Part shown: one piece after another, positions 1-64,000 of the stretch
Numbering within the stretch: the stretch's first letter is position 1
Layout of the letters: each line of letters opens with the position of its first letter
DNA from: an uncultured Alphaproteobacteria bacterium
Lineage (GTDB): Bacteria > Pseudomonadota > Alphaproteobacteria > HIMB59 > GCA-002718135
Assembly: GCA_902588745.1 (NCBI GenBank)
Contig: CACIQI010000001.1
Span: forward strand, 13,924 to 77,923
Direction: 5' to 3'
Length of the DNA stretch: 64,000 nucleotides
The notes under the pieces: generated by a model
Seen by the model: only the letters and a program-made list of their open reading frames with translations
Database searches by the model: none
Told to the model about the DNA's origin: nothing
Program-made: the position numbers and the translations under genes

Positions 1-974
1 AGATTAGTATTAAAATTATTTTTAGATTTATAGTTAATTAATTTAATTATTTTTTTATTATCTATTCCATATCTAAAATCATGCGCTAGTCTGTCCGGAA
101 CATGTAAAATTAAATCTTCAAAATTTACATTTTTCAAATGATTTTTTTTAAAAATTTTTTTTAAAATTTTTATTATCATATATATCAAATCCATATTAGT
201 TATTTCGCAATTATTACCAATATTGTAACTATGCCCTTCTTCTCCCTTTTGAACAAGTTGCATTAAAATATTTACATGGTCTTCCACAAAAATCCAGTCC
301 CTAATTTGATTACCTTTTCCATATACTGGTATTTGTTTATTTGTAATACAATTTAAAATTACCTTTGGTATTAACTTTTCTTTATGCTGAAATGGGCCGA
401 AGTTATTTGAACAATTGGTAATAATTATTGGCATATTATAAGTTTTATACCAAGAGTAAGCTAAAAGATCGCTTGATGCCTTTGTAGCAGAGTAAGGTGA
501 ACTAGGAAAATATTTATTTTGTTCTGTAAATTTTTTTTCATTTAATTTGAGAAAACCATAAACTTCATCAGTAGAAACATGGATAAATTTGCATTTATGA
601 TTATTAATTATTTTTTTGTTATTCCAAATAATTCTTAGTGACTCAAGTAAGTTATATGTTCCAAAAATATTGGTTTTAATAAATTTAACAGAATTTTTAA
701 TAGAATTATCAACATGGGACTCTGCAGCTAAATGAAAAACAGTATCTGGTTTGAAAATTTTTATTTCTTTAAAAAGTTTATTAAAATTATTTATATTTAG
801 TTTTAAAAACTTATAATTTTTTTTGTTTTTAAGTAATGACTTTTGATAATGTGAGCTATTTGCGTAAGTTAATGAATCTATATTAAGAATATTATATTTT
901 TTATTTCTAATTAACTTTCTAATTAATGAAGATCCTATAAAGCCTAATCCACCAGTAATTAAAATATTTTTCAT
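1..974 (-). CDS. rfbB: dTDP-glucose 4,6-dehydratase (partial; C-terminal end runs off window start)
   Basis: My own translation from ATG at 972-974 gives MKNILITGGLGFIGS, HLAAESHVDNSI, STDEVYG, SPYSATKASSD (YxxxK), NCSNNFGP, IRDWIFVEDH and HDFRYGID, all typical RmlB motifs. It is absent from the ORF track because there is no stop inside the window. Confidence 0.9.
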   Translation of the reverse strand, partial: MKNILITGGLGFIGSSLIRKLIRNKKYNILNIDSLTYANSSHYQKSLLKNKKNYKFLKLNINNFNKLFKEIKIFKPDTVFHLAAESHVDNSIKNSVKFIKTNIFGTYNLLESLRIIWNNKKIINNHKCKFIHVSTDEVYGFLKLNEKKFTEQNKYFPSSPYSATKASSDLLAYSWYKTYNMPIIITNCSNNFGPFQHKEKLIPKVILNCITNKQIPVYGKGNQIRDWIFVEDHVNILMQLVQKGEEGHSYNIGNNCEITNMDLIYMIIKILKKIFKKNHLKNVNFEDLILHVPDRLAHDFRYGIDNKKIIKLINYKSKNNFNTN

Positions 975-980
975 TTAAAT

Positions 981-1853
981 TTAATCTATTCTTATTTTAT
1001 TTAAAAAATTATTCAAAGAATTTTCCCATTCTAAAATATTTAAATTAAAATCTTTTTTAATTTTTTGACAATTTAGTTTAGAGAATAATGGTCTTTTTGC
1101 AGGCAAATTAAGACTAGTAGTATTTACTTTATTTATTTTCAAATCAGTTTGCATTTTTTTTGAAATTACATTTGCAATATCAAACCATGAGCAAAGTCCT
1201 TCATTGGTAAAGTGATATAGCTCAGGTTTATCTATTTTAGTTATATAATTATTATTTATAATGTATGACAACATCATAATGACATCTTCAGCATTTGTAG
1301 GAGATGAAATCTGATCATCAACAACATTCAATTCGTTATTATTTTTAATTTTTGAAATTATAGTTTTGATAAAATTTTTTCCATATTCTGAATACAATCC
1401 ACTAATCCTAAATATAATTGAGTTTGTATTTGAGTTTAATATGATATTTTCAGAATTTGATTTAGTTAGGCCATAATAATTTAATGGATTTTTTTTATCA
1501 GTTTCAGAATAAGGTTTATTAGTTTGTCCATCAAAAACATAATCAGTTGAAAAGTGTACGAATAACTTGTTACTGTGACGAATATACTGAATTATTTTTT
1601 CAATTAATAGTTCATTAATTTTATAAGCCTCATCATTATTTACTTCAGCTTCATCTACCTTTGTAAAAGCAATAAAATTTAAAATTATATCTGAATTTAA
1701 TTTTTCTAATTTATCAAATAAATTGTTATCACTTAAAAAATTAAAACTTCTTAAATTTAAATATTCAAAAATAGTATTTTTAAATACTTTACGATTTTTT
1801 TTAAGGGTTTTACCTAATTGACTTGTTTCTCCTAGTATTAAAACTTTTTTCAT
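981..1853 (-). CDS. rfbD: dTDP-4-dehydrorhamnose reductase
   Basis: 290 aa with the Rossmann start LILGETSQLG, STDYVFDG and YGLTK (YxxxK). It sits in the rfbA-C-D-B run. Confidence 0.85.
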   Translation of the reverse strand: MKKVLILGETSQLGKTLKKNRKVFKNTIFEYLNLRSFNFLSDNNLFDKLEKLNSDIILNFIAFTKVDEAEVNNDEAYKINELLIEKIIQYIRHSNKLFVHFSTDYVFDGQTNKPYSETDKKNPLNYYGLTKSNSENIILNSNTNSIIFRISGLYSEYGKNFIKTIISKIKNNNELNVVDDQISSPTNAEDVIMMLSYIINNNYITKIDKPELYHFTNEGLCSWFDIANVISKKMQTDLKINKVNTTSLNLPAKRPLFSKLNCQKIKKDFNLNILEWENSLNNFLNKIRID

Positions 1854-1857
1854 TAAA

Positions 1858-2409
1858 TTAAAACAATGGTTCTATATCTTTTAAATTACTTAAATTTTTA
1901 TCTTTATCAGAAATAATGATTTTATTTTTCTTTAAAAAATTACTAATTTTTAAATCTTGATCAAAAGGTGAAATACCTGAGTCATGTTTTTTTGAAAAAT
2001 AATTATTCACCTTATATCTTACTTTTGCATATTTGCTTTTTACGTAAAATCCATGAGCATATCCTTCAGGAACAAAAAGTTGTAATTTATTGTCATCTGA
2101 AAGTTCAATTTTTAAAAATTTTTTATAATTTTTACTATTCCTTCTTAAATCAACTACAAAATCAATTATTTTTCCTTCAATAACTTCAACTAATTTTGCT
2201 TGTGGAAAAGGGTTTTTTTGAAAATGAAGACCTCTAAATACATTTTTCTTAGATTTAGAGACATTTTCTTGTACTATCTTAAATGATTTATTTAATAATT
2301 TATTTAATAAATTAATTTTTAAATTCTCATAAAAGTATCCTCTTTTATCCTTAATTATTTGTGGTTTAATTATAATTACATCATAAAATTTAGTTCTCTT
2401 AAACAACAT
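1858..2409 (-). CDS. rfbC: dTDP-4-dehydrorhamnose 3,5-epimerase
   Basis: 183 aa with the RmlC cupin motifs RGYFYE, FRGLHFQ, AKLVEVIEGKIIDFVVDLR and GYAHGF. Confidence 0.9.
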   Translation of the reverse strand: MLFKRTKFYDVIIIKPQIIKDKRGYFYENLKINLLNKLLNKSFKIVQENVSKSKKNVFRGLHFQKNPFPQAKLVEVIEGKIIDFVVDLRRNSKNYKKFLKIELSDDNKLQLFVPEGYAHGFYVKSKYAKVRYKVNNYFSKKHDSGISPFDQDLKISNFLKKNKIIISDKDKNLSNLKDIEPLF

Positions 2410-3277
2410 TGTTAATAATTTTTTTTAAGTATTGAATATAAGAGCTATTCCCTTTTATTTTTTTAATATTTTTTATTAATTTATTAATATTTATAAAGTT
2501 ATTATTAAGTGCAATCTCTTCTAGACAGGCTATTTTTAAACCCTGTCTTTTTTCAATAGTATATATAAACGAAGATGCTTCGTTTAAATTTTCATGAGTA
2601 CCTGTATCAAGCCACGCAAAACCTCTGCTTAGTTTAATAATTTTAATTTTTTTTGTTTTTAAATAATAATTATTTATTGAAGTAATTTCAAATTCGCCTC
2701 TTTTTGATTTTTTAATTTTTTTCGCAATATCTGCTACACCTTTAGGGTAAAAGTATATTCCTGTAATAGCATAATTACCAATATGCTTTTTTGGTTTTTC
2801 AATAATTTTAATTGGAATATTTTTACTATTATATTTTACAACTCCATAAGATGATGGATTTGAAACCTGATACGCAAATAAAGATGCGTACTTGTTTGAA
2901 TTACTAATTGCTAATTTAAGATTTTTAACTAAATCACTCCCATAAAAAATATTATCTCCAAGAATAAGACAAACCGGATCATTTTTGATAAAATTTTTAC
3001 CTAATACTAATGCTTGAGCTATGCCTTCAGGCTTTGGTTGAATCTTGTATTGTATTTTAATACCAAACATAGAGCCATTTTTAAATAAATTTCTAAAATT
3101 TTTGATGTTATCTTTATCTGAGATAATTAATATATCTTTTATTCCTCCTAACATTAATACTGATAGAGGATAATATATCATTGGCTTATCATAAACAGGC
3201 AATAATTGTTTTGAAATTGAAAGAGTCAATGGGTATAATCTCGAACCCTCTCCACCTGCAAGAATTATTCCCTTCAT
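2399..3277 (-). CDS. rfbA: glucose-1-phosphate thymidylyltransferase
   Basis: 292 aa with MKGIILAGGEGSRLYPLT, LGDNIFYG and WLDTGT, typical of RmlA. Confidence 0.92.
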   Translation of the reverse strand: MKGIILAGGEGSRLYPLTLSISKQLLPVYDKPMIYYPLSVLMLGGIKDILIISDKDNIKNFRNLFKNGSMFGIKIQYKIQPKPEGIAQALVLGKNFIKNDPVCLILGDNIFYGSDLVKNLKLAISNSNKYASLFAYQVSNPSSYGVVKYNSKNIPIKIIEKPKKHIGNYAITGIYFYPKGVADIAKKIKKSKRGEFEITSINNYYLKTKKIKIIKLSRGFAWLDTGTHENLNEASSFIYTIEKRQGLKIACLEEIALNNNFININKLIKNIKKIKGNSSYIQYLKKIINNVV

Positions 3278-3278
3278 A

Positions 3279-4454
3279 TTAAATTCTATACAAAGTTAAA
3301 AAATAGAAAAGTATTAAATTATTAATTAACATAAAATAAAAAATTTTGTATTTATCATAATATATCATGGCAAAATTTATAAAAACTGGTAACAAAAAAA
3401 TTAGGTTTTTACCATTTGTATTTAAGGGAAATAATATAAAAAAATAAGATATAACAGTCATAGCTGAGATAAGCATATAAAATGATTTAGTATTTTCTAT
3501 GCTTAAGTTAATTAAATCTTGTCTCAGAAAAGATTTATATAAAATCAAAATAAAAACATAAAAATTTAATAAGTATAAAAGAGGAACTTTGATTTCTTGA
3601 GCAGAAAGAAAAATAAAACTCATTGTTGAATGAATAACTCTTAAAATTAATGGGTATTTTTCCATAGCTATTGTAAAATCATTATCTTTATTTACTCCCG
3701 CCATACCTTCTATAATGAAATTATATTTGAAACTAAAAATATTTGCTTCAAATATATATAAAAAAAAATAATTTTTGAAAATCAGAAGAAATACTATAGA
3801 AAATATTATCAAAAAAATTATTTTTTTTAAATTAAAATAATTATTCAAAAAAGTGACACTTAAATATATAAAATAAAAACTAAAAAGAAATAAAAAACTC
3901 CCAATATCTAATTGGAACAACAGAAGTAATAAAATTGAACATAGATAAAAATTGTTAATTATTAAAAAAAATGAGATTGACAAAATTAAAGAAATTTTTT
4001 CAGGCGAGAAAAGTCCAAGAAAATAAATAAAACTTCCATAGAGAAAAGTCAACAATACTGAATTCGATAGATTTTCTGATGATAATTTTTTTAATATAGA
4101 GATGTTCTCATCAATAAAAAGAATGTATATTAAAAGAAAAGTAGGTAAAGAGAACAAAATAGTTGTAATAAAATTTACCATAAAAATTTTAAAAGGTGGG
4201 TTGCAGAACATTTGATTTACAGATGCCCACAAAGATAATGTACTTGATTGTATACCGCAATTATTTGAAATATTGTAAGTTACAAAAAGTTCAGGATGTA
4301 GATATGAATCAAAATAATGATTTAAAAATTCTAAATAAAAAATTGATTTTAGAGTTAAATCAGGTTCATCACTGTAAGGAAATAAAAATCTAGAGAGTAT
4401 GAAAAAAAATAAAAAAAAAATTATATTATAAAAATAAAAATTAACTCGATTCAT
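3279..4454 (-). CDS. polytopic inner-membrane protein, possible Wzy-type polymerase or O-antigen-ligase-like protein
   Basis: 391 aa that is extremely hydrophobic, with about 10 predicted TM segments judged by eye. It is translationally coupled to the upstream rhamnosyltransferase. No diagnostic motif was recognised. Confidence 0.4.
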   Translation of the reverse strand: MNRVNFYFYNIIFFLFFFILSRFLFPYSDEPDLTLKSIFYLEFLNHYFDSYLHPELFVTYNISNNCGIQSSTLSLWASVNQMFCNPPFKIFMVNFITTILFSLPTFLLIYILFIDENISILKKLSSENLSNSVLLTFLYGSFIYFLGLFSPEKISLILSISFFLIINNFYLCSILLLLLFQLDIGSFLFLFSFYFIYLSVTFLNNYFNLKKIIFLIIFSIVFLLIFKNYFFLYIFEANIFSFKYNFIIEGMAGVNKDNDFTIAMEKYPLILRVIHSTMSFIFLSAQEIKVPLLYLLNFYVFILILYKSFLRQDLINLSIENTKSFYMLISAMTVISYFFILFPLNTNGKNLIFLLPVFINFAMIYYDKYKIFYFMLINNLILFYFLTLYRI

Positions 4455-5346
4455 AAGGTCCCATTTTTTTTAAAATAGAGTGCTTTAATGAATGAATGAA
4501 AGTATAAATGAAGTTTTTATCAAATTTTTCAATTATCATAAAACCAAAGAAATATTTTATTAAATTAATAAAAATATTTATTTTCCATAATAGGGGAATA
4601 TTTTTTGAGTATAACATCAAATAAAATCCATTTCTAAAAATGTAATAATATCTTTTTTTATTGTGTTTAGGATATTTACTTAAAAAACTATTTTTATTTT
4701 CAATACCAAGTTGATGATATATTATATTTGTAGGTATCATAAAAATGTAATATTGATTTTTTTTTGCTCTCCAGCACCATTCATAATCTACCCAATCTAT
4801 AAATAGTTTTTCGTTCATATAACCAATTTTTTCAAATGCATCTAAATTTACAAACAGGCCGGATGATATTGTTTCTGAAACAATTATATCTTTTTTATGA
4901 TTATTATACTTAATTCTTAAAAAACCTTTTCTAATAATTGCTGGATATACCACTTTATTGTTAATATTATGAAATTTAGGAGTAAGTGCAGCTATCTTAT
5001 TAGTTTTACTTAATTCTTTATATTTTGAAATCATTTTGGATGAATATTTATTAGTAAAATTAGTATCTTGGTCAGATAAAATGACAAACTTGTATTTTTT
5101 TTTTCTAATAATTTTTATTCCTACATTCTGTGCTTCGGCAATACCTAAATTTTTATTCATAAATTGATAGTTTATTTTTTTATTATTTATGAAATATTTT
5201 TTATGATTATTTTTAGAATTATCTATAATGAAAATTTCATTAACTTGACTAGATAATGAATTAATACATTGATTAATTTTATTTAGATCTGGTTGATAAA
5301 GAATTATTAGTGAGCAAATAGATTGATAATCACTATTTTTTGACAT
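4441..5346 (-). CDS. family-2 glycosyltransferase, rhamnosyltransferase-like (WbbL/RfbF type)
   Basis: 301 aa with IILYQPD, IIDNS, NLGIAEAQNVGI, SDQD and FIDWVDYEWCWRA, a pattern typical of dTDP-rhamnosyl transferases. It is adjacent to the rfb genes. Confidence 0.7.
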   Translation of the reverse strand: MSKNSDYQSICSLIILYQPDLNKINQCINSLSSQVNEIFIIDNSKNNHKKYFINNKKINYQFMNKNLGIAEAQNVGIKIIRKKKYKFVILSDQDTNFTNKYSSKMISKYKELSKTNKIAALTPKFHNINNKVVYPAIIRKGFLRIKYNNHKKDIIVSETISSGLFVNLDAFEKIGYMNEKLFIDWVDYEWCWRAKKNQYYIFMIPTNIIYHQLGIENKNSFLSKYPKHNKKRYYYIFRNGFYLMLYSKNIPLLWKINIFINLIKYFFGFMIIEKFDKNFIYTFIHSLKHSILKKMGPYESS

Positions 5347-7154
5347 TATTTAATACCGGCAATAATCAGATTATTTTTATCAAAACTGTATTGAATAATA
5401 TTAATTTCACAATACTCAAAAATTTTTCTCAATAATTTTTCACTAAATACGTGATGATGTAGATGTCTATTATTTAAATTATCATAAGATCTAATTTTAA
5501 AATTTTCAAAATTTCCAGCAGGTAGATCTTTTTTCAGATCGTGTTTCTCTAAAATTTCTTTAACATGAAAAAGATCTGACTCTTCAGTATTATTTTTAAA
5601 ATCATTTAGTATATGATCAAATGTCGTATATTCTCTCTTATGATCAAAATTATTTTTTTTATTTGGTAAAATTAAAAAAATACAACCACCTTTTTTCACT
5701 ACCCTTTTCCATTCAAGAACTGCTTTAATAGGGTTTGCAATATGTTCAAGGGTATGACTTGATATAACAAAATCAAATTGATCCTTCTTTAGTTTATTTA
5801 AATTTGTTGCTTCAAGTATAAATTGATTACCAATTTTGTTACCAAAATATCTAAAATTTTTACCATCAATAATTTCACCTTCCCAAAATGTTTGAGTACT
5901 AAAATTTATATTAGTAATTGAATTGACATCTTTATATACTGGAAATAAATTTTGAAAAATCCTACTTGGGCCTCCAATTTCTACTCCACTTTTATTATGA
6001 AAATAATTTTTTACAGAATCATAACTATAACTTTTTATAGTCAAAATATCTTTTATATTCCTAACAGCCTTTCTTAGATAAGAAGGGGAGTATGTAAAAT
6101 ATTCTGAAGTGTTATAGTACGTTCTATTTGTAATAATTTTATTAGTTTTAATATTAAAATTATTTAATACATTTGCATGTGGAGTATTAGCGGGTTGATC
6201 ATCAAAATACAAAGCTTCATTATGATGATTAATTAATTTTGAATATATAAGAGTAGAGCTAAGACATCCAATAACAGAAACTTTTACATTTTTGTTAATA
6301 TAATATTCTGCAGGTATACTATTACTAGCTAAAATAACTTTATTTTTAATCTTCAATTTATTTATTTGATTATTTGTCATATTTGGATGAGGTTTATGTA
6401 TAATAATTTTATTAGGGTATTGTCTTAAATAATTAATTATTAGTTTCTCAACAACAATGTTTTTATTCACTGGTGAATGAAGTTCTTCTAAATATAAAAT
6501 ATAATCTTCTTGTGGAAGATTTTTATTTTCAAATTCAATTTTTACAACTTTATCATTTTTAGTTTTTGTAACTAAATTTTGTAAAGAAAAAAAATAACCA
6601 GAGTCAAAATTGATACGATTAAAGTTACTAGAATGTGAATAATTAATATCATAAATGTGTCCTGCTACAAGTAGTTGTATAAATTGTTTAAATACAGTTA
6701 GATAATGATAGTAATAAATATTTATTATATCAAATATTTTAAAATGAGTATTAGCATAAGTTCTACTGTTAAAATCTTCACCAGCTTTAACATAATTAGA
6801 TATTCCATGGGAAAGTAGAACTTTATTCACTTTTTTTCTAAAAAAATAATTGCTAACAAAATTTACATAAGTTGAAGCATAAAAAAAAATTTCTTTATGA
6901 TTATTATTTGCTACTTCTTTTTTTATAAGATTAAAAAACTTTATTCTAGAATAGAAATTAGTGTCATCCATATATTGAATTTTATCATTGATATTACCTA
7001 ACCATTCAAAATGCTCTTTGTTTTTTTCTCCCATAAAAAATATTTTAATATCTTTATTTGCAAGATATTGATTTACAATAGACTTTGTAATTAAAAGATC
7101 ATGAATATTAAAAAGATAAAATATATGAAATTCTTTTTTTTTAAATTTGTTCAT
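5346..7154 (-). CDS. two-domain protein: unassigned Rossmann-like domain (putative glycosyltransferase) fused to a class I SAM methyltransferase
   Basis: 602 aa. Residues ~1-340 are paralogous to the ORF at 9715-10740 (shared FFAS.Y.NF.SNYFFR, LLSHG.SNY, IIHKPH, IPAE.YI). The C-terminal part has VEIGGPS and DFVISSHTLEHIANP...GGCIFLILP, which are Methyltransf_11-like. Confidence 0.55.
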   Translation of the reverse strand: MNKFKKKEFHIFYLFNIHDLLITKSIVNQYLANKDIKIFFMGEKNKEHFEWLGNINDKIQYMDDTNFYSRIKFFNLIKKEVANNNHKEIFFYASTYVNFVSNYFFRKKVNKVLLSHGISNYVKAGEDFNSRTYANTHFKIFDIINIYYYHYLTVFKQFIQLLVAGHIYDINYSHSSNFNRINFDSGYFFSLQNLVTKTKNDKVVKIEFENKNLPQEDYILYLEELHSPVNKNIVVEKLIINYLRQYPNKIIIHKPHPNMTNNQINKLKIKNKVILASNSIPAEYYINKNVKVSVIGCLSSTLIYSKLINHHNEALYFDDQPANTPHANVLNNFNIKTNKIITNRTYYNTSEYFTYSPSYLRKAVRNIKDILTIKSYSYDSVKNYFHNKSGVEIGGPSRIFQNLFPVYKDVNSITNINFSTQTFWEGEIIDGKNFRYFGNKIGNQFILEATNLNKLKKDQFDFVISSHTLEHIANPIKAVLEWKRVVKKGGCIFLILPNKKNNFDHKREYTTFDHILNDFKNNTEESDLFHVKEILEKHDLKKDLPAGNFENFKIRSYDNLNNRHLHHHVFSEKLLRKIFEYCEINIIQYSFDKNNLIIAGIK

Positions 7155-9009
7155 TTTTTTGAAACCAAAGCTCTAAATTAACTAATTGCCATAAAAACAT
7201 CATATGATTATCTTTTATCTCATTATTTTTAATTATATTTAAATGCTCATTAATAACATAATTTACATTGTTTAAGTTATAAATCCCTCTTTCTTTAAAT
7301 TTTTGAGAATTAACTAAATCCATTAAAAAACTTAAACTTGTTTGCGAAAACCACAAATGAGCAGGCGCATTCCATCCAGTTTTTTTAATTCTTTTTCTTG
7401 TTTCGTCAGGTAAAATATTTTTCATAGATTTCCTTAATAATATTTTAGTAACTCCATTTTTAATTTTAAGTATATTAGGAACTTTAAACATGAACTCAAC
7501 CAATCGATAATCAAAAAAAGGAAGAAAGTTATCAATATTATAATAATTTGCATTCCTTAGTTGTGCTCTAACGCTGCAAGGAACGGTTTCGTAAAATATA
7601 TCTTGGTAGGTTCTATTCTTTAAATAAGAATTATATGGATGTTTCATAAATGGTTGTTTTTTCTCATCAAAAATAGGTTCTAAAATTGTATTTGAATATC
7701 TATATAATCTCTCTTGATCAGCTTTGCATCTACCAGCTGTGTTTGGATCAATATTCTTAGCAATATATTCATTTGCAATTTTCAAACTCTTTTTAAATAT
7801 AGGATGGTCATGATTTTTTACCCAAAAATTTACCTCTTCATTGAATGTATTAAAATTATTTTCTGAATAAAGTAAGTCAGCAAAATAGTAAAAAAAATAT
7901 TCATATTCACCAGCATTCAATTCATCGCCACCCAAGCCTCCAAATAAATTTGAATAACCTAATTTATTAATTTCTCTACACATAATAAAGTTTGATAGCC
8001 AAGTAGCAGTAGCTATTGGTTCGTCATTTGCTTCAATCATTTTATCTAAATCAGCTTGTAAATTTGGTTTTTCTATTTCAATTGCATGCCATTTTGAAAC
8101 AAATTTATCTAGCATTGAAGATATTTCTTCACTTTCATCATATGTTTTATCTTTATAAATAGTTGAAAAGGCTGGCTGTTTATTCCCAGTTGCTTTTACT
8201 GCATTAGCCAGTACTGTTGAAGAATCCATACCTCCTGAGAGTGTAAAGGAGGGTTTCTCAACATCATTTAATCTTATCTTAACTGAGTCGAGTAATAACT
8301 CTTTATATTTTTCAACTAAATCATTTTCATTTTCTTTAAAATTTTCCTGGGTATTTTCTTCAAGTTTCCAATAACTTTCCAAAGTTAAATTTTGAATATT
8401 AATTTTTTTTTCTGAATTAAGACTTAATTTTAAAAATTTTGATGCTGGTATTTGAAATATGTTTTTATAAGGTGAATATTCAGGCTCATTATCAATATAC
8501 CTATAATGATATCCAGCAAATCTTTTTATAAAATTTATATCATAATCACTATCGTGTATAAATTTAGAAATAATTGAAGATCTGGAGGAAAACAAAAAGG
8601 ATCCATTACTTATTGAATAATAGATTGGCCTTAATCCAAATCTATCTCTACATAAAAATAATTTTTTTAATTCACTATCATAAATTGATAAAATAAAATC
8701 CCCATTAAGTTTGCATAGCATTTTAGAAATTCCAATTTCTTTGTAAAGAAAAATTAATAAGTTTCTTTTACTTTGCCTGTATTCATTAGCAATTTGATTA
8801 AGATTATAAATCTTTCCATATACAGAAAGTGTAATTTTATTTTCAAAATTTATGAAGTGATTATTATTATTATAAATTAAATTATAATCTCCATTTTTGA
8901 ATTCATTATAATCATCATATCTGCAGTTTACATTGATTAGTTTTTTTTTAAATAATTGTGTTAATCTCTCTGTATCTTTTATAAACAAGTGGCCTAGTAA
9001 TTCAGACAT
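7141..9009 (-). CDS. asparagine-synthetase-family amidoligase with degenerate glutaminase domain
   Basis: 622 aa with LCRDRFGLRPIYY and an intact PP-loop, FTLSGGMDSST. The N-terminus is MSELLG (no Cys2), and NGE is replaced by YGK. Confidence 0.75.
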   Translation of the reverse strand: MSELLGHLFIKDTERLTQLFKKKLINVNCRYDDYNEFKNGDYNLIYNNNNHFINFENKITLSVYGKIYNLNQIANEYRQSKRNLLIFLYKEIGISKMLCKLNGDFILSIYDSELKKLFLCRDRFGLRPIYYSISNGSFLFSSRSSIISKFIHDSDYDINFIKRFAGYHYRYIDNEPEYSPYKNIFQIPASKFLKLSLNSEKKINIQNLTLESYWKLEENTQENFKENENDLVEKYKELLLDSVKIRLNDVEKPSFTLSGGMDSSTVLANAVKATGNKQPAFSTIYKDKTYDESEEISSMLDKFVSKWHAIEIEKPNLQADLDKMIEANDEPIATATWLSNFIMCREINKLGYSNLFGGLGGDELNAGEYEYFFYYFADLLYSENNFNTFNEEVNFWVKNHDHPIFKKSLKIANEYIAKNIDPNTAGRCKADQERLYRYSNTILEPIFDEKKQPFMKHPYNSYLKNRTYQDIFYETVPCSVRAQLRNANYYNIDNFLPFFDYRLVEFMFKVPNILKIKNGVTKILLRKSMKNILPDETRKRIKKTGWNAPAHLWFSQTSLSFLMDLVNSQKFKERGIYNLNNVNYVINEHLNIIKNNEIKDNHMMFLWQLVNLELWFQKNEQI

Positions 9010-9013
9010 ATAT

Positions 9014-9694
9014 CTATTTAGTTATTTTTAAAAATTTCCAATAATGATCATGATCAATAACATTTTGTGGTTTTCCACCTGTAAATTGATCCTGAATAAA
9101 TTCATATTTACATTTAAAAAGTTTTAGAAATTTTTTTATTTCATTTAAGTTATATGTGTTGATATAAGTTCTAATATCAACATTTTCGTCAAGATAATTA
9201 TCCTTAACATATTTAGATAAACTTTTATTTGAAATTGACTCTCTTAAAATAATTGATTTTCTAGCATATTTTAAAAATATATCCAAAGGCTTATAAATAT
9301 TATCATGATAAGTTAAAACATTGATACAAATAATATGATCAAAATATGAAGATAAATCTTCTAGCCTTCCATTTATTAGTCTTTCTTTCGGAAGTCCAAA
9401 TCGTGGAAGATATTTCTTTCCTATTTTAAGAAGTTTTTTGGAAGCATCTAAACCAAAGTAGTTTTTATGAAGATTTTGGGATTTTAGAGAGTGATATAAA
9501 TAACCTGATCCACAACCGATATCTAAAATGGTATCCCCTTTTTTATAAATTTTACTTAATATGGTTGTGACTTGTTTATGAGCAGTCATTTCAACAACTT
9601 TTTTTAAACATCTTTGCCTATATAATATTTCTAAATTTTTAGTGTTATCCCATGCTGAATTTTCCATCCATCCATCTAATTGTATTTTTTTCAT
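9014..9694 (-). CDS. class I SAM-dependent methyltransferase
   Basis: 226 aa with the motif I ILDIGCGSGYL and a downstream acidic residue pattern. Confidence 0.75.
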   Translation of the reverse strand: MKKIQLDGWMENSAWDNTKNLEILYRQRCLKKVVEMTAHKQVTTILSKIYKKGDTILDIGCGSGYLYHSLKSQNLHKNYFGLDASKKLLKIGKKYLPRFGLPKERLINGRLEDLSSYFDHIICINVLTYHDNIYKPLDIFLKYARKSIILRESISNKSLSKYVKDNYLDENVDIRTYINTYNLNEIKKFLKLFKCKYEFIQDQFTGGKPQNVIDHDHYWKFLKITK

Positions 9695-9714
9695 AAAATT
9701 TTTAAACTCATTTA

Positions 9715-10740
9715 TTAATTGACATCTATTATGTCTATTGAATATTTTAAATATATATTTCTATATATTTTATCTACTTTGAAGATATTATCATAACAAA
9801 TCACAATATTTTTTTTATTAATTATTTTAGCATGTATCATCACAGAACTTTCAGAACCTAATAAATGAACTTTTCTATGAGGTGGAATATAAAATTCTGC
9901 AGGAATTCTTGGATCAACAACTATTACTTTTTTTTTTGTTTTCAATTTTTTAATTTTTTTACCTAGTAAATTCAGATGAGGCTTATGAATAATAGTATCA
10001 CAATTTATTGAGTTTAATTTTTCTTCAATTAATTTTCTTGTATTAGAATAATTATAAGATGGAGAATTAAAATTTTCAATAAATAATATATAATCTTGAT
10101 TTGGTAAATTTATAAATTTTAATGATGGAAATTTTAAAAGAATATCATTTTTTGTCTTAGTATATAAATTTTCTAATGAATAAAAAAAACCATTATCAAA
10201 TTTAATTTTATCAGCACCACTGTTATGTAAAAAAAAAGGATCATAAATTTTAAAACACATTAAAAGTAAAAGTGACTGTCTTAATCTGAAATAGATTTTG
10301 TCATATATTTTAAAAAATTTAAGAATTAATATATTTTTTCTATAAAAATTTTTTGCATCATGATCAGAATTATATTTATCTATATAGTTTGAGTTACCAT
10401 GTGATAATAAATTTTTTTTTATATAATTTTGTCTAAAGAAATAGTTGCTAATAAAATTTAAATAATCAGAAGCAAAAAAATTAATTTCATTATTATTTTT
10501 TTTAAACTTACTAATCTCTTTATGAATAATATTAAAATATTTTATTTTCTTTAAAATACTTTTACCTTCTAAATATATTATATCTTTATATTCCGATAAC
10601 ATTAGTTTGTATTTTTTGTCATATGTATTAAATACAAATAGTTTTAAGTTTGTTTTATTAATATAATTTTGATTTATGAGTGAATGGAAAAGTAAAATAT
10701 CATGAGAGGAGTGAATAAAAATAAAATTTATTTTTTTCAT
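9715..10740 (-). CDS. unassigned Rossmann-like protein, putative glycosyltransferase (paralog of the N-domain of 5346-7154)
   Basis: 341 aa, alignable by eye along its full length to residues 1-340 of the 602-aa protein. It has IHKPHLN and IPAEFYI. Confidence 0.45.
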   Translation of the reverse strand: MKKINFIFIHSSHDILLFHSLINQNYINKTNLKLFVFNTYDKKYKLMLSEYKDIIYLEGKSILKKIKYFNIIHKEISKFKKNNNEINFFASDYLNFISNYFFRQNYIKKNLLSHGNSNYIDKYNSDHDAKNFYRKNILILKFFKIYDKIYFRLRQSLLLLMCFKIYDPFFLHNSGADKIKFDNGFFYSLENLYTKTKNDILLKFPSLKFINLPNQDYILFIENFNSPSYNYSNTRKLIEEKLNSINCDTIIHKPHLNLLGKKIKKLKTKKKVIVVDPRIPAEFYIPPHRKVHLLGSESSVMIHAKIINKKNIVICYDNIFKVDKIYRNIYLKYSIDIIDVN

Positions 10741-10751
10741 AAATATAATAA

Positions 10752-11444
10752 TTAATTAACTTTAATTACTAAATGATAAAATTCGTTAACTATATTTGCT
10801 CCAGTTAAAATAATTCTTTTATTTTTATTAGTTTTTACAGTATAACTTCTAATTGGGTTGGGGCTTTTTTTAATATCTATAGGTAAATTAAATTTTAAAA
10901 ATTTATAACTCAATCCTAATTTTTCAATATATTTTCCTATTGTCGTAATTGAATATAATGTTAAACCATTTTCCCACCCAGAATTATTATAATTATTTCT
11001 CATTTTTGTTATTGTATCTATATTACTGCTATTAAAACATCCAAATATTATCAAAATTCCATCTTTTTTTACTAGCTTAATCCATTTTTTTAATGGAATT
11101 TTGAAATCTTCATAGTTAGTCAACATGCCAGAAGCATTAACAATATCAAATTTTTTATTTGGTTTATAATAATCAATATTTGCTTTTTCGAAATAAATAT
11201 TATCATTTGTATTATTGGTTTTTGCGATATTCAAAAGTTTTTTTGAAATATCTACACCGTAATATTTAATATTATTATTTTTTTTTTGTAAATTAAATAT
11301 AAAGTTTCCATTCGCACAACCTATATCTAAAAAGGATTTTGAGTTTTTTAATTTTTTAGAAATTAATTTTATTGTTTTAATTTCATGAAATTTTAGTTTT
11401 TTTCTGTTTATGTATGCATCATTTTGAGTACTAGGTTTATTCAT
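10752..11444 (-). CDS. class I SAM-dependent methyltransferase
   Basis: 230 aa with the motif FLDIGCANGNF and GILIIFG. Confidence 0.75.
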   Translation of the reverse strand: MNKPSTQNDAYINRKKLKFHEIKTIKLISKKLKNSKSFLDIGCANGNFIFNLQKKNNNIKYYGVDISKKLLNIAKTNNTNDNIYFEKANIDYYKPNKKFDIVNASGMLTNYEDFKIPLKKWIKLVKKDGILIIFGCFNSSNIDTITKMRNNYNNSGWENGLTLYSITTIGKYIEKLGLSYKFLKFNLPIDIKKSPNPIRSYTVKTNKNKRIILTGANIVNEFYHLVIKVN

Positions 11445-11488
11445 ATTTAATTTTCTAATATATTAAAACCTTTGTAGAAACTTGTAAA

Positions 11489-12307
11489 CTATAATGAAGC
11501 AAATAAATAGATCGTATACTTACCTGAAGGCTCAATAATACGTTCTATTTTTATTATTTTAAAACCTAATTTTTCAATAAGTATTGATGCGGAAGAAATA
11601 CTAAAAACATGATGGTGATCAATATAAAACTCTTCTCTTTGTTTACCTTTTTTATATGCTATCATATCAGGCACCTCTAAATATAAAATACTTTTTTTAG
11701 TCATAAACTTTTTGATAGCAAATAATAATTCATATGGTTTTTCAACGTGTTCTAGAACTTTATTAAATGTAATAAGGTTATATTTTTTATTATTTTTATA
11801 TTTTGTTATATCTGCATAGGTTGATTTTATTCCTAAATCATTTAGATATTGAACCATCCTTTTATCAGTTTCTATTGCTTGTACATCCCACTTTTTATTT
11901 ATAAATGATTTTGCAAAAACACCAGTTCCAGCACCCACATCTAAAAGATTTTTTACTTTGAATTGTGAATGAATTTTTAAAAAATTTAATATTCTTTTTA
12001 CTCTTTGTTTATTATCAGATTTTTTATAAGGTAAATTCATTACATACAAAAAACGTTTTTTCATTCCCTCAATATCGTTATATGTTGAGTTAAGATATTC
12101 TGAATTGTATAAATTTTTTAAATTAATATTATGTTCTCCATAAACGTGTTTACAAATTTTACATATTTTGTATTTTCTAAAGTATTCTTTTTTTTTAATT
12201 TTGAAGTCTGTCTCTTTATTTGGTTTCTTTTTATAATAAAATAATAACTTACTATTTTTTGATTCACAAAAACAATTTAATTTCAGTTTATATTTTTTAT
12301 TCATCAA
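11489..12307 (-). CDS. SAM-dependent methyltransferase with N-terminal Cys-rich (zinc-ribbon-like) segment
   Basis: 272 aa with CFCES...CKICKH near the N-terminus, then LLDVGAGTGVF and FNKVLEHVEKP. Confidence 0.7.
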   Translation of the reverse strand: MMNKKYKLKLNCFCESKNSKLLFYYKKKPNKETDFKIKKKEYFRKYKICKICKHVYGEHNINLKNLYNSEYLNSTYNDIEGMKKRFLYVMNLPYKKSDNKQRVKRILNFLKIHSQFKVKNLLDVGAGTGVFAKSFINKKWDVQAIETDKRMVQYLNDLGIKSTYADITKYKNNKKYNLITFNKVLEHVEKPYELLFAIKKFMTKKSILYLEVPDMIAYKKGKQREEFYIDHHHVFSISSASILIEKLGFKIIKIERIIEPSGKYTIYLFASL

Positions 12308-12677
12308 AATATTGTTTTATTTTATTTAAATTTTTTGTATCATCCATCCAAATAATAATTTCACAACTTTCAGATTTTAAATAGCTATAAAAATCATCTT
12401 CATGATTTTTTTCTACAACAAGTATAAAATATCTATTTGATAACTTATTTCTTATTAAACACGCCCTATAATCAAAGGTAATTAATCTTCCATTTAATGA
12501 AGGTGATGCGTAATATCCCCAGCTTTTTTTTGCAAAATCATATTCATTTCCATTATTTGTTTTAAATGTTACTTGTTCATCATCTTCTAAAATTATTTCA
12601 GCGCAATCCTTCATAGGAAACTTTTCATGTGTTCCAACCATAAACTCTCTTGGAGGATTTTTATTAATTACTTTCAT
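12297..12677 (-). CDS. hypothetical protein
   Basis: 126 aa that is not low-complexity, with no motif recognised. It overlaps the downstream methyltransferase start by 11 nt, which suggests translational coupling. Confidence 0.4.
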   Translation of the reverse strand: MKVINKNPPREFMVGTHEKFPMKDCAEIILEDDEQVTFKTNNGNEYDFAKKSWGYYASPSLNGRLITFDYRACLIRNKLSNRYFILVVEKNHEDDFYSYLKSESCEIIIWMDDTKNLNKIKQYFDE

Positions 12678-12725
12678 ATTTTCTCCTATAATTTATTAAT
12701 AAATTATAAATTTTATTTATAAAAT

Positions 12726-13838
12726 TTAAATTAAATAATTTTTAATATACCAAGAATTTTTTTTATTTTTTTTCCAAATTTTTTTATTTCTGTGTTTTTC
12801 AATAATTTCAAAGAATTCTTTAGTTGTTATATTAGTAAACTTACAAAATTTTTTGATATCATCAATTGGTGGTAAATTCTTATCTTTCTCGATAATTTTT
12901 ATTGCTTTTTCTCTTGATATTCTTCCATTTCTTATTTCTATTGATAAATTATCAAATAATCTAGTAAATCCAAATTTATACCATTTCAACCAATGATGAA
13001 TTGAAATAAAATCATCATCAATATCTGCATAATTATAGTATCCTGTTCTTGGTTTTTTTGGAAATTTAAAACCATATTTCTCTGAAAAATTTTTGGTTTC
13101 ATTAGGATCCCATTTCAAATAGTGACCTAGAAAGATAGCTTTGACATTACTTTTTTTTAGATCGACTTTGTTGGGAGGTAAATAACTCAACATATCTTTT
13201 TTTTTCATGGTATTGTCTATCCATGAATCTATTGATGTTCCTTGAGTAACACCATATTTTTTTATCCAGTTATGATTTAATTCAAATCCTAAATCTCTTT
13301 TATCACTGTTACCATATTCAAAAGCTGAATTTTCACCATAAATTACATATGGTATATTTAAATTTACAGCAATTCTAATAGGGATATTAAAAATTGAAAA
13401 ATGCATGGGTATTGCTGTGCTTCCATATTTTTTTAATGCCTTGAGCATAAATTGTGATTCAATTTTAGGATTGATTTGCCAATCAATATGATCAACTCCC
13501 TGAGAAATTAAATTTATTAAATTTTTAGAACCTATTTCTGTTCTAGCAGGAGTTTTCCAAGTAACTGCAAGAGGTTTTAAGCCCAACTGAATGCATTTAA
13601 TAATTTGCCAAGTACTATCTTTGCCTCCAGAAACCGGAACAACACAATCATAATTATTATTTCCTGATATTGTTTTAGCTTTTTTTACAATTTGTTTTAA
13701 TTGTTTTTTTCTTTCACTCCAATTAATATTTTTTTTTGTTTTGTGATTTTCACATGCATTGCATATACCTTTAGTATTAAAGACAAGATTTGGCCTACTA
13801 TTAGGTAGAACACATTTTATACACCATTTTAACTTCAT
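12726..13838 (-). CDS. N-acetyl sugar amidotransferase (PP-loop ATP pyrophosphatase, WbpG/PseA/WbuX type)
   Basis: 370 aa with an N-terminal zinc-ribbon-like CIKC...CNAC and the PP-loop VPVSGGKDST. This architecture is typical of LPS and flagellin acetamidino-forming enzymes. Confidence 0.75.
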   Translation of the reverse strand: MKLKWCIKCVLPNSRPNLVFNTKGICNACENHKTKKNINWSERKKQLKQIVKKAKTISGNNNYDCVVPVSGGKDSTWQIIKCIQLGLKPLAVTWKTPARTEIGSKNLINLISQGVDHIDWQINPKIESQFMLKALKKYGSTAIPMHFSIFNIPIRIAVNLNIPYVIYGENSAFEYGNSDKRDLGFELNHNWIKKYGVTQGTSIDSWIDNTMKKKDMLSYLPPNKVDLKKSNVKAIFLGHYLKWDPNETKNFSEKYGFKFPKKPRTGYYNYADIDDDFISIHHWLKWYKFGFTRLFDNLSIEIRNGRISREKAIKIIEKDKNLPPIDDIKKFCKFTNITTKEFFEIIEKHRNKKIWKKNKKNSWYIKNYLI

Positions 13839-15667
13839 ATAACTTCAGTATCTAGAAAAATTTTAGCATTTATAAATGAAAATAAAAATTTACTATAATG
13901 GTTTGGTATAACATCAAGATAAAATAGTTTCTCTATTTTTTTTAAGTTTATATAATCAAATATTTTTGAATTTTTATCTAATAAATATTCTTTTATTTTA
14001 TTGTCATTAAAATTAATCATAGAATTAATTGAGGCATTAAAACCTCTTTTTCTTCTATCAAGTCTTACATGATCATTTAATATATTTTTCATAGATTCTC
14101 TTAATATATATTTACCATAACCATTTTGAATTAAGTATTCAGATGGTATTTGTAATGAAAATTCAAATAAATTTTTATCTAAATATGGACTTCTATTTTC
14201 GATAGAAAAAAACATTGCATTTAGATCATCTTCATTAAGAATTAAAGGGGTAGTTTCGTAAAATAATTCATTTAACATTCTATTTCTAAGAATATCTTCT
14301 GAAAAATTTTTTTCAAAAAAATTATCTTTTTTTATATTGATTAAATAATTTTCTAATAATTCACTTTTGTCATAGATATGTTCTCTAAATTTAGGATTTT
14401 CTATAAATGAATCAGGATTTTTCAATAAAGGGTTTCTTACATAATTATAGATATATTTTTTCCAATATTCTAAATTTTTTTTGAAATGATTGCTGTGTTT
14501 AATTTGATTTAAATGGAAAAGAAAATGATCATAATAACCAGTAAATATTTCATCTGCTGCAGTTCCAGATATTGAAACCTTAAATCCTTGCTTTGATACT
14601 TCTTTGTATAAAAGTGACTGAATATAATATGAAATAGTTGCAACTGGTGCATCATGATAATTAATTAATTTCTGCAAATTACTAATAACGTCATCGTGAC
14701 TAAGATAAATATACTCATGTTTACAGCTAAGATCTTTAACAGTTGCATCCATATTATCCTTTTCATTATATCTTTCATCTGAGTCGAGTATTGAAAATGT
14801 TTTAAATTCACAATTTAGTTTTTTAGATGCAATGGAAACTAGTGAAGAAGAATCAATACCTCCACTTAGGCAAAATGCTAGAGGTACATCTGAACGTATT
14901 CTGAGTTTCATACTATCAATTAATAATGCTCTAACTTGCTCTATACAATCTTGTAATGATAATTTATTGTTTGGTTGGTATTTTGGATTAAAGAATGTTT
15001 CTTTTTTTAACTCTTTTTTATAATTAATTAAAATATTTGAACCAGATTCAATTTTTAAAATATTTTTATAAAATGTCTGATTTTTTTTATTGAGTGACTT
15101 GTATCCATTATTTAAATAATTTCCAATTTGTAAAGGATTAATTTCTATTTTATTTTTTAAAATACTTTTCAAATATTTAGTCTCAGAAAAAAAATAAAAA
15201 CCATTGTTATCTTCATAAATATAAAGGGGCTTTTCTCCAAATCTATCTCTTGATAGAAAGATATCATTAGTTTCAGTATTTAATATTGCAAAAGTCCACA
15301 TTCCTTCAAAATATTGTACGCAATCTTTTCCATATTTTATATAGTATTGAAGTAAAACCTCAGTATCAGAATTTGTTTTGAAAATGTATCCTTCTGAAAT
15401 TAAATTATTTCGTAATTCTAAATAATTATAAATCTCACCATTAAAAATTAAAACAAAATTTCCAATTTTGAAAGGTTGATTTGACCTTTCTTCAAGATCT
15501 ATTATTGATAGCCGAGAATGAAATAAATAAATATTAGAATTATCATTACAGACTTTATGAAAATATGAGAAGTTGTCAGGTCCTCTATTTTTCATTGATC
15601 TAGATAAAATATCTATTTTCTTTCGGTCAATTTGATTTTTGCCTATATAACCTGCGATTCCACACAT
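13835..15667 (-). CDS. asparagine synthetase (glutamine-hydrolysing) family amidotransferase
   Basis: 610 aa with canonical MCGIAGY (Cys2), RLSIIDL, FNGEIYN, SRDRFGEKPLY and the PP-loop CLSGGIDSS. Confidence 0.85.
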   Translation of the reverse strand: MCGIAGYIGKNQIDRKKIDILSRSMKNRGPDNFSYFHKVCNDNSNIYLFHSRLSIIDLEERSNQPFKIGNFVLIFNGEIYNYLELRNNLISEGYIFKTNSDTEVLLQYYIKYGKDCVQYFEGMWTFAILNTETNDIFLSRDRFGEKPLYIYEDNNGFYFFSETKYLKSILKNKIEINPLQIGNYLNNGYKSLNKKNQTFYKNILKIESGSNILINYKKELKKETFFNPKYQPNNKLSLQDCIEQVRALLIDSMKLRIRSDVPLAFCLSGGIDSSSLVSIASKKLNCEFKTFSILDSDERYNEKDNMDATVKDLSCKHEYIYLSHDDVISNLQKLINYHDAPVATISYYIQSLLYKEVSKQGFKVSISGTAADEIFTGYYDHFLFHLNQIKHSNHFKKNLEYWKKYIYNYVRNPLLKNPDSFIENPKFREHIYDKSELLENYLINIKKDNFFEKNFSEDILRNRMLNELFYETTPLILNEDDLNAMFFSIENRSPYLDKNLFEFSLQIPSEYLIQNGYGKYILRESMKNILNDHVRLDRRKRGFNASINSMINFNDNKIKEYLLDKNSKIFDYINLKKIEKLFYLDVIPNHYSKFLFSFINAKIFLDTEVI

Positions 15668-15669
15668 AT

Positions 15670-16680
15670 TTATTTATAAAAATAATTTTTCTTTAAAATA
15701 GTTCTTGCACTGATATTTTTTTTTAGAATTTTATTAATTACTAAATTTTCTTTGCCTGGAGATAAACCATTACCAGGTCTTACCCAAATTAAATCTGATA
15801 TTTTTACTTTATGTCCTTTCTTCAGATTTCTTTTTACTGCAATTGACCTTTTGTAATCTATTATTGATTTCTTTTCAGATACATTTACTATTTTTTCTTC
15901 GTTACCTAGTATAGTTTCAATTTCTCTTATTTTATTTACTAATTTTTTCATTTCTTTAGGGTCAGATGATATTTTATGATCTCTAAAATTTGAGAAATTT
16001 TTGTCCAAAGTAAAATGCTTTTCAATAATTTCTGCTCCACATACAACTGACAATGCAGCAGCCTCAATACCAAGTGTATGATCAGAGAATCCAATTGAAG
16101 TATCTTTGAAATTTTTCTTTAAAAACTTAATAGAGTTTAAATTAATTTTATCAATTTTAGTTGGATAAGAGGATATGCAATGTAAGAGAGCTAGTTTATT
16201 TTTTTGGTTATTATTATTGTCATAAATGAATTTTACAATTTTCTTTATTTTTTTTATATCAATTAAGCCAGTAGACAATATGATTGGTTTATTAAATTTA
16301 CATACCTGCTCTAATAAAGGATAGAATTCATTATCACCAGATGAAATTTTAAAGAAACTTTGAATATTGTTTAAAAATTTTGCCGATTCTAAATCAAAAG
16401 GTGTAGAACAAAAATATAATCCTTTCTTTTCTGCATATAGAGCAAGTTTTTCGTAATTATTATATGTTAGTTGAAACTCTTTTAGTTTATTAAATCTATC
16501 TTTATCTTCTATATTTACAAATAATTCTGGTACTATTGTTTGAAATTTTACTGCATCAACACCTGTATCTGCAGCGGCACTAATCATTTTCTTAGCATTT
16601 GCAAAACTTCCTTCATGGTTATTACCAATTTCTGCAACTATAAAAACTTTTTTAGAAGTATCTAAGTTTTTAATTATCAT
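15670..16680 (-). CDS. nonulosonic acid synthase (NeuB / PseI / LegI family)
   Basis: 336 aa with IVAEIGNNHEGS, DAVKFQT and a C-terminal SAF-like segment, IWVRPGNGLSPG. Confidence 0.85.
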   Translation of the reverse strand: MIIKNLDTSKKVFIVAEIGNNHEGSFANAKKMISAAADTGVDAVKFQTIVPELFVNIEDKDRFNKLKEFQLTYNNYEKLALYAEKKGLYFCSTPFDLESAKFLNNIQSFFKISSGDNEFYPLLEQVCKFNKPIILSTGLIDIKKIKKIVKFIYDNNNNQKNKLALLHCISSYPTKIDKINLNSIKFLKKNFKDTSIGFSDHTLGIEAAALSVVCGAEIIEKHFTLDKNFSNFRDHKISSDPKEMKKLVNKIREIETILGNEEKIVNVSEKKSIIDYKRSIAVKRNLKKGHKVKISDLIWVRPGNGLSPGKENLVINKILKKNISARTILKKNYFYK

Positions 16681-16774
16681 AGTTTAATTAATTTTATATT
16701 ATATTTTTTTATAAATAGATCCATTTTCATTTAATATAGATAATTTAAGATTTTGATAAAATATAAAAATTAAA

Positions 16775-17806
16775 TTACTTATTTTTAAACAAATCTACAT
16801 TTTTATTTGCAAAATCTTTATACCAATTTATGTACTGCTCAAGTCCTCTTTCAATAGGAAAATCAGGTTCAAAGCCAATTTTTGTTTTTGCTTTATCAAT
16901 GTTTAAAGTTCCTCTCATAGGCATTAAGTTATCTCTTTTTTTATAAACTAGTTTAGAATTTGGAAATGAATTTTTTATGATATCAGCTAATTCATTTAGT
17001 TTTCTTCCTTTTCCATAAGTAATGTTAAAAATCTCATTTTTAGCTTCTTTTGCATTAATACATTTAATAATACCTTGTATTAAATCTTGAATATATGTAA
17101 AATCTAGTTCTTCCTCACCATCTCCATTAATTGTTAATTCCTTACCCATCAAAGCATTTTCAATTAGAGCTTGACTAACTCTTCTACTAACACACCTCTC
17201 ACCATACAAAGCAGAAGGTCTTATAATGCTATAAATTGTATCAAAAACTTGACTATATGAAATAACTAGTTTTTCAGCTCCATATTTTAAAGCACCGTAT
17301 ATTCCAAGAGGTGAGCAGTTATCATCTTCAGAAGCTACGCCATTTTTAAAATTACCATAAACCATTGATGAAGAAAAATATATTAGATGTATATTTTTGA
17401 AATTTTTTAGTGTGTCTAAGACATTTTCTAATGTTCTTAAGCTATGATCAAATGTAGAAAATGGATCTTTATTTGATCTATTTGCATGAGCAACTGCTGC
17501 AAGATGGATAACAACATCAGGATTAATTGTAGAAATATTTTGGCTTACTAAATTGTAATCTCTAATGTCAAATACATTTATTGGTATTTTATTAGCTCTT
17601 AAAACTTTTAATCTTTCATTGATAAATGAGATATATAATTCGGAATTAAATTCAGTTTGTGAGGTATAATACCCAAGATTATTTACTTGCAGTCCATCTG
17701 AAATAAAAGGAAGTCCGCCAAGTTCTTTGATCTTTAATGCCAGATTATGCCCGATGAAGCCTGCCCCACCCATAATTAAAATTTTTTTTCCTAAAATATC
17801 AACCAT
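16775..17806 (-). CDS. NAD-dependent nucleotide-sugar epimerase/dehydratase (extended SDR)
   Basis: 343 aa with GGAGFIGHNL and YGALKYGAEK (YxxxK). Confidence 0.8.
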   Translation of the reverse strand: MVDILGKKILIMGGAGFIGHNLALKIKELGGLPFISDGLQVNNLGYYTSQTEFNSELYISFINERLKVLRANKIPINVFDIRDYNLVSQNISTINPDVVIHLAAVAHANRSNKDPFSTFDHSLRTLENVLDTLKNFKNIHLIYFSSSMVYGNFKNGVASEDDNCSPLGIYGALKYGAEKLVISYSQVFDTIYSIIRPSALYGERCVSRRVSQALIENALMGKELTINGDGEEELDFTYIQDLIQGIIKCINAKEAKNEIFNITYGKGRKLNELADIIKNSFPNSKLVYKKRDNLMPMRGTLNIDKAKTKIGFEPDFPIERGLEQYINWYKDFANKNVDLFKNK

Positions 17807-17808
17807 TT

Positions 17809-18954
17809 TTAATATCTATTTAAGATATCTAATACTTTATCTGCAATAAATTTCATATCTTTTTTATTTAAATGAGGCCCAATAGGTAAACAAATTGAGG
17901 AATCACTAAAATTAAGAGCATTCAAAAAATTATCTTTTTTTAAATTATATTTTTTTTTATAGTAGGTCATTAAGGGAACAGGTATTGGATAATAAATGCT
18001 TGTCCCAATTCCAGTTTTATTGATTTTGTTTATTATTTCGGTTCTAAATTTTACAATATTTTTCTTTAATAAAAATGAAAAGCAATAATACGAATACGTT
18101 TTACCTTTTTCCTCTCTCGGTGGTAAAATTATATTTTTCGATTTTTCCAAATTTTTCCATAAAAACAAATAATTATTTTTCCTAATCTTAAGAAAATTTT
18201 TTAATTTTTTTAATTGCTCTATTCCTATTGCACAACTTATTTCATTTATCCTATAATTAAATCCTAGTTCTGTTGTATCATACATACCTGGTACTGTTCT
18301 TTCGTTAAAATTTTTATTTACACCAAATGCTTTTTTTAATTTTAATTTTTCATATAATTTTTTATTCTTTAAAATAATTATTCCCCCTTCAGTTGTAGTT
18401 ATATGTTTGACAGGATAAAATGAAAATACTCCTGCATCACCAATCAAACCTGTATGAATATTTCCAAAATATGCACCTGGAGATAATGCACAATCTTCAA
18501 GTAAAAATAAATTATATTTCCTTGCAATCATTTTTATTTTATTCATATCTGCGGGAACACCTAAATAATGAACGATACTTATAGCTTTTGTTCTTTTTGT
18601 AATTTTTTTTTCAATTAATTCTGGATTAATATTTCCATCGTAATTGTTTGAATCTATAAATATTGGTTTTGCTCCATTTAGTTCTATTGCGTGAGCAGTA
18701 GCAACATGTGTTTGGGAAGATACAATAACTTCATCTCCTTTTTTGAGACCTATTGTAAATAAAACTAAGTGTAAACCAGCTGTACAAGATGAAACTGAAA
18801 CTGCATATGGAGCTCCTGTAAATTCTTTAAATTTATTTTCAAAGTTTACAGAATTAGGACCATGAACTAAAATTGGATTGTTCAGTACATTATTTACAGC
18901 ATTTATTTCATTTTTATCAATCAAAGGTTTACCGAAAGGAATTTTTCTAGTCAT
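17809..18954 (-). CDS. DegT/DnrJ/EryC1/StrS-family sugar aminotransferase
   Basis: 381 aa with the PLP-lysine context FSFYPVKHITTTEGG. Confidence 0.85.
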   Translation of the reverse strand: MTRKIPFGKPLIDKNEINAVNNVLNNPILVHGPNSVNFENKFKEFTGAPYAVSVSSCTAGLHLVLFTIGLKKGDEVIVSSQTHVATAHAIELNGAKPIFIDSNNYDGNINPELIEKKITKRTKAISIVHYLGVPADMNKIKMIARKYNLFLLEDCALSPGAYFGNIHTGLIGDAGVFSFYPVKHITTTEGGIIILKNKKLYEKLKLKKAFGVNKNFNERTVPGMYDTTELGFNYRINEISCAIGIEQLKKLKNFLKIRKNNYLFLWKNLEKSKNIILPPREEKGKTYSYYCFSFLLKKNIVKFRTEIINKINKTGIGTSIYYPIPVPLMTYYKKKYNLKKDNFLNALNFSDSSICLPIGPHLNKKDMKFIADKVLDILNRY

Positions 18955-20635
18955 ACTTAACTCTCTCTATTTTTTTAGATTTATTAGATTTTGTTATAGC
19001 TAATGCAATTGACATTACTTGTAAAATTTGATTTTTACTAATAATTGATTCAACTTTGTTTACAACAACATTTATAAAATTGTTAAGAATTTTTTCCTTA
19101 TAGTTTTTATTAACTTTAAAATTAATAATTTTTTTTGAAATGCCATTTTTATTTTTTAGATATAAAATGGATATTTCTTTGTTATGTATTATAGAACCTT
19201 TTGTTCCATAAATTGAAATTGTATGATGATGAGGAGTTTGTGAGCTAAAATTTGATGTTATTTTGCCTGTAACATTATTTTTAAACTTAAAAATTGAAAC
19301 TATATTATCATCAAATTTTATATTTTTTTTTGATTTTGTGGATATATTATTTCCTATTGCATATACGGTTTCTATTTTTGAATTAATATACCATAAAAAC
19401 AAATCAATTATATGAACTCCACCACCATTTACAACAGAATAATCAGTAATTTTACCTCTCCATCCTGATGTTATCTTTTCTAATCTTCCATAGTTATATT
19501 CACCCTCAATATGATAGATTGTTCCAATTATATGATTATTAATAATTTTTTTATAGTATTTAAAATATGGATTTTCTCTTAGGACAAAATTGCAAGAAAT
19601 ATTATTTTGAAAATTTCTTTTTAATACTTTCTTTATTTGAGTTAATTCTTTTTCATTTGTACAAATAGGTTTTTCAATAAAAATATTTTTTTTATAATTT
19701 AATGCTTTTATAATTTGCTGAGCATGATAATTATCGTATGAAGCAATTGACAGGATATTAATATCTTTATCTTGTATTAAATCATCAGCACTATTTTCAT
19801 ATTTAATATTTTTTTTACTTGAAGTAATATCTTTGTATTTTCTTTTATTAAAATCACATACAGAAACTGTATTAATCTTATTATTAGATAGATATGTATC
19901 TAAATGTCTTTTACCAACTCCTAATCCTATTACTCCTGCATTAATAATACTTTTGTTTATAAAGTTAGTCTTTTTATTTAATTTCAAGATATCTTTTAAT
20001 AAAATTTTTTTATTTTTATAACCCAATAAATTTATTATTTTTTTGATTCTATAAAAATCATCTCTTGTATCAATACTAAGATTAATATTACTGTAATTTT
20101 TTTTTAAGGAAAAATTTTTTATGTTAAATTTTTTATAGTTTTTGTAAAAGTGTGATGTAACATGCTCTTTTTCTAAAGAGTCAAATTTAGAGTAATTATC
20201 GATTAATATTTTTTTTTTGATTATCTCTACAGACATTCCTTTTGGATATGATCTTGGAAAAACATTTGTAACAATATCATAATTACCATCATTAAATATT
20301 CTTATTGCTTTTGCTATAATTTTTGGATCAGTTAGTGGGCTATCACCATTTATCCTTATAAAAGAATCATGTTTATACTTTTCTAATACTTTAATAAATC
20401 TTTTTGAAACATCATTTAATGACCCTTTAATGCAATTAATTGAGTTTTTTTTACAATAATTGTAAACTTTAACATCATCTTTATTATTTGATGTAGCAAC
20501 TATTAAATTTGAAATGTTTATTATATTTAGAACTTGATCGATAACATGTTGAATAATTTTTTTTCCATTTATTTCCATCAAAACTTTATTTGGTAATCTC
20601 TTAGAAGATGATCTTGCCTGAATAATACAAAGCAT
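18947..20635 (-). CDS. fusion of a SpsF/NeuA-like cytidylyltransferase with a Gfo/Idh/MocA oxidoreductase
   Basis: 562 aa. The N-terminus MLCIIQARSSSKRLPNKVL resembles COG1861-type CMP-sugar synthetases. From ~aa 225, NAGVIGLGVGKRH...FIEKP is the Gfo/Idh/MocA Rossmann signature. Confidence 0.7.
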   Translation of the reverse strand: MLCIIQARSSSKRLPNKVLMEINGKKIIQHVIDQVLNIINISNLIVATSNNKDDVKVYNYCKKNSINCIKGSLNDVSKRFIKVLEKYKHDSFIRINGDSPLTDPKIIAKAIRIFNDGNYDIVTNVFPRSYPKGMSVEIIKKKILIDNYSKFDSLEKEHVTSHFYKNYKKFNIKNFSLKKNYSNINLSIDTRDDFYRIKKIINLLGYKNKKILLKDILKLNKKTNFINKSIINAGVIGLGVGKRHLDTYLSNNKINTVSVCDFNKRKYKDITSSKKNIKYENSADDLIQDKDINILSIASYDNYHAQQIIKALNYKKNIFIEKPICTNEKELTQIKKVLKRNFQNNISCNFVLRENPYFKYYKKIINNHIIGTIYHIEGEYNYGRLEKITSGWRGKITDYSVVNGGGVHIIDLFLWYINSKIETVYAIGNNISTKSKKNIKFDDNIVSIFKFKNNVTGKITSNFSSQTPHHHTISIYGTKGSIIHNKEISILYLKNKNGISKKIINFKVNKNYKEKILNNFINVVVNKVESIISKNQILQVMSIALAITKSNKSKKIERVKYD

Positions 20636-20636
20636 T

Positions 20637-21926
20637 CTAAAGACTCCAGTAGTATGTTTTGTTTTTTATAAAATAATCCTTATTTAAAATAGATTTAATA
20701 TCAAAAATTATCGGCTTTTTCTTACCAAAAAATCCTAAGATTTTTTTATTAGAAAATTTCAGAAAATGCTTATGAGGTACGGCAAATATTAATAAATCTA
20801 TATTATTAAAGTTAACAACAATTTTTGATTTGATATTATTATTCTTAAATGATTTTATATCCAAATAAGGATCAATGACATTTATATTAATGTCATTATT
20901 TAAAAGATATTCAATTATTTCAATTACTTGACTATTTCTAGTGTCAGCACAATTTTCCTTAAATGTTATTCCTAAAACTCCTATTTTTGCGTTTTTAAAT
21001 TTTATATTATTAATCCTAAGAGCATTCTTTACTTCTTTATATATATGTAAAGACATGTTTGAATTAACTTTTCTACCAGATAAAATTATCTTTGGGTTAT
21101 ATCCGACTAATTTTGATTTATGAGTTAAATAATATGGATCTACACCAATACAATGTCCACCGACTAGGCCAGGTTTAAAATCTAAAAAATTCCATTTGGT
21201 TTTCGATGCTGATAATACATCATTAGTATTAATTTTTAATTTATTAAATATAAAGCTTAATTCATTCATAAGAGATATATTTAAATCTCTTTGAACATTT
21301 TCAATTATTTTTGAAGCTTCAGCAACTTTTATACTTGGGGCTAAATGCGTACCTTTTTTAATAATTAATCTATAAAGATCATTAACTTTTTTAGCAGTTT
21401 TTTTATTTGAACCACTTGTTACCTTAGTTATATTAGATATTGTATTTTTTGTATCACCTGGATTAATTCTTTCAGGACTATAACCAACCCCAAATGAAAC
21501 ATTAACTTTTAAACCAGAGTTTTTTTCAAGAAGTGGTATCAAGAATTCTTCAGTTAAGCCCGGATAAACAGTAGATTCAAGTATAACTAAATCATCTTTT
21601 TTTAATATTTTTCCAATCATTATACCGGCATCTTTTATAAATTTAAGATCTGGTTTGTTATTTTTATTAATAGGTGTTGGAACAGTTATTATATATATAC
21701 TACATTTTTCTAAATCTTTTATTTTATAAGTAAATGAAATATTATTGATTTTTGATAATTTATTTTTCGAAATTTCTCCAGTTTTATCAATATTTTTTAT
21801 TAACTGATTTATTCTATTTTTATCTACATCAAATGCAATTACTTGTTTTTTATTTGTAAATTCGATTGCCAAAGGTAAGCCTACATAGCCGAGACCAATA
21901 ACACCAAGATAATTATTTTTTTTCAT
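20637..21926 (-). CDS. UDP-N-acetylhexosamine 6-dehydrogenase (WbpO/TviB/CapL type)
   Basis: 429 aa with GLGYVGLPLA and the catalytic-Cys motif GLVGGHCIGVDPYY. Confidence 0.85.
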   Translation of the reverse strand: MKKNNYLGVIGLGYVGLPLAIEFTNKKQVIAFDVDKNRINQLIKNIDKTGEISKNKLSKINNISFTYKIKDLEKCSIYIITVPTPINKNNKPDLKFIKDAGIMIGKILKKDDLVILESTVYPGLTEEFLIPLLEKNSGLKVNVSFGVGYSPERINPGDTKNTISNITKVTSGSNKKTAKKVNDLYRLIIKKGTHLAPSIKVAEASKIIENVQRDLNISLMNELSFIFNKLKINTNDVLSASKTKWNFLDFKPGLVGGHCIGVDPYYLTHKSKLVGYNPKIILSGRKVNSNMSLHIYKEVKNALRINNIKFKNAKIGVLGITFKENCADTRNSQVIEIIEYLLNNDININVIDPYLDIKSFKNNNIKSKIVVNFNNIDLLIFAVPHKHFLKFSNKKILGFFGKKKPIIFDIKSILNKDYFIKNKTYYWSL

Positions 21927-21934
21927 ATTATAAT

Positions 21935-22393
21935 TTAAATAAATTTTTCATTTTTTGTTGAATGCAACCATATAGCAAAAGCATCTAAAGGGACTAGCTT
22001 ACTCATATTTAAAAAATCAGATGCTTGTAAAAATTTGTACTTTATTCCTTCATTAAGTTTAATATTTTTAATCATTTCTTTATTAATTTTATATTCAAAA
22101 TAAGAGACAAAAATTTTATTTAATTTTTTAAATGATAAGTCAAAAGTAAATTTTGTAAAATAAGATAATTCTTTTTCTTCAATTGAAATTGACAATTCTT
22201 CATTTATTTCTCTTCTCAAGCAATTTTGTTCTGTTTCATTACTTTCAATCCCACCTCCAAAAACCCCCCAGTGTAATGGGTAAAAAATATTTCGCTTATC
22301 ATCTCTAAGTTGAAACAAATAATTATTATTTTCATCGTAAATTATTGCATGCACAGCATTTTTAGAGGCTACTAAATAATCTTCTTCTGACAT
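21935..22393 (-). CDS. NUDIX hydrolase
   Basis: Nudix box GGGIESNETEQNCLRREINEEL. I prefer the internal start MSEEDY (ATG at 22391-22393). The track start at 22468 would overlap the transketolase gene by 71 nt. Confidence 0.7.
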   Translation of the reverse strand: MSEEDYLVASKNAVHAIIYDENNNYLFQLRDDKRNIFYPLHWGVFGGGIESNETEQNCLRREINEELSISIEEKELSYFTKFTFDLSFKKLNKIFVSYFEYKINKEMIKNIKLNEGIKYKFLQASDFLNMSKLVPLDAFAIWLHSTKNEKFI

Positions 22394-22397
22394 GAAA

Positions 22398-23309
22398 TTA
22401 TTTATAATTTTTAATAATATATGAAAAAGAAAAATTATGTTTTTCAAGAAGTTCTTGATGATTGCCATAAAAATTTATAAACTTATCTCTTAAAGTATAG
22501 CAATCCAATTTAGAAATAATTCCATTATCATAAGCAATTTCTTTAAGTCTTGAGCTTAAACCTCCATGAGGAATTGACTCTTCAAGAACTATAATTTTTT
22601 CATAATTTTTTAGTGTCTTTGTTAATCCATTTACATCTAAAGGCTTAATAGTATGATTACTTATTAGTGATGGATTAAGTCCATTATCATTAAAATATTT
22701 TTTTATTTGATTTGCTAAATTCATAGTAATTCCATAAGTAATTATTGCAATTTTGCTGCCTTTATATAAGTACCTAATTTTACCAAATTCAAAATTGTCT
22801 GCATTTTGAGTAAAATCTGGCTCTCCTGCTTTTCCAAGTCTCATATAAACTGGGCCTTTACTATCTTTAGCGCACCAAGTAGTTGCTAATTTCATCTCGG
22901 AGGGGTCACAAGGAGCTATAACTTGCATATTTGGTAATGTACTAGCTATAGCAATATCTTCGGCTGAATGATGAGTTGAGCCAAGTGTTGAATATATTAA
23001 ACCAGCCCCCATTCCTATTACTGTGACAGGTAAATTTTGATAACATAGATCTACTCTAATAAATTCAAAAGGCCTAAAAAGAGAAAAGGAAGCAATTGTA
23101 TAACAAAAAGGCCTCATACCTCTAAGCGCAAGACCTGCAGCTATTCCTATCATTGATTGTTCAGAAACACCTGTGTTTATGAATCTATTTGGAAAATCCT
23201 TTTGAAAGTCAAGCATTGAACCTGCTGGAGATATATCAGCAACAAGAGCACATATCTTAGAGTCTTTCTTTCCAATTTCATATATCGCTTCAGCAAATTT
23301 ATTTCTCAT
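22398..23309 (-). CDS. transketolase, C-terminal (pyrimidine-binding) subunit
   Basis: 303 aa with FINTGVSEQSMIGIAAGLA, typical of split transketolase subunit B. It has a 4-nt overlap with subunit A. Confidence 0.85.
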   Translation of the reverse strand: MRNKFAEAIYEIGKKDSKICALVADISPAGSMLDFQKDFPNRFINTGVSEQSMIGIAAGLALRGMRPFCYTIASFSLFRPFEFIRVDLCYQNLPVTVIGMGAGLIYSTLGSTHHSAEDIAIASTLPNMQVIAPCDPSEMKLATTWCAKDSKGPVYMRLGKAGEPDFTQNADNFEFGKIRYLYKGSKIAIITYGITMNLANQIKKYFNDNGLNPSLISNHTIKPLDVNGLTKTLKNYEKIIVLEESIPHGGLSSRLKEIAYDNGIISKLDCYTLRDKFINFYGNHQELLEKHNFSFSYIIKNYK

Positions 23310-24115
23310 GATTGTATTTCAAGTTCTTTCATTGCGATTTTATATTCTTCTTCATTTGGCGATCTGTAATGCCAAATTGGTTTATTTTCCATGTATGAAA
23401 CGCCCTTACCTTTAGTTGTATTACAGATAATTATAAAAGGTTTTTTAGTTTTTCTACTATTATATTTCTTTATTATATCCTCCTGATCATGACCATCAGC
23501 TTCAAAAGTTTCCCATCCAAAAGACTCTAATTTTGATTTGATTGGATAAAATTTAGGATGAACTTCTCTTGTAACTCCAAATGATTGCGAGCCGTTGTGA
23601 TCTAAAAAGCAAATTAAATTTTCACAATTTAAATTAGCAGCCATCATTAAAGCCTCCCATGTAGATCCCTCTTGTAATTCGCCATCACTGATCACAATAA
23701 AAATTTTTCTTTCTTCACTATTTATCTTATCAGCAGTATGCATTCCCACCGCTAAAGCCATACCATGACCAAGTGAACCTGTTGATGCTTCAATTCCTGG
23801 ATTTCCATAATCTGGATGAGCACCTAAAATTCCTCCGGGCTTACAATATTCATCAATTTGTTTATCAGAAATTATGCCAAGATAATTTAATACTACATAC
23901 TGCATTATACAGCTATGCCCTTTTGACATAATAAATGTATCATTAAATTTTTTTTCAGAAGTTTTAGACATTAATTCATTGTAAATTAAATCTACTATTT
24001 CAGTAGAAGAAAAAGCACCTCCAATATGTAAAGCAGGGACATTTTGAGAAATTTGAAGTATTTTTCTTCTAAAAAATAAACATCTATCTTTGTTATTATT
24101 TATTTTATTTTGCAT
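23306..24115 (-). CDS. transketolase, N-terminal (ThDP-binding) subunit
   Basis: 269 aa with SKGHSC, GSLGHGMALAVGM and ISDGELQEGSTWEA. Confidence 0.85.
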   Translation of the reverse strand: MQNKINNNKDRCLFFRRKILQISQNVPALHIGGAFSSTEIVDLIYNELMSKTSEKKFNDTFIMSKGHSCIMQYVVLNYLGIISDKQIDEYCKPGGILGAHPDYGNPGIEASTGSLGHGMALAVGMHTADKINSEERKIFIVISDGELQEGSTWEALMMAANLNCENLICFLDHNGSQSFGVTREVHPKFYPIKSKLESFGWETFEADGHDQEDIIKKYNSRKTKKPFIIICNTTKGKGVSYMENKPIWHYRSPNEEEYKIAMKELEIQS

Positions 24116-24116
24116 T

Positions 24117-24767
24117 TTATATAATTGTCCAATAATAATTACCTGTATATCCAGCTTTATTAAAAAGTTTTATCCAGTTTTCAGGATAGTCATGATAATA
24201 AGCAGTTAAAACCCAGCTCTCAAAAACCTTTTTTTCGTATTCGTTTCTATAAGAATCAACTTGTATAAAACTTTTTCCTTTAGAAACTCGCTCAATCTCT
24301 GTAAGACATTTAATTACACCATTTTGATCATAATTATGGATTGTATTTATAGAAATAACAAAATCAAAACATTTGTCAGGAAAAGGAAGTCTATCAGCTT
24401 TTCCTAAATGTAGTCGACCAATAGTTTCTTTTTCTGATTTTGAAATAGCATATTCTGAAATATCTATTCCATATGCGTCAATACCCAAGTTATGAAGATC
24501 TTTAACCAAAAACCCTTTTGCACAACCAATGTCTAAAACTTTATCACCTTTTTTTAAGTCGTAATGATTTATAATATCTTTGGCAACTGGCACCCATCGA
24601 CCATCATATTTATACCCCCCATATCCATACTCTCTTGGTCCGTCAAAGTACATCTCACCATATTCTCTTGAAATTCTTATAACTTCATCAGATTTATGTG
24701 TTTCTCTACTTTTAATGTCTCTTTTTTTTGGTTTAGGCAAAGATTTAAGTAGGTCAAGCTCAGACAT
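24117..24767 (-). CDS. class I SAM-dependent methyltransferase (paralog of 41348-42025)
   Basis: 216 aa with YGYGGYKYDGRWVPVAKDI and VLDIGCAKGFL. The same motifs occur in the 225-aa ORF at 41348-42025. Confidence 0.75.
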   Translation of the reverse strand: MSELDLLKSLPKPKKRDIKSRETHKSDEVIRISREYGEMYFDGPREYGYGGYKYDGRWVPVAKDIINHYDLKKGDKVLDIGCAKGFLVKDLHNLGIDAYGIDISEYAISKSEKETIGRLHLGKADRLPFPDKCFDFVISINTIHNYDQNGVIKCLTEIERVSKGKSFIQVDSYRNEYEKKVFESWVLTAYYHDYPENWIKLFNKAGYTGNYYWTII

Positions 24768-24783
24768 TTTGGAATTTGATATA

Positions 24784-25929
24784 TTATTTATCTAATAGTA
24801 TAAACCTTTTTTTTGCTAATTTTAGGCTTTTTATTATTTTTAAAGATAAGTCTCTTCTGAAAGGCATAATTATATTTTCAAATTTATGTATATCTTTGAC
24901 TGAAAGTATTTTTTTCTTCATGTGATAATTACCTATCTTATTAATATCTTGATCTATAAATTTATAATCCTTATTTTTTATTGATTGAGCAACCCATGTT
25001 GCTGCTATTGAAGTTCCAAAAATAGCTATATCACCCTTCAATTTTGTTATTTTGTTTAAAAAATTTTTATAAGAATTAAAATAAATATTTAATTTTATTT
25101 TTTTATTTATAAAATCATTATAATTGTATAGATTTTTATTTAAAATTTTATTTTCATTTCTCATTTTTAATAAAAAAGATATCTCTTTAGGTATTTTTTT
25201 ATTAAATAAAAATATTTTATTTAAATTTAGTTTTTTATTATAATTTCTAAAATCACTTTTAGCAAAATGAGAGCTATGATCCGCAACAAGAATATCAAAA
25301 GGAGAGTTCTCAAAATCTGGAACTTGAATAAAAAGATATCCAGTTTTTTTAAGTAAATATTTAATTTTTTCTAAAAATAAAACAGGATTTGGAACATGTT
25401 CCAATGTATGAATTAAAACAATTAAATCAAATTTTTTATCAATCTTATCAAGATTTAAAAAAAGTTTTTTAAAATTTTTAATTTTTTCTAATTTTTTTTT
25501 AAATCTTTTATCTTGCTCTAATCCATATAATTCCCAATTAGAATATTCTTTAGAAAATGATTTAAGAAATGGACCAGTTCCACATCCAATATCTAAAACA
25601 CTTCCATTTTTTTTAAATTTTATTTTAGAATTTATTAGATTTAAAATTTCCGAAGATCTATCATTCTGATCATTGTTATTAGAAGTAAATAATTTTTGAT
25701 CCTCACCCCTAGCACTTTTGAACATTTCATAATTTTTATAAATAGAATTTACTCTTTTTTTCCATTTTGCATCAATAGGTTTTTGGATTAAAAAACAATT
25801 AGAACATATTGATAAATCCCCTTTATAAAAAGTAGGTTTACAATCTGAACTAACTAAATAATAATTTGAAAATTTTTTAATTTTTATTAGTTTAGCTTCA
25901 CAGTTATGACAGATTAATTTTTTGCTCAT
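24784..25929 (-). CDS. three-part methyltransferase (zinc ribbon + class I MT + C-terminal domain), sugar C-methyltransferase-like architecture
   Basis: 381 aa with CHNC...CSNC at the N-terminus, VLDIGCGTGPF, LIHTLEHVPNP and an extra ~130-aa C-terminal domain. Confidence 0.6.
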   Translation of the reverse strand: MSKKLICHNCEAKLIKIKKFSNYYLVSSDCKPTFYKGDLSICSNCFLIQKPIDAKWKKRVNSIYKNYEMFKSARGEDQKLFTSNNNDQNDRSSEILNLINSKIKFKKNGSVLDIGCGTGPFLKSFSKEYSNWELYGLEQDKRFKKKLEKIKNFKKLFLNLDKIDKKFDLIVLIHTLEHVPNPVLFLEKIKYLLKKTGYLFIQVPDFENSPFDILVADHSSHFAKSDFRNYNKKLNLNKIFLFNKKIPKEISFLLKMRNENKILNKNLYNYNDFINKKIKLNIYFNSYKNFLNKITKLKGDIAIFGTSIAATWVAQSIKNKDYKFIDQDINKIGNYHMKKKILSVKDIHKFENIIMPFRRDLSLKIIKSLKLAKKRFILLDK

Positions 25930-27470
25930 AATAAGTTTTTGTATTTCTCTAAAAAATAATTTGGTATATTCGCTTCGAATTGTATATCATCAGTAAGAAG
26001 CGTATTATTATTTTTTATTATATTATTAATTTTTATTTGATTTTTTGAAATTTTTAAAATTTTTTTATTAGTATTATTTAATTTTTTTATCATTGTTGAA
26101 ACCAAATCTTTGATTTCATCTGAAGAATTCTCAACAAATTCTACTTCTAGCAAATTTTTATAAATTCCATCAAGGGCACCCATTGAAAATTTTTTTTCAA
26201 ACAAAGTATTAAAATCTAGCAAATTTCCGTTTTTATATTTTAATAAGCCCGGTAAGTATAAATCCTTTGAACCAAAATATAAAGTTGATAAAGGTCTATA
26301 ATTAGTCATTGCTATAGGAACATTCGCTATGTGAGATATTGCGGACATACCAGAGGATGTTCCTATCATGAACTTACATTGAGTAGATAAAAAGATATCC
26401 ATGAAATCTGATTTAATATTACTAAAAGGATAATCTATTATATTTTTTATATTTGGCATTCTTTTATTATTATCTTTTCCAATTCTAATAACCCAGCCGC
26501 CTGCATTTATAATTTCTTCAAAAGCAGGAAAATAATCCCTAATGTTTGCATCTCTATGATTTTCTCTACCTTTAAATGAATCATCTCTTACATGTACACA
26601 TACAAACCAATCATTTTTTTTAATCCCTATTTTATTTAATTTTTTCCAACCTAATTTTTTTTCATTTTCACTTAATTGAAAGAGAGGTTTTTTATTTTGA
26701 TTTTGCCAAATTTTGTTTACAAGAATTCCAGTAGATTGAGTATATAAATATAAGTTATTTTCAAACTTATAAAATTCATTTTGATGTATATCAAAAAGAC
26801 TTTCATACTTCTTATATTTTTTTATTAAATTTTCATCATAGATAAAATTAATATATTTTGATATTTTTTTAATATAAAAATCATTGATTGCTTTATTCTT
26901 AAATTCATTATGAACTAGACATATAAATTTATAATTTGGAATTAATCCTAGCTTGCATGACTTTAACGTAATATCAGTGATATATGATAAACCTATAGTA
27001 TTAAAAATATCTTTCGCTCGAATAAATCTAATGTTTTTTCTATTAAAATCATTACTATTTTGCATTTTGCTTAATATTTCAAAATACTTTTTCTTCAATA
27101 AAAAATAATTTTCTAAATCCAATGTATTATTTTTTATTTGAATATATTTCTGATAAAAATTAAAAGGATTTTTATTAATAGCTTCTATATTATCTAAGTA
27201 AAGTATATCAGATTTTTTTACTAGCAAATTTAGTTTTTTAAAATCAAATTTAATTTCATTTTCAATTATAAAATTGATTGTTTCTAAATAATAATCAATA
27301 AGAGAATTAAAGTTAAATTTATGAGGAAAATATTTTTCAATAAATGAAAAAACAATAAAATTAATTTTATTTTTCGAAATTACATATGATCTATAAAAAC
27401 TAAATAACCATTTTAACCTACCACCTTTTTTTAAAGGATAAAAAATATAATTAATTAAACTTCGCATCAT
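25926..27470 (-). CDS. uncharacterised protein, putative glycosyltransferase (possibly the TIGR04372-type family; paralog of 38416-39624)
   Basis: 514 aa. The C-terminal half shares W(F/I)C(V/I)H.RD, IR(I/V)G, D.(F/Y)L...CKF.IG..SG with the 402-aa ORF. The family assignment is from memory only. Confidence 0.4.
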   Translation of the reverse strand: MMRSLINYIFYPLKKGGRLKWLFSFYRSYVISKNKINFIVFSFIEKYFPHKFNFNSLIDYYLETINFIIENEIKFDFKKLNLLVKKSDILYLDNIEAINKNPFNFYQKYIQIKNNTLDLENYFLLKKKYFEILSKMQNSNDFNRKNIRFIRAKDIFNTIGLSYITDITLKSCKLGLIPNYKFICLVHNEFKNKAINDFYIKKISKYINFIYDENLIKKYKKYESLFDIHQNEFYKFENNLYLYTQSTGILVNKIWQNQNKKPLFQLSENEKKLGWKKLNKIGIKKNDWFVCVHVRDDSFKGRENHRDANIRDYFPAFEEIINAGGWVIRIGKDNNKRMPNIKNIIDYPFSNIKSDFMDIFLSTQCKFMIGTSSGMSAISHIANVPIAMTNYRPLSTLYFGSKDLYLPGLLKYKNGNLLDFNTLFEKKFSMGALDGIYKNLLEVEFVENSSDEIKDLVSTMIKKLNNTNKKILKISKNQIKINNIIKNNNTLLTDDIQFEANIPNYFLEKYKNLL

Positions 27471-28284
27471 TTAAAAAATGTCTCAAATTTTGAATATTAT
27501 CTAGGTTATTATACTTAGATGATAATGCGCAATATTTTGGTTTATATAGTATTTTTTTATCTGATTTTTTATAACTTATTTTTTTTACTAGATGATTATT
27601 TATATTATTAATCTTTAAAATTTTATTAATTAAATTGAAATAAGAAATTTTAGATTTTCCTGATAAATGATATATTCCTTTTTTTTCAATGCTAATTACA
27701 AACTTTACAACAAATTCAATAGATATAGGTGATATATATAGATCATGAAAAACATTAATTTCTTTATTCTTAATTATTAAATTTTTCCACTCATACAACA
27801 AACCATCATTTATTGATAAAATTTTTGTTGGACGAATAATGATAGTATTCTGTAGTTTTATTAGTTCTTTTTCTACAGAGTATTTAAATTTACCATAATT
27901 GCAGGTAGGATTTAACTCATCATTTTCAACACAATTTTTTTTCTTTCCATCAAAAACAGCCTGAGATGAAAAATATATAATTTTACAATTATTCTTAGAT
28001 AAATTTTTTATAATTTTAAGAGTATTTTTTACATTAATTAATTTACTTTTTTCTGGGTATGCCTCACAATTCGGTATACTTGTTATAGAAGCACAAAAAA
28101 AAACCTTTGAATCATATATATTTAATTTTTTTGGTTTTTTAAGGTCTAAATAAATAGAGTTAATTTTAGAGTTTTTTTTTCGTGAAGTACAAATTACATT
28201 TTTTTTATTTTTTTTTAAAAATTTATAAATATATGAACCAACTAAGCTATCTCCACCTATAATAAGATACTTTTCATTACGCAT
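27451..28284 (-). CDS. RmlD-like NAD(P)-dependent sugar reductase (SDR)
   Basis: 277 aa with IIGGDSLVGS, SSQAVFDG and YGKFK (YxxxK). Confidence 0.65.
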   Translation of the reverse strand: MRNEKYLIIGGDSLVGSYIYKFLKKNKKNVICTSRKKNSKINSIYLDLKKPKKLNIYDSKVFFCASITSIPNCEAYPEKSKLINVKNTLKIIKNLSKNNCKIIYFSSQAVFDGKKKNCVENDELNPTCNYGKFKYSVEKELIKLQNTIIIRPTKILSINDGLLYEWKNLIIKNKEINVFHDLYISPISIEFVVKFVISIEKKGIYHLSGKSKISYFNLINKILKINNINNHLVKKISYKKSDKKILYKPKYCALSSKYNNLDNIQNLRHFLNDAKFN

Positions 28285-28288
28285 TAAA

Positions 28289-29137
28289 TTAGTAGTGTTT
28301 ATATATTTTCTTTAGAACAATATCAATTTGGTTAAATTTAAAATTTGGGATTATATTTTGTATTCTTGATTTTTGAAAAGCTCGATATCCATTATGAGGC
28401 ATCTTTCCAGATCTCTTAGTAAAAATAATATTAATGTTTTTATTTGAAGTTTTTTTAATTATTTTAGCTATTTGAAAAAAAGAAAAAACTTTCCCAGAAG
28501 TTGCATTAATTTTTCCATAAATATTTTTTTTGATAATAATAAATATAATTTTAGCCAGATCATTTACCCAAATGTGATCTCTTTTTTCTTCACCTTTTCC
28601 AAAAAGAACAATATCTGAATTTTGTTTTGCTAATCTCACAAACTTATTAGGGCCATAACCATTATGAGGATCTTTGCTTCCATAAACAAGTGTTGGCCTA
28701 ACTATAGTTAATTTAATATTTAGAGTTTCTAATAATTTCTCTCTAGTCAAATGCATTATACCATGCAAAGAATCTGGATCTGTGATTGATCTTTCATTAA
28801 TTTTTTTAGAAGAATCTGCATATACTGCGTCAGAACTCACATATATTAAATGTTTAATTTTTTTATTATCTATACCAGCTATAAAGTTATTTAACATTGT
28901 TAAATTTTCATTAAACATTTTTAAATTTTTAACAGGTGCTTTTGCTGAAATAAAAATAATTACATCATTTTCATAAATTGTTTCTTTAATCTTTTTAATT
29001 GAAGATTTTTTAAGTAAATTTAGGTTTTGACTAGATAATGCTTTGTTTTGAATTTTTTTTTTATTTAACAAACTAATTATATTTTCAGCAATAAATCCAT
29101 TTTTACCAAAAATAACAACTCTTGATTTTTTATTCAT
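28289..29137 (-). CDS. atypical SDR-fold protein (epimerase/dehydratase-like, YxxxK replaced)
   Basis: 282 aa with IFGKNGFIAENI and SSDAVYA. The expected P.YG..K..E site reads SLHGIMHLTRE (His/His instead of Tyr/Lys). Confidence 0.6.
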   Translation of the reverse strand: MNKKSRVVIFGKNGFIAENIISLLNKKKIQNKALSSQNLNLLKKSSIKKIKETIYENDVIIFISAKAPVKNLKMFNENLTMLNNFIAGIDNKKIKHLIYVSSDAVYADSSKKINERSITDPDSLHGIMHLTREKLLETLNIKLTIVRPTLVYGSKDPHNGYGPNKFVRLAKQNSDIVLFGKGEEKRDHIWVNDLAKIIFIIIKKNIYGKINATSGKVFSFFQIAKIIKKTSNKNINIIFTKRSGKMPHNGYRAFQKSRIQNIIPNFKFNQIDIVLKKIYKHY

Positions 29138-29140
29138 AAT

Positions 29141-30388
29141 TTAAATAATTCTATATACTTCAATAGATTGATTTTTTGTTGGTTTAACAACAGAAAAAGG
29201 GTCTATTATTATTTTTTTATCTTTAATCATTATATTATTTAAGTCTATTTTTTTATATTCATTTAAATCTAACATTACAAATATAATATTTGATTTTTTA
29301 ATTAGATCTTTAATATTTTTAATTGATACACCATGAATATTTTTGATATTTTCACTTAATATAGAATCATGAACAAAAATTTTATTTGTTTTATTTTTTA
29401 TTTTTTTAATAAGATTTATTGAGGGGCTATTTTTTATTGAATTTGTATTTTTTTTATATGTAAGGCCAAGAACACCGACATGCAATTTATTTAAATTTTT
29501 ATTTTTTGAAACTTTAGAGAAAATATTATAACACCAATTTTTATAATAATTTGATAAATATTCAAAAGTTTGAAAAAGATGGATAGCTGATTTATTTTTT
29601 TTGCCTAAAGAAATTATGGAGTTTAAATCTCTCTCCAAATTTCCACCTGATATTCCAAGACCAGGATTTAAATATGCATCTTTGCCAATTCTAGAATCTA
29701 GATTTAAAGCTAATTTGATATCATTCCAATTAGCCCCTATTTTTTTTGATATTTCAGCAATTGAATTAGTGGTTGTAACTTGAGAAATTAAATACAAATT
29801 TATTGCAATTTTGCATAATTCAGCACTTTCATAATTCATATATAAAATTGGACACTTAAACTTTTTTAAAAAAGAATTATAGATTGTTGGAATTTTATTA
29901 TTATTATTCTTTCCAACTATAATTCTTTCTGGATTTAAAGCTCTTTGAAAGGCTTTGCCAAAAATTAAAGTTTCAACTTGATAAAATAGTTTATTTTTTG
30001 GCCAGTTTATTCTTCTTGTGAAACCCGGCGGTATTTGACATAAAATAATTAATATAATATTTTTGTTTAAATTTTTGATAATCTTTTTTAGTATGTTATT
30101 TATTTCTGAATAATTACTTTTGCCCTTGCTATTTGTTTTAATATCTATTGAAATATAAACAATACTGGCTTTATTCATATGAAGAATATTATTTGTAAAA
30201 AATATTTTGTTACTATTTTTTTTATAAAGCTTATTTAAGTTTGGCTCCTTAATATCAAAATTAGATTTTTTAAAATTATCAATTTTTTTAATGTCATTAT
30301 CGTAACAAATTACATCGTATTTTTTTTCAGCTGCAGAAATTGAAGACACTATACCTAAATGTGTCATACCTATAAAACCAATTTTCAT
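29141..30388 (-). CDS. UDP-glucose/GDP-mannose dehydrogenase-family protein lacking the catalytic cysteine
   Basis: 415 aa with three-domain family colinearity (IGFIGMTHLG, AELCKIAIN, DSRIG). The catalytic motif reads NPGLGISGGNLERD where family members have ..GGxCLPKD. Confidence 0.7.
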   Translation of the reverse strand: MKIGFIGMTHLGIVSSISAAEKKYDVICYDNDIKKIDNFKKSNFDIKEPNLNKLYKKNSNKIFFTNNILHMNKASIVYISIDIKTNSKGKSNYSEINNILKKIIKNLNKNIILIILCQIPPGFTRRINWPKNKLFYQVETLIFGKAFQRALNPERIIVGKNNNNKIPTIYNSFLKKFKCPILYMNYESAELCKIAINLYLISQVTTTNSIAEISKKIGANWNDIKLALNLDSRIGKDAYLNPGLGISGGNLERDLNSIISLGKKNKSAIHLFQTFEYLSNYYKNWCYNIFSKVSKNKNLNKLHVGVLGLTYKKNTNSIKNSPSINLIKKIKNKTNKIFVHDSILSENIKNIHGVSIKNIKDLIKKSNIIFVMLDLNEYKKIDLNNIMIKDKKIIIDPFSVVKPTKNQSIEVYRII

Positions 30389-31290
30389 TTGAGACTTTTT
30401 ATTATCTTATAATTATTGATTTGCTCACTCAAATCTAAAATTCTTCTTTTCTTTACTAAATTAAAAAAATGCTTATGTTCAATTTTCCAAGTAGGATCAC
30501 CAAATGGTTCAATAAATTTTTTTTCCTTTGGTATACCAGAGGGCAATATTCTTTTCCTTAAATACAAAGTCGAATCAGACCATTTACATAGATTATGTAC
30601 ATGTATTGAGCCTTTTTGCCCAACAATTTCACAACTAAAGTTATTTTTCCATGATGTTAAACTCATATCAAGATAATATTTAATTTTTGTATTATCTGAA
30701 ACTATAAAAGCATTATCGTAAGAATTGTTTTCAAATTTTGAAAAATTTATTTTTCTAAATTTTAATTTGTAATCTTTAAACCAAAAATAAATTAAATCAA
30801 TGAGATGTGAGCCAAGATCAGATAAAACACCATCTCCTTTATCTCTCCATAAACTTTGTTTTACTAATCTAGCTGTTCCATTACCATAGAATATTTTACA
30901 GTAATAAATCTTTCCTAATATTTTTTTATCTATATATTTTTTTACTCTAAGAAGATTAGGTTCAAATCTGTGATTGTAAGCAACATATAATACAATTTTT
31001 TTTTGTATAATTTGAGTGTTTATTCTTTGAAGTATTTTTTCATTTTTGAAATAAAGAGGTTTTTCTATTAAAATATGTTTTGAAAATTTTATACAAAAAT
31101 TAATTAATTCAAATTTATTATAGTCAGGGGTACAAATAAAAACAGAATTATAATCGTTTATTGGCACATCATTAATTTTTTTATAATTTGCTTTTTTGTT
31201 TATTGGATCAACAGTAGCTACTACATACTTCTTTAAAAATTTTAACCTTTTTAATCCTTGAGTGCCAAGACCTACAATAATTATTTTCAT
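30385..31290 (-). CDS. Gfo/Idh/MocA-family oxidoreductase
   Basis: 301 aa with MKIIIVGLGTQG and LIEKP. It has a 4-nt overlap with the downstream dehydrogenase homolog. Confidence 0.75.
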   Translation of the reverse strand: MKIIIVGLGTQGLKRLKFLKKYVVATVDPINKKANYKKINDVPINDYNSVFICTPDYNKFELINFCIKFSKHILIEKPLYFKNEKILQRINTQIIQKKIVLYVAYNHRFEPNLLRVKKYIDKKILGKIYYCKIFYGNGTARLVKQSLWRDKGDGVLSDLGSHLIDLIYFWFKDYKLKFRKINFSKFENNSYDNAFIVSDNTKIKYYLDMSLTSWKNNFSCEIVGQKGSIHVHNLCKWSDSTLYLRKRILPSGIPKEKKFIEPFGDPTWKIEHKHFFNLVKKRRILDLSEQINNYKIIKSLK

Positions 31291-32837
31291 TAACTTGAAT
31301 AATTAACTTTTTTTTCAATCTCATTTAATTTGGTAAGTACATGGGAAGTTTTTACAGGAATATTACCATCGTACTCGCATTCACATGCAGCTGCAATAGA
31401 GCCTAGAATGGAGGAAATAACAAGTGATTTTGACGATAACATAGATAGTGTTGAGTATGCTAATAATGCATCTCCAGCACCAACAGGATCAACAATATTA
31501 TTTACAAATGAATCTAGCGAGAAATATGAATTGTTAGACTTATTTTTGTATGTATTACAAAATACACCCTTAGAACCTAATTTTAAAATTAAATGTTTGT
31601 ATTTGCAATTATCATACAATAACTGTGATAGCTGACCGACTGTTGCATCTTGGTTTGCAAGTGCAAATCTTGATTCCCTTTCATTTGGCGTAATAAGATC
31701 AAATCCTTTAAAATCAGTTATATTACCCCATCGACTTGCTACTTGACTATCTGCAACCTTAAAGGTTTTTTTTGATATAGCTTTTGTTAATTTATTTGTA
31801 CTTATTTGATTAAAGATCCCATGTCTAAAATCACTAAAAACAACAGCATTAGATTTATCTTTTTTTAAAGATGAACATAAGAAATCAATAATTTCACTTG
31901 AAATTGGCCTGTTATCAAGTGTGTCGACCTTTAATAGTCTATAATCTGAAGCAATAAAGACATTTTTATTTGTTGTAGGTCTTGTATTATCTATGTAAAA
32001 ATTAGTAATAATTTTAGTTTTTTTAAATTGATTTAAAACAAATTTTTTTAGATTATCGTTACCTAAAACTGTTGAGAAAATTACTTTTGCCCCAGCAGAG
32101 TCTAAATGTTTTGATACTATTCCTGCGCCACCAACATAATCTTCTTTACTGTTGAAATGAAGACTGAATGTAGGTGTTTTAGTTTGACCACCAATTAAAG
32201 TGGTTCTAGTATAAGTGTCTACAATTGTATCCCCAATGACATGTACCTTTAGTTTTTTGAAATCCATTAAAGTTTTTTTTAAAGTTTCAAAATTAATTTT
32301 CTCTTTATGCATTAACATTATTAATTTTTCTAATCCAACTTCAGGAAGTGACTTATTTAAAAATTTTGAGGATGAATAAACAACATCTCCAGGTGTAAAA
32401 ATAATATTTCCACCGTATGATTTTAAGGCCTTAATTTCTTCTTGTGTTGCTTTAGGTAATCCAGCTGATGAATATTCAAATCCTTTTGCAAAATAATTTG
32501 GTCTTATTAATTTTATATTATTAATAGGGGTCGAATTTTTATCTATAACAACGTAATCAACCATTTCAAATGCTGCTAAATTTAAAGCTCTTAAATTTTC
32601 AGGAATATGAGGTCTATAGGTGCCTTTTTTTATATGTTTGTCACATGTAAGCGAAACTATTAGTTTATCAGCTTTAGTTTTAGCATACGTTAAATGTCTT
32701 ACATGCCCTGGATGAACTACATCAAATACGCCATGACACATTATGAAATTAAAATTTTTATTATTCTTTACAATTTTTTTTAATTGGCTTGAAGTTTTTA
32801 TCTTGTAGCTATATTTTTTTATTAATTCAGAAGACAT
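31290..32837 (-). CDS. bifunctional sugar-phosphate nucleotidyltransferase / PfkB sugar kinase (HldE-like with swapped domain order)
   Basis: 515 aa. The N-terminal CHGVFDVVHPGHVRHL is the HxGH cytidylyltransferase fold. The C-terminal VIGDTIVDTY..GGAGIV...DPVGAGDALLA is the PfkB kinase. Confidence 0.8.
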   Translation of the reverse strand: MSSELIKKYSYKIKTSSQLKKIVKNNKNFNFIMCHGVFDVVHPGHVRHLTYAKTKADKLIVSLTCDKHIKKGTYRPHIPENLRALNLAAFEMVDYVVIDKNSTPINNIKLIRPNYFAKGFEYSSAGLPKATQEEIKALKSYGGNIIFTPGDVVYSSSKFLNKSLPEVGLEKLIMLMHKEKINFETLKKTLMDFKKLKVHVIGDTIVDTYTRTTLIGGQTKTPTFSLHFNSKEDYVGGAGIVSKHLDSAGAKVIFSTVLGNDNLKKFVLNQFKKTKIITNFYIDNTRPTTNKNVFIASDYRLLKVDTLDNRPISSEIIDFLCSSLKKDKSNAVVFSDFRHGIFNQISTNKLTKAISKKTFKVADSQVASRWGNITDFKGFDLITPNERESRFALANQDATVGQLSQLLYDNCKYKHLILKLGSKGVFCNTYKNKSNNSYFSLDSFVNNIVDPVGAGDALLAYSTLSMLSSKSLVISSILGSIAAACECEYDGNIPVKTSHVLTKLNEIEKKVNYSS

Positions 32838-32842
32838 AATTT

Positions 32843-33838
32843 TTAAGACATATATTTAAACCATGATTTTGTAGCTTTATCTATATTTTTTTTATTCCAC
32901 AAGGGTGCATCTTGCCATTTATTAATTTCCTTGAGCATATTTTTAACACCTTTTTCAAACTTTACTTTAGGTTTCCATTTTAAAAATTTAGATATTTTTT
33001 CATTAGATGACCATGTACAATCTGGCTCACCTGGTCTTTTAGGTAAATAAGTTTTTTCCCCGCCTATGATATCTGCTAAGAGATTGATACTTTGAGGATT
33101 ATTTGCTCCTAAGTTAAAAATTTGATTATTTACTCTACTTTCTGCAGCTTTCACAAAAGCGTTTGCAACATCAGTAACATAAACAAAATCTCTTTTTTGT
33201 TCTCCATTTCCAACTATTGTTAAGGGTTTACCAGAAAGTTTTTGTTTAAAGAAAACACCAAAAACAGCACCATAAACTCCAGTTGTCCTAACTCTTGTTC
33301 CATAAGCGTTAAATATTCTAAGGGATATGTAATTCTGTTTATAAACTTTATGATAATGAATTATCAATTGTTCTCCCTGATATTTACTTAAAGCATAAGG
33401 ATACAATGGGTTGATTTTATGGCCTTCATTTGTTGGCGTTTTTGCTAAACCATAGCATGAAGATGAGGCGGCATATATTATTTTTTTAATATTATTGTTT
33501 CTTGCAGATTCAAGAATATTTAATGTTCCAAAAACATTAGTATTAAAGTATTTTTTTGGATTTTCGATTGAGGGTACAATATCTCCTTTCCCAGCAAAAT
33601 GAAAAACATAATCTACATCCTTAAAAAAACTACTGTTTGGTGAAATATTAATAATATTTTTTTTTTCTAACAATAGATTTTTGTTTCTTTTATGGTGAAT
33701 TAAATTATTTTCATGACCACCCGACAAATCATCTAATATTCTTACTTTATAATTTTTTTTTAATAATAAATCCACTGTATGACTGCCAATAAATCCAGCT
33801 CCTCCTGTAACGACAGCAGTCTTTTTTCTATTTGGCAT
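32843..33838 (-). CDS. NAD-dependent nucleotide-sugar epimerase/dehydratase (extended SDR)
   Basis: 331 aa with VTGGAGFIGSH and YALSKYQGE (YxxxK). Confidence 0.8.
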   Translation of the reverse strand: MPNRKKTAVVTGGAGFIGSHTVDLLLKKNYKVRILDDLSGGHENNLIHHKRNKNLLLEKKNIINISPNSSFFKDVDYVFHFAGKGDIVPSIENPKKYFNTNVFGTLNILESARNNNIKKIIYAASSSCYGLAKTPTNEGHKINPLYPYALSKYQGEQLIIHYHKVYKQNYISLRIFNAYGTRVRTTGVYGAVFGVFFKQKLSGKPLTIVGNGEQKRDFVYVTDVANAFVKAAESRVNNQIFNLGANNPQSINLLADIIGGEKTYLPKRPGEPDCTWSSNEKISKFLKWKPKVKFEKGVKNMLKEINKWQDAPLWNKKNIDKATKSWFKYMS

Positions 33839-34829
33839 TAATTTTTAGTAATTTTTTGACATTAAAATAATTTTCATTTTCAAATGTATCTATAGCAACT
33901 TGTTTCTTAAAATTTAAACATAATTCTTCTATTGCATTTTCTAATGTATATTGTGGAGAATATCCTAATATTTCCTTAATTTTGTCAGAATTAATGTGAT
34001 ACGACCTATTATCATCACTTGGAGTTTTAATCATTTCAATTTCAAAGCCAGGGAAAAATTTATTTTCAACTACATTTTTTACTTTTTGTGCAATTTCATT
34101 AATAGATAGATTTTGATATCCAACATTGAAAATCTGATTTTCTATAAGATGTTTAGGAGCTTCTAATAATAATTTTACAGCATTACAATAATCTTTAACA
34201 TGTAAGTTTGGTCTTAGTTGGTCACCACCAAAAATTTTAATGAATTTTTTATTGTACGCAAAATTTGTTAGTATATTTACAGATAGATCTAGTCTTAACC
34301 TAGGAGCGTATCCACATACAGTTGCGGGTCTAAATATTACTCCTTCGAATTTGTCATCTGTATGTTTAAGTAGAATTGGTTCACATAAACCTTTAAATTT
34401 ATTATAAAGAGTAAGAGGAAGTAAAGGATGATCCTCTTTAACATCTTTTTTATCGGAAACACCATAAACAGAACTAGATGAAGCATATATAAATCTTTTA
34501 ATACCTGCTTTCTTAGCTGCAAGAACCATTGGTTCAAAGGCATCATAATTAACGCTTGTAGATAAATTTTCATCTAATTCAAAACTCGCATCATTTGAAA
34601 TACATGCAAGGCTGACAAAATAATCATGATCTTTTGCGCATTCATTTATTTTATTACTGTCTCTTATATCGCCTTTTATTATTTTTAAGTTTTGATTTTT
34701 TTTTGGCAGGAATTCATCCCCAAAATACATAATATCATAAACTGTTACAAAGTATCCTGAATCTAGCAACAATGGTACTAGTTGACTTCCGCAATATCCT
34801 GCACCACCTGTAATGAAAACTTTTTTCAT
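33828..34829 (-). CDS. NAD-dependent nucleotide-sugar epimerase/dehydratase (extended SDR)
   Basis: 333 aa with ITGGAGYCGS, SSSSVYG and YNKFK (YxxxK). Confidence 0.8.
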   Translation of the reverse strand: MKKVFITGGAGYCGSQLVPLLLDSGYFVTVYDIMYFGDEFLPKKNQNLKIIKGDIRDSNKINECAKDHDYFVSLACISNDASFELDENLSTSVNYDAFEPMVLAAKKAGIKRFIYASSSSVYGVSDKKDVKEDHPLLPLTLYNKFKGLCEPILLKHTDDKFEGVIFRPATVCGYAPRLRLDLSVNILTNFAYNKKFIKIFGGDQLRPNLHVKDYCNAVKLLLEAPKHLIENQIFNVGYQNLSINEIAQKVKNVVENKFFPGFEIEMIKTPSDDNRSYHINSDKIKEILGYSPQYTLENAIEELCLNFKKQVAIDTFENENYFNVKKLLKINAK

Positions 34830-34831
34830 AA

Positions 34832-35557
34832 TTATTTTATTTTATATCCAGCATTAGAAGCATCATTAAAAAACATTTTAACAGTATCTAGAGAAAATTC
34901 GTTCAAATCTTTTCCTATAGATTCTAACTTAGAAAGTAAATTTATTGGTACTGTGATAATATCGGTTTTAGTCTCTATTGCTTGAAAAATATTTAATAGC
35001 TCTCTAGGACTGGCCCATAGTAATTCACAATTTTTATTTAAATTTGTTCTATCTGAACATTCTTTCATTATCGTCATTGGATCAATTCCTGTATCAGCTA
35101 TTCTTCCTGCAAAAACTGATAGAATCAATGGCGTATCTACCTCACCAATTTCTTTCAACAAGGTATTTAATTGATTAAAAGTAAAAATTGCAGTTACATT
35201 ACATTTAACACCACTAAGAAGAAGATCTTTTACTAGATTATTGGTCGATATCCCTTTTGTATTTGTGATAGGAATTTTGACATATACATTTTCACCCCAA
35301 CTAGAAATTATTTTTGCTTGTTCATTCATTTCATCAATATCGTCAGCAAATACTTCAAAAGAAATTGATTTTTCATTACTAATGTTTTTAATTAATTTTT
35401 TAGCAAAATCGTTATAATCTTCAACTCCGGCATTCTTCATAAGAGTTGGATTTGTTGTAAAACCTTTTATCAATTTATTTTCATTTAACTCTAACATGCC
35501 TTTAAAATCGGCGCCATCAGCAAAAATTTTGATATTATCTAGATTATCTACCATCAA
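34832..35557 (-). CDS. transaldolase / fructose-6-phosphate-aldolase-family enzyme
   Basis: 241 aa with FADGADF, GFTTNPTLM and VYVKIP (Schiff-base Lys context). Confidence 0.8.
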   Translation of the reverse strand: MMVDNLDNIKIFADGADFKGMLELNENKLIKGFTTNPTLMKNAGVEDYNDFAKKLIKNISNEKSISFEVFADDIDEMNEQAKIISSWGENVYVKIPITNTKGISTNNLVKDLLLSGVKCNVTAIFTFNQLNTLLKEIGEVDTPLILSVFAGRIADTGIDPMTIMKECSDRTNLNKNCELLWASPRELLNIFQAIETKTDIITVPINLLSKLESIGKDLNEFSLDTVKMFFNDASNAGYKIK

Positions 35558-36086
35558 ATTTTAAAATAAAGTTTGTTGCGTCAAATAAATTTTTAAATGT
35601 TTTATAGTTATTTATATTCGATTCCTCAATTAAATCATTTTTAATAAATATTGGAGTGCATCCAGCTTTTCTTCCTGCAACCATATCAGAATGCCTATCT
35701 CCAATCATGAAACTTCGTTTTAAATTGATTTGATACTTTCTGGCTAGATCAGTAATCATTTTTGGCTTAGGTTTTCTACAATCACAATTTGCAGTTTGAC
35801 TATGAAAGCAATATTTTATTTCATCTATTTTTACTTCTTTTAATATTTTGGCATTCATTTTAAAAATAATTTCTTTTTTAATTTTTTTATTTCCAACATC
35901 TGGCTGATTACTTACTATAAAAATTTTATATTTTTTTTTTTTTAATTTAATTATTGCATCAATAGATCTATTTATAAATTTAAAATCTGAGATATTTTTT
36001 GGAGCAAAGCATTTATTATTAATGTATATACATTCATTTACTACACCATCGCGATCTAAAAAAACAGCGATATTATTTTCTACCAT
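35544..36086 (-). CDS. gmhB: D,D-heptose 1,7-bisphosphate phosphatase-type HAD phosphatase
   Basis: 180 aa with FLDRDGVVN, the zinc motif CFH...CDCRKPKP and GDRHSD. Confidence 0.85.
   Translation of the reverse strand: MVENNIAVFLDRDGVVNECIYINNKCFAPKNISDFKFINRSIDAIIKLKKKKYKIFIVSNQPDVGNKKIKKEIIFKMNAKILKEVKIDEIKYCFHSQTANCDCRKPKPKMITDLARKYQINLKRSFMIGDRHSDMVAGRKAGCTPIFIKNDLIEESNINNYKTFKNLFDATNFILKFDGR
35931..35943. repeat. 13-nt A/T homopolymer inside the gmhB coding sequence
   Basis: Read directly: T13 on the plus strand (A13 in the mRNA sense, encoding LKKKKY). It is the longest homopolymer I noticed in the window. Confidence 0.9.
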
Positions 36087-36676
36087 TTAGTTTTATTAGC
36101 TTGTAGCAAGGGATGAGATACAAGACAATGCCAAACAACAGATTGAAATGACTCTGATATAGGTGTAATTAATTTTTGATCTTGTGATTCTATCAAAATA
36201 GAAACATTAGAATTTTTTGCAGCATATCCATTTTTTTTTCCAATAATTGAGAAAATCTTGGATTTTTTCAATTTTGCAAACTTTATAGCGTTTACAATAT
36301 TAATACTAACTCGTTTTTTTATATTTCCTCCTCCAACAGAAAAAATTAATATGGCATCCTTATTATTTAATTTACTAATTTTTAACCATTCTGAAATACT
36401 ACTATCCCATCCTTCATCATTAATTCTTGCTGTTAATTCGGATACATTATCAATTGGAGAATAAGTTTCAATTTTGCATAATTTTCTAAAATCATTTACT
36501 GCATGTGATGCATTTCCCGCACTTCCTCCTACACCTATAATAAAAAGTCTTCCATTTTTTTTTCTCAAATTAGAAAGTTGATAAGCTAATTTTTCAATTT
36601 TATTATAATCAATATTTTTAGAAGAAAGAATAATATTGCTAAAATAATTTTCTATGTGGTTAGTCATTATGATCAC
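36080..36676 (-). CDS. gmhA: SIS-domain sugar-phosphate isomerase (phosphoheptose isomerase type)
   Basis: 198 aa with GVGGSAGNASHAVNDF and FSVGGGN. It is translationally coupled to gmhB. Confidence 0.8.
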   Translation of the reverse strand: MIIMTNHIENYFSNIILSSKNIDYNKIEKLAYQLSNLRKKNGRLFIIGVGGSAGNASHAVNDFRKLCKIETYSPIDNVSELTARINDEGWDSSISEWLKISKLNNKDAILIFSVGGGNIKKRVSINIVNAIKFAKLKKSKIFSIIGKKNGYAAKNSNVSILIESQDQKLITPISESFQSVVWHCLVSHPLLQANKTKW

Positions 36677-38423
36677 TTATATTAATATTTGATAGTTTTC
36701 TATTTTTAATTTCATAAACTTGATCACATCTGTTTAATAAATCTTTATCATGGGATATAATTAACAAAGTTTTTGTATTTTTTAAACTTACCAAAATATT
36801 AATTAGTTCAGTTTTAGTATTTGAATCTAAAGCACTAGTTGGTTCATCTAAAATTAATAAATCAGCAGATTTATATAAAGATCTTGCAATTCCAATTCTT
36901 TGAATTTGTCCTCCTGATAGGTTAGATGCATCTTCTTCAACATTAGTCTCTATTCCATCTGGTAAAGATTCAATAAATTCAGTTAATTGTGAAGCTGATA
37001 TAGCAAAATTTAGTTTATCTTCATCAAAATTTTTTTCAAAATCAAAAGTTATATTCTGAAGAATTGAAGCTTCAAATAATGTATTTCTTTGAGAAACCAT
37101 TCCGATTTTGTTATGCCATATACTAATAATATCGTTTAAGTTATATTTATCATTTAATATAATATTATTATAATCAACAACTATTAAACCTGATAATATA
37201 TTTATTAAGCTAGTTTTTCCTATACCGCTTTTACCAGTAATAGCTACCATACTATTTTTTTTAAGTTCCAGTTCAAGATTATCAAAAATAAGGTCTTTGC
37301 TTTCTTCAAATTTAAATGTTAAATTTTTTATTTTAAGATTTTTAAATTTAAAATCTGAGACTTTATTTATTGATTGAAGTTCTGATTTATCAAAATTATT
37401 GTTTAAATAGATATTTTCTTCGAAAATTTTTAAAAGTGATGCCTTTCCAAATCTTAATTGCTGAGTATTTGTTACAATTCTGTTTACAGACGGAAGGAGT
37501 CTAAATCCTGCAACAGCAAACATTGCTACAGTAGATACTATTTCTGAGGAGTCTAGAGAATTGAATAAAAAAACTGTAATTATCACCATAAACAAAAGAG
37601 AAATAAACTCTAACCAAAATCTTGGCTGCTGATCTAATACAGATTGTTTTGCCGCAGCATGTGCAGATAGATTAATATTTCTAAAATAATTTTGTACAAA
37701 AATCGGTTTTTTTTTATTCAATTTTATTTCTTTAAAATTTGTGAATGATTGATAAATATTTTTAATTGATCTTTCAGAGTATTCTAAATTTAATCTACCC
37801 CATGAAATATTAAATCTTCTAGCAATGGATAAGTAAATTAAAGAAATAATTAAAATAAAAGCAATTAAAATGAAGGAGACATAAGTATACAAATAGAATA
37901 ATAAAGATAATATCAATAACGAAACAAAAACTTCACTCACCAGAATAGTAAGTGGAACTAAATAGTTTGAACAAAAAACATCAACTTGTTTTAAAATAGT
38001 ATTATAAGCAATATTACTGCTTCTTTGAATCATTGAGGTGTAGTTAAGTGAAAGATATTTGTTTAAAAGATTTTTACTTAAATTTACCTTCATATCTTTA
38101 ACAAACATAGCGAGAATATATGATAGTAAAGTTAGATATAGTGATTTGAATCCATACATTGCAATAATAATAATTAAAAAGATTAATACTAAATCAGAAC
38201 GATTTGAAATATCATACTGAAGATAAGTTGAAATTATTCTTAAAAAATTGTTATCAGATTCAACAACTAAATTTAGAAATGGGAAAATGATACCTATACT
38301 CAACATCTCAAAAACTGCACCAAGAAATGTGAGAATTATTATAATTATAATTGTTATTATTTTCTTATCAGAAAGATTTAGCAATACATTTACGAATTTA
38401 TTTAAACCAAAAATACTAAGCAT
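36660..38423 (-). CDS. fused TMD-NBD ABC exporter (MsbA/PglK-like)
   Basis: 587 aa with an N-terminal 6-TM-type domain, Walker A GKSGIGKTS, signature LSGGQIQR and Walker B LLILDEPTS. Confidence 0.85.
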   Translation of the reverse strand: MLSIFGLNKFVNVLLNLSDKKIITIIIIIILTFLGAVFEMLSIGIIFPFLNLVVESDNNFLRIISTYLQYDISNRSDLVLIFLIIIIAMYGFKSLYLTLLSYILAMFVKDMKVNLSKNLLNKYLSLNYTSMIQRSSNIAYNTILKQVDVFCSNYLVPLTILVSEVFVSLLILSLLFYLYTYVSFILIAFILIISLIYLSIARRFNISWGRLNLEYSERSIKNIYQSFTNFKEIKLNKKKPIFVQNYFRNINLSAHAAAKQSVLDQQPRFWLEFISLLFMVIITVFLFNSLDSSEIVSTVAMFAVAGFRLLPSVNRIVTNTQQLRFGKASLLKIFEENIYLNNNFDKSELQSINKVSDFKFKNLKIKNLTFKFEESKDLIFDNLELELKKNSMVAITGKSGIGKTSLINILSGLIVVDYNNIILNDKYNLNDIISIWHNKIGMVSQRNTLFEASILQNITFDFEKNFDEDKLNFAISASQLTEFIESLPDGIETNVEEDASNLSGGQIQRIGIARSLYKSADLLILDEPTSALDSNTKTELINILVSLKNTKTLLIISHDKDLLNRCDQVYEIKNRKLSNINISDHND

Positions 38424-39624
38424 TGATCAAGTGTAGATTATTTTTTAAGAAATTGTTACCAATAAAAATATTTTTATAATTAACAATACTATACTTGTCA
38501 TAATATTTTACAATATTCCAAAATTCTCTATGATATTCCCTATCTGTTTGGTTATATTCATAGGTAAAATCATTTTTATTACTTCTTAATAGTAATTCAT
38601 TTGCAAAGTTTTTAATTTCTTCAGGAGTATTATTTATACATTCTATATTTAAATTATAAAACTCATTAAAAGTAGTTAAAATATGAAATTTATTTTCAAA
38701 TATTTCGTTTAATGATAGAAATCTATCTTTATCTTTCGAAAAAAATTTTTTAAATATTACACCTCTTTTAAAATTTTGTATCATTATGTTATTATAATAT
38801 GTGGAATTAATTATACCGACTAATTTATTAGATATAACACTAACATTTCCTATTCCTGAATCACTGCCAATATAAAATTTACAATTTGAAAGAAAATATA
38901 AATCAAGAATGTCATCTTTGATTTTTGAAAACGAGTAATCAAATAAATAAGAAAATTTTTTTTTAATTGGAAATTCTTGAATAGAGCCAACTCTAATTAT
39001 ATTTATTTTTTTATTTTTAAAATATTCAATAGTAGGTAAAAAATCGTCAATTGTAAAATTTCTTTGAGTATTATTATTTATGATCTTACTTGATACAAAT
39101 TTAAAATTCTTTTTCATAAATGCACTATCTCTATTATGAATACAAATCCAGTTACTGTAATTAAAATTTATTTTTTTTAAAAGAAAATCTAATTTAAATT
39201 TGGATTTAGTATCAAATTTTATAAAATTTTTATTTAATAATAAATGAGACTCTTTTTCTAATGAGTATAATTTAAGAATATGTCGGCTATCTTTATTAAT
39301 AAGTTTAAATGAACTAATTATAATATCTGAAAATATAGGTAAATTAACTATTAAAAATTTTGTTTTCCAAATTTTTATTAATTCTTTATTAGAGACATTA
39401 AAATTTGAGTAAAATAAAATGTCAAATGTTTTGTTATATTTATTAATTTGTTTTTTTTCATAAAAAATTGCAGTATCTAATGCCAAATGACCTATTCTTT
39501 TATATTCAAGAATACCAAATCTTATAAATAAAAAAGGTCTAAACAAAATTACAAATAAAATAAAAGGTAGAAGCAAAATTGATGATAAAAATAGAAAAAT
39601 ATTATAAATTTTTTTTAAAAACAT
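38416..39624 (-). CDS. uncharacterised protein, putative glycosyltransferase (paralog of 25926-27470)
   Basis: 402 aa with an N-terminal TM segment and the C-terminal motifs shared with the 514-aa ORF (WICIHNRD, IIRVGS, DLYFLSNCKFYIGSDSG). Confidence 0.4.
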   Translation of the reverse strand: MFLKKIYNIFLFLSSILLLPFILFVILFRPFLFIRFGILEYKRIGHLALDTAIFYEKKQINKYNKTFDILFYSNFNVSNKELIKIWKTKFLIVNLPIFSDIIISSFKLINKDSRHILKLYSLEKESHLLLNKNFIKFDTKSKFKLDFLLKKINFNYSNWICIHNRDSAFMKKNFKFVSSKIINNNTQRNFTIDDFLPTIEYFKNKKINIIRVGSIQEFPIKKKFSYLFDYSFSKIKDDILDLYFLSNCKFYIGSDSGIGNVSVISNKLVGIINSTYYNNIMIQNFKRGVIFKKFFSKDKDRFLSLNEIFENKFHILTTFNEFYNLNIECINNTPEEIKNFANELLLRSNKNDFTYEYNQTDREYHREFWNIVKYYDKYSIVNYKNIFIGNNFLKNNLHLINA

Positions 39625-40500
39625 TTAACTAGACAAATAATTTTCTATAATTTTTTTTGTTGTAAAATTTTTATATAATAATTTTTTTTCAATTTTTTTA
39701 GTGTCAAATACTGGAGTTATCTTATTTGAATTAATATATTTTATTTTAGACTTTGAATTATAATGCTTAATAATAAAATTAATTATTTCATATATTTTTA
39801 TGGGATTACGAGCTGCAAATAAATATGTTCCAAAATTGATTTTCTTTTTATTTACTAAAGTATCACAAAAACTGTAAATATCTTTAGGAGTAATTATTCC
39901 ATTAAATTTCTCATTCTTATTAAAAATAATTAAATTTTTTGAGTTCTTTATATCATTAATTATTTTTTTTAACCAGGGCCTTCGATTTTCAGATGATTTT
40001 GTCAGCACCCCAGGAAGTCTTAAATTAATTAATTCTTTTTTATTTATAGTAAAATACTTTTCAGAAATTAATTTAGTTAAGCCAAGTATTTCTTGGTTTT
40101 TAAAATTACTATTTTCATCTATTGTTTTAGTCATAAATTCACCATAAACAGCTACACTTGAAAGATTGATTAATATAGTTTTTTTATTTTTAGATAACTC
40201 TAAAATATTTTTTAAACAATTAACGTTTTTTTTTATAATTTCATCATAAGAACTTTTCTTAGAAAATTCATGTGTTACGATACAATTAATAATAATATTG
40301 GGAATTTTATTTATCTTGATATTTTTTTCAAAATTATGCTTTATAAATTTTAAGTTTTTATTTTTTTTAAAATTATTCAAATTAAATTTATTTCTAGCAA
40401 AAGCATATACACTATATTTTTTGCTAAAATTGTTACATAATTCTCTTCCAACTTCTCCTGCTGCTCCGAGAATAAAAATTACAGGTTTATTTTTTTTCAA
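39625..40500 (-). CDS. atypical SDR-fold protein (epimerase-like, catalytic Tyr replaced)
   Basis: 291 aa with ILGAAGEVGREL and SSVAVYG. The expected YxxxK reads ILGLTK (Leu for Tyr). Confidence 0.6.
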   Translation of the reverse strand: MKKNKPVIFILGAAGEVGRELCNNFSKKYSVYAFARNKFNLNNFKKNKNLKFIKHNFEKNIKINKIPNIIINCIVTHEFSKKSSYDEIIKKNVNCLKNILELSKNKKTILINLSSVAVYGEFMTKTIDENSNFKNQEILGLTKLISEKYFTINKKELINLRLPGVLTKSSENRRPWLKKIINDIKNSKNLIIFNKNEKFNGIITPKDIYSFCDTLVNKKKINFGTYLFAARNPIKIYEIINFIIKHYNSKSKIKYINSNKITPVFDTKKIEKKLLYKNFTTKKIIENYLSS

Positions 40501-41351
40501 TTTTCTATTTTTACTGGATTACTTGTATGCCTATCTTTATTATGGTCACTTTCTGGGCTATACAAACCAATCCACCATCTGCCACTTAAGTCTTGATCAT
40601 TATAATTATTACATGAATTGTCTACAGTAACACTATCAACACCATGTTTCATAGTTGCATAGAATATTCCTACGTCACCAGCGTTAATTTTGTTTTCACA
40701 ATTAATTTTATTCTCATTTTTATCTACAAAATAAGTACCCCCATTGGTAAAATCCTGATTTTGTTCTGACATATATATAGAAATAATTAATCTTTGATTA
40801 ATTGGATGATGTTGATGTGGTTCAATAAAACCTGTTTTATTTGGATATCTAACAATTTGAATTCTATCTACAATTTTATCTTTGGGTGTATTGTTTTTAA
40901 ATGTATCAAAATCTAATCCACCTAAAAATTTGATTGACGACCAATAAGGATCAAATTTACTAAATAAAGAAAAATCATCATCATTCCAACGAAAAAAATA
41001 AAACGAATGTCTTATGGCATTAATTGAATATTTGTTGAGAGTTGACTCATCTTGAATTCTATGAAAATTTGGACATCCCTCTTTCATTTTATGAAAACTA
41101 CTCTTCGTATTTTTTGAATATTCAGTTAATTGTAATTTTAAATTATCGATAAAATATTGATTGAAACAATTTTTGATTAAAATAAAATTACCTTCGTAAA
41201 GATTATCAATCAATTTATACATTTCGTTAAAATTTTTTTTATCAAAAATATTTAAAAATTCTTGAGAATCAATATTTGATATATCTCTAAAATAATTTGG
41301 ATAATTTTTTGAATTTTCTATTTTTTTCCAGTACTCATCTATACTTATCAT
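40497..41351 (-). CDS. hypothetical protein, possible metal-dependent dioxygenase/cupin-like
   Basis: 284 aa with a His-rich segment IEPHQHHP followed ~45 aa later by MKHGVD. It is coupled by 4-nt overlaps on both sides. The fold assignment is speculative. Confidence 0.3.
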   Translation of the reverse strand: MISIDEYWKKIENSKNYPNYFRDISNIDSQEFLNIFDKKNFNEMYKLIDNLYEGNFILIKNCFNQYFIDNLKLQLTEYSKNTKSSFHKMKEGCPNFHRIQDESTLNKYSINAIRHSFYFFRWNDDDFSLFSKFDPYWSSIKFLGGLDFDTFKNNTPKDKIVDRIQIVRYPNKTGFIEPHQHHPINQRLIISIYMSEQNQDFTNGGTYFVDKNENKINCENKINAGDVGIFYATMKHGVDSVTVDNSCNNYNDQDLSGRWWIGLYSPESDHNKDRHTSNPVKIEN

Positions 41352-42025
41352 TTTGATACTAAGGCCAATGTTTTTGAATTAGTGAAATAATAATCACTAT
41401 TATATCTAGTATGCTTTAGAACTTCAAGCCATTCATTTTCTAAAAGTATTGTAGATCCTAATAACGTCCAATTTTTAAACATCCAATATTCTTTAGGTGT
41501 GCTATATGAAGCTAAATTAATGAAACTTTTATTATTACTTACTCTAACAATTTCTTTTAGAGATCTAATAGCATCTCTAAGATTTAATGAGTAAACAACT
41601 CCTATCGCAATAACAAAGTCAAAATAAGAATCCTGATAGTTTATTTCAGTAAATGATCCAATTTTAATATTTTTTTTAATTGATTTCATAGAATTATTAA
41701 CTGCGTAATTTGAAACTTCTATCCCATAAACTTCAGAATTAGGATAAAGTAACTTTATATCATGGAGAAGAAAACCTTTTTCACATCCTATTTGTAAAAT
41801 TCTGGCATTTTTTTTTAATTTGTATTTTTTAAAAATCCTTTTTGCAACAGGTATCCATCTTCCATCATATTTAAAGCCCCCATATCCATATTTTCTATTT
41901 CCATCATATAAATTTTTATCTCTATAGGAAGAAATTATTCTTTCTTTAATAGTTCTAGTTTTGGTATTAGCGACTCTTTTAATTTTTGATTTTGGTAAAT
42001 CTTTTAACAAATTGTATTTTCTCAT
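41348..42025 (-). CDS. class I SAM-dependent methyltransferase (paralog of 24117-24767)
   Basis: 225 aa with YGYGGFKYDGRWIPVAKRI and ILQIGCEKGFL. Confidence 0.75.
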   Translation of the reverse strand: MRKYNLLKDLPKSKIKRVANTKTRTIKERIISSYRDKNLYDGNRKYGYGGFKYDGRWIPVAKRIFKKYKLKKNARILQIGCEKGFLLHDIKLLYPNSEVYGIEVSNYAVNNSMKSIKKNIKIGSFTEINYQDSYFDFVIAIGVVYSLNLRDAIRSLKEIVRVSNNKSFINLASYSTPKEYWMFKNWTLLGSTILLENEWLEVLKHTRYNSDYYFTNSKTLALVSK

Positions 42026-42028
42026 TAC

Positions 42029-42685
42029 TCACTTAAATTCTAATAAATTTTGAATAAATAAATCTTGAAAATTATCAATGATAAAATCAGCATCTTTTAA
42101 AATAAATCTATTATTTGTATTTGTAATTGCTATACATCTCATTTTAGCTTTTTTTGCAGATATTATACCCAATGGAGCATTTTCTATAACTAAACAATTA
42201 TCGTAACCAATATTAAGTTTTTTTGAAGCCATTAAAAATGGTTCTGGATGGGGTTTATTATTAGTGACCACATCTCCTGAAATTATAACATCAAATAATT
42301 TAATTAATTTTTTAGGCAGTGAATGATTAACTTGTATTGAGTGACTAGAAGTAACTAATCCTAAATAAAAATTCTTTTCTTTAATTTTAACTAAAGTTTT
42401 TTCTACAAAAGGATATAATTTAATCTTATTAACTTTACTTAGGTAAATTTCTTTTTTTTTTTTAACTATACTTGATACTATTCTTTCATTATATTTTATA
42501 TTATTTTTATCAAAAAAAAATTGAGTTATTTTATCAAGAGACATTCCTTCAAGTGGATAATAATCAGTTTCATTTATATTTATATTGAAATTTTTAAGGA
42601 CTTCCTTCCAAGACAAAAAATGTAGCTTCATACTTTTTATCAAAGTACCATCTAAATCAAAAAGTATTAATCTATTATTTTGCAA
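42029..42685 (-). CDS. HAD-superfamily hydrolase (beta-phosphoglucomutase/phosphatase subfamily IA)
   Basis: 218 aa with LFDLDGTLI, VTSS, NKPHPEPF and a C-terminal acidic motif. Confidence 0.8.
   Translation of the reverse strand: MQNNRLILFDLDGTLIKSMKLHFLSWKEVLKNFNININETDYYPLEGMSLDKITQFFFDKNNIKYNERIVSSIVKKKKEIYLSKVNKIKLYPFVEKTLVKIKEKNFYLGLVTSSHSIQVNHSLPKKLIKLFDVIISGDVVTNNKPHPEPFLMASKKLNIGYDNCLVIENAPLGIISAKKAKMRCIAITNTNNRFILKDADFIIDNFQDLFIQNLLEFK
42452..42463. repeat. 12-nt A/T homopolymer inside the HAD hydrolase coding sequence
   Basis: Read directly: T12 on the plus strand (A12 in the mRNA sense, encoding KKKK). Confidence 0.9.
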
Positions 42686-43199
42686 ATTTTGAAAGAATTA
42701 ATTTCATCCAATCGCCAAGATATTTATAGTGAGGTGAGGTAATAATTTTTTTATCTTCAACAACTGGTCCCTTATAATAATAAGCTCCAGAATTATTTAT
42801 ATCATCTTCAATGCTATAGTACCCAGAAATTTTTGTATTCTTTACTATTTTTGCACTAATTAAAAGTTGAGCTCCATGACATATACTGCCAATATAAATT
42901 TTGTTTTTGTAAAAATCCTTAATTATTGAAAGTGTTTTTTTATCTTGTCTTAAATACTCCATAGCTTTTGCACCACCTGGTAATATTAATAAATCATAAT
43001 TTTTGGTTTTTACTTTACTCATTTTAATTAGTTTATGATCTTTGTTTGGTGGAATTTGCGTACCTAATATACCTTTAACAGGAGCATCACCAAGTAAACA
43101 AACGTCTACTTTAAATTTTTCTTCTAAAAGCCTATAATATGGATATATAAATTCATGATCTTGTACTAAATTTCCTGAAAGCATTAGTGCTTTATTCAT
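42675..43199 (-). CDS. DJ-1/PfpI-family protein
   Basis: 174 aa with EFIYPYYRL, LILPGG and the nucleophile elbow SICHGAQLL. Confidence 0.8.
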   Translation of the reverse strand: MNKALMLSGNLVQDHEFIYPYYRLLEEKFKVDVCLLGDAPVKGILGTQIPPNKDHKLIKMSKVKTKNYDLLILPGGAKAMEYLRQDKKTLSIIKDFYKNKIYIGSICHGAQLLISAKIVKNTKISGYYSIEDDINNSGAYYYKGPVVEDKKIITSPHYKYLGDWMKLILSKFAK

Positions 43200-45009
43200 A
43201 TCTTTTCATATAATTTTTAAAACTTAAATTTTCAATGATTTTTTTATCTATAAATGGATATAAATCCTCATAAGAAGTGTAGATACTTTTACCATCCTTA
43301 TCTCTTCTATTAATCATTTTTGGCTCTTGTGGCTGCTCATCATCCATGATCAATTCACAAATAAAAGGTGATTTTGAATTAATAATTTTTTTTATATATT
43401 TGTTTAAATCTTTGTGGTGTTTTATTTTTAAATAAGAAATCTTATGTGATTTGGCTATTAAAGAGAAGTTTGGAAATGAAAGACCTGATGATGAATTAGA
43501 TCCCATTATTCGACCTTTAAAGCCAAGTTGCTGGGTCTGTTTAATAGTTAAATAACCCTTGTTGTTATAAATAAAAATCTTTATCGGTAATTTATTATGC
43601 ATAACTGTAGCTAGTTCTTGAATATTCATTTGCAAACCGCCATCGCCAGTTACACATATAATGTTATTTTTTGGATTAGCATAATATGCCCCAATTGCTG
43701 CTGGTAGGCCCCAACCCATTGGTGCATGACCTGAGTTTGTATAAATTTTTTGTCCAAGCTTATTTTTAAAAGATTGATATGTGCCAACAAAAGAAAGGCC
43801 CATATCTGTAACAATAGTAGAATTTTTGTTTAATTTTGAACTTAAGACATCAATAAAATAATATGAATTTACATATTTTTTTTGATTGATAATTTTTTTA
43901 TTAAGAATAGGAAATTTTTCTCTTATAAATCTACAATAATTAAGCCAATTTTTATTATAAAAAAACTTTTTATTTATAATTTTATTATGTAAGATTTTAA
44001 AAAATTCGTAAGCATCAGAATTAATTTTTAAATCAAAATTAAGGAAATGGTTTTTTAATTCAAAGCTATCAACATCAATTGAAACTTTTTTTGCATTTCT
44101 TGCAAAGTCTGAAAAGTTATAGCCAGTTACCATATAGGGCAATCTACTACCAACTGATATGAATAAATCACAGTTCTGAACAATAAAATTTGATCCCCTT
44201 TCGGCAAAAGCACCTGGTCTACCAAGATTCATTTTATCTTTTGATTCAAATAGATCTATCGCATTCCAAGAAAGACAATAAGGTATTTTAGTTTTTTTGA
44301 TAATTTTTTTTACTAATAATTGAGAGTTAGATATTCTTACACCTTGACCAAAATAAAATAATGGCCTTTTAGAATTTTCTATCATTTTTAATAACTTGTT
44401 AATTTTCATAGAAATAGAACTATTATTTATTTTTGATAATTTATTTCCTATTGAGATTTTTTTATTTCTTTGGTTTATTTCTGAGTTTTGAATATCAGCA
44501 GGAATATCAATTAAAGCTGGTCCAGGTCTACCATTATTAGTTTCATAATAAGCTTTTTCTAATGTCTCATAAACTTCACTTGGAGAAGTAATCATTTTTG
44601 AATACTTTGTTATTGGTTTAGAAAGAGAAACTATATCTATTTCTTGAACACCTTTTTGTCTAATTTTTAAATTACTTATGGTTTGATTTAAAAATACTTG
44701 TCCAGATAAAACTAACAAAGGCACAGAGTCTATCCAGGCACTAGCAATTCCTGTAAGGGCGTTTGTACCTCCAGGTCCAGTTGTTACTAAAGCACATCCA
44801 GTCATATTTTTTGATCTCGCATAACTCTCAGCAGCAAAAACAGAAGCTTGTTCATGATGATTACAAATATATTTGAGATTAGATCTAAAAAGAGCATCAC
44901 ATAAGAAAATTGACCCACCACCTGAAACAGTAAATACTGTTTTAATTTTTTTTGATTTAAGAAAATCAATTACATAATCAGATACAGTATAACGAGAATT
45001 AGGTTTCAT
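43192..45009 (-). CDS. thiamine-diphosphate-dependent enzyme, acetolactate-synthase-like (intact motifs)
   Basis: 605 aa with the HHEQ catalytic-Glu motif, TTGPGGTN, GRPGP and the ThDP/Mg motif GDGGLQMN...IYNNKGY. Confidence 0.85.
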   Translation of the reverse strand: MKPNSRYTVSDYVIDFLKSKKIKTVFTVSGGGSIFLCDALFRSNLKYICNHHEQASVFAAESYARSKNMTGCALVTTGPGGTNALTGIASAWIDSVPLLVLSGQVFLNQTISNLKIRQKGVQEIDIVSLSKPITKYSKMITSPSEVYETLEKAYYETNNGRPGPALIDIPADIQNSEINQRNKKISIGNKLSKINNSSISMKINKLLKMIENSKRPLFYFGQGVRISNSQLLVKKIIKKTKIPYCLSWNAIDLFESKDKMNLGRPGAFAERGSNFIVQNCDLFISVGSRLPYMVTGYNFSDFARNAKKVSIDVDSFELKNHFLNFDLKINSDAYEFFKILHNKIINKKFFYNKNWLNYCRFIREKFPILNKKIINQKKYVNSYYFIDVLSSKLNKNSTIVTDMGLSFVGTYQSFKNKLGQKIYTNSGHAPMGWGLPAAIGAYYANPKNNIICVTGDGGLQMNIQELATVMHNKLPIKIFIYNNKGYLTIKQTQQLGFKGRIMGSNSSSGLSFPNFSLIAKSHKISYLKIKHHKDLNKYIKKIINSKSPFICELIMDDEQPQEPKMINRRDKDGKSIYTSYEDLYPFIDKKIIENLSFKNYMKRYE

Positions 45010-47575
45010 ATTTAATTTTTTCTATTATCATATTTTTTTCTAAAATACTTTCATTGAAGTATGGATCCATATCTTCTAATGGTCTAGGAATCCACTCATT
45101 TTTGTCATTAATATAAAAACCTTGTTTTGAAATTATATCTTGATCATCTTTAATTTTGACAGCTAATATTGATGAAGTTTTCTCGCTTAAGAATTGTTTT
45201 AATGTTTTTAAATAATTTTTTTTATTTGTTATTTTAAAAACTTTTAGACCAAAGTAATTACAAATTTTAAATAATGAGTTAAAATTATATTTACTAGAAT
45301 AGTCTGTAGTTACAAACCTTTCACCAAAAAATTTTTTTTGAGATACTTTTAAAATAAAATTATCATCTTTAATCATTAATAAAATTTTTAAATTTATATT
45401 ATATTTTTTTATGAATTCTAAATCATAAATATTTTTTTGAAAACCAGCTATTTCAGTTATGCAAACAATATTTTTATTCTTAATTCCAACACCTAATGAT
45501 AGTGGAATTGCAAATCCTCTTGTTTCAATACCAGGAGAGCAAATTAATCTATGATTTTTTTTATATTTAAATGCTAACGTTGAATAAAGATGAGGGCCAT
45601 AATTATCCGCTATAATTATATAGTCATCTTTTAAATTTTCTGAAAAATCACTAAACAATTTTAATGGAAAAATATCTTTTTTGTTATCTATTATTTTACT
45701 ACCATCAGAATTATAATAATGCAGTCCATTAAAATTTTTTTTCAATCTATTACAATAATTTAACCAATCTTTAATATTATTATTACATTTTATCCTATTT
45801 TTATATTTGATTAAAATTGTTAGATAGGCATTTAAGTCAAAATTAGCCTTATAATGAATTTCAATATTATTTTTTTTTAATTCATTTAAATCAATATCAA
45901 CAGAAAAAATTTTTGCTTTTCTTGCAAAGTTTTTAGTTGCTCTTCCTGTCACAGTTTGACTTAGTCTGCATCCTAGAGAGATTATAAGATCACAATTTTG
46001 AATAATAAAATTTGAGCTCCTTTGACCAAAAGGACCAGGAACGCCATAATTATTTTTATTATAATAATTTAATAAATCAGGAACCTTACTACTAAGTAAA
46101 ATTGGAATATCTAAATTTTTTAAAAAATCATTTAATAATAATTTTGAAGATGATATTTTTATACCATTTCCTAGAATTATAACTGGCTTTTTTGAAATAT
46201 TAATTAATGAGATTAATTTTTTTACAGATGCTATTATTTTTTTATTATCTGACTTTTTTTTCGAAATTTTATAATTCACAAGATTGTTTTCATTAATAAT
46301 CTTTGATTGGATATTAATTGGCACTTCTATTATTGAAGGACCTGGCCTTCCCTCAGATGCAAAATGAAAAGCTTTCATTAAGTCATATTTTATTGATAAT
46401 TCATTGTTAACAATTTTAGTGAACTTAGAAATTTTTTTTATATTATTTGATAATCTAAACTCTTTTATGCCAAATTGTCTTACATTTTTATTTTTTATAA
46501 TTGATTGACCAATAATAAAGACTATTGGGATAGATTCTATCCAGCAATTTAAAATAGATGAAAATACTTCAGCAGATGCGCTTCCAGAAGAAAGTATCAC
46601 TACTGCTGGTTTTTTATGTATTAAAGAATATCCTTCAGCAGCTTTTGATGATGTTGCCGAATTATAACTATAAATTAAATTAATGCTTTCAGATCTTCCT
46701 AGTGAATCTAAAATATGTAAGTTTTGTGATCCTGGGGTAACAAAAATCTCTGTATATTTATTTTTTTCTAAAAACTTTACTAAAAAATCTGAAACTTTAA
46801 TATTACTGCTATTTTTACTAATTAATAAATAATTAAATTCTTTTAAGTTCGATTTATTAATAAAATATTTAAAATCCTTATATGAAAGAAAATTGTTAAA
46901 GTTAAAATTTTTAAAAATTTTATTAATTTTACTAAAATTATTTAGTATCATAAATAAATCATTGTTATTAAAGTTACGATAATTAGAATCATCTTTTTGA
47001 AATTTTTTGAAACTCAGTGTGGTTTCTCCAAAAATCTTTTTAAGATTATTTTCATTTGATGTCTTATTATACGACAGATAATTATAATTATTAGTCTTAT
47101 AAGAATAACTATTATTATTTTCATAACCTTTACCTTTTCTACCGTAACTATCTTTTAATCTAACTAAATCTTGTTTATTTACAGGCGTTTCAATCTCCAA
47201 TAAGTAAGAACCATTATCTGAAATAGATTTAGATCTATGAAAAACTTTTTTATCAATATAGCATCCATTACTAGATTTAATTTTTATTTTTTTTTCAAGA
47301 GTATTGAATAAGATTTCACCAGATAAAACAAATAAAGCAGTAGATTTATTTGGATGACAGTGCAGAGAGGTTTTTTCACCTTTTTTGATATACAAAATAG
47401 TCATTGCAAAATATCTATTAGAAAACAGTAGATATTCATAACCCCATGGTTTTTTTACTACTATTTTTGAGTAATCTTGTTTAGTTTTTTTTATATCTGC
47501 GTAGTTTGTAAAGTTAAGGAGAGTATCAATATCTTTTTTTTTTATAACAAAATTATTAAAATTATTAGTTTGCAT
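44999..47575 (-). CDS. cupin domain fused to a degenerate ThDP-enzyme-like module
   Basis: 858 aa. Residues ~40-135 (KKPWGYEYLL...SLHCHPNKSTALFVLSGE) form a cupin. Residues ~255-858 are colinear with the 605-aa neighbour, but HHEQ is replaced by SYNS and GDG..NN by EIAG..KDDN. Confidence 0.7.
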   Translation of the reverse strand: MQTNNFNNFVIKKKDIDTLLNFTNYADIKKTKQDYSKIVVKKPWGYEYLLFSNRYFAMTILYIKKGEKTSLHCHPNKSTALFVLSGEILFNTLEKKIKIKSSNGCYIDKKVFHRSKSISDNGSYLLEIETPVNKQDLVRLKDSYGRKGKGYENNNSYSYKTNNYNYLSYNKTSNENNLKKIFGETTLSFKKFQKDDSNYRNFNNNDLFMILNNFSKINKIFKNFNFNNFLSYKDFKYFINKSNLKEFNYLLISKNSSNIKVSDFLVKFLEKNKYTEIFVTPGSQNLHILDSLGRSESINLIYSYNSATSSKAAEGYSLIHKKPAVVILSSGSASAEVFSSILNCWIESIPIVFIIGQSIIKNKNVRQFGIKEFRLSNNIKKISKFTKIVNNELSIKYDLMKAFHFASEGRPGPSIIEVPINIQSKIINENNLVNYKISKKKSDNKKIIASVKKLISLINISKKPVIILGNGIKISSSKLLLNDFLKNLDIPILLSSKVPDLLNYYNKNNYGVPGPFGQRSSNFIIQNCDLIISLGCRLSQTVTGRATKNFARKAKIFSVDIDLNELKKNNIEIHYKANFDLNAYLTILIKYKNRIKCNNNIKDWLNYCNRLKKNFNGLHYYNSDGSKIIDNKKDIFPLKLFSDFSENLKDDYIIIADNYGPHLYSTLAFKYKKNHRLICSPGIETRGFAIPLSLGVGIKNKNIVCITEIAGFQKNIYDLEFIKKYNINLKILLMIKDDNFILKVSQKKFFGERFVTTDYSSKYNFNSLFKICNYFGLKVFKITNKKNYLKTLKQFLSEKTSSILAVKIKDDQDIISKQGFYINDKNEWIPRPLEDMDPYFNESILEKNMIIEKIKYET

Positions 47576-47578
47576 AAA

Positions 47579-48700
47579 TTACTGATAGAATTTTTTTATA
47601 CATTCGAACATATAATTAATTTGTTTTTTTGATATAAACTGATGTATTGGTAATGTGATTAAATGTTTAGCTTGATACTCAGCAATAGGAAAATCATTTT
47701 TTTTATAACCATATTTTAAGGAAGCACTCTGAAGATGTAAAGGTTTAGGATAATGAATTTTTGCCTCAATATTTAAATTACTTAGATATTTTAATAATTT
47801 ATTTCTATCTTTTACAAGAACCATATATAATGCAAATGTTTCAATATAACCTTTTGGTCTAGGAGGTACCGATACATTATTTTCTAAACTAGATAGTAAA
47901 CTATCAAAGTATTTTGCATTGATATTTCTCTTATTAATAACTTGGTCTAGTTTTTTTAATTGATTACTGGCAACTACAGCTTGAAGAGGCTGAAGTCTAA
48001 AATTTTCACCATAAAATTCAATATTATCTCTGTTAATCATCCCATGATTTCTGTATTTTTTCATCCAATTATATAATTTATAATTATTAGTAACTACCAT
48101 TCCGCCATCTCCCATCACATTTAAAGACTTTAAGGGATGCATACTGAATGCATTAACTATGCCGAAAGTTCCTGGTTTTTTATTTTTGATTTTAGCACCT
48201 ATGCCCATACACGCATCTTCAACTACATGTATATTATACTTTTTTGCAATCTTAACGATTTTAAACATATTTGGAGAAGCTCCACCCCAATGTACAGGAA
48301 TTATTGCTTTTGTTTTGTTACTTATTTTTTTTTCTATTTGATCTATATCAATTTGATATCTTGAGTCACAATCGATAAAGATAGGTCTTGCACCACAACT
48401 AACAATTGCACCTACTGTAGCATAAAAAGTATTAGTAACTGTAATAACCTCATCACCATTTTTTATTCCTAGAGATTTAAGAGATAAAATTAGAGCATCA
48501 GTTCCATTATTTGTACCAATACAGTATTTAACACCAAGATATTTTGAGAATTGTTTCTCAAAATTCTCCATAAATTTTCCAAGTGTAAAATCAGTAGATA
48601 AAATTAGTTTCTTCCAAGCTTTAAAAATATCTTTAGTATTACTAAATTCAAAAGGTAAATAATTATATGGAACTTTAATCTTCTCAGTCATAAAAATCAT
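47579..48700 (-). CDS. DegT/DnrJ/EryC1/StrS-family sugar aminotransferase
   Basis: 373 aa with the PLP-lysine context FSMHPLKSLNVMGDGG. Confidence 0.85.
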   Translation of the reverse strand: MIFMTEKIKVPYNYLPFEFSNTKDIFKAWKKLILSTDFTLGKFMENFEKQFSKYLGVKYCIGTNNGTDALILSLKSLGIKNGDEVITVTNTFYATVGAIVSCGARPIFIDCDSRYQIDIDQIEKKISNKTKAIIPVHWGGASPNMFKIVKIAKKYNIHVVEDACMGIGAKIKNKKPGTFGIVNAFSMHPLKSLNVMGDGGMVVTNNYKLYNWMKKYRNHGMINRDNIEFYGENFRLQPLQAVVASNQLKKLDQVINKRNINAKYFDSLLSSLENNVSVPPRPKGYIETFALYMVLVKDRNKLLKYLSNLNIEAKIHYPKPLHLQSASLKYGYKKNDFPIAEYQAKHLITLPIHQFISKKQINYMFECIKKFYQ

Positions 48701-49781
48701 TTACACAATCTGATACATATTTAATTTGTTCTTCACTTAAGTATTGATGATGAGGAAATGATAAAACTTTACTAGCTAATCTTTCTGCATTTTTAAAATC
48801 TCCCTTTTTATATCCAATATTTATTGAAGCCTTGTGTAGATGCAAAGGAGTTCCATAATATACTAAAGATTGAATATCTTTAGAAGTTAAATAAGATTGT
48901 AATTTATCCCTCTGATCACATAGAGAAATCATCATTACATATGAATCATGTGTATTCAAGGAATCTTCAGGCAATATAACTTTATCAGTTTTAATATATT
49001 TTTTATATAAGGAGATATTATTTCTTCTTTTATTTATAACTTCTTTCAACCTTGTTAATCTATAAGATAATATCTCAGCATTTAATGAATCTAGTCTAGA
49101 ATTGACTCCAAATATTTTAACATTATCTCTACTTTCCATTCCATGATTTCTAAATAGTTTTATTGAGTTATATAAGTCTTCATTATCAGTAACTACAAAA
49201 CCAGAATCACCAACTGCATTTAAATTTTTCAAAGGGTGTGCTGAAAAAGCGGCAATATCACCAAAAGTTCCTGCATGTTTATTATTATAGTAAGATCCCA
49301 TTCCTTGTGCAGAATCTTCAATTACAAATAAATTATATTTATTTGCAATTTCCATTATTTTTTCCATATTGCAAACTTTACCACTCCAATGAACTGGCAT
49401 AATAGCTTTTGTTCTATCAGTTATTGCTTCTTCAATTAATTCTTCATTTATATTTAAATCATCTTTAACATCTACAAAAACTGTTTTAGCACCTGTATGA
49501 ACTATAGATCCAACAGAAGCAACAAATGATAGAGGAGAAGTAATTACTTCATCTCCTTTTTTAATTCCTAAAGACCATAGAGCCATCATTAAGGCATCTG
49601 TTCCAGAATTCAAACCTAGGCAAAATTTTGAATTTACAAAGTTACAAACATTATTTTCAAAATTTGCAACCTCATCAGTCATAATAAGAGAGCCATTTTT
49701 TAAAACATTATCAAAACATTTTATTAAATGTTCTTTTTCATCTTCATATCTTTTTTTTAAATCGATTAATTCAACTTTCAT
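48684..49781 (-). CDS. DegT/DnrJ/EryC1/StrS-family sugar aminotransferase
   Basis: 365 aa with FSAHPLKNLNAVGDSG. It is a close paralog of 47579-48700. Confidence 0.85.
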   Translation of the reverse strand: MKVELIDLKKRYEDEKEHLIKCFDNVLKNGSLIMTDEVANFENNVCNFVNSKFCLGLNSGTDALMMALWSLGIKKGDEVITSPLSFVASVGSIVHTGAKTVFVDVKDDLNINEELIEEAITDRTKAIMPVHWSGKVCNMEKIMEIANKYNLFVIEDSAQGMGSYYNNKHAGTFGDIAAFSAHPLKNLNAVGDSGFVVTDNEDLYNSIKLFRNHGMESRDNVKIFGVNSRLDSLNAEILSYRLTRLKEVINKRRNNISLYKKYIKTDKVILPEDSLNTHDSYVMMISLCDQRDKLQSYLTSKDIQSLVYYGTPLHLHKASINIGYKKGDFKNAERLASKVLSFPHHQYLSEEQIKYVSDCVNDFYD

Positions 49782-49854
49782 ATTTGGTACTTACAATAAC
49801 ATCTAAATAAATAACTAGCAAATTTTTAAAATAAAAATATACATTTTATAAAAT

Positions 49855-51159
49855 TTAAAGTTTATTTAAATTTATTTTATTACTTCTCAATATACTAAAT
49901 ACTTTTGAAAAACACTTTATATAAGATTCAATTAACTTCTTATCTTCAAAGGTAAAAGTTGGTATCGATATAGTTGAGTCATAAAATTTTTCTGCTTTAG
50001 GTAAATCGCCCTTATAATATAAAACACTATTTTTTGATTTTATTTTTTGTATTTTTTCTAAGTTTTTTGTAGATTTAAACAGATGCAAAAGATGAAGTGG
50101 TTGATGTGAAGCTCTTCTTACTTCCATACCTTCAGCCTGAAGAATTTCAATAAGATCATCTAAATGTATATTGTTTAGAGTGTCCAGTTGCACAAATGGC
50201 CTATATCCAAAGTAGGCCCCTCTATGACATTTATTTCTGGTAATTGGAGGAGATATACCCTTAATATCACTTATTTTTTTTGAAAATTGGTTCAAAATTT
50301 TATTCCTTTTATTAATATATTTTTTTAGATTTTTTAATTCAAAGTTTGCAATAGCTGCAGATACTGGGTGAATACGATGTTTGAAACCAAAACCAGTGAC
50401 CAAGAATTTTTTTAATTCTTTCTGAGTTATTTGTGTGTTAACTCTTTGACTAAAATCACTAATTAAAAGAGCCTTTTGAAAAAAACTTTTTTTGTTTGTT
50501 ATTAAAATACCTCCTTCACCCGAAGGGAGCATTTTCTGATTACCTAAACTAAAGCAGGCAATATCACCGAAGGTGCCTACTAGCTTATTATTATATTTTG
50601 AGCCATGAGCATGAGAGCAATCTTCAATTAATGCAAGATTATATTTTTTTTTAATTTTTAATATTTTTTTCATATCACATGGATGACCACAAAGATGTGT
50701 AATTACTATAGCTTTAGTTTTTGATGTTATTTTACTTTCAATAGAAACAGGATCAATATTACCAGTATCTTCTTCAATATCGCACACTATAGGAATTGCC
50801 TTGAGTTGTTTAAGTGGCGAAGCTGTTGCGTGAAAAGTCAAAGCTGGGACAAGAACTTCATCATACTCTCTAATACCTACAGCAAAGAATGCCGCATGCA
50901 AAGAAGATGTCCCTGAATTAGTTGTAAGAGAATACTTTGAGTTGTGAAATTTAGCAAAAGCCTTTTCAAAATCTTCAACTATTTGAGGATATCCATATCT
51001 ATTATATTTTTCATTTTTATAATAGTTGTTAATAGCCTTATTTTTACCTGAAGATTGTGGGGGCCACTTCCAATGGGGTTGTTTAAAAATAATTGATTTT
51101 TGACCTCCAAATATTGCTAAGTTTTTTATTTCTAATTTTTTATTTTTACTTTTTTTCAT
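49855..51159 (-). CDS. DegT-family PLP enzyme (longer, divergent member)
   Basis: 434 aa with TNSGTSSLHAA and FSLGNQKMLPSGEGG. Confidence 0.8.
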   Translation of the reverse strand: MKKSKNKKLEIKNLAIFGGQKSIIFKQPHWKWPPQSSGKNKAINNYYKNEKYNRYGYPQIVEDFEKAFAKFHNSKYSLTTNSGTSSLHAAFFAVGIREYDEVLVPALTFHATASPLKQLKAIPIVCDIEEDTGNIDPVSIESKITSKTKAIVITHLCGHPCDMKKILKIKKKYNLALIEDCSHAHGSKYNNKLVGTFGDIACFSLGNQKMLPSGEGGILITNKKSFFQKALLISDFSQRVNTQITQKELKKFLVTGFGFKHRIHPVSAAIANFELKNLKKYINKRNKILNQFSKKISDIKGISPPITRNKCHRGAYFGYRPFVQLDTLNNIHLDDLIEILQAEGMEVRRASHQPLHLLHLFKSTKNLEKIQKIKSKNSVLYYKGDLPKAEKFYDSTISIPTFTFEDKKLIESYIKCFSKVFSILRSNKINLNKL

Positions 51160-51217
51160 TAATGTTTAAATAGTATCAATATTGTAAATATCTAATACTA
51201 ATATCAAAGATAAATAA

Positions 51218-51973
51218 ATGAAAAAAGACTTTTTAGCAGAATATTTTTCCGAAGGTTTTACAATTATAAAATTATTTTCATTAAATGATTTAGAAATTTT
51301 AAAAAAAAATATTTTTAAAAAAATAAATAATGAATTTAAAATTAAATATAATAATTTAGATAATTATCACCTATTTGCTAATAAAAAGAATCATATAAAT
51401 ATATGTGCAAGACGAAACAGATATATAAAGTTAGATTCCAAGACATTAGGTAAAATAAAAAAGAACAGTAAATTTAATAAAATTCTATTAAATGATTGGG
51501 GTCATAAAAAATATTCAATTCTAAGAATTGGAGCTTTAGTTGAAAAAAAAGACCCTCTTATAAAAGATGCATGCGTATTTAGAATAGCAAGACCATATAA
51601 ATTATTTAAGGATGATGTTGGAGGTGTACATTTTGATTTAAATTATGGTGGCAGGATTAATTATAATTTGGATTCTTTTTTAACAATATGGATACCATTG
51701 ATTGGATTTGATAAAAGATATACTTTAGGGTTATATCCAAAAACACACAAGTTAATTCACCCAAACAATCTTCTTGCTGATAATAATAATTACATATCTC
51801 CTGTTTTTAAAAAACAATATACAGATAAGTTTAATCTTTATAGGCCAAATTTAAAACCAGGTCAGGCGATCATATTTAATTCAAATTTACTTCATGGTTC
51901 AAGTTTTAATTTAGGTTTAAAATCAAGATTTAGTATTGAATTAAGAATATGTAATGATTTAAAATTTAAATAA
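51218..51973 (+). CDS. Fe(II)/2-oxoglutarate dioxygenase, PhyH-like
   Basis: 251 aa with the HxD motif in GGVHFDLNY and the distal His in FNSNLLHGS. It is the only plus-strand CDS within the island. Confidence 0.6.
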   Translation: MKKDFLAEYFSEGFTIIKLFSLNDLEILKKNIFKKINNEFKIKYNNLDNYHLFANKKNHINICARRNRYIKLDSKTLGKIKKNSKFNKILLNDWGHKKYSILRIGALVEKKDPLIKDACVFRIARPYKLFKDDVGGVHFDLNYGGRINYNLDSFLTIWIPLIGFDKRYTLGLYPKTHKLIHPNNLLADNNNYISPVFKKQYTDKFNLYRPNLKPGQAIIFNSNLLHGSSFNLGLKSRFSIELRICNDLKFK

Positions 51974-52035
51974 TAAAAAACATTAGAAATAATTTATTAA
52001 ACAAAGCAAACATTATAGATTTTTAAATAAATATA

Positions 52036-52962
52036 CTAATAGAAAAAATAATCTTTTAATTTTCTAATTTCATTGTCATTATCAAAATTTAACTTCTTTG
52101 ATATTAATTTTAGTAGTTCAATTTGACCAAAGATTAATAATAGAAAAATAAATCTATCTTGTCTTTGCAGAATAGTTTTTATCCCTTCCTTATTTAAAAA
52201 ATTAGGGATATAAAGCATATATTTCTGAAAAGGTTCTTGAGTTATCTGGGGGCCAATATCTTCCGAGCTTATTAAAATGTAATTCTTTGAATATAAATAA
52301 TCAACCAATTTAGTCCAATGAGGTAAATTTTTGTATAATGGAAATATAAAAGCTTGTATTTTTATTAATAAAGGTTGAAAATTATTCATACCTTTTAATA
52401 TTTCTAGTTCAGAACCTTGTGTAATTATATTTAAGTAGTCTAAAACTTTAATATTATTTTTTTTTAATATATTATTAACAGTATCACAATCAGCTTTTAC
52501 TACTTTTTTAATTAAAAATTCATTCACTAATTTAGGATTTTTATTGTAAGCTATTTTAAAATTTTCGATATTTGGCTCATAAAGAGAGGATGCATTTATA
52601 TCTTTTAATATATAGAAATTCTTAGAACACTTTTTACTCCATAATGCTTTGTATTTTTTTTTTAATTTACCTTCACTAGAATTTGGTTCAATTAAAATTG
52701 ATTTAAAAAATTTATTATACTTACTGTTAAAATCTGCACTTGAATTAAATCCACCTGCGCTCCCTACATCTAATGCGTTTAATTTTTTATTTTCTTGATT
52801 AATATTTAAATTATTAATAATTCGGGAATAATTTTTACTAAAATTAGAATATATGATATTTTTTTTAATATATTTTAATAGAACAAATCTTATTTTGAAA
52901 TAGCTCAATCTCAAAAAAAAAGAAGCTACTATATTGATTATTGCTGTTTTAATAATTATCAC
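52036..52962 (-). CDS. FkbM-family methyltransferase-like protein
   Basis: 308 aa with LDVGSAGGFNS and LNIITQGSELEILKG. It is a paralog of 53291-54124. Confidence 0.6.
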   Translation of the reverse strand: MIIIKTAIINIVASFFLRLSYFKIRFVLLKYIKKNIIYSNFSKNYSRIINNLNINQENKKLNALDVGSAGGFNSSADFNSKYNKFFKSILIEPNSSEGKLKKKYKALWSKKCSKNFYILKDINASSLYEPNIENFKIAYNKNPKLVNEFLIKKVVKADCDTVNNILKKNNIKVLDYLNIITQGSELEILKGMNNFQPLLIKIQAFIFPLYKNLPHWTKLVDYLYSKNYILISSEDIGPQITQEPFQKYMLYIPNFLNKEGIKTILQRQDRFIFLLLIFGQIELLKLISKKLNFDNDNEIRKLKDYFFY

Positions 52963-52992
52963 TATTGTAATTATATTTGTCTATAAGTATTT

Positions 52993-53069
<77 letters not shown>

Positions 53070-53290
53070 TTAGTTTACCTTGATAATATTTGTATTTATT
53101 AAATACAAGAAAAAAATTTAAAAAATTCTTTTTGTCCTTAATATTTCAAAATTTACCATAAATCCTTCTTTGGTATGTGAACATTTTTAGAATTATTACT
53201 AATTTTATCATTCAGATTTATGGAACTAATATAAAGTTGATATTTTGAATAATTTATTAAACAAATTAAATAAAATTTTGTGAAGATAAT

Positions 53291-54124
53291 TTATAAATTA
53301 TATAAGTGTAAGTACTTTTGTAATGAAAAGATTTTAAGCAGTGCTACAAACTTATCTTTTCTGTTTTTTATAATTACACTATTTAAATAATTCTCAAATT
53401 TTGGAATAAAAATTATATCTACAAAAATTGGCATTTTTAGAACTGAACTATCTAATTGATCAAAATTTAAAGCAACATATCCAAATTGATCTAAAAGATC
53501 TATCACTTTTTCAAAAGTACTCATATTTTTATAACAACTTATTGTTTGAGTTTCAGCTCTTATTAGTAATGGTCTATATTTACCCAATCCAGATAAAATG
53601 TCATATTCAGAACCCTGAGTATCAATTTTTATGAAATCAATATTGTCAATATTTAATGCTCTACAATAGTTATCAATTCTAGTACACTTTATTTTTTCAA
53701 TATTTTTTACTTCTACATTTTTTAAGCTTTGAGCATCGTTATAAATAAACTGAAAATTTTCTAAGTTTGGCTCGAAGACTGAAGTAGCCCCAAAATCATT
53801 TGTGATATAAAGATTTAAATCTTTATCTTCAGACCAAAAGCCTAAGTTAGACTTGTTTGAACTTTTAATTTTATCAAATTCTTTTTTTATTGGCTCAATT
53901 GCATTTACTTTAAAATATTTATTATATTTTTTATTAAATACTTCTTCTGTATTAAATCCGCCTGATGCTCCAATATCTAGAGTTACAATAGGTTTATTTT
54001 TTAACATTTGATCTATTTTTTTATAAAATTTTAATGAATTGTTTTTTTCCTCATTTCTTTTAAATTCTTTTAAAATAAAAAATACTTCATTTAATAAATT
54101 TAATTTTTTTAAGTATCCAAGCAT
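53291..54124 (-). CDS. FkbM-family methyltransferase
   Basis: 277 aa with LDIGASGGFNT and FIKIDTQGSEYDILSG, the typical FkbM signature. Confidence 0.7.
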   Translation of the reverse strand: MLGYLKKLNLLNEVFFILKEFKRNEEKNNSLKFYKKIDQMLKNKPIVTLDIGASGGFNTEEVFNKKYNKYFKVNAIEPIKKEFDKIKSSNKSNLGFWSEDKDLNLYITNDFGATSVFEPNLENFQFIYNDAQSLKNVEVKNIEKIKCTRIDNYCRALNIDNIDFIKIDTQGSEYDILSGLGKYRPLLIRAETQTISCYKNMSTFEKVIDLLDQFGYVALNFDQLDSSVLKMPIFVDIIFIPKFENYLNSVIIKNRKDKFVALLKIFSLQKYLHLYNL

Positions 54125-54126
54125 AT

Positions 54127-54963
54127 TTAATTTTTATTTATCTGTTTTGAATAAATTTTAATAAAATCATGATATCCATATAAAGAGAGCACTGAAACAG
54201 TATTACTCAAAACTTTATTACTTATTTTTTTGTTCTCTCTTTTATCAATCAAAAAAGTGTAGTTTACAAAAGGATTTAAAGTATTTATATTTTGCTCATT
54301 ATTCATTCCTATCAAAATATATTTTTCTTTTTTCATAAATTCAATGAAATCTACGCTGGTAATTACATTGTCTATAATTTGATAAGTTTGAAGCGTTATA
54401 TTTACTAAGATTGGCTTATAAGAAATAACTAAATTTTTAATTTTATTCTCAAAACCAATTACATTTGACTCAATTACTTCTAATCTATCAGAAAAATTTA
54501 AATTTTGACTAAAGCTATTAAAATTAATATTTAATTTTTTATTGTTTATTTTGGTAAAAAAGTATTTTGAATAATAATACCAGTTGATATTATATAAAGA
54601 AAAAACATTAAAATCCTCAAAATAGTAAATACAATTATGTAAAGAATTTTTATCACTGTCAATTATCTTAGATAATTTATTAATACTTAAATTGATTTTT
54701 TTTTTATGTTTATCTTTAAAGTTAAAATTTGAAGAATTAATTTTATCAAATAAAAATTCTGATATTTGCAAAAATTTAATATTTTTATTTAATAAGGATT
54801 TATATATTTTACTATTACTATCTATTGTTTTATAATTTTTTTTTAAATAGTAAATTTTATGAAGTATTTTTTCACTTTTATAAAAACAACATATTATTTT
54901 TAAAATTATTTTTATTATAATTCTATAAAAAAATAAGGTTATTTTTTTTAAATTACTTTTCAT
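54127..54963 (-). CDS. hypothetical protein
   Basis: I trimmed the track ORF 54127-55044 to the internal ATG at 54961-54963 (MKSNLKK...). The upstream 27 codons (MMSGVQIPPPLP...) read through the tRNA gene at 55009-55085. No motif was recognised. Confidence 0.4.
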   Translation of the reverse strand: MKSNLKKITLFFYRIIIKIILKIICCFYKSEKILHKIYYLKKNYKTIDSNSKIYKSLLNKNIKFLQISEFLFDKINSSNFNFKDKHKKKINLSINKLSKIIDSDKNSLHNCIYYFEDFNVFSLYNINWYYYSKYFFTKINNKKLNINFNSFSQNLNFSDRLEVIESNVIGFENKIKNLVISYKPILVNITLQTYQIIDNVITSVDFIEFMKKEKYILIGMNNEQNINTLNPFVNYTFLIDKRENKKISNKVLSNTVSVLSLYGYHDFIKIYSKQINKN

Positions 54964-55008
54964 TATTCTTATGTATAATAAATTAAAATATTTTGGACCA
55001 TTAATAAT

Positions 55009-55085
55009 TGGTAGCGGAGGAGGGATTTGAACCCCCGACATCACGAATATGAGCCGTGCGCTCTGACCAACTGAGCTACTCCGCC
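55009..55085 (-). tRNA. tRNA with CAU anticodon (elongator Met or lysidine-dependent Ile2; not resolved)
   Basis: The reverse complement reads GGCGGAGTAGCTCAGTTGGTCAGAGCGCACGGCTCATATTCGTGATGTCGGGGGTTCAAATCCCTCCTCCGCTACCA. It forms a 77-nt cloverleaf with the loop CTCATAT and an encoded CCA. Position 1-72 is a G-U wobble. Confidence 0.85.
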
Positions 55086-55097
55086 AAAAATCAGTTT

Positions 55098-55433
55098 TTA
55101 AATACTAAAAGACTCTCCACATCCGCAAGTATTTTTTTCATTTGGATTATCAAAAACAAATCTTGAGGCCAGTTTATCTGTTCTAAAATCCATTACAGAT
55201 CCTAATAAAAACATCGTAGCTTTTGGATCTATTAAAATTTTTACTCCATCATGATCAATAGATTCATAATTTTTTAAATCAGATGAATTTCCAAAATCTA
55301 ATTTGTAAGAATAACCACTACAACCTGATTTATCTATACCAATTACTAGAGAGTCAATTCCATCAGGAGCATTAGATAAAATTTTCTTTAACTGAGCAGA
55401 TGCATTCATAGTTATAGATAATAAATTATTCAT
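55098..55433 (-). CDS. A-type Fe-S cluster carrier (IscA/SufA/ErpA, HesB family)
   Basis: 111 aa with GCSGYSY and the C-terminal CGCGESFSI. Confidence 0.85.
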   Translation of the reverse strand: MNNLLSITMNASAQLKKILSNAPDGIDSLVIGIDKSGCSGYSYKLDFGNSSDLKNYESIDHDGVKILIDPKATMFLLGSVMDFRTDKLASRFVFDNPNEKNTCGCGESFSI

Positions 55434-55452
55434 ATCTACTCTATAAATTAAT

Positions 55453-55839
55453 TTAAAAGATATCTAAAGCAAGTTTTGCTTCTTCTGACATCAAATCTTT
55501 ATGCCACTTTGGATCCCAAACTAAGGAAACCTCAATAGAACTTAAGTTTGATATATTTTCAATTGATTTTCCAACACTTTTAGGCATAGTTCCTGCTACA
55601 GGGCAATTAGGATTAGTTAAAGTCATTTTAATTTTAACATCATTATTATCATTTATTAATATTTCGTATATCAATCCCAAATCATATAAATTAACAGGTA
55701 TTTCAGGATCCATAACTGTCTTTATACATTCAATTACTTCTTCTTCTTTAATTTTACTTACAGTATCTAAATTATTAAAATTTTTTTTGTAGCTTGAATT
55801 TTTATTTGGCAAAAAATCTTCTAATTTTTTTTCTTCCAT
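55453..55839 (-). CDS. sufT: SUF-associated Fe-S assembly protein, DUF59/SufT type
   Basis: 128 aa with VMDPEIPVNLYDLGLIY and NPNCPVAG. Confidence 0.75.
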   Translation of the reverse strand: MEEKKLEDFLPNKNSSYKKNFNNLDTVSKIKEEEVIECIKTVMDPEIPVNLYDLGLIYEILINDNNDVKIKMTLTNPNCPVAGTMPKSVGKSIENISNLSSIEVSLVWDPKWHKDLMSEEAKLALDIF

Positions 55840-55841
55840 TC

Positions 55842-57038
55842 TTAAATTAATATTTTGGTTATTTCATCTAAACTATCAATTAAATAGTCTACATCATCTA
55901 TCGTGTTATATACTCCAAATGAAATTCTAGAAGTTCCTGTAACTTTTAAGTGTTTCATAAGAGGTTGACAGCAATGATGCCCAGTTCTTATTGCTATGTT
56001 TTTTTTATCTAGCATCGCACCTAAATCAGAATTATGTACCCCCTTAATATTAAAGGAAATAATTGCACCTTTGTTATTATTTGAACCATATATTTTTATA
56101 TTATTGAATTTTGAAAGTTTTTCATAAGCATAATCATGAAGATTCATTTCATGATCATAAATAACATTTGGATCAACTTCATCCATAAAATTTAATGAAG
56201 AAGAGAAACCGATAACTGGTGCTATAGGAGGAGTACCTGCCTCAAATTTTTCGTAACCATTTGCATATGTACTTTTATCAATATCTACATCATGAATCAT
56301 CTGTCCTCCCCCTTGGTAAGGAGTAAATTCATCTATCCACCTATCTTTCATATACAATATGCCAAGACCTGAAGGGCCATACATTTTGTGAGCAGAAAAA
56401 ACATAAAAATCAGGGTCTAATTCTTTTAGATCAACTTTTTTGTGGGGAGCAAATTGACAACCATCTAATAGAAGAGGTATTTTCTGTTTTCTTGCAATTT
56501 CTTTTATTTTATCAAAATTAGTTATTGATCCTGTAACATTCGACATGTGGGTTAATGTAATTAATCTAGTTTTTGAATTAATTTTATTATTTAATTCATC
56601 GTAATTAATTTCATCATTATCGTTTAATCCAAGAGGAATAATTTTTATCTTTTTTTCAATTAAATGCCAAGGTATCAAATTAGCATGATGCTCAAGATAA
56701 CTTAAGATTATTTCATCACCATCTTCTAAAAATCTTTTAGTCATACAAGATGCAATTAAATTTATACCCTCAGTAGCACTTTTAACAAAAATAATATTTT
56801 TTTCAGATGTATTTAAATAATCTGCAACTTTTTTTCGAGCATCTTCAAATTTTTTTGTTAACTTTGAACTTAATTCATAATTACCTCTATGAATATTTGC
56901 ATATTCATTTGTGTAACAATTATTGGTGGCTTTAATCATTTCATCAACTTTTAATGCTGAAGCTGCGGTATCTAAAAAAACTAGATTAGGATTTTTTTTG
57001 AATACGGGAAATCTTGATTTTAAATTTGAAATATTCAT
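55842..57038 (-). CDS. sufS: cysteine desulfurase, SufS type
   Basis: 398 aa with the PLP Lys in FSAHKMYGPSG and the catalytic Cys in RTGHHCCQPLM. Confidence 0.9.
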   Translation of the reverse strand: MNISNLKSRFPVFKKNPNLVFLDTAASALKVDEMIKATNNCYTNEYANIHRGNYELSSKLTKKFEDARKKVADYLNTSEKNIIFVKSATEGINLIASCMTKRFLEDGDEIILSYLEHHANLIPWHLIEKKIKIIPLGLNDNDEINYDELNNKINSKTRLITLTHMSNVTGSITNFDKIKEIARKQKIPLLLDGCQFAPHKKVDLKELDPDFYVFSAHKMYGPSGLGILYMKDRWIDEFTPYQGGGQMIHDVDIDKSTYANGYEKFEAGTPPIAPVIGFSSSLNFMDEVDPNVIYDHEMNLHDYAYEKLSKFNNIKIYGSNNNKGAIISFNIKGVHNSDLGAMLDKKNIAIRTGHHCCQPLMKHLKVTGTSRISFGVYNTIDDVDYLIDSLDEITKILI

Positions 57039-58261
57039 TTAATTTTACTTAAGTATCTTACTAGTTTCTTTTGTATTATTTCAGACATTTGTGCATTATC
57101 AATACTACTTAATTCTTCATTAATAAATGATGATATCAGTATTTTAGTTGCTGCAATTTTACTCATACCTCTAGAACGAAGATAAAAAATAGCATTTTCG
57201 TCTATAGGTCCAATAGTAGAGCCATGACTACATTTCACATCATCAGCATATATTTTTAATTCAGGTTTAGAAAAATATGATGCATTATCAGATAAAAGTA
57301 TCCCTTTGCTGAGTTGATATCCCTCTGTTTTTTGTGCCACTTGATCAACATAAGTATTACTAAAATATGTTGCTTTAGAACGATCATTCAAAATACCTTT
57401 GTAAACTTGATTACTTTTGCAATCTTCAGCTAAATGCTTAACAAAAGTTTTGTTGTTAGATGTGTTATTATCTTTTAGAAAAAATATTCCTTGTAGATCC
57501 GCTTCTGAGTTAGCTTCTATTAACTCAGAATAATGAAAATTTCTTACGTAGCCTTCTGAAAAATTATATACTTTTTGGGTGTAGGTAGAATCTTTTTTAC
57601 ATGAAGAATGAGATGTTATTATTAAATTATGATTGGGAGAATTGTCTTGAATTAGAAAATGATTTAGCTGAGAATTTTTTTCTAATTTAATTACATTTAA
57701 TATATTTGATGTAGAATTATTTTTATTTTCATATTCTTCAATAAGATTTAGGGATGATCCCTCTTCACAAATATAATTATTTTTTTGAAAAATAGTTAAA
57801 TTATCATCAGTTATAATGTTTGATATTTTAATTTTTATATTGTTATTTTTTTTTATAACAATCTTAAAACCGCTATTTAAAAATAATGAATTTAAATTTA
57901 CAAAATGATCATTATTTTCAATCGTATTATTTTTAGAAAAATCATTATAATCTTCATCCAAAATTTTAGTAATTTCAATTTTATCATCTTTAAAACTTGA
58001 ACACTGTCCATTTACAGAAACTATTGAGTAGCTATTTTCCTGATTATTGTTTATTACTGATGTTTCTTCAGAGATCAGATATCTATACTTAAAATCAATA
58101 AAATTTTTTAGATTAATATTTTTAAGACTTTCATTATTTTTTTTATTAAATCCATCATTTTCAAAAATATTTATTAATTTCTTTCTATGAGTTTGAATAT
58201 CTTTATTTTCTGAAAAAAAAATATTTTTTTTATTTTTTTGATAATTGTCTTGGATATTCAT
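57035..58261 (-). CDS. sufD: Fe-S cluster assembly protein SufD
   Basis: 408 aa with the C-terminal VKCSHGSTIGPIDENAIFYLRSRGM. It lies between sufC and sufS. Confidence 0.8.
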   Translation of the reverse strand: MNIQDNYQKNKKNIFFSENKDIQTHRKKLINIFENDGFNKKNNESLKNINLKNFIDFKYRYLISEETSVINNNQENSYSIVSVNGQCSSFKDDKIEITKILDEDYNDFSKNNTIENNDHFVNLNSLFLNSGFKIVIKKNNNIKIKISNIITDDNLTIFQKNNYICEEGSSLNLIEEYENKNNSTSNILNVIKLEKNSQLNHFLIQDNSPNHNLIITSHSSCKKDSTYTQKVYNFSEGYVRNFHYSELIEANSEADLQGIFFLKDNNTSNNKTFVKHLAEDCKSNQVYKGILNDRSKATYFSNTYVDQVAQKTEGYQLSKGILLSDNASYFSKPELKIYADDVKCSHGSTIGPIDENAIFYLRSRGMSKIAATKILISSFINEELSSIDNAQMSEIIQKKLVRYLSKIK

Positions 58262-59001
58262 TACTGAAATTTTTGAAATCCATCTTTTTCTATTTCAGCA
58301 GCAATTTCAGATCCTCCTGATTTAACAATAGAACCATTTACCATAACATGTACATAATCTGGTTTAATATAATCCAAAAGTTTTTGATAATGGGTAATAA
58401 TTAAAAATGAATTATCTTTTGTTTTAAGTTTATTTACTCCATCGGTAACGATTTTAAGAGCATCAATATCCAGACCTGAGTCTGTTTCATCTAAAATAGC
58501 TAAATCTGGATTAAGAATACTCATTTGTAAAATTTCGTAACGTTTTTTTTCACCTCCAGAGAAGCCTGTATTAACTGATCGTTTAAGCATATCAATATTA
58601 ATACCTAAATCACTAGCTTTAGATTTTAAAAGCTTAGCAAATGATAAATTATCAATTTCTTCTTCGTTCATACGTTTTCTTTTTGAATTAATTGCAGAGT
58701 GTAAAAATGGAGTGATATTTACTCCAGGTATTTCAACAGGATATTGAAAAGCTAAAAACATTCCTTCTTGTGCTCTTTCTTCGATATTTAAATCAAATAA
58801 ATCATTATCTTTGAAATTAATTCTGCCATTTAAAATTTCGTAATCTTCTTTACCTGCTAGAACGTTTGCTAACGTACTTTTACCAGATCCATTTGGACCC
58901 ATAATTGCGTGAACTTCACCTTTATTAATATTTAAGTTAAGACTTTTAAGAATATTTTTATTTTCAATTTTTACCGATAGGTCTTTAATTTCTAAAAACA
59001 T
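58261..59001 (-). CDS. sufC: Fe-S cluster assembly ATPase SufC
   Basis: 246 aa with Walker A GPNGSGKST, FSGGEKKR and LAILDETDSGLD. Confidence 0.92.
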   Translation of the reverse strand: MFLEIKDLSVKIENKNILKSLNLNINKGEVHAIMGPNGSGKSTLANVLAGKEDYEILNGRINFKDNDLFDLNIEERAQEGMFLAFQYPVEIPGVNITPFLHSAINSKRKRMNEEEIDNLSFAKLLKSKASDLGINIDMLKRSVNTGFSGGEKKRYEILQMSILNPDLAILDETDSGLDIDALKIVTDGVNKLKTKDNSFLIITHYQKLLDYIKPDYVHVMVNGSIVKSGGSEIAAEIEKDGFQKFQ

Positions 59002-59002
59002 A

Positions 59003-60454
59003 CTAACCTACACTTCCCTCGAGAGATATGGATACTAGTTTTTGTGCTTCAACAGCGAATTCCATAGGAAGTTCTTGCAAAACTTGTTTGCAGAAACCAT
59101 TGACTATTAATGAAACTGCCTCTTCATGACTTAAACCTCTTTGTCTGCAGTAATAAAGTTGATCTTCGTTTATTTTAGAGGTCGAAGCTTCGTGCTCAAT
59201 AACAGCTGTATTATTTTTTGAGTCAATATAAGGAACTGTGTGCGCCCCACATTGGTTTCCTACTAACAATGAATCACATTGAGTATAGTTTCTTGCTTTA
59301 TCAGCTTTCCTTAAAAAAGAAACTTCACCCCTATAAGTATTTTGTGACTTACCTAAAGAAATACCTTTTGATATAATTTTACTTTTGGTATTTTTCCCAA
59401 TATGAGTCATTTTTGTACCAGTATCAGCTTGTTGAAAATTGTTTGTTATTGCTACCGAGTAAAACTCGCCTATAGAATTATCTCCTTTTAAAATGCAGCT
59501 AGGATATTTCCATGTAATAGCTGATCCAGTCTCTACTTGTGTCCATGATATCTTACTATTTTTACCTGCACAAAGACCTCTTTTAGTAACAAAATTATAA
59601 ATACCACCTTTTCCATCTTCATCTCCCGGGTACCAATTCTGAACAGTTGAATATTTTATTTCCGCATCTTCTAGAGCGATTAATTCTACGTTTGCTGCAT
59701 GCAATTGGTTGTCGTCTCTTTTAGGAGCAGTACATCCTTCAAGATAGCTAACATAACTACCTTTATCAGCAATAATAAGAGTCCTCTCAAATTGCCCAGT
59801 ATTTTCCGCGTTAATTCTAAAATAAGTAGATAGTTCCATTGGACATTTTACGCCCTCTGGTATGTATACAAAAGATCCATCAGTAAAAACAGCTGAGTTT
59901 AATGCTGAAAAAGAGTGATCGCCAGGGGGTATAACAGAGCCTAAATATTTTTTTATTAAATCAGGATGTTTCTGAATAGCTTCACCAATTGAACAGAAAA
60001 TTATACCAAGCTTTTCTAATTCACCTTTGTAAGTTGTAGCAACCGAAACACTATCAAATACAACATCTACAGCAACACCTGCTAGAACTTTTTGCTCCTC
60101 TAGAGGAATACCTAATTTATTATATGTATCTATGAGTTTAGGATCAACTTCGCTTAGATCTTTAGGTTTCTTCTCGAAACCTTTTGGCGCTGAATAATAA
60201 TAAATATCTTGATAATCAATTTCAGGAAAACTAAGATTTGCCCATTTAGGTTCTTTCATTTTTTTCCATTTTGAATAAGCTTTTAGTCTCCAGTCCAGCA
60301 TCCACTCTGGCTCGTTCTTTTTTAGTGAAATAAATTTAATTGTATCTTCGTTTAATCCTTTTTTTGGCTTTTCATCATCAATTTCAGTTACAAAGCCATA
60401 TTTGTATTTATTTTTACTGTAGGAGTCTAACGTATTTAAAGTTTCTGAATTCAC
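59003..60454 (-). CDS. sufB: Fe-S cluster assembly scaffold SufB
   Basis: 483 aa with long runs typical of SufB ([37 protein letters not shown]). It apparently starts with GTG. Confidence 0.92.
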
Positions 60455-60533
60455 ATTACTTCATCTAATTCATTAATTTAAAAAATCTAGTTATTTCAAC
60501 AAAAATTAACCAAATTTAGAATCTATTTTAAAT

Positions 60534-61628
60534 TTAAGCGGTTATCCAGCCACCGCCAAGTAATTGGTCATTTTTATAAAAAACACAAGCTTGTCCAGGA
60601 GAAGTTTTATCTAATTCTGTTTCAAAAGTAAAAGTGCCATAATCACTATTTATATCAAGAATTCCAGGGAGGTCTTCTTGAGTTGATCTTATTTTTGCTG
60701 AACAATCAAGTTTTTGAGGTAAAATGTTACCTCCCAACCAATTTATATTTTTAAAGTTAATTACATTTTTCCTCAATTTTTCTTTTGTACCTAGAGTTAT
60801 TGAGTTTTGGTTTTTATCTATATCAATTACATATAAAGCTTCTTTTGAACCACTAATACCAACACCTTTCCTCTGACCGATTGTATAATTACTTATTCCA
60901 TTATGAGTCCCAAGAATATTATTATCAATGTCATAGATTATTCCTTTTTTATTTACACTCGGATTTAAATTTTTGACCAGATCTCTATATGAGTCAGAAG
61001 TTACAAAACAAATATCTTGGCTATCAGGTTTGTCGCTAACATCGAGATCATATTTTTTAGCAAGTTGTCTAATTTCTAATTTTTTGTAATCGCCTAATGG
61101 AAACCTAACATAATTTAATTGATCTTGGAGTGTGGCAAAAAGAAAAAAACTTTGATCTTTTGTAAAATCTTTAGCTTTATGCAAACTTGCATTATTTAAA
61201 GAACCTTTTCTTATTGCATAATGACCTGTAGCAAGTGCATCAGCTCCAATTTTTTTTGCTTCACTAAGTAAATCTGTAAATTTTACTGTTTGATTACATT
61301 TAACACAAGGTAAAGGTGTTTCACCAGCAGAATAAGAATCAACAAAATTATTAATTACTCCATCAAAAAATTTATCTTGATAATCTAATACTATATGTTT
61401 GAAATCATTTTTTAGAGCAACTTTTCTTGCATCCTCAATGTCAGTACCTGCGCAACATGATTTACTCTTTGATACATCAGAATTATTATATAATTTAAGT
61501 GTAATACCAATTACGTCATAACCTTGTTTTTTAAGCATTACTGCTGCTACAGAACTATCTACACCGCCAGACATTGCTACTACTACTTTTGTGTCTTTTT
61601 CAGACTTATTAAAACCAAGAGAATTCAT
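60534..61628 (-). CDS. mnmA: tRNA 2-thiouridine(34) synthase
   Basis: 364 aa with the PP-loop VAMSGGVDSS, CCAGTD, PCVKCN and DSQDICF. Confidence 0.9.
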   Translation of the reverse strand: MNSLGFNKSEKDTKVVVAMSGGVDSSVAAVMLKKQGYDVIGITLKLYNNSDVSKSKSCCAGTDIEDARKVALKNDFKHIVLDYQDKFFDGVINNFVDSYSAGETPLPCVKCNQTVKFTDLLSEAKKIGADALATGHYAIRKGSLNNASLHKAKDFTKDQSFFLFATLQDQLNYVRFPLGDYKKLEIRQLAKKYDLDVSDKPDSQDICFVTSDSYRDLVKNLNPSVNKKGIIYDIDNNILGTHNGISNYTIGQRKGVGISGSKEALYVIDIDKNQNSITLGTKEKLRKNVINFKNINWLGGNILPQKLDCSAKIRSTQEDLPGILDINSDYGTFTFETELDKTSPGQACVFYKNDQLLGGGWITA

Positions 61629-61684
61629 ATATTTAAAACATCTATATTTACAAAATCATATAAGTTCAATATTAGCTTTATCAA

Positions 61685-62329
61685 ATGGTAGACTTATTAA
61701 TTCCTGGGCCTGAAGGTAAAATAGAGGCCAAATACTCACATAATAATAATAATGACTCACCAATAGTTATTTTATTACACCCAGATCCGTCAAGAGGTGG
61801 AACAATGCACACAAAAATAATATTTAAAATGTATAAAACTTTTATTAAAGCTGGTTTTTCTACGATAAGATTTAATTTTAGGGGTGTTGGAAAAAGTGAA
61901 GGTATATTTGATGATGGTGAAGGAGAGCTAAGCGATGCAGCCTGTATACTTGACTGGTTGCAACAATATAATACAAATTCTAAAATATGCTGGGTAGCTG
62001 GATTTTCATTTGGAGCATGGATAGCTATGCAACTTTTAATGAGAAGACCAGAAATAAATGGTTTTGTAAGTATTTCCCCTCCTGCAAATTTAAGAGATTT
62101 TAGTTTCTTAGCTCCATGTCCTTCTTCAGGTTTAATTATACACGGAGATAAAGATAATATTGCATCATTTGACTCTACAAAAATATTAGTTGAAAAACTA
62201 CAACAGCAAAAAAAAGTTGACATAAAATTTAAACCTATAAAGGGTGCAGATCATTTTTATGAAAACTATTCTGATGAATTTGAAAAATCAATTAATGACT
62301 ATATTAATGAAACATTAGAAACAAAATAA
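61685..62329 (+). CDS. alpha/beta-fold hydrolase
   Basis: 214 aa with LLHPDPSRGGTMH, the nucleophile elbow GFSFG and GDKDNI. I chose it over the fully overlapping low-complexity minus-strand ORF 61681-62223. Confidence 0.75.
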   Translation: MVDLLIPGPEGKIEAKYSHNNNNDSPIVILLHPDPSRGGTMHTKIIFKMYKTFIKAGFSTIRFNFRGVGKSEGIFDDGEGELSDAACILDWLQQYNTNSKICWVAGFSFGAWIAMQLLMRRPEINGFVSISPPANLRDFSFLAPCPSSGLIIHGDKDNIASFDSTKILVEKLQQQKKVDIKFKPIKGADHFYENYSDEFEKSINDYINETLETK

Positions 62330-62335
62330 TTAATA

Positions 62336-63574
62336 ATGAAATTTAAATCTGAATTTATTAATGAGATAAAAGAAAGAGGATTTATTTATCAAGATATTGA
62401 AATTGAAAATCTTGATAGCATTATTTTAAAGAATAAAATATCTGGATACATTGGTTTTGATATAACAAGTGATAGTCTGCATGTTGGTAGTTTGATTCAA
62501 TTAATGTTACTTCACTGGCTTGATTTTTATGGTCATCAATCAATAGCTTTAATTGGTGGCGGCACAACACTAATTGGAGATCCTTCAGGTAAAGATGAAA
62601 CAAGAAAAATATTAACAAAAGAAGAAATTGATAAGAACATTAAAAATATTGAACAAATATTCAGTAGATTTATTAACCTTAACAAAGACTCGTTAATAAT
62701 TAATAACTATGATTGGCTATCTAAATTAAATTATATAGATTTTTTAAGAGAGTTTGGATCAAAAATCACCTTAAATAGAATGTTAACATTTGAATCAGTA
62801 AAAAGTAGGTTAGATCGTGAACAACCATTAACAATATTAGAATTTAATTATATGCTATTACAAGCATATGACTTCTTCTATCTTAACAAGCATCATAATT
62901 GTATTCTGCAAATGGGAGGATCAGATCAATGGGGAAATATTTTGAGCGGTGTAGAGTTTATAAGAAAGATAAATAAAAAAAATGCTTTTGGCATTACATC
63001 TCCATTAATAACTAATAGTGATGGTACTAAAATGGGCAAAACAACTGATGGCGCTATATGGTTAAATAAAGACAAAATATCTAGTTTAGATTTCTTTCAA
63101 TTTTGGAGAAATGTTAATGATAATGATGTATCCAAATTTTTAAATTTATTCACTAAACTTCCATTAAGAGAAATAAAAAAACTCTCTGAACTCAAAAATG
63201 AAGAAATAAATGAAGCAAAAAAAATTCTAGCTTATGAAGTAACGAAAATTGTAAGAGGCAAAGAAGATGCTGATGAAGCTATTGAAATAGCTAGTAATGT
63301 TTTTAATTCAAATATTATGGATGACAGATTACCAAATATTTCTCAAGCAAAATCTAATTTAAAAAATGATGAATTTACGATTCTAGATGCAATTGAAAAA
63401 CTTGAACTTGTTAAAAGTAGAAGTGAGATTAAAAGATTAATAAAATCTGATGGTGTACGAGTAAATGATAAATTATACAAAAATAGTAGTATGTCTTTAG
63501 AAGAATACTCAGATCTCCAAGAAATTAAAATAGCAGTAGGAAAAAAGAAAATTGGGATATTAAAGATTAAATAA
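62336..63574 (+). CDS. tyrS: tyrosyl-tRNA synthetase
   Basis: 412 aa with the HIGH-type SLHVGSL, GGSDQWGN, the KMSKS-type KMGKT and a C-terminal S4-like domain. Confidence 0.92.
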   Translation: MKFKSEFINEIKERGFIYQDIEIENLDSIILKNKISGYIGFDITSDSLHVGSLIQLMLLHWLDFYGHQSIALIGGGTTLIGDPSGKDETRKILTKEEIDKNIKNIEQIFSRFINLNKDSLIINNYDWLSKLNYIDFLREFGSKITLNRMLTFESVKSRLDREQPLTILEFNYMLLQAYDFFYLNKHHNCILQMGGSDQWGNILSGVEFIRKINKKNAFGITSPLITNSDGTKMGKTTDGAIWLNKDKISSLDFFQFWRNVNDNDVSKFLNLFTKLPLREIKKLSELKNEEINEAKKILAYEVTKIVRGKEDADEAIEIASNVFNSNIMDDRLPNISQAKSNLKNDEFTILDAIEKLELVKSRSEIKRLIKSDGVRVNDKLYKNSSMSLEEYSDLQEIKIAVGKKKIGILKIK

Positions 63575-63579
63575 TTTAA

Positions 63580-64000
63580 TTACAAAGTAAGAGAGTTTTC
63601 TAAAAAATTGTTTATTTTACCATCTAAAACATCATTTACATTTGAAGTCTCATATCCTGTTCTTAGATCTTTTATTAGTTTATAAGGATGCAAAACATAT
63701 GATCTAATTTGATTTCCCCAGCCAATGTCCTTTTTTTCTTTGTTTTTAATATTTTCATTTTCTTTTCTTTTTTGAAGTTCAGCTTCGTAAATTCTAGATT
63801 TTATCATTTTCATAGCATTTGCTCTATTTTTATGCTGTGATCTATCACTTTGACATTGAACTACAATATTTGTTGGAAGATGGGTAATTCTTACTGCACT
63901 ATCAGTTTTGTTAACGTGCTGACCACCTGCGCCAGATGCCCTGTACGTATCAATTCGCAAATCATTATCATTAATTTCAATATCTATTTTATCATCTATT
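63580..64000 (-). CDS. prfB: peptide chain release factor 2 (partial; N-terminal part beyond window end)
   Basis: [21 protein letters not shown] (GGQ), [11 protein letters not shown] and [21 protein letters not shown] are RF2-like. The frame stays open to position 64000 (..[17 protein letters not shown]), so the track start at 63960 is not the real start. Confidence 0.9.

What the first reader, a model, noticed from the sequence alone, without database searches (positions are those of the whole stretch)
44999..47575. Cupin fused to a catalytically degenerate ThDP-enzyme paralog
Seen: the 858-aa ORF has an N-terminal cupin (PWGYEYLL, SLHCHPNK..LFVLSGE, FHRS) and a ~120-aa low-complexity linker. 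A full-length copy of the three-domain ThDP-enzyme architecture follows, colinear with the neighbouring 605-aa protein. Position by position, the cofactor-activating HHEQ becomes SYNS (Glu to Ser). TTGPGGTN becomes SSGSASAE. The Mg-ThDP motif GDGGLQMN...IYNNKGY becomes EIAGFQKN...MIKDDNF. The gene overlaps the intact paralog by 11 nt. Established: the Glu and the GDG-X-NN motif are essential for ThDP catalysis, and active sites form across dimer interfaces. Inference: the ThDP-like part is a pseudoenzyme. It may act as a scaffold, a regulator or a substrate-binding module, tethering a metal-dependent cupin (isomerase, epimerase or dioxygenase) to the active ThDP enzyme. I do not recall such an architecture being described.
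Basis: partly seen in the sequence, partly recalled or inferred. Interest (0 to 1): 0.72.

Follow-up and report, generated by a model that had tools for sequence, protein, structure and literature searches.

The report
Cupin fused to dead YerE-like enzyme
A SAR11 sugar-biosynthesis island encodes an apparently functional cupin module fused to a thiamine-enzyme body that has lost its cofactor-binding residues yet is still conserved, always beside a working copy of that enzyme, so it looks like a previously undescribed pseudoenzyme subunit of a pathway that probably builds branched sugars.

Summary
The 858-aa ORF (44999-47575, minus strand) is real. It carries a cupin module followed by a full three-domain ThDP-enzyme body, and it overlaps an intact 605-aa paralog by 11 nt. 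The catalytic Glu, the GPGG loop, the xMG motif and the GDG...NN Mg-ThDP motif are all gone.

The "low-complexity linker" is wrong. Residues ~179-255 form a folded subdomain of a ~250-aa module that exists as a free-standing protein in many genomes.

Both ThDP proteins are closest to JanthE, a YerE-type carboligase.

Across 80 related loci:
- 29 of 29 fusions with intact motifs have no second paralog.
- 24 of 24 fusions with degenerate motifs have an intact one, adjacent in 21.

The degenerate fusions form one clade spread over many bacterial and archaeal phyla. Against the window's closest ortholog, the dead PYR and PP domains have dN/dS of 0.08-0.10. The clade keeps the middle domain and has fixed new residues in the former active-site pocket. 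Every invariant cupin residue is present in the window protein. A DJ-1/PfpI gene co-occurs in 60 of 70 classified loci.

Best reading: a cofactor-less structural subunit that couples an active cupin to the live carboligase. Physical association and the cupin's chemistry are untested. I found no literature describing this.

The parts
44999..47575 (-). Whole 858-aa ORF: N-terminal cupin module fused to a cofactor-less YerE-like ThDP-enzyme body
   Evidence: ORF list, Pfam, homologues with the same ~850-aa architecture, full-length AF2 model with pLDDT 85.3 and pTM 0.79.
47111..47464 (-). Cupin beta-barrel (aa 38-155). It carries the family-invariant residues K42 P43 W44 G45 E47 T69 S70 H72 H74 K77 F112 H113 E127 E129 P131 K134 R139 D142 R146 Y151.
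   Evidence: PF01050 scores 26-29 bits against a cut-off of 23.6. AF2 pLDDT is above 90. Foldseek matches metal monocupins, best to the archaeal cupin PMIs 7ZVY/7ZVM at TM 0.82-0.87. The invariants hold across 93 free-standing and 22 fused sequences. dN/dS is 0.033.
47354..47362 (-). H72-C-H74, the HxH of cupin motif 1. With H113 (47237-47239) it forms a candidate 3-His metal or catalytic site.
   Evidence: 100% conserved in fused and free-standing members. A role as metal ligands is inferred from cupin-family knowledge and was not tested.
47042..47110 (-). Short low-confidence connector (aa 156-178) within the N-terminal module
   Evidence: pLDDT 52-67.
46811..47041 (-). Folded alpha/beta subdomain (aa 179-255) that belongs to the N-terminal module.
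   Evidence: Strands and helices are modelled with pLDDT of about 80-92. dN/dS is 0.061. The region is covered by free-standing ~250-aa homologues, HMM positions 1-250.
46286..46810 (-). PYR-like domain (aa 256-430). The cofactor-activating Glu is replaced by Ser306 (46658-46660), GPGGTN by GSASAE, and the Gln of the GVQ motif by Lys371.
   Evidence: TPP_enzyme_N scores 66.6 bits. Alignments. dN/dS is 0.079.
45716..46285 (-). Middle domain (aa 431-620), the FAD/nucleotide-binding domain in JanthE and AHAS. Conserved positions are almost fully retained. R545 replaces the Tyr that aligns with the JanthE Y297 hotspot.
   Evidence: TPP_enzyme_M scores 82.5 bits, against 86.2 in the intact paralog. 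The degenerate clade keeps 30 of 33 positions that are conserved in active enzymes. JanthE mapping with PMC12188165.
45131..45715 (-). PP-like domain (aa 621-815). GDG is replaced by E708-I-A710 (45446-45454), NN by I735-K736 (45368-45373), and xMG by TRG.
   Evidence: TPP_enzyme_C scores 41.9 bits, against 121.4 in the paralog. Alignments. dN/dS is 0.095.
43192..45009 (-). Intact 605-aa YerE/JanthE-like ThDP carboligase (HHEQ, GPGGTN, GDGG, NN all present). It is the live partner and overlaps the fusion gene by 11 nt.
   Evidence: Pfam. Best PDB sequence hit is JanthE 8RPH at E 2.7e-112. It falls in the partner clade in the NJ tree. dN/dS is 0.067.
42675..43199 (-). DJ-1/PfpI-family protein with Cys107-His108 and Glu16. 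It is the third member of the conserved cassette.
   Evidence: Pfam 134.9 bits. It co-occurs in 21/25, 29/32 and 10/13 loci of the three classes. The catalytic residues are ~100% conserved and the gene is adjacent, with a median gap of 23-31 nt.
41348..42685 (-). HAD hydrolase (42029-42685) and SAM methyltransferase (41348-42025), frequent members of the same operon
   Evidence: Pfam. Co-occurrence: methyltransferase 14/25 and 19/32; HAD 14/25 and only in the degenerate class. Synteny in L082, L083 and the P0003 contig.
47579..51159 (-). Three DegT/DnrJ/EryC1-family PLP enzymes directly upstream in the same operon
   Evidence: Pfam and NCBIfam. The same three precede the fusion on the P0003 contig.

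Best explanation
The 858-aa protein has two halves with different fates.

**N-terminal module (about 255 aa).** It consists of a PMI-like metal cupin plus a small alpha/beta subdomain and is most likely an active enzyme. I infer a sugar or keto-sugar isomerase or epimerase, or some other step that feeds or processes the substrate of the carboligase.

**C-terminal part (about 600 aa).** This is a YerE/JanthE-type ThDP carboligase body that can no longer bind or activate ThDP-Mg. It is kept as a folded, cofactor-less structural subunit.

**How it probably works.** The live 605-aa YerE-like paralog encoded immediately downstream does the ThDP chemistry, adding an acyl branch to an NDP-keto-sugar. 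The dead body probably keeps the family's oligomerisation surfaces and its middle domain. That would let it assemble with the live paralog and hold the cupin next to the carboligase. The pathway makes a C-branched sugar for a SAR11 surface glycan.

In the window protein both the PYR-domain Glu and the PP-domain motifs are gone. A mixed dimer through the canonical catalytic interface would therefore have no live site, so the likely assembly is a tetramer of a live homodimer and a dead homodimer.

**Shown:**
- loss of the motifs;
- retention of the fold;
- purifying selection;
- strict co-occurrence with a live paralog;
- conservation of the cupin residues;
- YerE-like affinity;
- the glycan-island context.

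**Inferred:**
- physical association with the partner;
- the stoichiometry;
- the cupin's reaction;
- the identity of the sugar.
For: **Motif loss and fold**
- Motif loss is seen.
- Of 125 positions that are at least 90% conserved in 70 active family members, the degenerate clade keeps 79. Losses are 20 of 51 in PYR, 3 of 33 in the middle domain and 23 of 41 in PP, and they hit the HHEQ, GPGxTN, GxQE, xMG, GDG and NN motifs.
- The fold is retained: AF2 pLDDT 85.3 and pTM 0.79, and JanthE 8RPH/8RPJ matches at TM 0.89-0.91 with rmsd 2.6-3.2 A.

**Not a decaying relic**
- Against the 79%-identical ortholog in L083, dN/dS is 0.079 for PYR, 0.095 for PP and 0.11 overall, compared with 0.067 for the live paralog.
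- The clade has fixed new residues in the former pocket. K371 replaces a Gln. R545 replaces a Tyr that aligns with the JanthE Y297 hotspot. E708 replaces the first Gly of GDG. W828 is also clade-specific (PMC12188165).

**Pairing with a live paralog**
- Among loci with at least 2 kb of downstream sequence, 21 of 24 degenerate fusions have an adjacent intact paralog. Two of the other three have an intact one about 3 kb away; L018 shows only a truncated ThDP ORF at the edge of its locus. None of 29 intact fusions has one.
- The gap from the fusion's stop to the partner's start is -26 to +90 nt in 21 of 23 loci.
- Degenerate fusions and their adjacent partners each form a single clade.

**Coupling of the cupin to the carboligase**
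- The same N-terminal module is fused to an active YerE-like body in 32 species, and is a separate ~250-aa ORF directly upstream of one in others.
- The two fused classes probably arose independently.

**Cupin probably active**
- All family invariants are present in the window protein.
- Its dN/dS is 0.033.

**YerE-like affinity and context**
- JanthE is the top PDB sequence hit for both proteins. YerE-like enzymes branch NDP-4-keto-deoxysugars (PMC12247030).
- The window carries SIS, HAD, kinase/nucleotidyltransferase, 4,6-dehydratase/epimerase, DegT and methyltransferase genes.
- Gene order is syntenic in L082, L083 and the P0003 contig.
Against: - No direct evidence of a complex. Adjacency and gene overlap are also what one expects for any two enzymes of one pathway.
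- The live partner keeps every motif, so it could work alone as a homodimer or homotetramer.
- The N-terminal module exists as a free protein in most genomes (104 of the 147 top hits retrieved) and sometimes has no ThDP gene within 10 kb (L077, L078). It therefore does not intrinsically need a ThDP body.
- The cupin's reaction is unknown. Its similarity to PMI cupins is weak: PF01050 is just above its cut-off, and Foldseek hits are generic monocupins at 14-24% identity. The canonical motif-1 Glu is a Thr (T79).
- The dN/dS estimate rests on one pair with dS of about 1, which is near saturation.
- The motif-versus-partner association reflects one ancient event per clade, so the Fisher p of 6e-12 overstates independence.
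- The NJ trees use simple distances and have no support values.
Confidence: 0.55

Rival explanations
1. The dead ThDP-like body has been repurposed as a ligand-binding or regulatory module. It could bind FAD or a nucleotide in the retained middle domain, or an anionic ligand such as an NDP-sugar or a 2-oxo acid in the remodelled pocket. It would then serve the cupin directly, by presenting substrate or by allosteric control, without having to assemble with the 605-aa enzyme.
For: - The middle domain is almost fully conserved, with 30 of 33 positions kept.
- New clade-specific charged residues line the former cofactor and substrate pocket: K371, R545, E708, and R710 in most members.
- JanthE binds FAD in this domain, and Y268, which helps hold it, is Tyr in 92% of the degenerate clade (PMC12188165).
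Against: - The new charged residues could simply form salt bridges that fill the empty cofactor pocket.
- The window protein itself lacks some clade consensus residues: it has F516 rather than Tyr and A710 rather than Arg.
- The middle domain evolves fastest in the closest pair, with dN/dS 0.24.
- No ligand can be assigned from sequence.
- This reading is not exclusive of the scaffold model.
Confidence: 0.25
2. In the degenerate clade generally, the fusion forms a mixed dimer with the partner. The fusion's PYR domain, whose Glu is retained in 88% of members, and the partner's PP domain would build one live composite active site. The window protein, which has lost the Glu, would be a further-degenerated derivative.
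For: - The PYR Glu is kept in 88% of the clade, while G455 and G457 of GDG, the NN pair and the Met of xMG are lost from the PP domain.
- Some members have near-normal PYR motifs. L012, L014 and L016 keep QTEQ; L011, L015 and L016 have (S/A)SGASGTN, close to JanthE's TTGAGSTN.
- It is established for the ThDP family that active sites are built from the PYR domain of one subunit and the PP domain of the other.
Against: - The partner keeps its own Glu and every other motif, so it does not need complementation.
- In the window protein, L067, L022 and L055 the Glu is gone, so such a dimer would have no live site.
- The PYR domain of the clade has also lost H52, Q54, the GPG Pro and the GxQE motif.
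- No structural test was possible.
Confidence: 0.12
3. The ThDP-like part is a decaying remnant of a duplication, and only the cupin matters.
For: About 37% of the positions conserved in active enzymes have changed. The body evolves faster than the partner: mean within-clade identity is 47% against 56%.
Against: - The full-length ORF is kept in 26 lineages across many phyla.
- dN/dS is 0.08-0.10 in the dead domains.
- The fold prediction is confident.
- The clade has its own conserved residues.
- Free-standing cupin modules are common, so shedding a useless 600-aa tail would be easy.
Confidence: 0.04
4. The ThDP-like part is still a catalyst that binds ThDP in a non-canonical way.
For: - Single deviations are tolerated elsewhere. 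JanthE has CDG rather than GDG (PMC12247030).
- Many partners here have GEG.
- Glyoxylate carboligase lacks the Glu (my own knowledge).
Against: In the window protein the Glu, the Asp of GDG, both Asn, the GPG loop and the xMG motif are all missing at once.
Confidence: 0.03

Closest known systems
YerE-like ThDP carboligases (YpYerE, ErwE, JanthE; PDB 8RPH/8RPI/8RPJ)
   Same: - JanthE is the best solved relative of both the 605-aa protein (E 2.7e-112) and the 858-aa protein (E 3e-60; Foldseek TM 0.89-0.91).
- Both share the three-domain PYR/middle/PP body.
- Both sit in a deoxy-sugar and glycan gene cluster, as YerE-like enzymes do when they add acyl branches to NDP-4-keto-deoxysugars (PMC12247030).
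   Different: - The 858-aa body lacks the Glu, GPG, xMG and GDG...NN motifs and carries a 255-aa N-terminal cupin module.
- The YerE-like enzymes in the papers I read are described without any cupin module or dead paralog, and a full-text search for 'YerE' plus 'cupin' found nothing relevant.
- The natural substrates here are unknown.
Acetohydroxyacid synthase (IlvB/IlvG/IlvI catalytic subunit with an ACT-domain regulatory subunit)
   Same: Same superfamily and fold, with an FAD-type middle domain. It is also a precedent for a catalytic ThDP subunit working with a non-catalytic partner subunit.
   Different: - NCBIfam AHAS models score far below their cut-offs: 383 against 538 for the 605-aa protein and 246 against 538 for the 858-aa protein.
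- The AHAS regulatory subunit is an unrelated ACT-domain protein (my own knowledge), not a dead paralog.
- The genomic context here is glycan synthesis, not branched-chain amino acid synthesis.
Cupin domain of type-II GMP/PMI enzymes (PF01050) and archaeal monocupin PMIs (7ZVY, 7ZVM)
   Same: - The only curated sequence similarity is PF01050 at 26-29 bits and the C-terminal end of TIGR01479.
- These give the best structural superpositions, TM 0.82-0.87 and rmsd about 1.5 A.
- The PWGxY and DxYGR sequence blocks are shared (my own reading of the motifs).
   Different: - Sequence identity is only 16-18%.
- The ligand set differs: HxH...H plus two invariant Glu, with Thr where cupin motif 1 has Glu.
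- There is an extra alpha/beta subdomain.
- No nucleotidyltransferase domain is attached.
- PMI activity was not tested.
CapF of Staphylococcus aureus (SDR reductase fused to a metal cupin acting on a UDP-4-keto sugar; PDB 3ST7/3VHR)
   Same: It is a precedent for a metal cupin fused to another enzyme of the same nucleotide-sugar pathway. The CapF cupin appears among the structural matches. CapF's activities are from my own knowledge.
   Different: The fusion partner is an SDR and is active, not a dead ThDP enzyme. The cupin lies at the C-terminus. There is no sequence relationship beyond the fold.
Pseudoenzyme paralogs paired with active paralogs (general concept; within the ThDP family, transketolase-like TKTL1 is a debated case, from my own knowledge)
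   Same: Catalytic residues are lost while the fold is retained, the protein is under purifying selection, and it co-occurs with a live paralog.
   Different: To my knowledge and from the literature searches, no dead paralog in the decarboxylase/AHAS-type ThDP family has been described, and none that carries another enzyme module.

Membership tests
ThDP-dependent enzymes, decarboxylase/AHAS-type (catalytically competent member) | Three-domain PYR / middle / PP architecture and fold | tested here: met
   TPP_enzyme_N, M and C are all above their gathering cut-offs. The AF2 model matches JanthE and AHAS structures at TM 0.82-0.91.
ThDP-dependent enzymes, decarboxylase/AHAS-type (catalytically competent member) | Conserved Glu in the PYR domain that activates the cofactor's aminopyrimidine | tested here: not met
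   Ser306 aligns with Glu53 of the paralog and Glu54 of the JanthE chain. The Glu is kept in 88% of the degenerate clade but not in the window protein.
ThDP-dependent enzymes, decarboxylase/AHAS-type (catalytically competent member) | GDG-X(24-27)-NN motif that binds Mg2+ and the diphosphate | tested here: not met
   E708-I-A710 and I735-K736 replace GDG and NN. The xMG motif (TRG in the window protein) and GPGxTN (GSASAE) are also lost.
ThDP-dependent enzymes, decarboxylase/AHAS-type (catalytically competent member) | Binds ThDP and catalyses decarboxylation or carboligation | not testable with these tools
   Needs purified protein.
YerE-like ketone-accepting carboligases (applies to the 605-aa partner, and by descent to the 858-aa body) | Closer to characterised YerE-like enzymes than to AHAS or other decarboxylase-type ThDP enzymes | tested here: met
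   JanthE scores E 2.7e-112 (605-aa) and 3e-60 (858-aa), against plant AHAS at about 2e-73 and 7e-41. The second-best hit, 5AHK from Pseudomonas protegens, is to my recollection PpYerE; I could not verify this. A comparison with YpYerE itself was not possible.
YerE-like ketone-accepting carboligases (applies to the 605-aa partner, and by descent to the 858-aa body) | Encoded in a nucleotide-sugar cluster that can supply an NDP-4-keto-deoxysugar acceptor | tested here: met
   SIS, HAD, kinase/nucleotidyltransferase, GDP-mannose-dehydratase-type and RmlD-type genes lie in the same strand-continuous island. The clusters in L081 and L082 are similar.
YerE-like ketone-accepting carboligases (applies to the 605-aa partner, and by descent to the 858-aa body) | Couples a 2-oxo-acid donor to a ketone acceptor to give a tertiary alcohol | not testable with these tools
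   Needs an enzyme assay. The donor and acceptor are unknown.
Cupin superfamily, PMI-like (PF01050) metal cupin | Double-stranded beta-helix (cupin) fold | tested here: met
   AF2 pLDDT is above 90 for aa 39-130. 732 Foldseek matches have E <= 1e-3, and the top 50 listed are all cupins.
Cupin superfamily, PMI-like (PF01050) metal cupin | Score above the curated family threshold | tested here: inconclusive
   PF01050 scores 26.1-29.0 against a cut-off of 23.6, so it only just passes. Cupin_2 scores 20.9-23.2 against 27.2 and fails. TIGR01479 scores 30.8 against 373 because only its C-terminal end matches. The free-standing relatives sit on either side of these thresholds.
Cupin superfamily, PMI-like (PF01050) metal cupin | Metal-ligand set of cupin motifs 1 and 2 (HxH...E ... 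H) | tested here: inconclusive
   H72, H74 and H113 are invariant, but the motif-1 Glu position is the invariant T79. E127 and E129 are invariant elsewhere in the barrel. No model coordinates were available to check the geometry.
Cupin superfamily, PMI-like (PF01050) metal cupin | Mannose-6-phosphate isomerase activity | not testable with these tools
   Needs an assay. I do not file the module as a PMI.
Pseudoenzyme subunit paired with an active paralog | Catalytic or cofactor residues lost while the fold is retained | tested here: met
Pseudoenzyme subunit paired with an active paralog | Purifying selection on the dead domains | tested here: met
   dN/dS is 0.079 for PYR and 0.095 for PP, from one pair with dS of about 1. 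The clade is conserved across phyla and has its own invariant residues.
Pseudoenzyme subunit paired with an active paralog | Consistent co-occurrence with a live paralog | tested here: met
   24 of 24 degenerate-fusion loci with enough flank carry a ThDP paralog: intact in 23 (adjacent in 21), a truncated ORF at the locus edge in L018. None of 29 intact-fusion loci does.
Pseudoenzyme subunit paired with an active paralog | Physical or functional interaction with the live paralog | not testable with these tools
   No multimer prediction was available. Only gene adjacency and overlap were seen.

The most novel reading that the evidence does not exclude
The cupin-plus-dead-YerE protein and the live YerE-like paralog form an obligate hetero-oligomer. 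The pseudoenzyme half uses the family's own oligomer interfaces to dock an active cupin, and possibly the conserved DJ-1/PfpI protein, onto the carboligase. The result would be a channelled 'isomerise, then C-branch' machine. In Glu-retaining clade members the mixed dimer might even use a composite active site, with the PYR domain from the dead subunit and the PP domain from the live one. This would be the first ThDP-family pseudoenzyme subunit. It would come with a natural series for study: unfused genes, an active fusion, and a dead fusion with a live partner.
Probability: 0.3. Interest if true: 0.75.

Novelty: new variant of a known kind. Interest (0 to 1): 0.62.

Why it matters
- **For ThDP enzymology.** It would add a well-supported pseudoenzyme to the decarboxylase/AHAS-type family. 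Nature has also supplied the controls. The same cupin module is found free, fused to a live carboligase, and fused to a dead one that always travels with a live copy. That series makes it directly testable why a cofactor-less body is kept: as a scaffold, for channelling, or for ligand binding.

- **An uncharacterised cassette.** The cupin module, a YerE-like carboligase and a DJ-1/PfpI protein form a three-gene unit with no curated family for the cupin module and, as far as I could find, no literature. The module has 506 cluster representatives at E <= 1e-30. The cassette occurs from SAR11 to Planctomycetota, candidate-phyla bacteria and DPANN archaea. It probably makes unknown C-branched sugars on cell surfaces.

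- **For biocatalysis.** YerE-like enzymes are sought for making chiral tertiary alcohols (PMC12247030), and the fused and partnered variants enlarge that toolbox.

- **For SAR11.** The gene lies in a low-GC glycan island beside the SUF operon, where the fusion has very few close relatives. Such regions are thought to shape interactions with phages and grazers.

Tried and rejected
- **Frameshift or assembly artefact: rejected.** An identical protein occurs in another assembly, and about 58 intact fused ORFs occur elsewhere.
- **AHAS (IlvB) identity: rejected.** NCBIfam scores are far below the cut-offs, JanthE is a better match, and the context is glycan synthesis.
- **RfbH/E1-type 3-dehydrase assignment for the 434-aa DegT protein: not supported.** It scores 148 bits against a cut-off of 423. 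A CDP-3,6-dideoxyhexose route as for yersiniose is therefore not shown.
- **Profile search of the N-terminal module against PDB sequences.** Only weak generic cupin hits appeared, E 1e-3 or worse.
- **Foldseek of the N-terminal model.** The listed top matches are all generic monocupins. Nothing among them was specific for the alpha/beta subdomain or diagnostic of a reaction.
- **Pfam and NCBIfam on the free-standing modules.** No curated family was found.
- **Literature searches.** I searched for YerE plus cupin, for ThDP pseudoenzymes, for YerE/DJ-1/PfpI/O-antigen, and for SAR11 hypervariable region plus thiamine. Nothing relevant turned up.
- **Metal ligands of the closest structural analogues.** I looked for them in the paper that describes 7ZVY/7ZVM, but it is about pressure adaptation, so I did not pursue it.
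- **5AHK as PpYerE.** I could not verify this in the library.
- **A linear evolutionary series (unfused, then active fusion, then dead fusion): not supported.** The cupin modules of the degenerate fusions resemble free-standing modules more than those of the intact fusions, 38% against 32% identity. The two fusions are probably independent.
- **Not attempted.** A mirror-tree co-evolution test was considered and dropped, because shared operon history would confound it.

Full report
**1. The observation**

The window contains an 858-aa ORF at 44999..47575 on the minus strand and a 605-aa ORF at 43192..45009. They overlap by 11 nt.

Pfam places TPP_enzyme_N, M and C on aa 260-804 of the long protein, all above their gathering cut-offs. 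It also places the MannoseP_isomer cupin on aa 38-142, just above its cut-off at 26.1 against 23.6 bits.

BLASTP of the two proteins gives 30% identity, E 5e-77, colinear over about 600 residues. In that alignment, and in two MAFFT alignments:
- HHEQ aligns with YNSA, so Glu becomes Ser306.
- TTGPGGTN aligns with SSGSASAE.
- GDGGLQMN aligns with EIAGFQKN.
- The NN pair aligns with I735-K736.

Two of the quoted strings are one residue out of register.

The one part of the description that fails is the "~120-aa low-complexity linker". AlphaFold2 models aa 179-254 as a folded alpha/beta subdomain. Its dN/dS is 0.06. The whole first ~255 aa is homologous to free-standing ~250-aa proteins.

**2. 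The fusion is real and common**

A word-indexed search found about 32 clusters of ~850-aa proteins with the same architecture, at 27-79% identity, plus an identical copy in another assembly.

A scan of one genome per GTDB species with the pattern [KR]KPWGYEY found 111 relatives, of which 80 loci were fetched. They come from SAR202, Binatia, Nitrospirales, Acidobacteria, SAR324, Elusimicrobia, Omnitrophota, Planctomycetota, Verrucomicrobiota, candidate-phyla bacteria and DPANN archaea. All are MAGs or SAGs.

The window itself is from a Pelagibacteraceae (SAR11) genome: its SufB is 99% identical to proteins so named. The fusion gene has only two close relatives there. This fits a strain-variable island whose GC content is 19-26%, against 30% at the flanking SUF operon.

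**3. Three classes and a strict rule**

I extracted every ThDP-type ORF from the 80 loci and read the motif columns against the 605-aa protein. The loci fall into three classes:

| Class | Loci | ThDP motifs in the fusion | Second AHAS-type ORF |
|---|---|---|---|
| i. Intact fusion | 32 | HHEQ, GPGGTN, GDGGLQMN, NN all intact | none in the flanks |
| ii. Degenerate fusion | 25, plus the window | PP-domain motifs lost (typically GDG to EDR, NN lost, GPGG to GAAA) | intact ~600-aa paralog present in all but the contig-truncated L013 and L018 |
| iii. Unfused | 13 | not applicable | the ~250-aa cupin module is a separate ORF, usually directly upstream of an intact ~600-aa enzyme |

Among loci with at least 2 kb of downstream sequence:
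- 21 of 24 class-ii fusions have the paralog immediately downstream. Two of the other three have an intact one about 3 kb away; L018 shows only a truncated ThDP ORF at the edge of its locus.
- None of 29 class-i fusions has a second paralog.

In simple NJ trees the degenerate bodies form one clade (26 members), their adjacent partners another (21), and the intact fusions a third, tight one (32). The rule therefore reflects one old event that has been maintained through wide dispersal. It is not many independent events, and the Fisher p of 6e-12 should be read with that in mind.

The cupin modules of class ii resemble free-standing modules more than those of class i, at 38% against 32% identity. 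The cupin module has thus probably been fused to a YerE-like body twice. That is itself an argument that the two activities benefit from being physically coupled.

**4. The dead body is maintained, not decaying**

Against the 79%-identical ortholog in L083, Nei-Gojobori dN/dS values are:

| Region | dN/dS |
|---|---|
| Whole fusion gene | 0.11 |
| Cupin | 0.033 |
| Subdomain (aa 156-255) | 0.061 |
| PYR-like domain | 0.079 |
| Middle domain | 0.24 |
| PP-like domain | 0.095 |
| Live 605-aa paralog | 0.067 |
| DJ-1/PfpI | 0.026 |

dS is about 1, so these ratios are approximate.

The full-length model is confident, with pLDDT 85.3 and pTM 0.79. It superposes on JanthE at TM 0.89-0.91.

Of 125 positions that are at least 90% conserved in 70 active family members, the degenerate clade keeps 79. 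The 46 losses break down as 20 of 51 in PYR, 3 of 33 in the middle domain and 23 of 41 in PP. They hit the HHEQ, GPGxTN, GxQE, xMG, GDG and NN motifs.

The clade has also fixed residues of its own:
- K371, where active enzymes have Gln.
- R545, where 86% of active enzymes have Tyr. This position aligns with the JanthE Y297 active-site hotspot.
- E708, in place of the first Gly of GDG.
- W828 and G751.

These come and from PMC12188165. The window protein has these clade markers but has gone further than most members by also losing the PYR Glu, which 88% of the clade retains.

**5. What the live enzyme is**

The best solved relative of both proteins is JanthE (8RPH/8RPI/8RPJ), well ahead of the AHAS structures. 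NCBIfam AHAS models score far below their cut-offs.

JanthE is a YerE-like enzyme that binds ThDP and FAD. YerE-like enzymes couple 2-oxo acids to ketones, and physiologically they add acyl branches to NDP-4-keto-deoxysugars, as in yersiniose and erwiniose. JanthE's own motif is CDG, so single deviations from GDG are tolerated (PMC12247030, PMC12188165). Many partners in class ii have GEG.

The window is one long minus-strand glycan island. It carries:
- SIS, HAD and kinase/nucleotidyltransferase genes, an NDP-heptose-type set;
- two dehydratase/epimerase genes, a TAL/FSA aldolase, UDP-sugar dehydrogenases and RmlD-like reductases;
- methyltransferases and three DegT enzymes next to the fusion;
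- further along, a NeuB module and a split transketolase.

L082, L083 and the P0003 contig are syntenic with the window over ten or more genes.

**6. The cupin module**

In 93 free-standing and 22 fused sequences, the following are invariant or nearly so, and all are present in the window protein: K42 P43 W44 G45 E47, T69 S70 H72 H74 K77, F112 H113, E127 E129, P131 K134 R139 D142 R146 Y151.

No curated family covers the module. The only consistent hits are PF01050 and the C-terminal end of the GMP/PMI model, both weak. The fold matches small metal cupins. The best superpositions are the archaeal cupin PMIs (TM 0.82-0.87), KdgF and the cupin of CapF.

An exhaustive profile search finds 506 cluster representatives at E <= 1e-30. 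Of the top 150 hits, sequences were retrieved for 147: 104 are free-standing and 20 are fused.

I infer an active, probably metal-dependent sugar isomerase or epimerase-type enzyme. The reaction is not established.

**7. A third partner**

A DJ-1/PfpI gene lies beside the ThDP or fusion gene in 21/25, 29/32 and 10/13 loci of the three classes. Its Cys107, His108 and Glu16 are ~100% conserved.

The conserved unit is therefore the cupin module plus the YerE-like carboligase plus DJ-1/PfpI. The role of DJ-1 is unexplained.

**8. Mechanism**

In this enzyme family each active site is built from the PYR domain of one subunit and the PP domain of the other. This is established knowledge.

For the window protein, a mixed dimer with the 605-aa enzyme would pair a PYR domain without Glu with a live PP domain, and a live PYR domain with a dead PP domain. 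That gives no working site. The live enzyme keeps all its motifs and can form its own dimer.

The most economical model is a hetero-tetramer of a live homodimer and a dead homodimer. The dead body would serve as the docking platform that keeps the cupin next to the carboligase. It would replace the covalent coupling seen in class i.

In most other clade members the retained Glu leaves open a composite live site in a mixed dimer. I rate this lower because the partner needs no complementation.

A ligand-binding role for the remodelled pocket or the retained middle domain is a serious alternative, and it is not exclusive of the scaffold model. Residual catalysis and simple decay are both unlikely.

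**9. Novelty**

Each ingredient is known: YerE-like carboligases, metal cupins in sugar pathways, and pseudoenzyme paralogs. The combination is not. I found no description of a cupin-YerE fusion, of a dead decarboxylase/AHAS-type ThDP paralog, or of the three-gene cassette. I rate it a new variant of a known kind, of solid but not exceptional interest (0.62).

The main gaps are experimental. They are complex formation, cofactor content, the cupin's reaction and the sugar product.

Noticed in passing
window 42675-43199 (-), and 60 of the 70 classified related loci: A DJ-1/PfpI-family gene with fully conserved Cys-His and Glu is the most faithful neighbour of the cupin and YerE-like genes in all three classes. 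The conserved unit is therefore a three-gene cassette. What a DJ-1/PfpI enzyme does in a sugar-branching pathway is unexplained.
   Followed up: partly
L001-L005, L007-L012, L014, L016, L017, L019, L066, L067 (partner ORFs): Most live partners of the degenerate fusions have GEGG rather than the canonical GDGG in the ThDP-Mg motif, so Glu replaces the Mg-binding Asp. The window's partner has GDGG. JanthE is already known to have CDG.
   Followed up: no
window 22398-24115 (-): A split transketolase pair (Transketolase_N at 23306-24115; Transket_pyr plus Transketolase_C at 22398-23309) sits in the same glycan island. It is a second ThDP system of the kind proposed in the literature to branch sugars.
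   Followed up: no
window 15670-20635 (-): A nonulosonic-acid module: NeuB synthase (15670-16680), a dehydratase (16775-17806), a DegT aminotransferase (17809-18954), and a 562-aa fusion of a CMP-sugar-type cytidylyltransferase with a GFO/IDH/MocA oxidoreductase (18947-20635).
   Followed up: no
window 7141-9009 and 13835-15667 (-): Two asparagine-synthase-type amidotransferase paralogs (622 and 610 aa) lie within the glycan island.
   Followed up: no
L012 (Woesearchaeota MAG) and L014 (Nanoarchaeia MAG): The degenerate fusion plus live partner pair is present in DPANN archaeal MAGs as well as in many bacterial phyla. This implies transfer of the cassette between domains, or possibly mis-binning.
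   Followed up: no
L081 (intact-fusion class, 156-kb contig): Here the active fusion sits with DJ-1, HAD, SIS and a kinase/nucleotidyltransferase. It also sits with an E1 alpha/beta ThDP pair, an enolase-superfamily (MR_MLE) protein and four radical-SAM proteins. That suggests a more elaborate branched-sugar pathway.
   Followed up: no
window 1-55000 versus 55400-61700: The glycan island has 19-26% GC, against about 30% in the adjacent SUF operon and mnmA. SufB has thousands of near-identical relatives while the fusion has two. This pattern fits a strain-variable SAR11 island.
   Followed up: partly
window 38416-39624, 25926-27470, 12726-13838, 9715-10740, 3279-4454, 54127-55044 (all -): Six sizeable ORFs inside the island have no Pfam match. 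The 402-aa one (38416-39624) has homologues in seven of the related loci.
   Followed up: no
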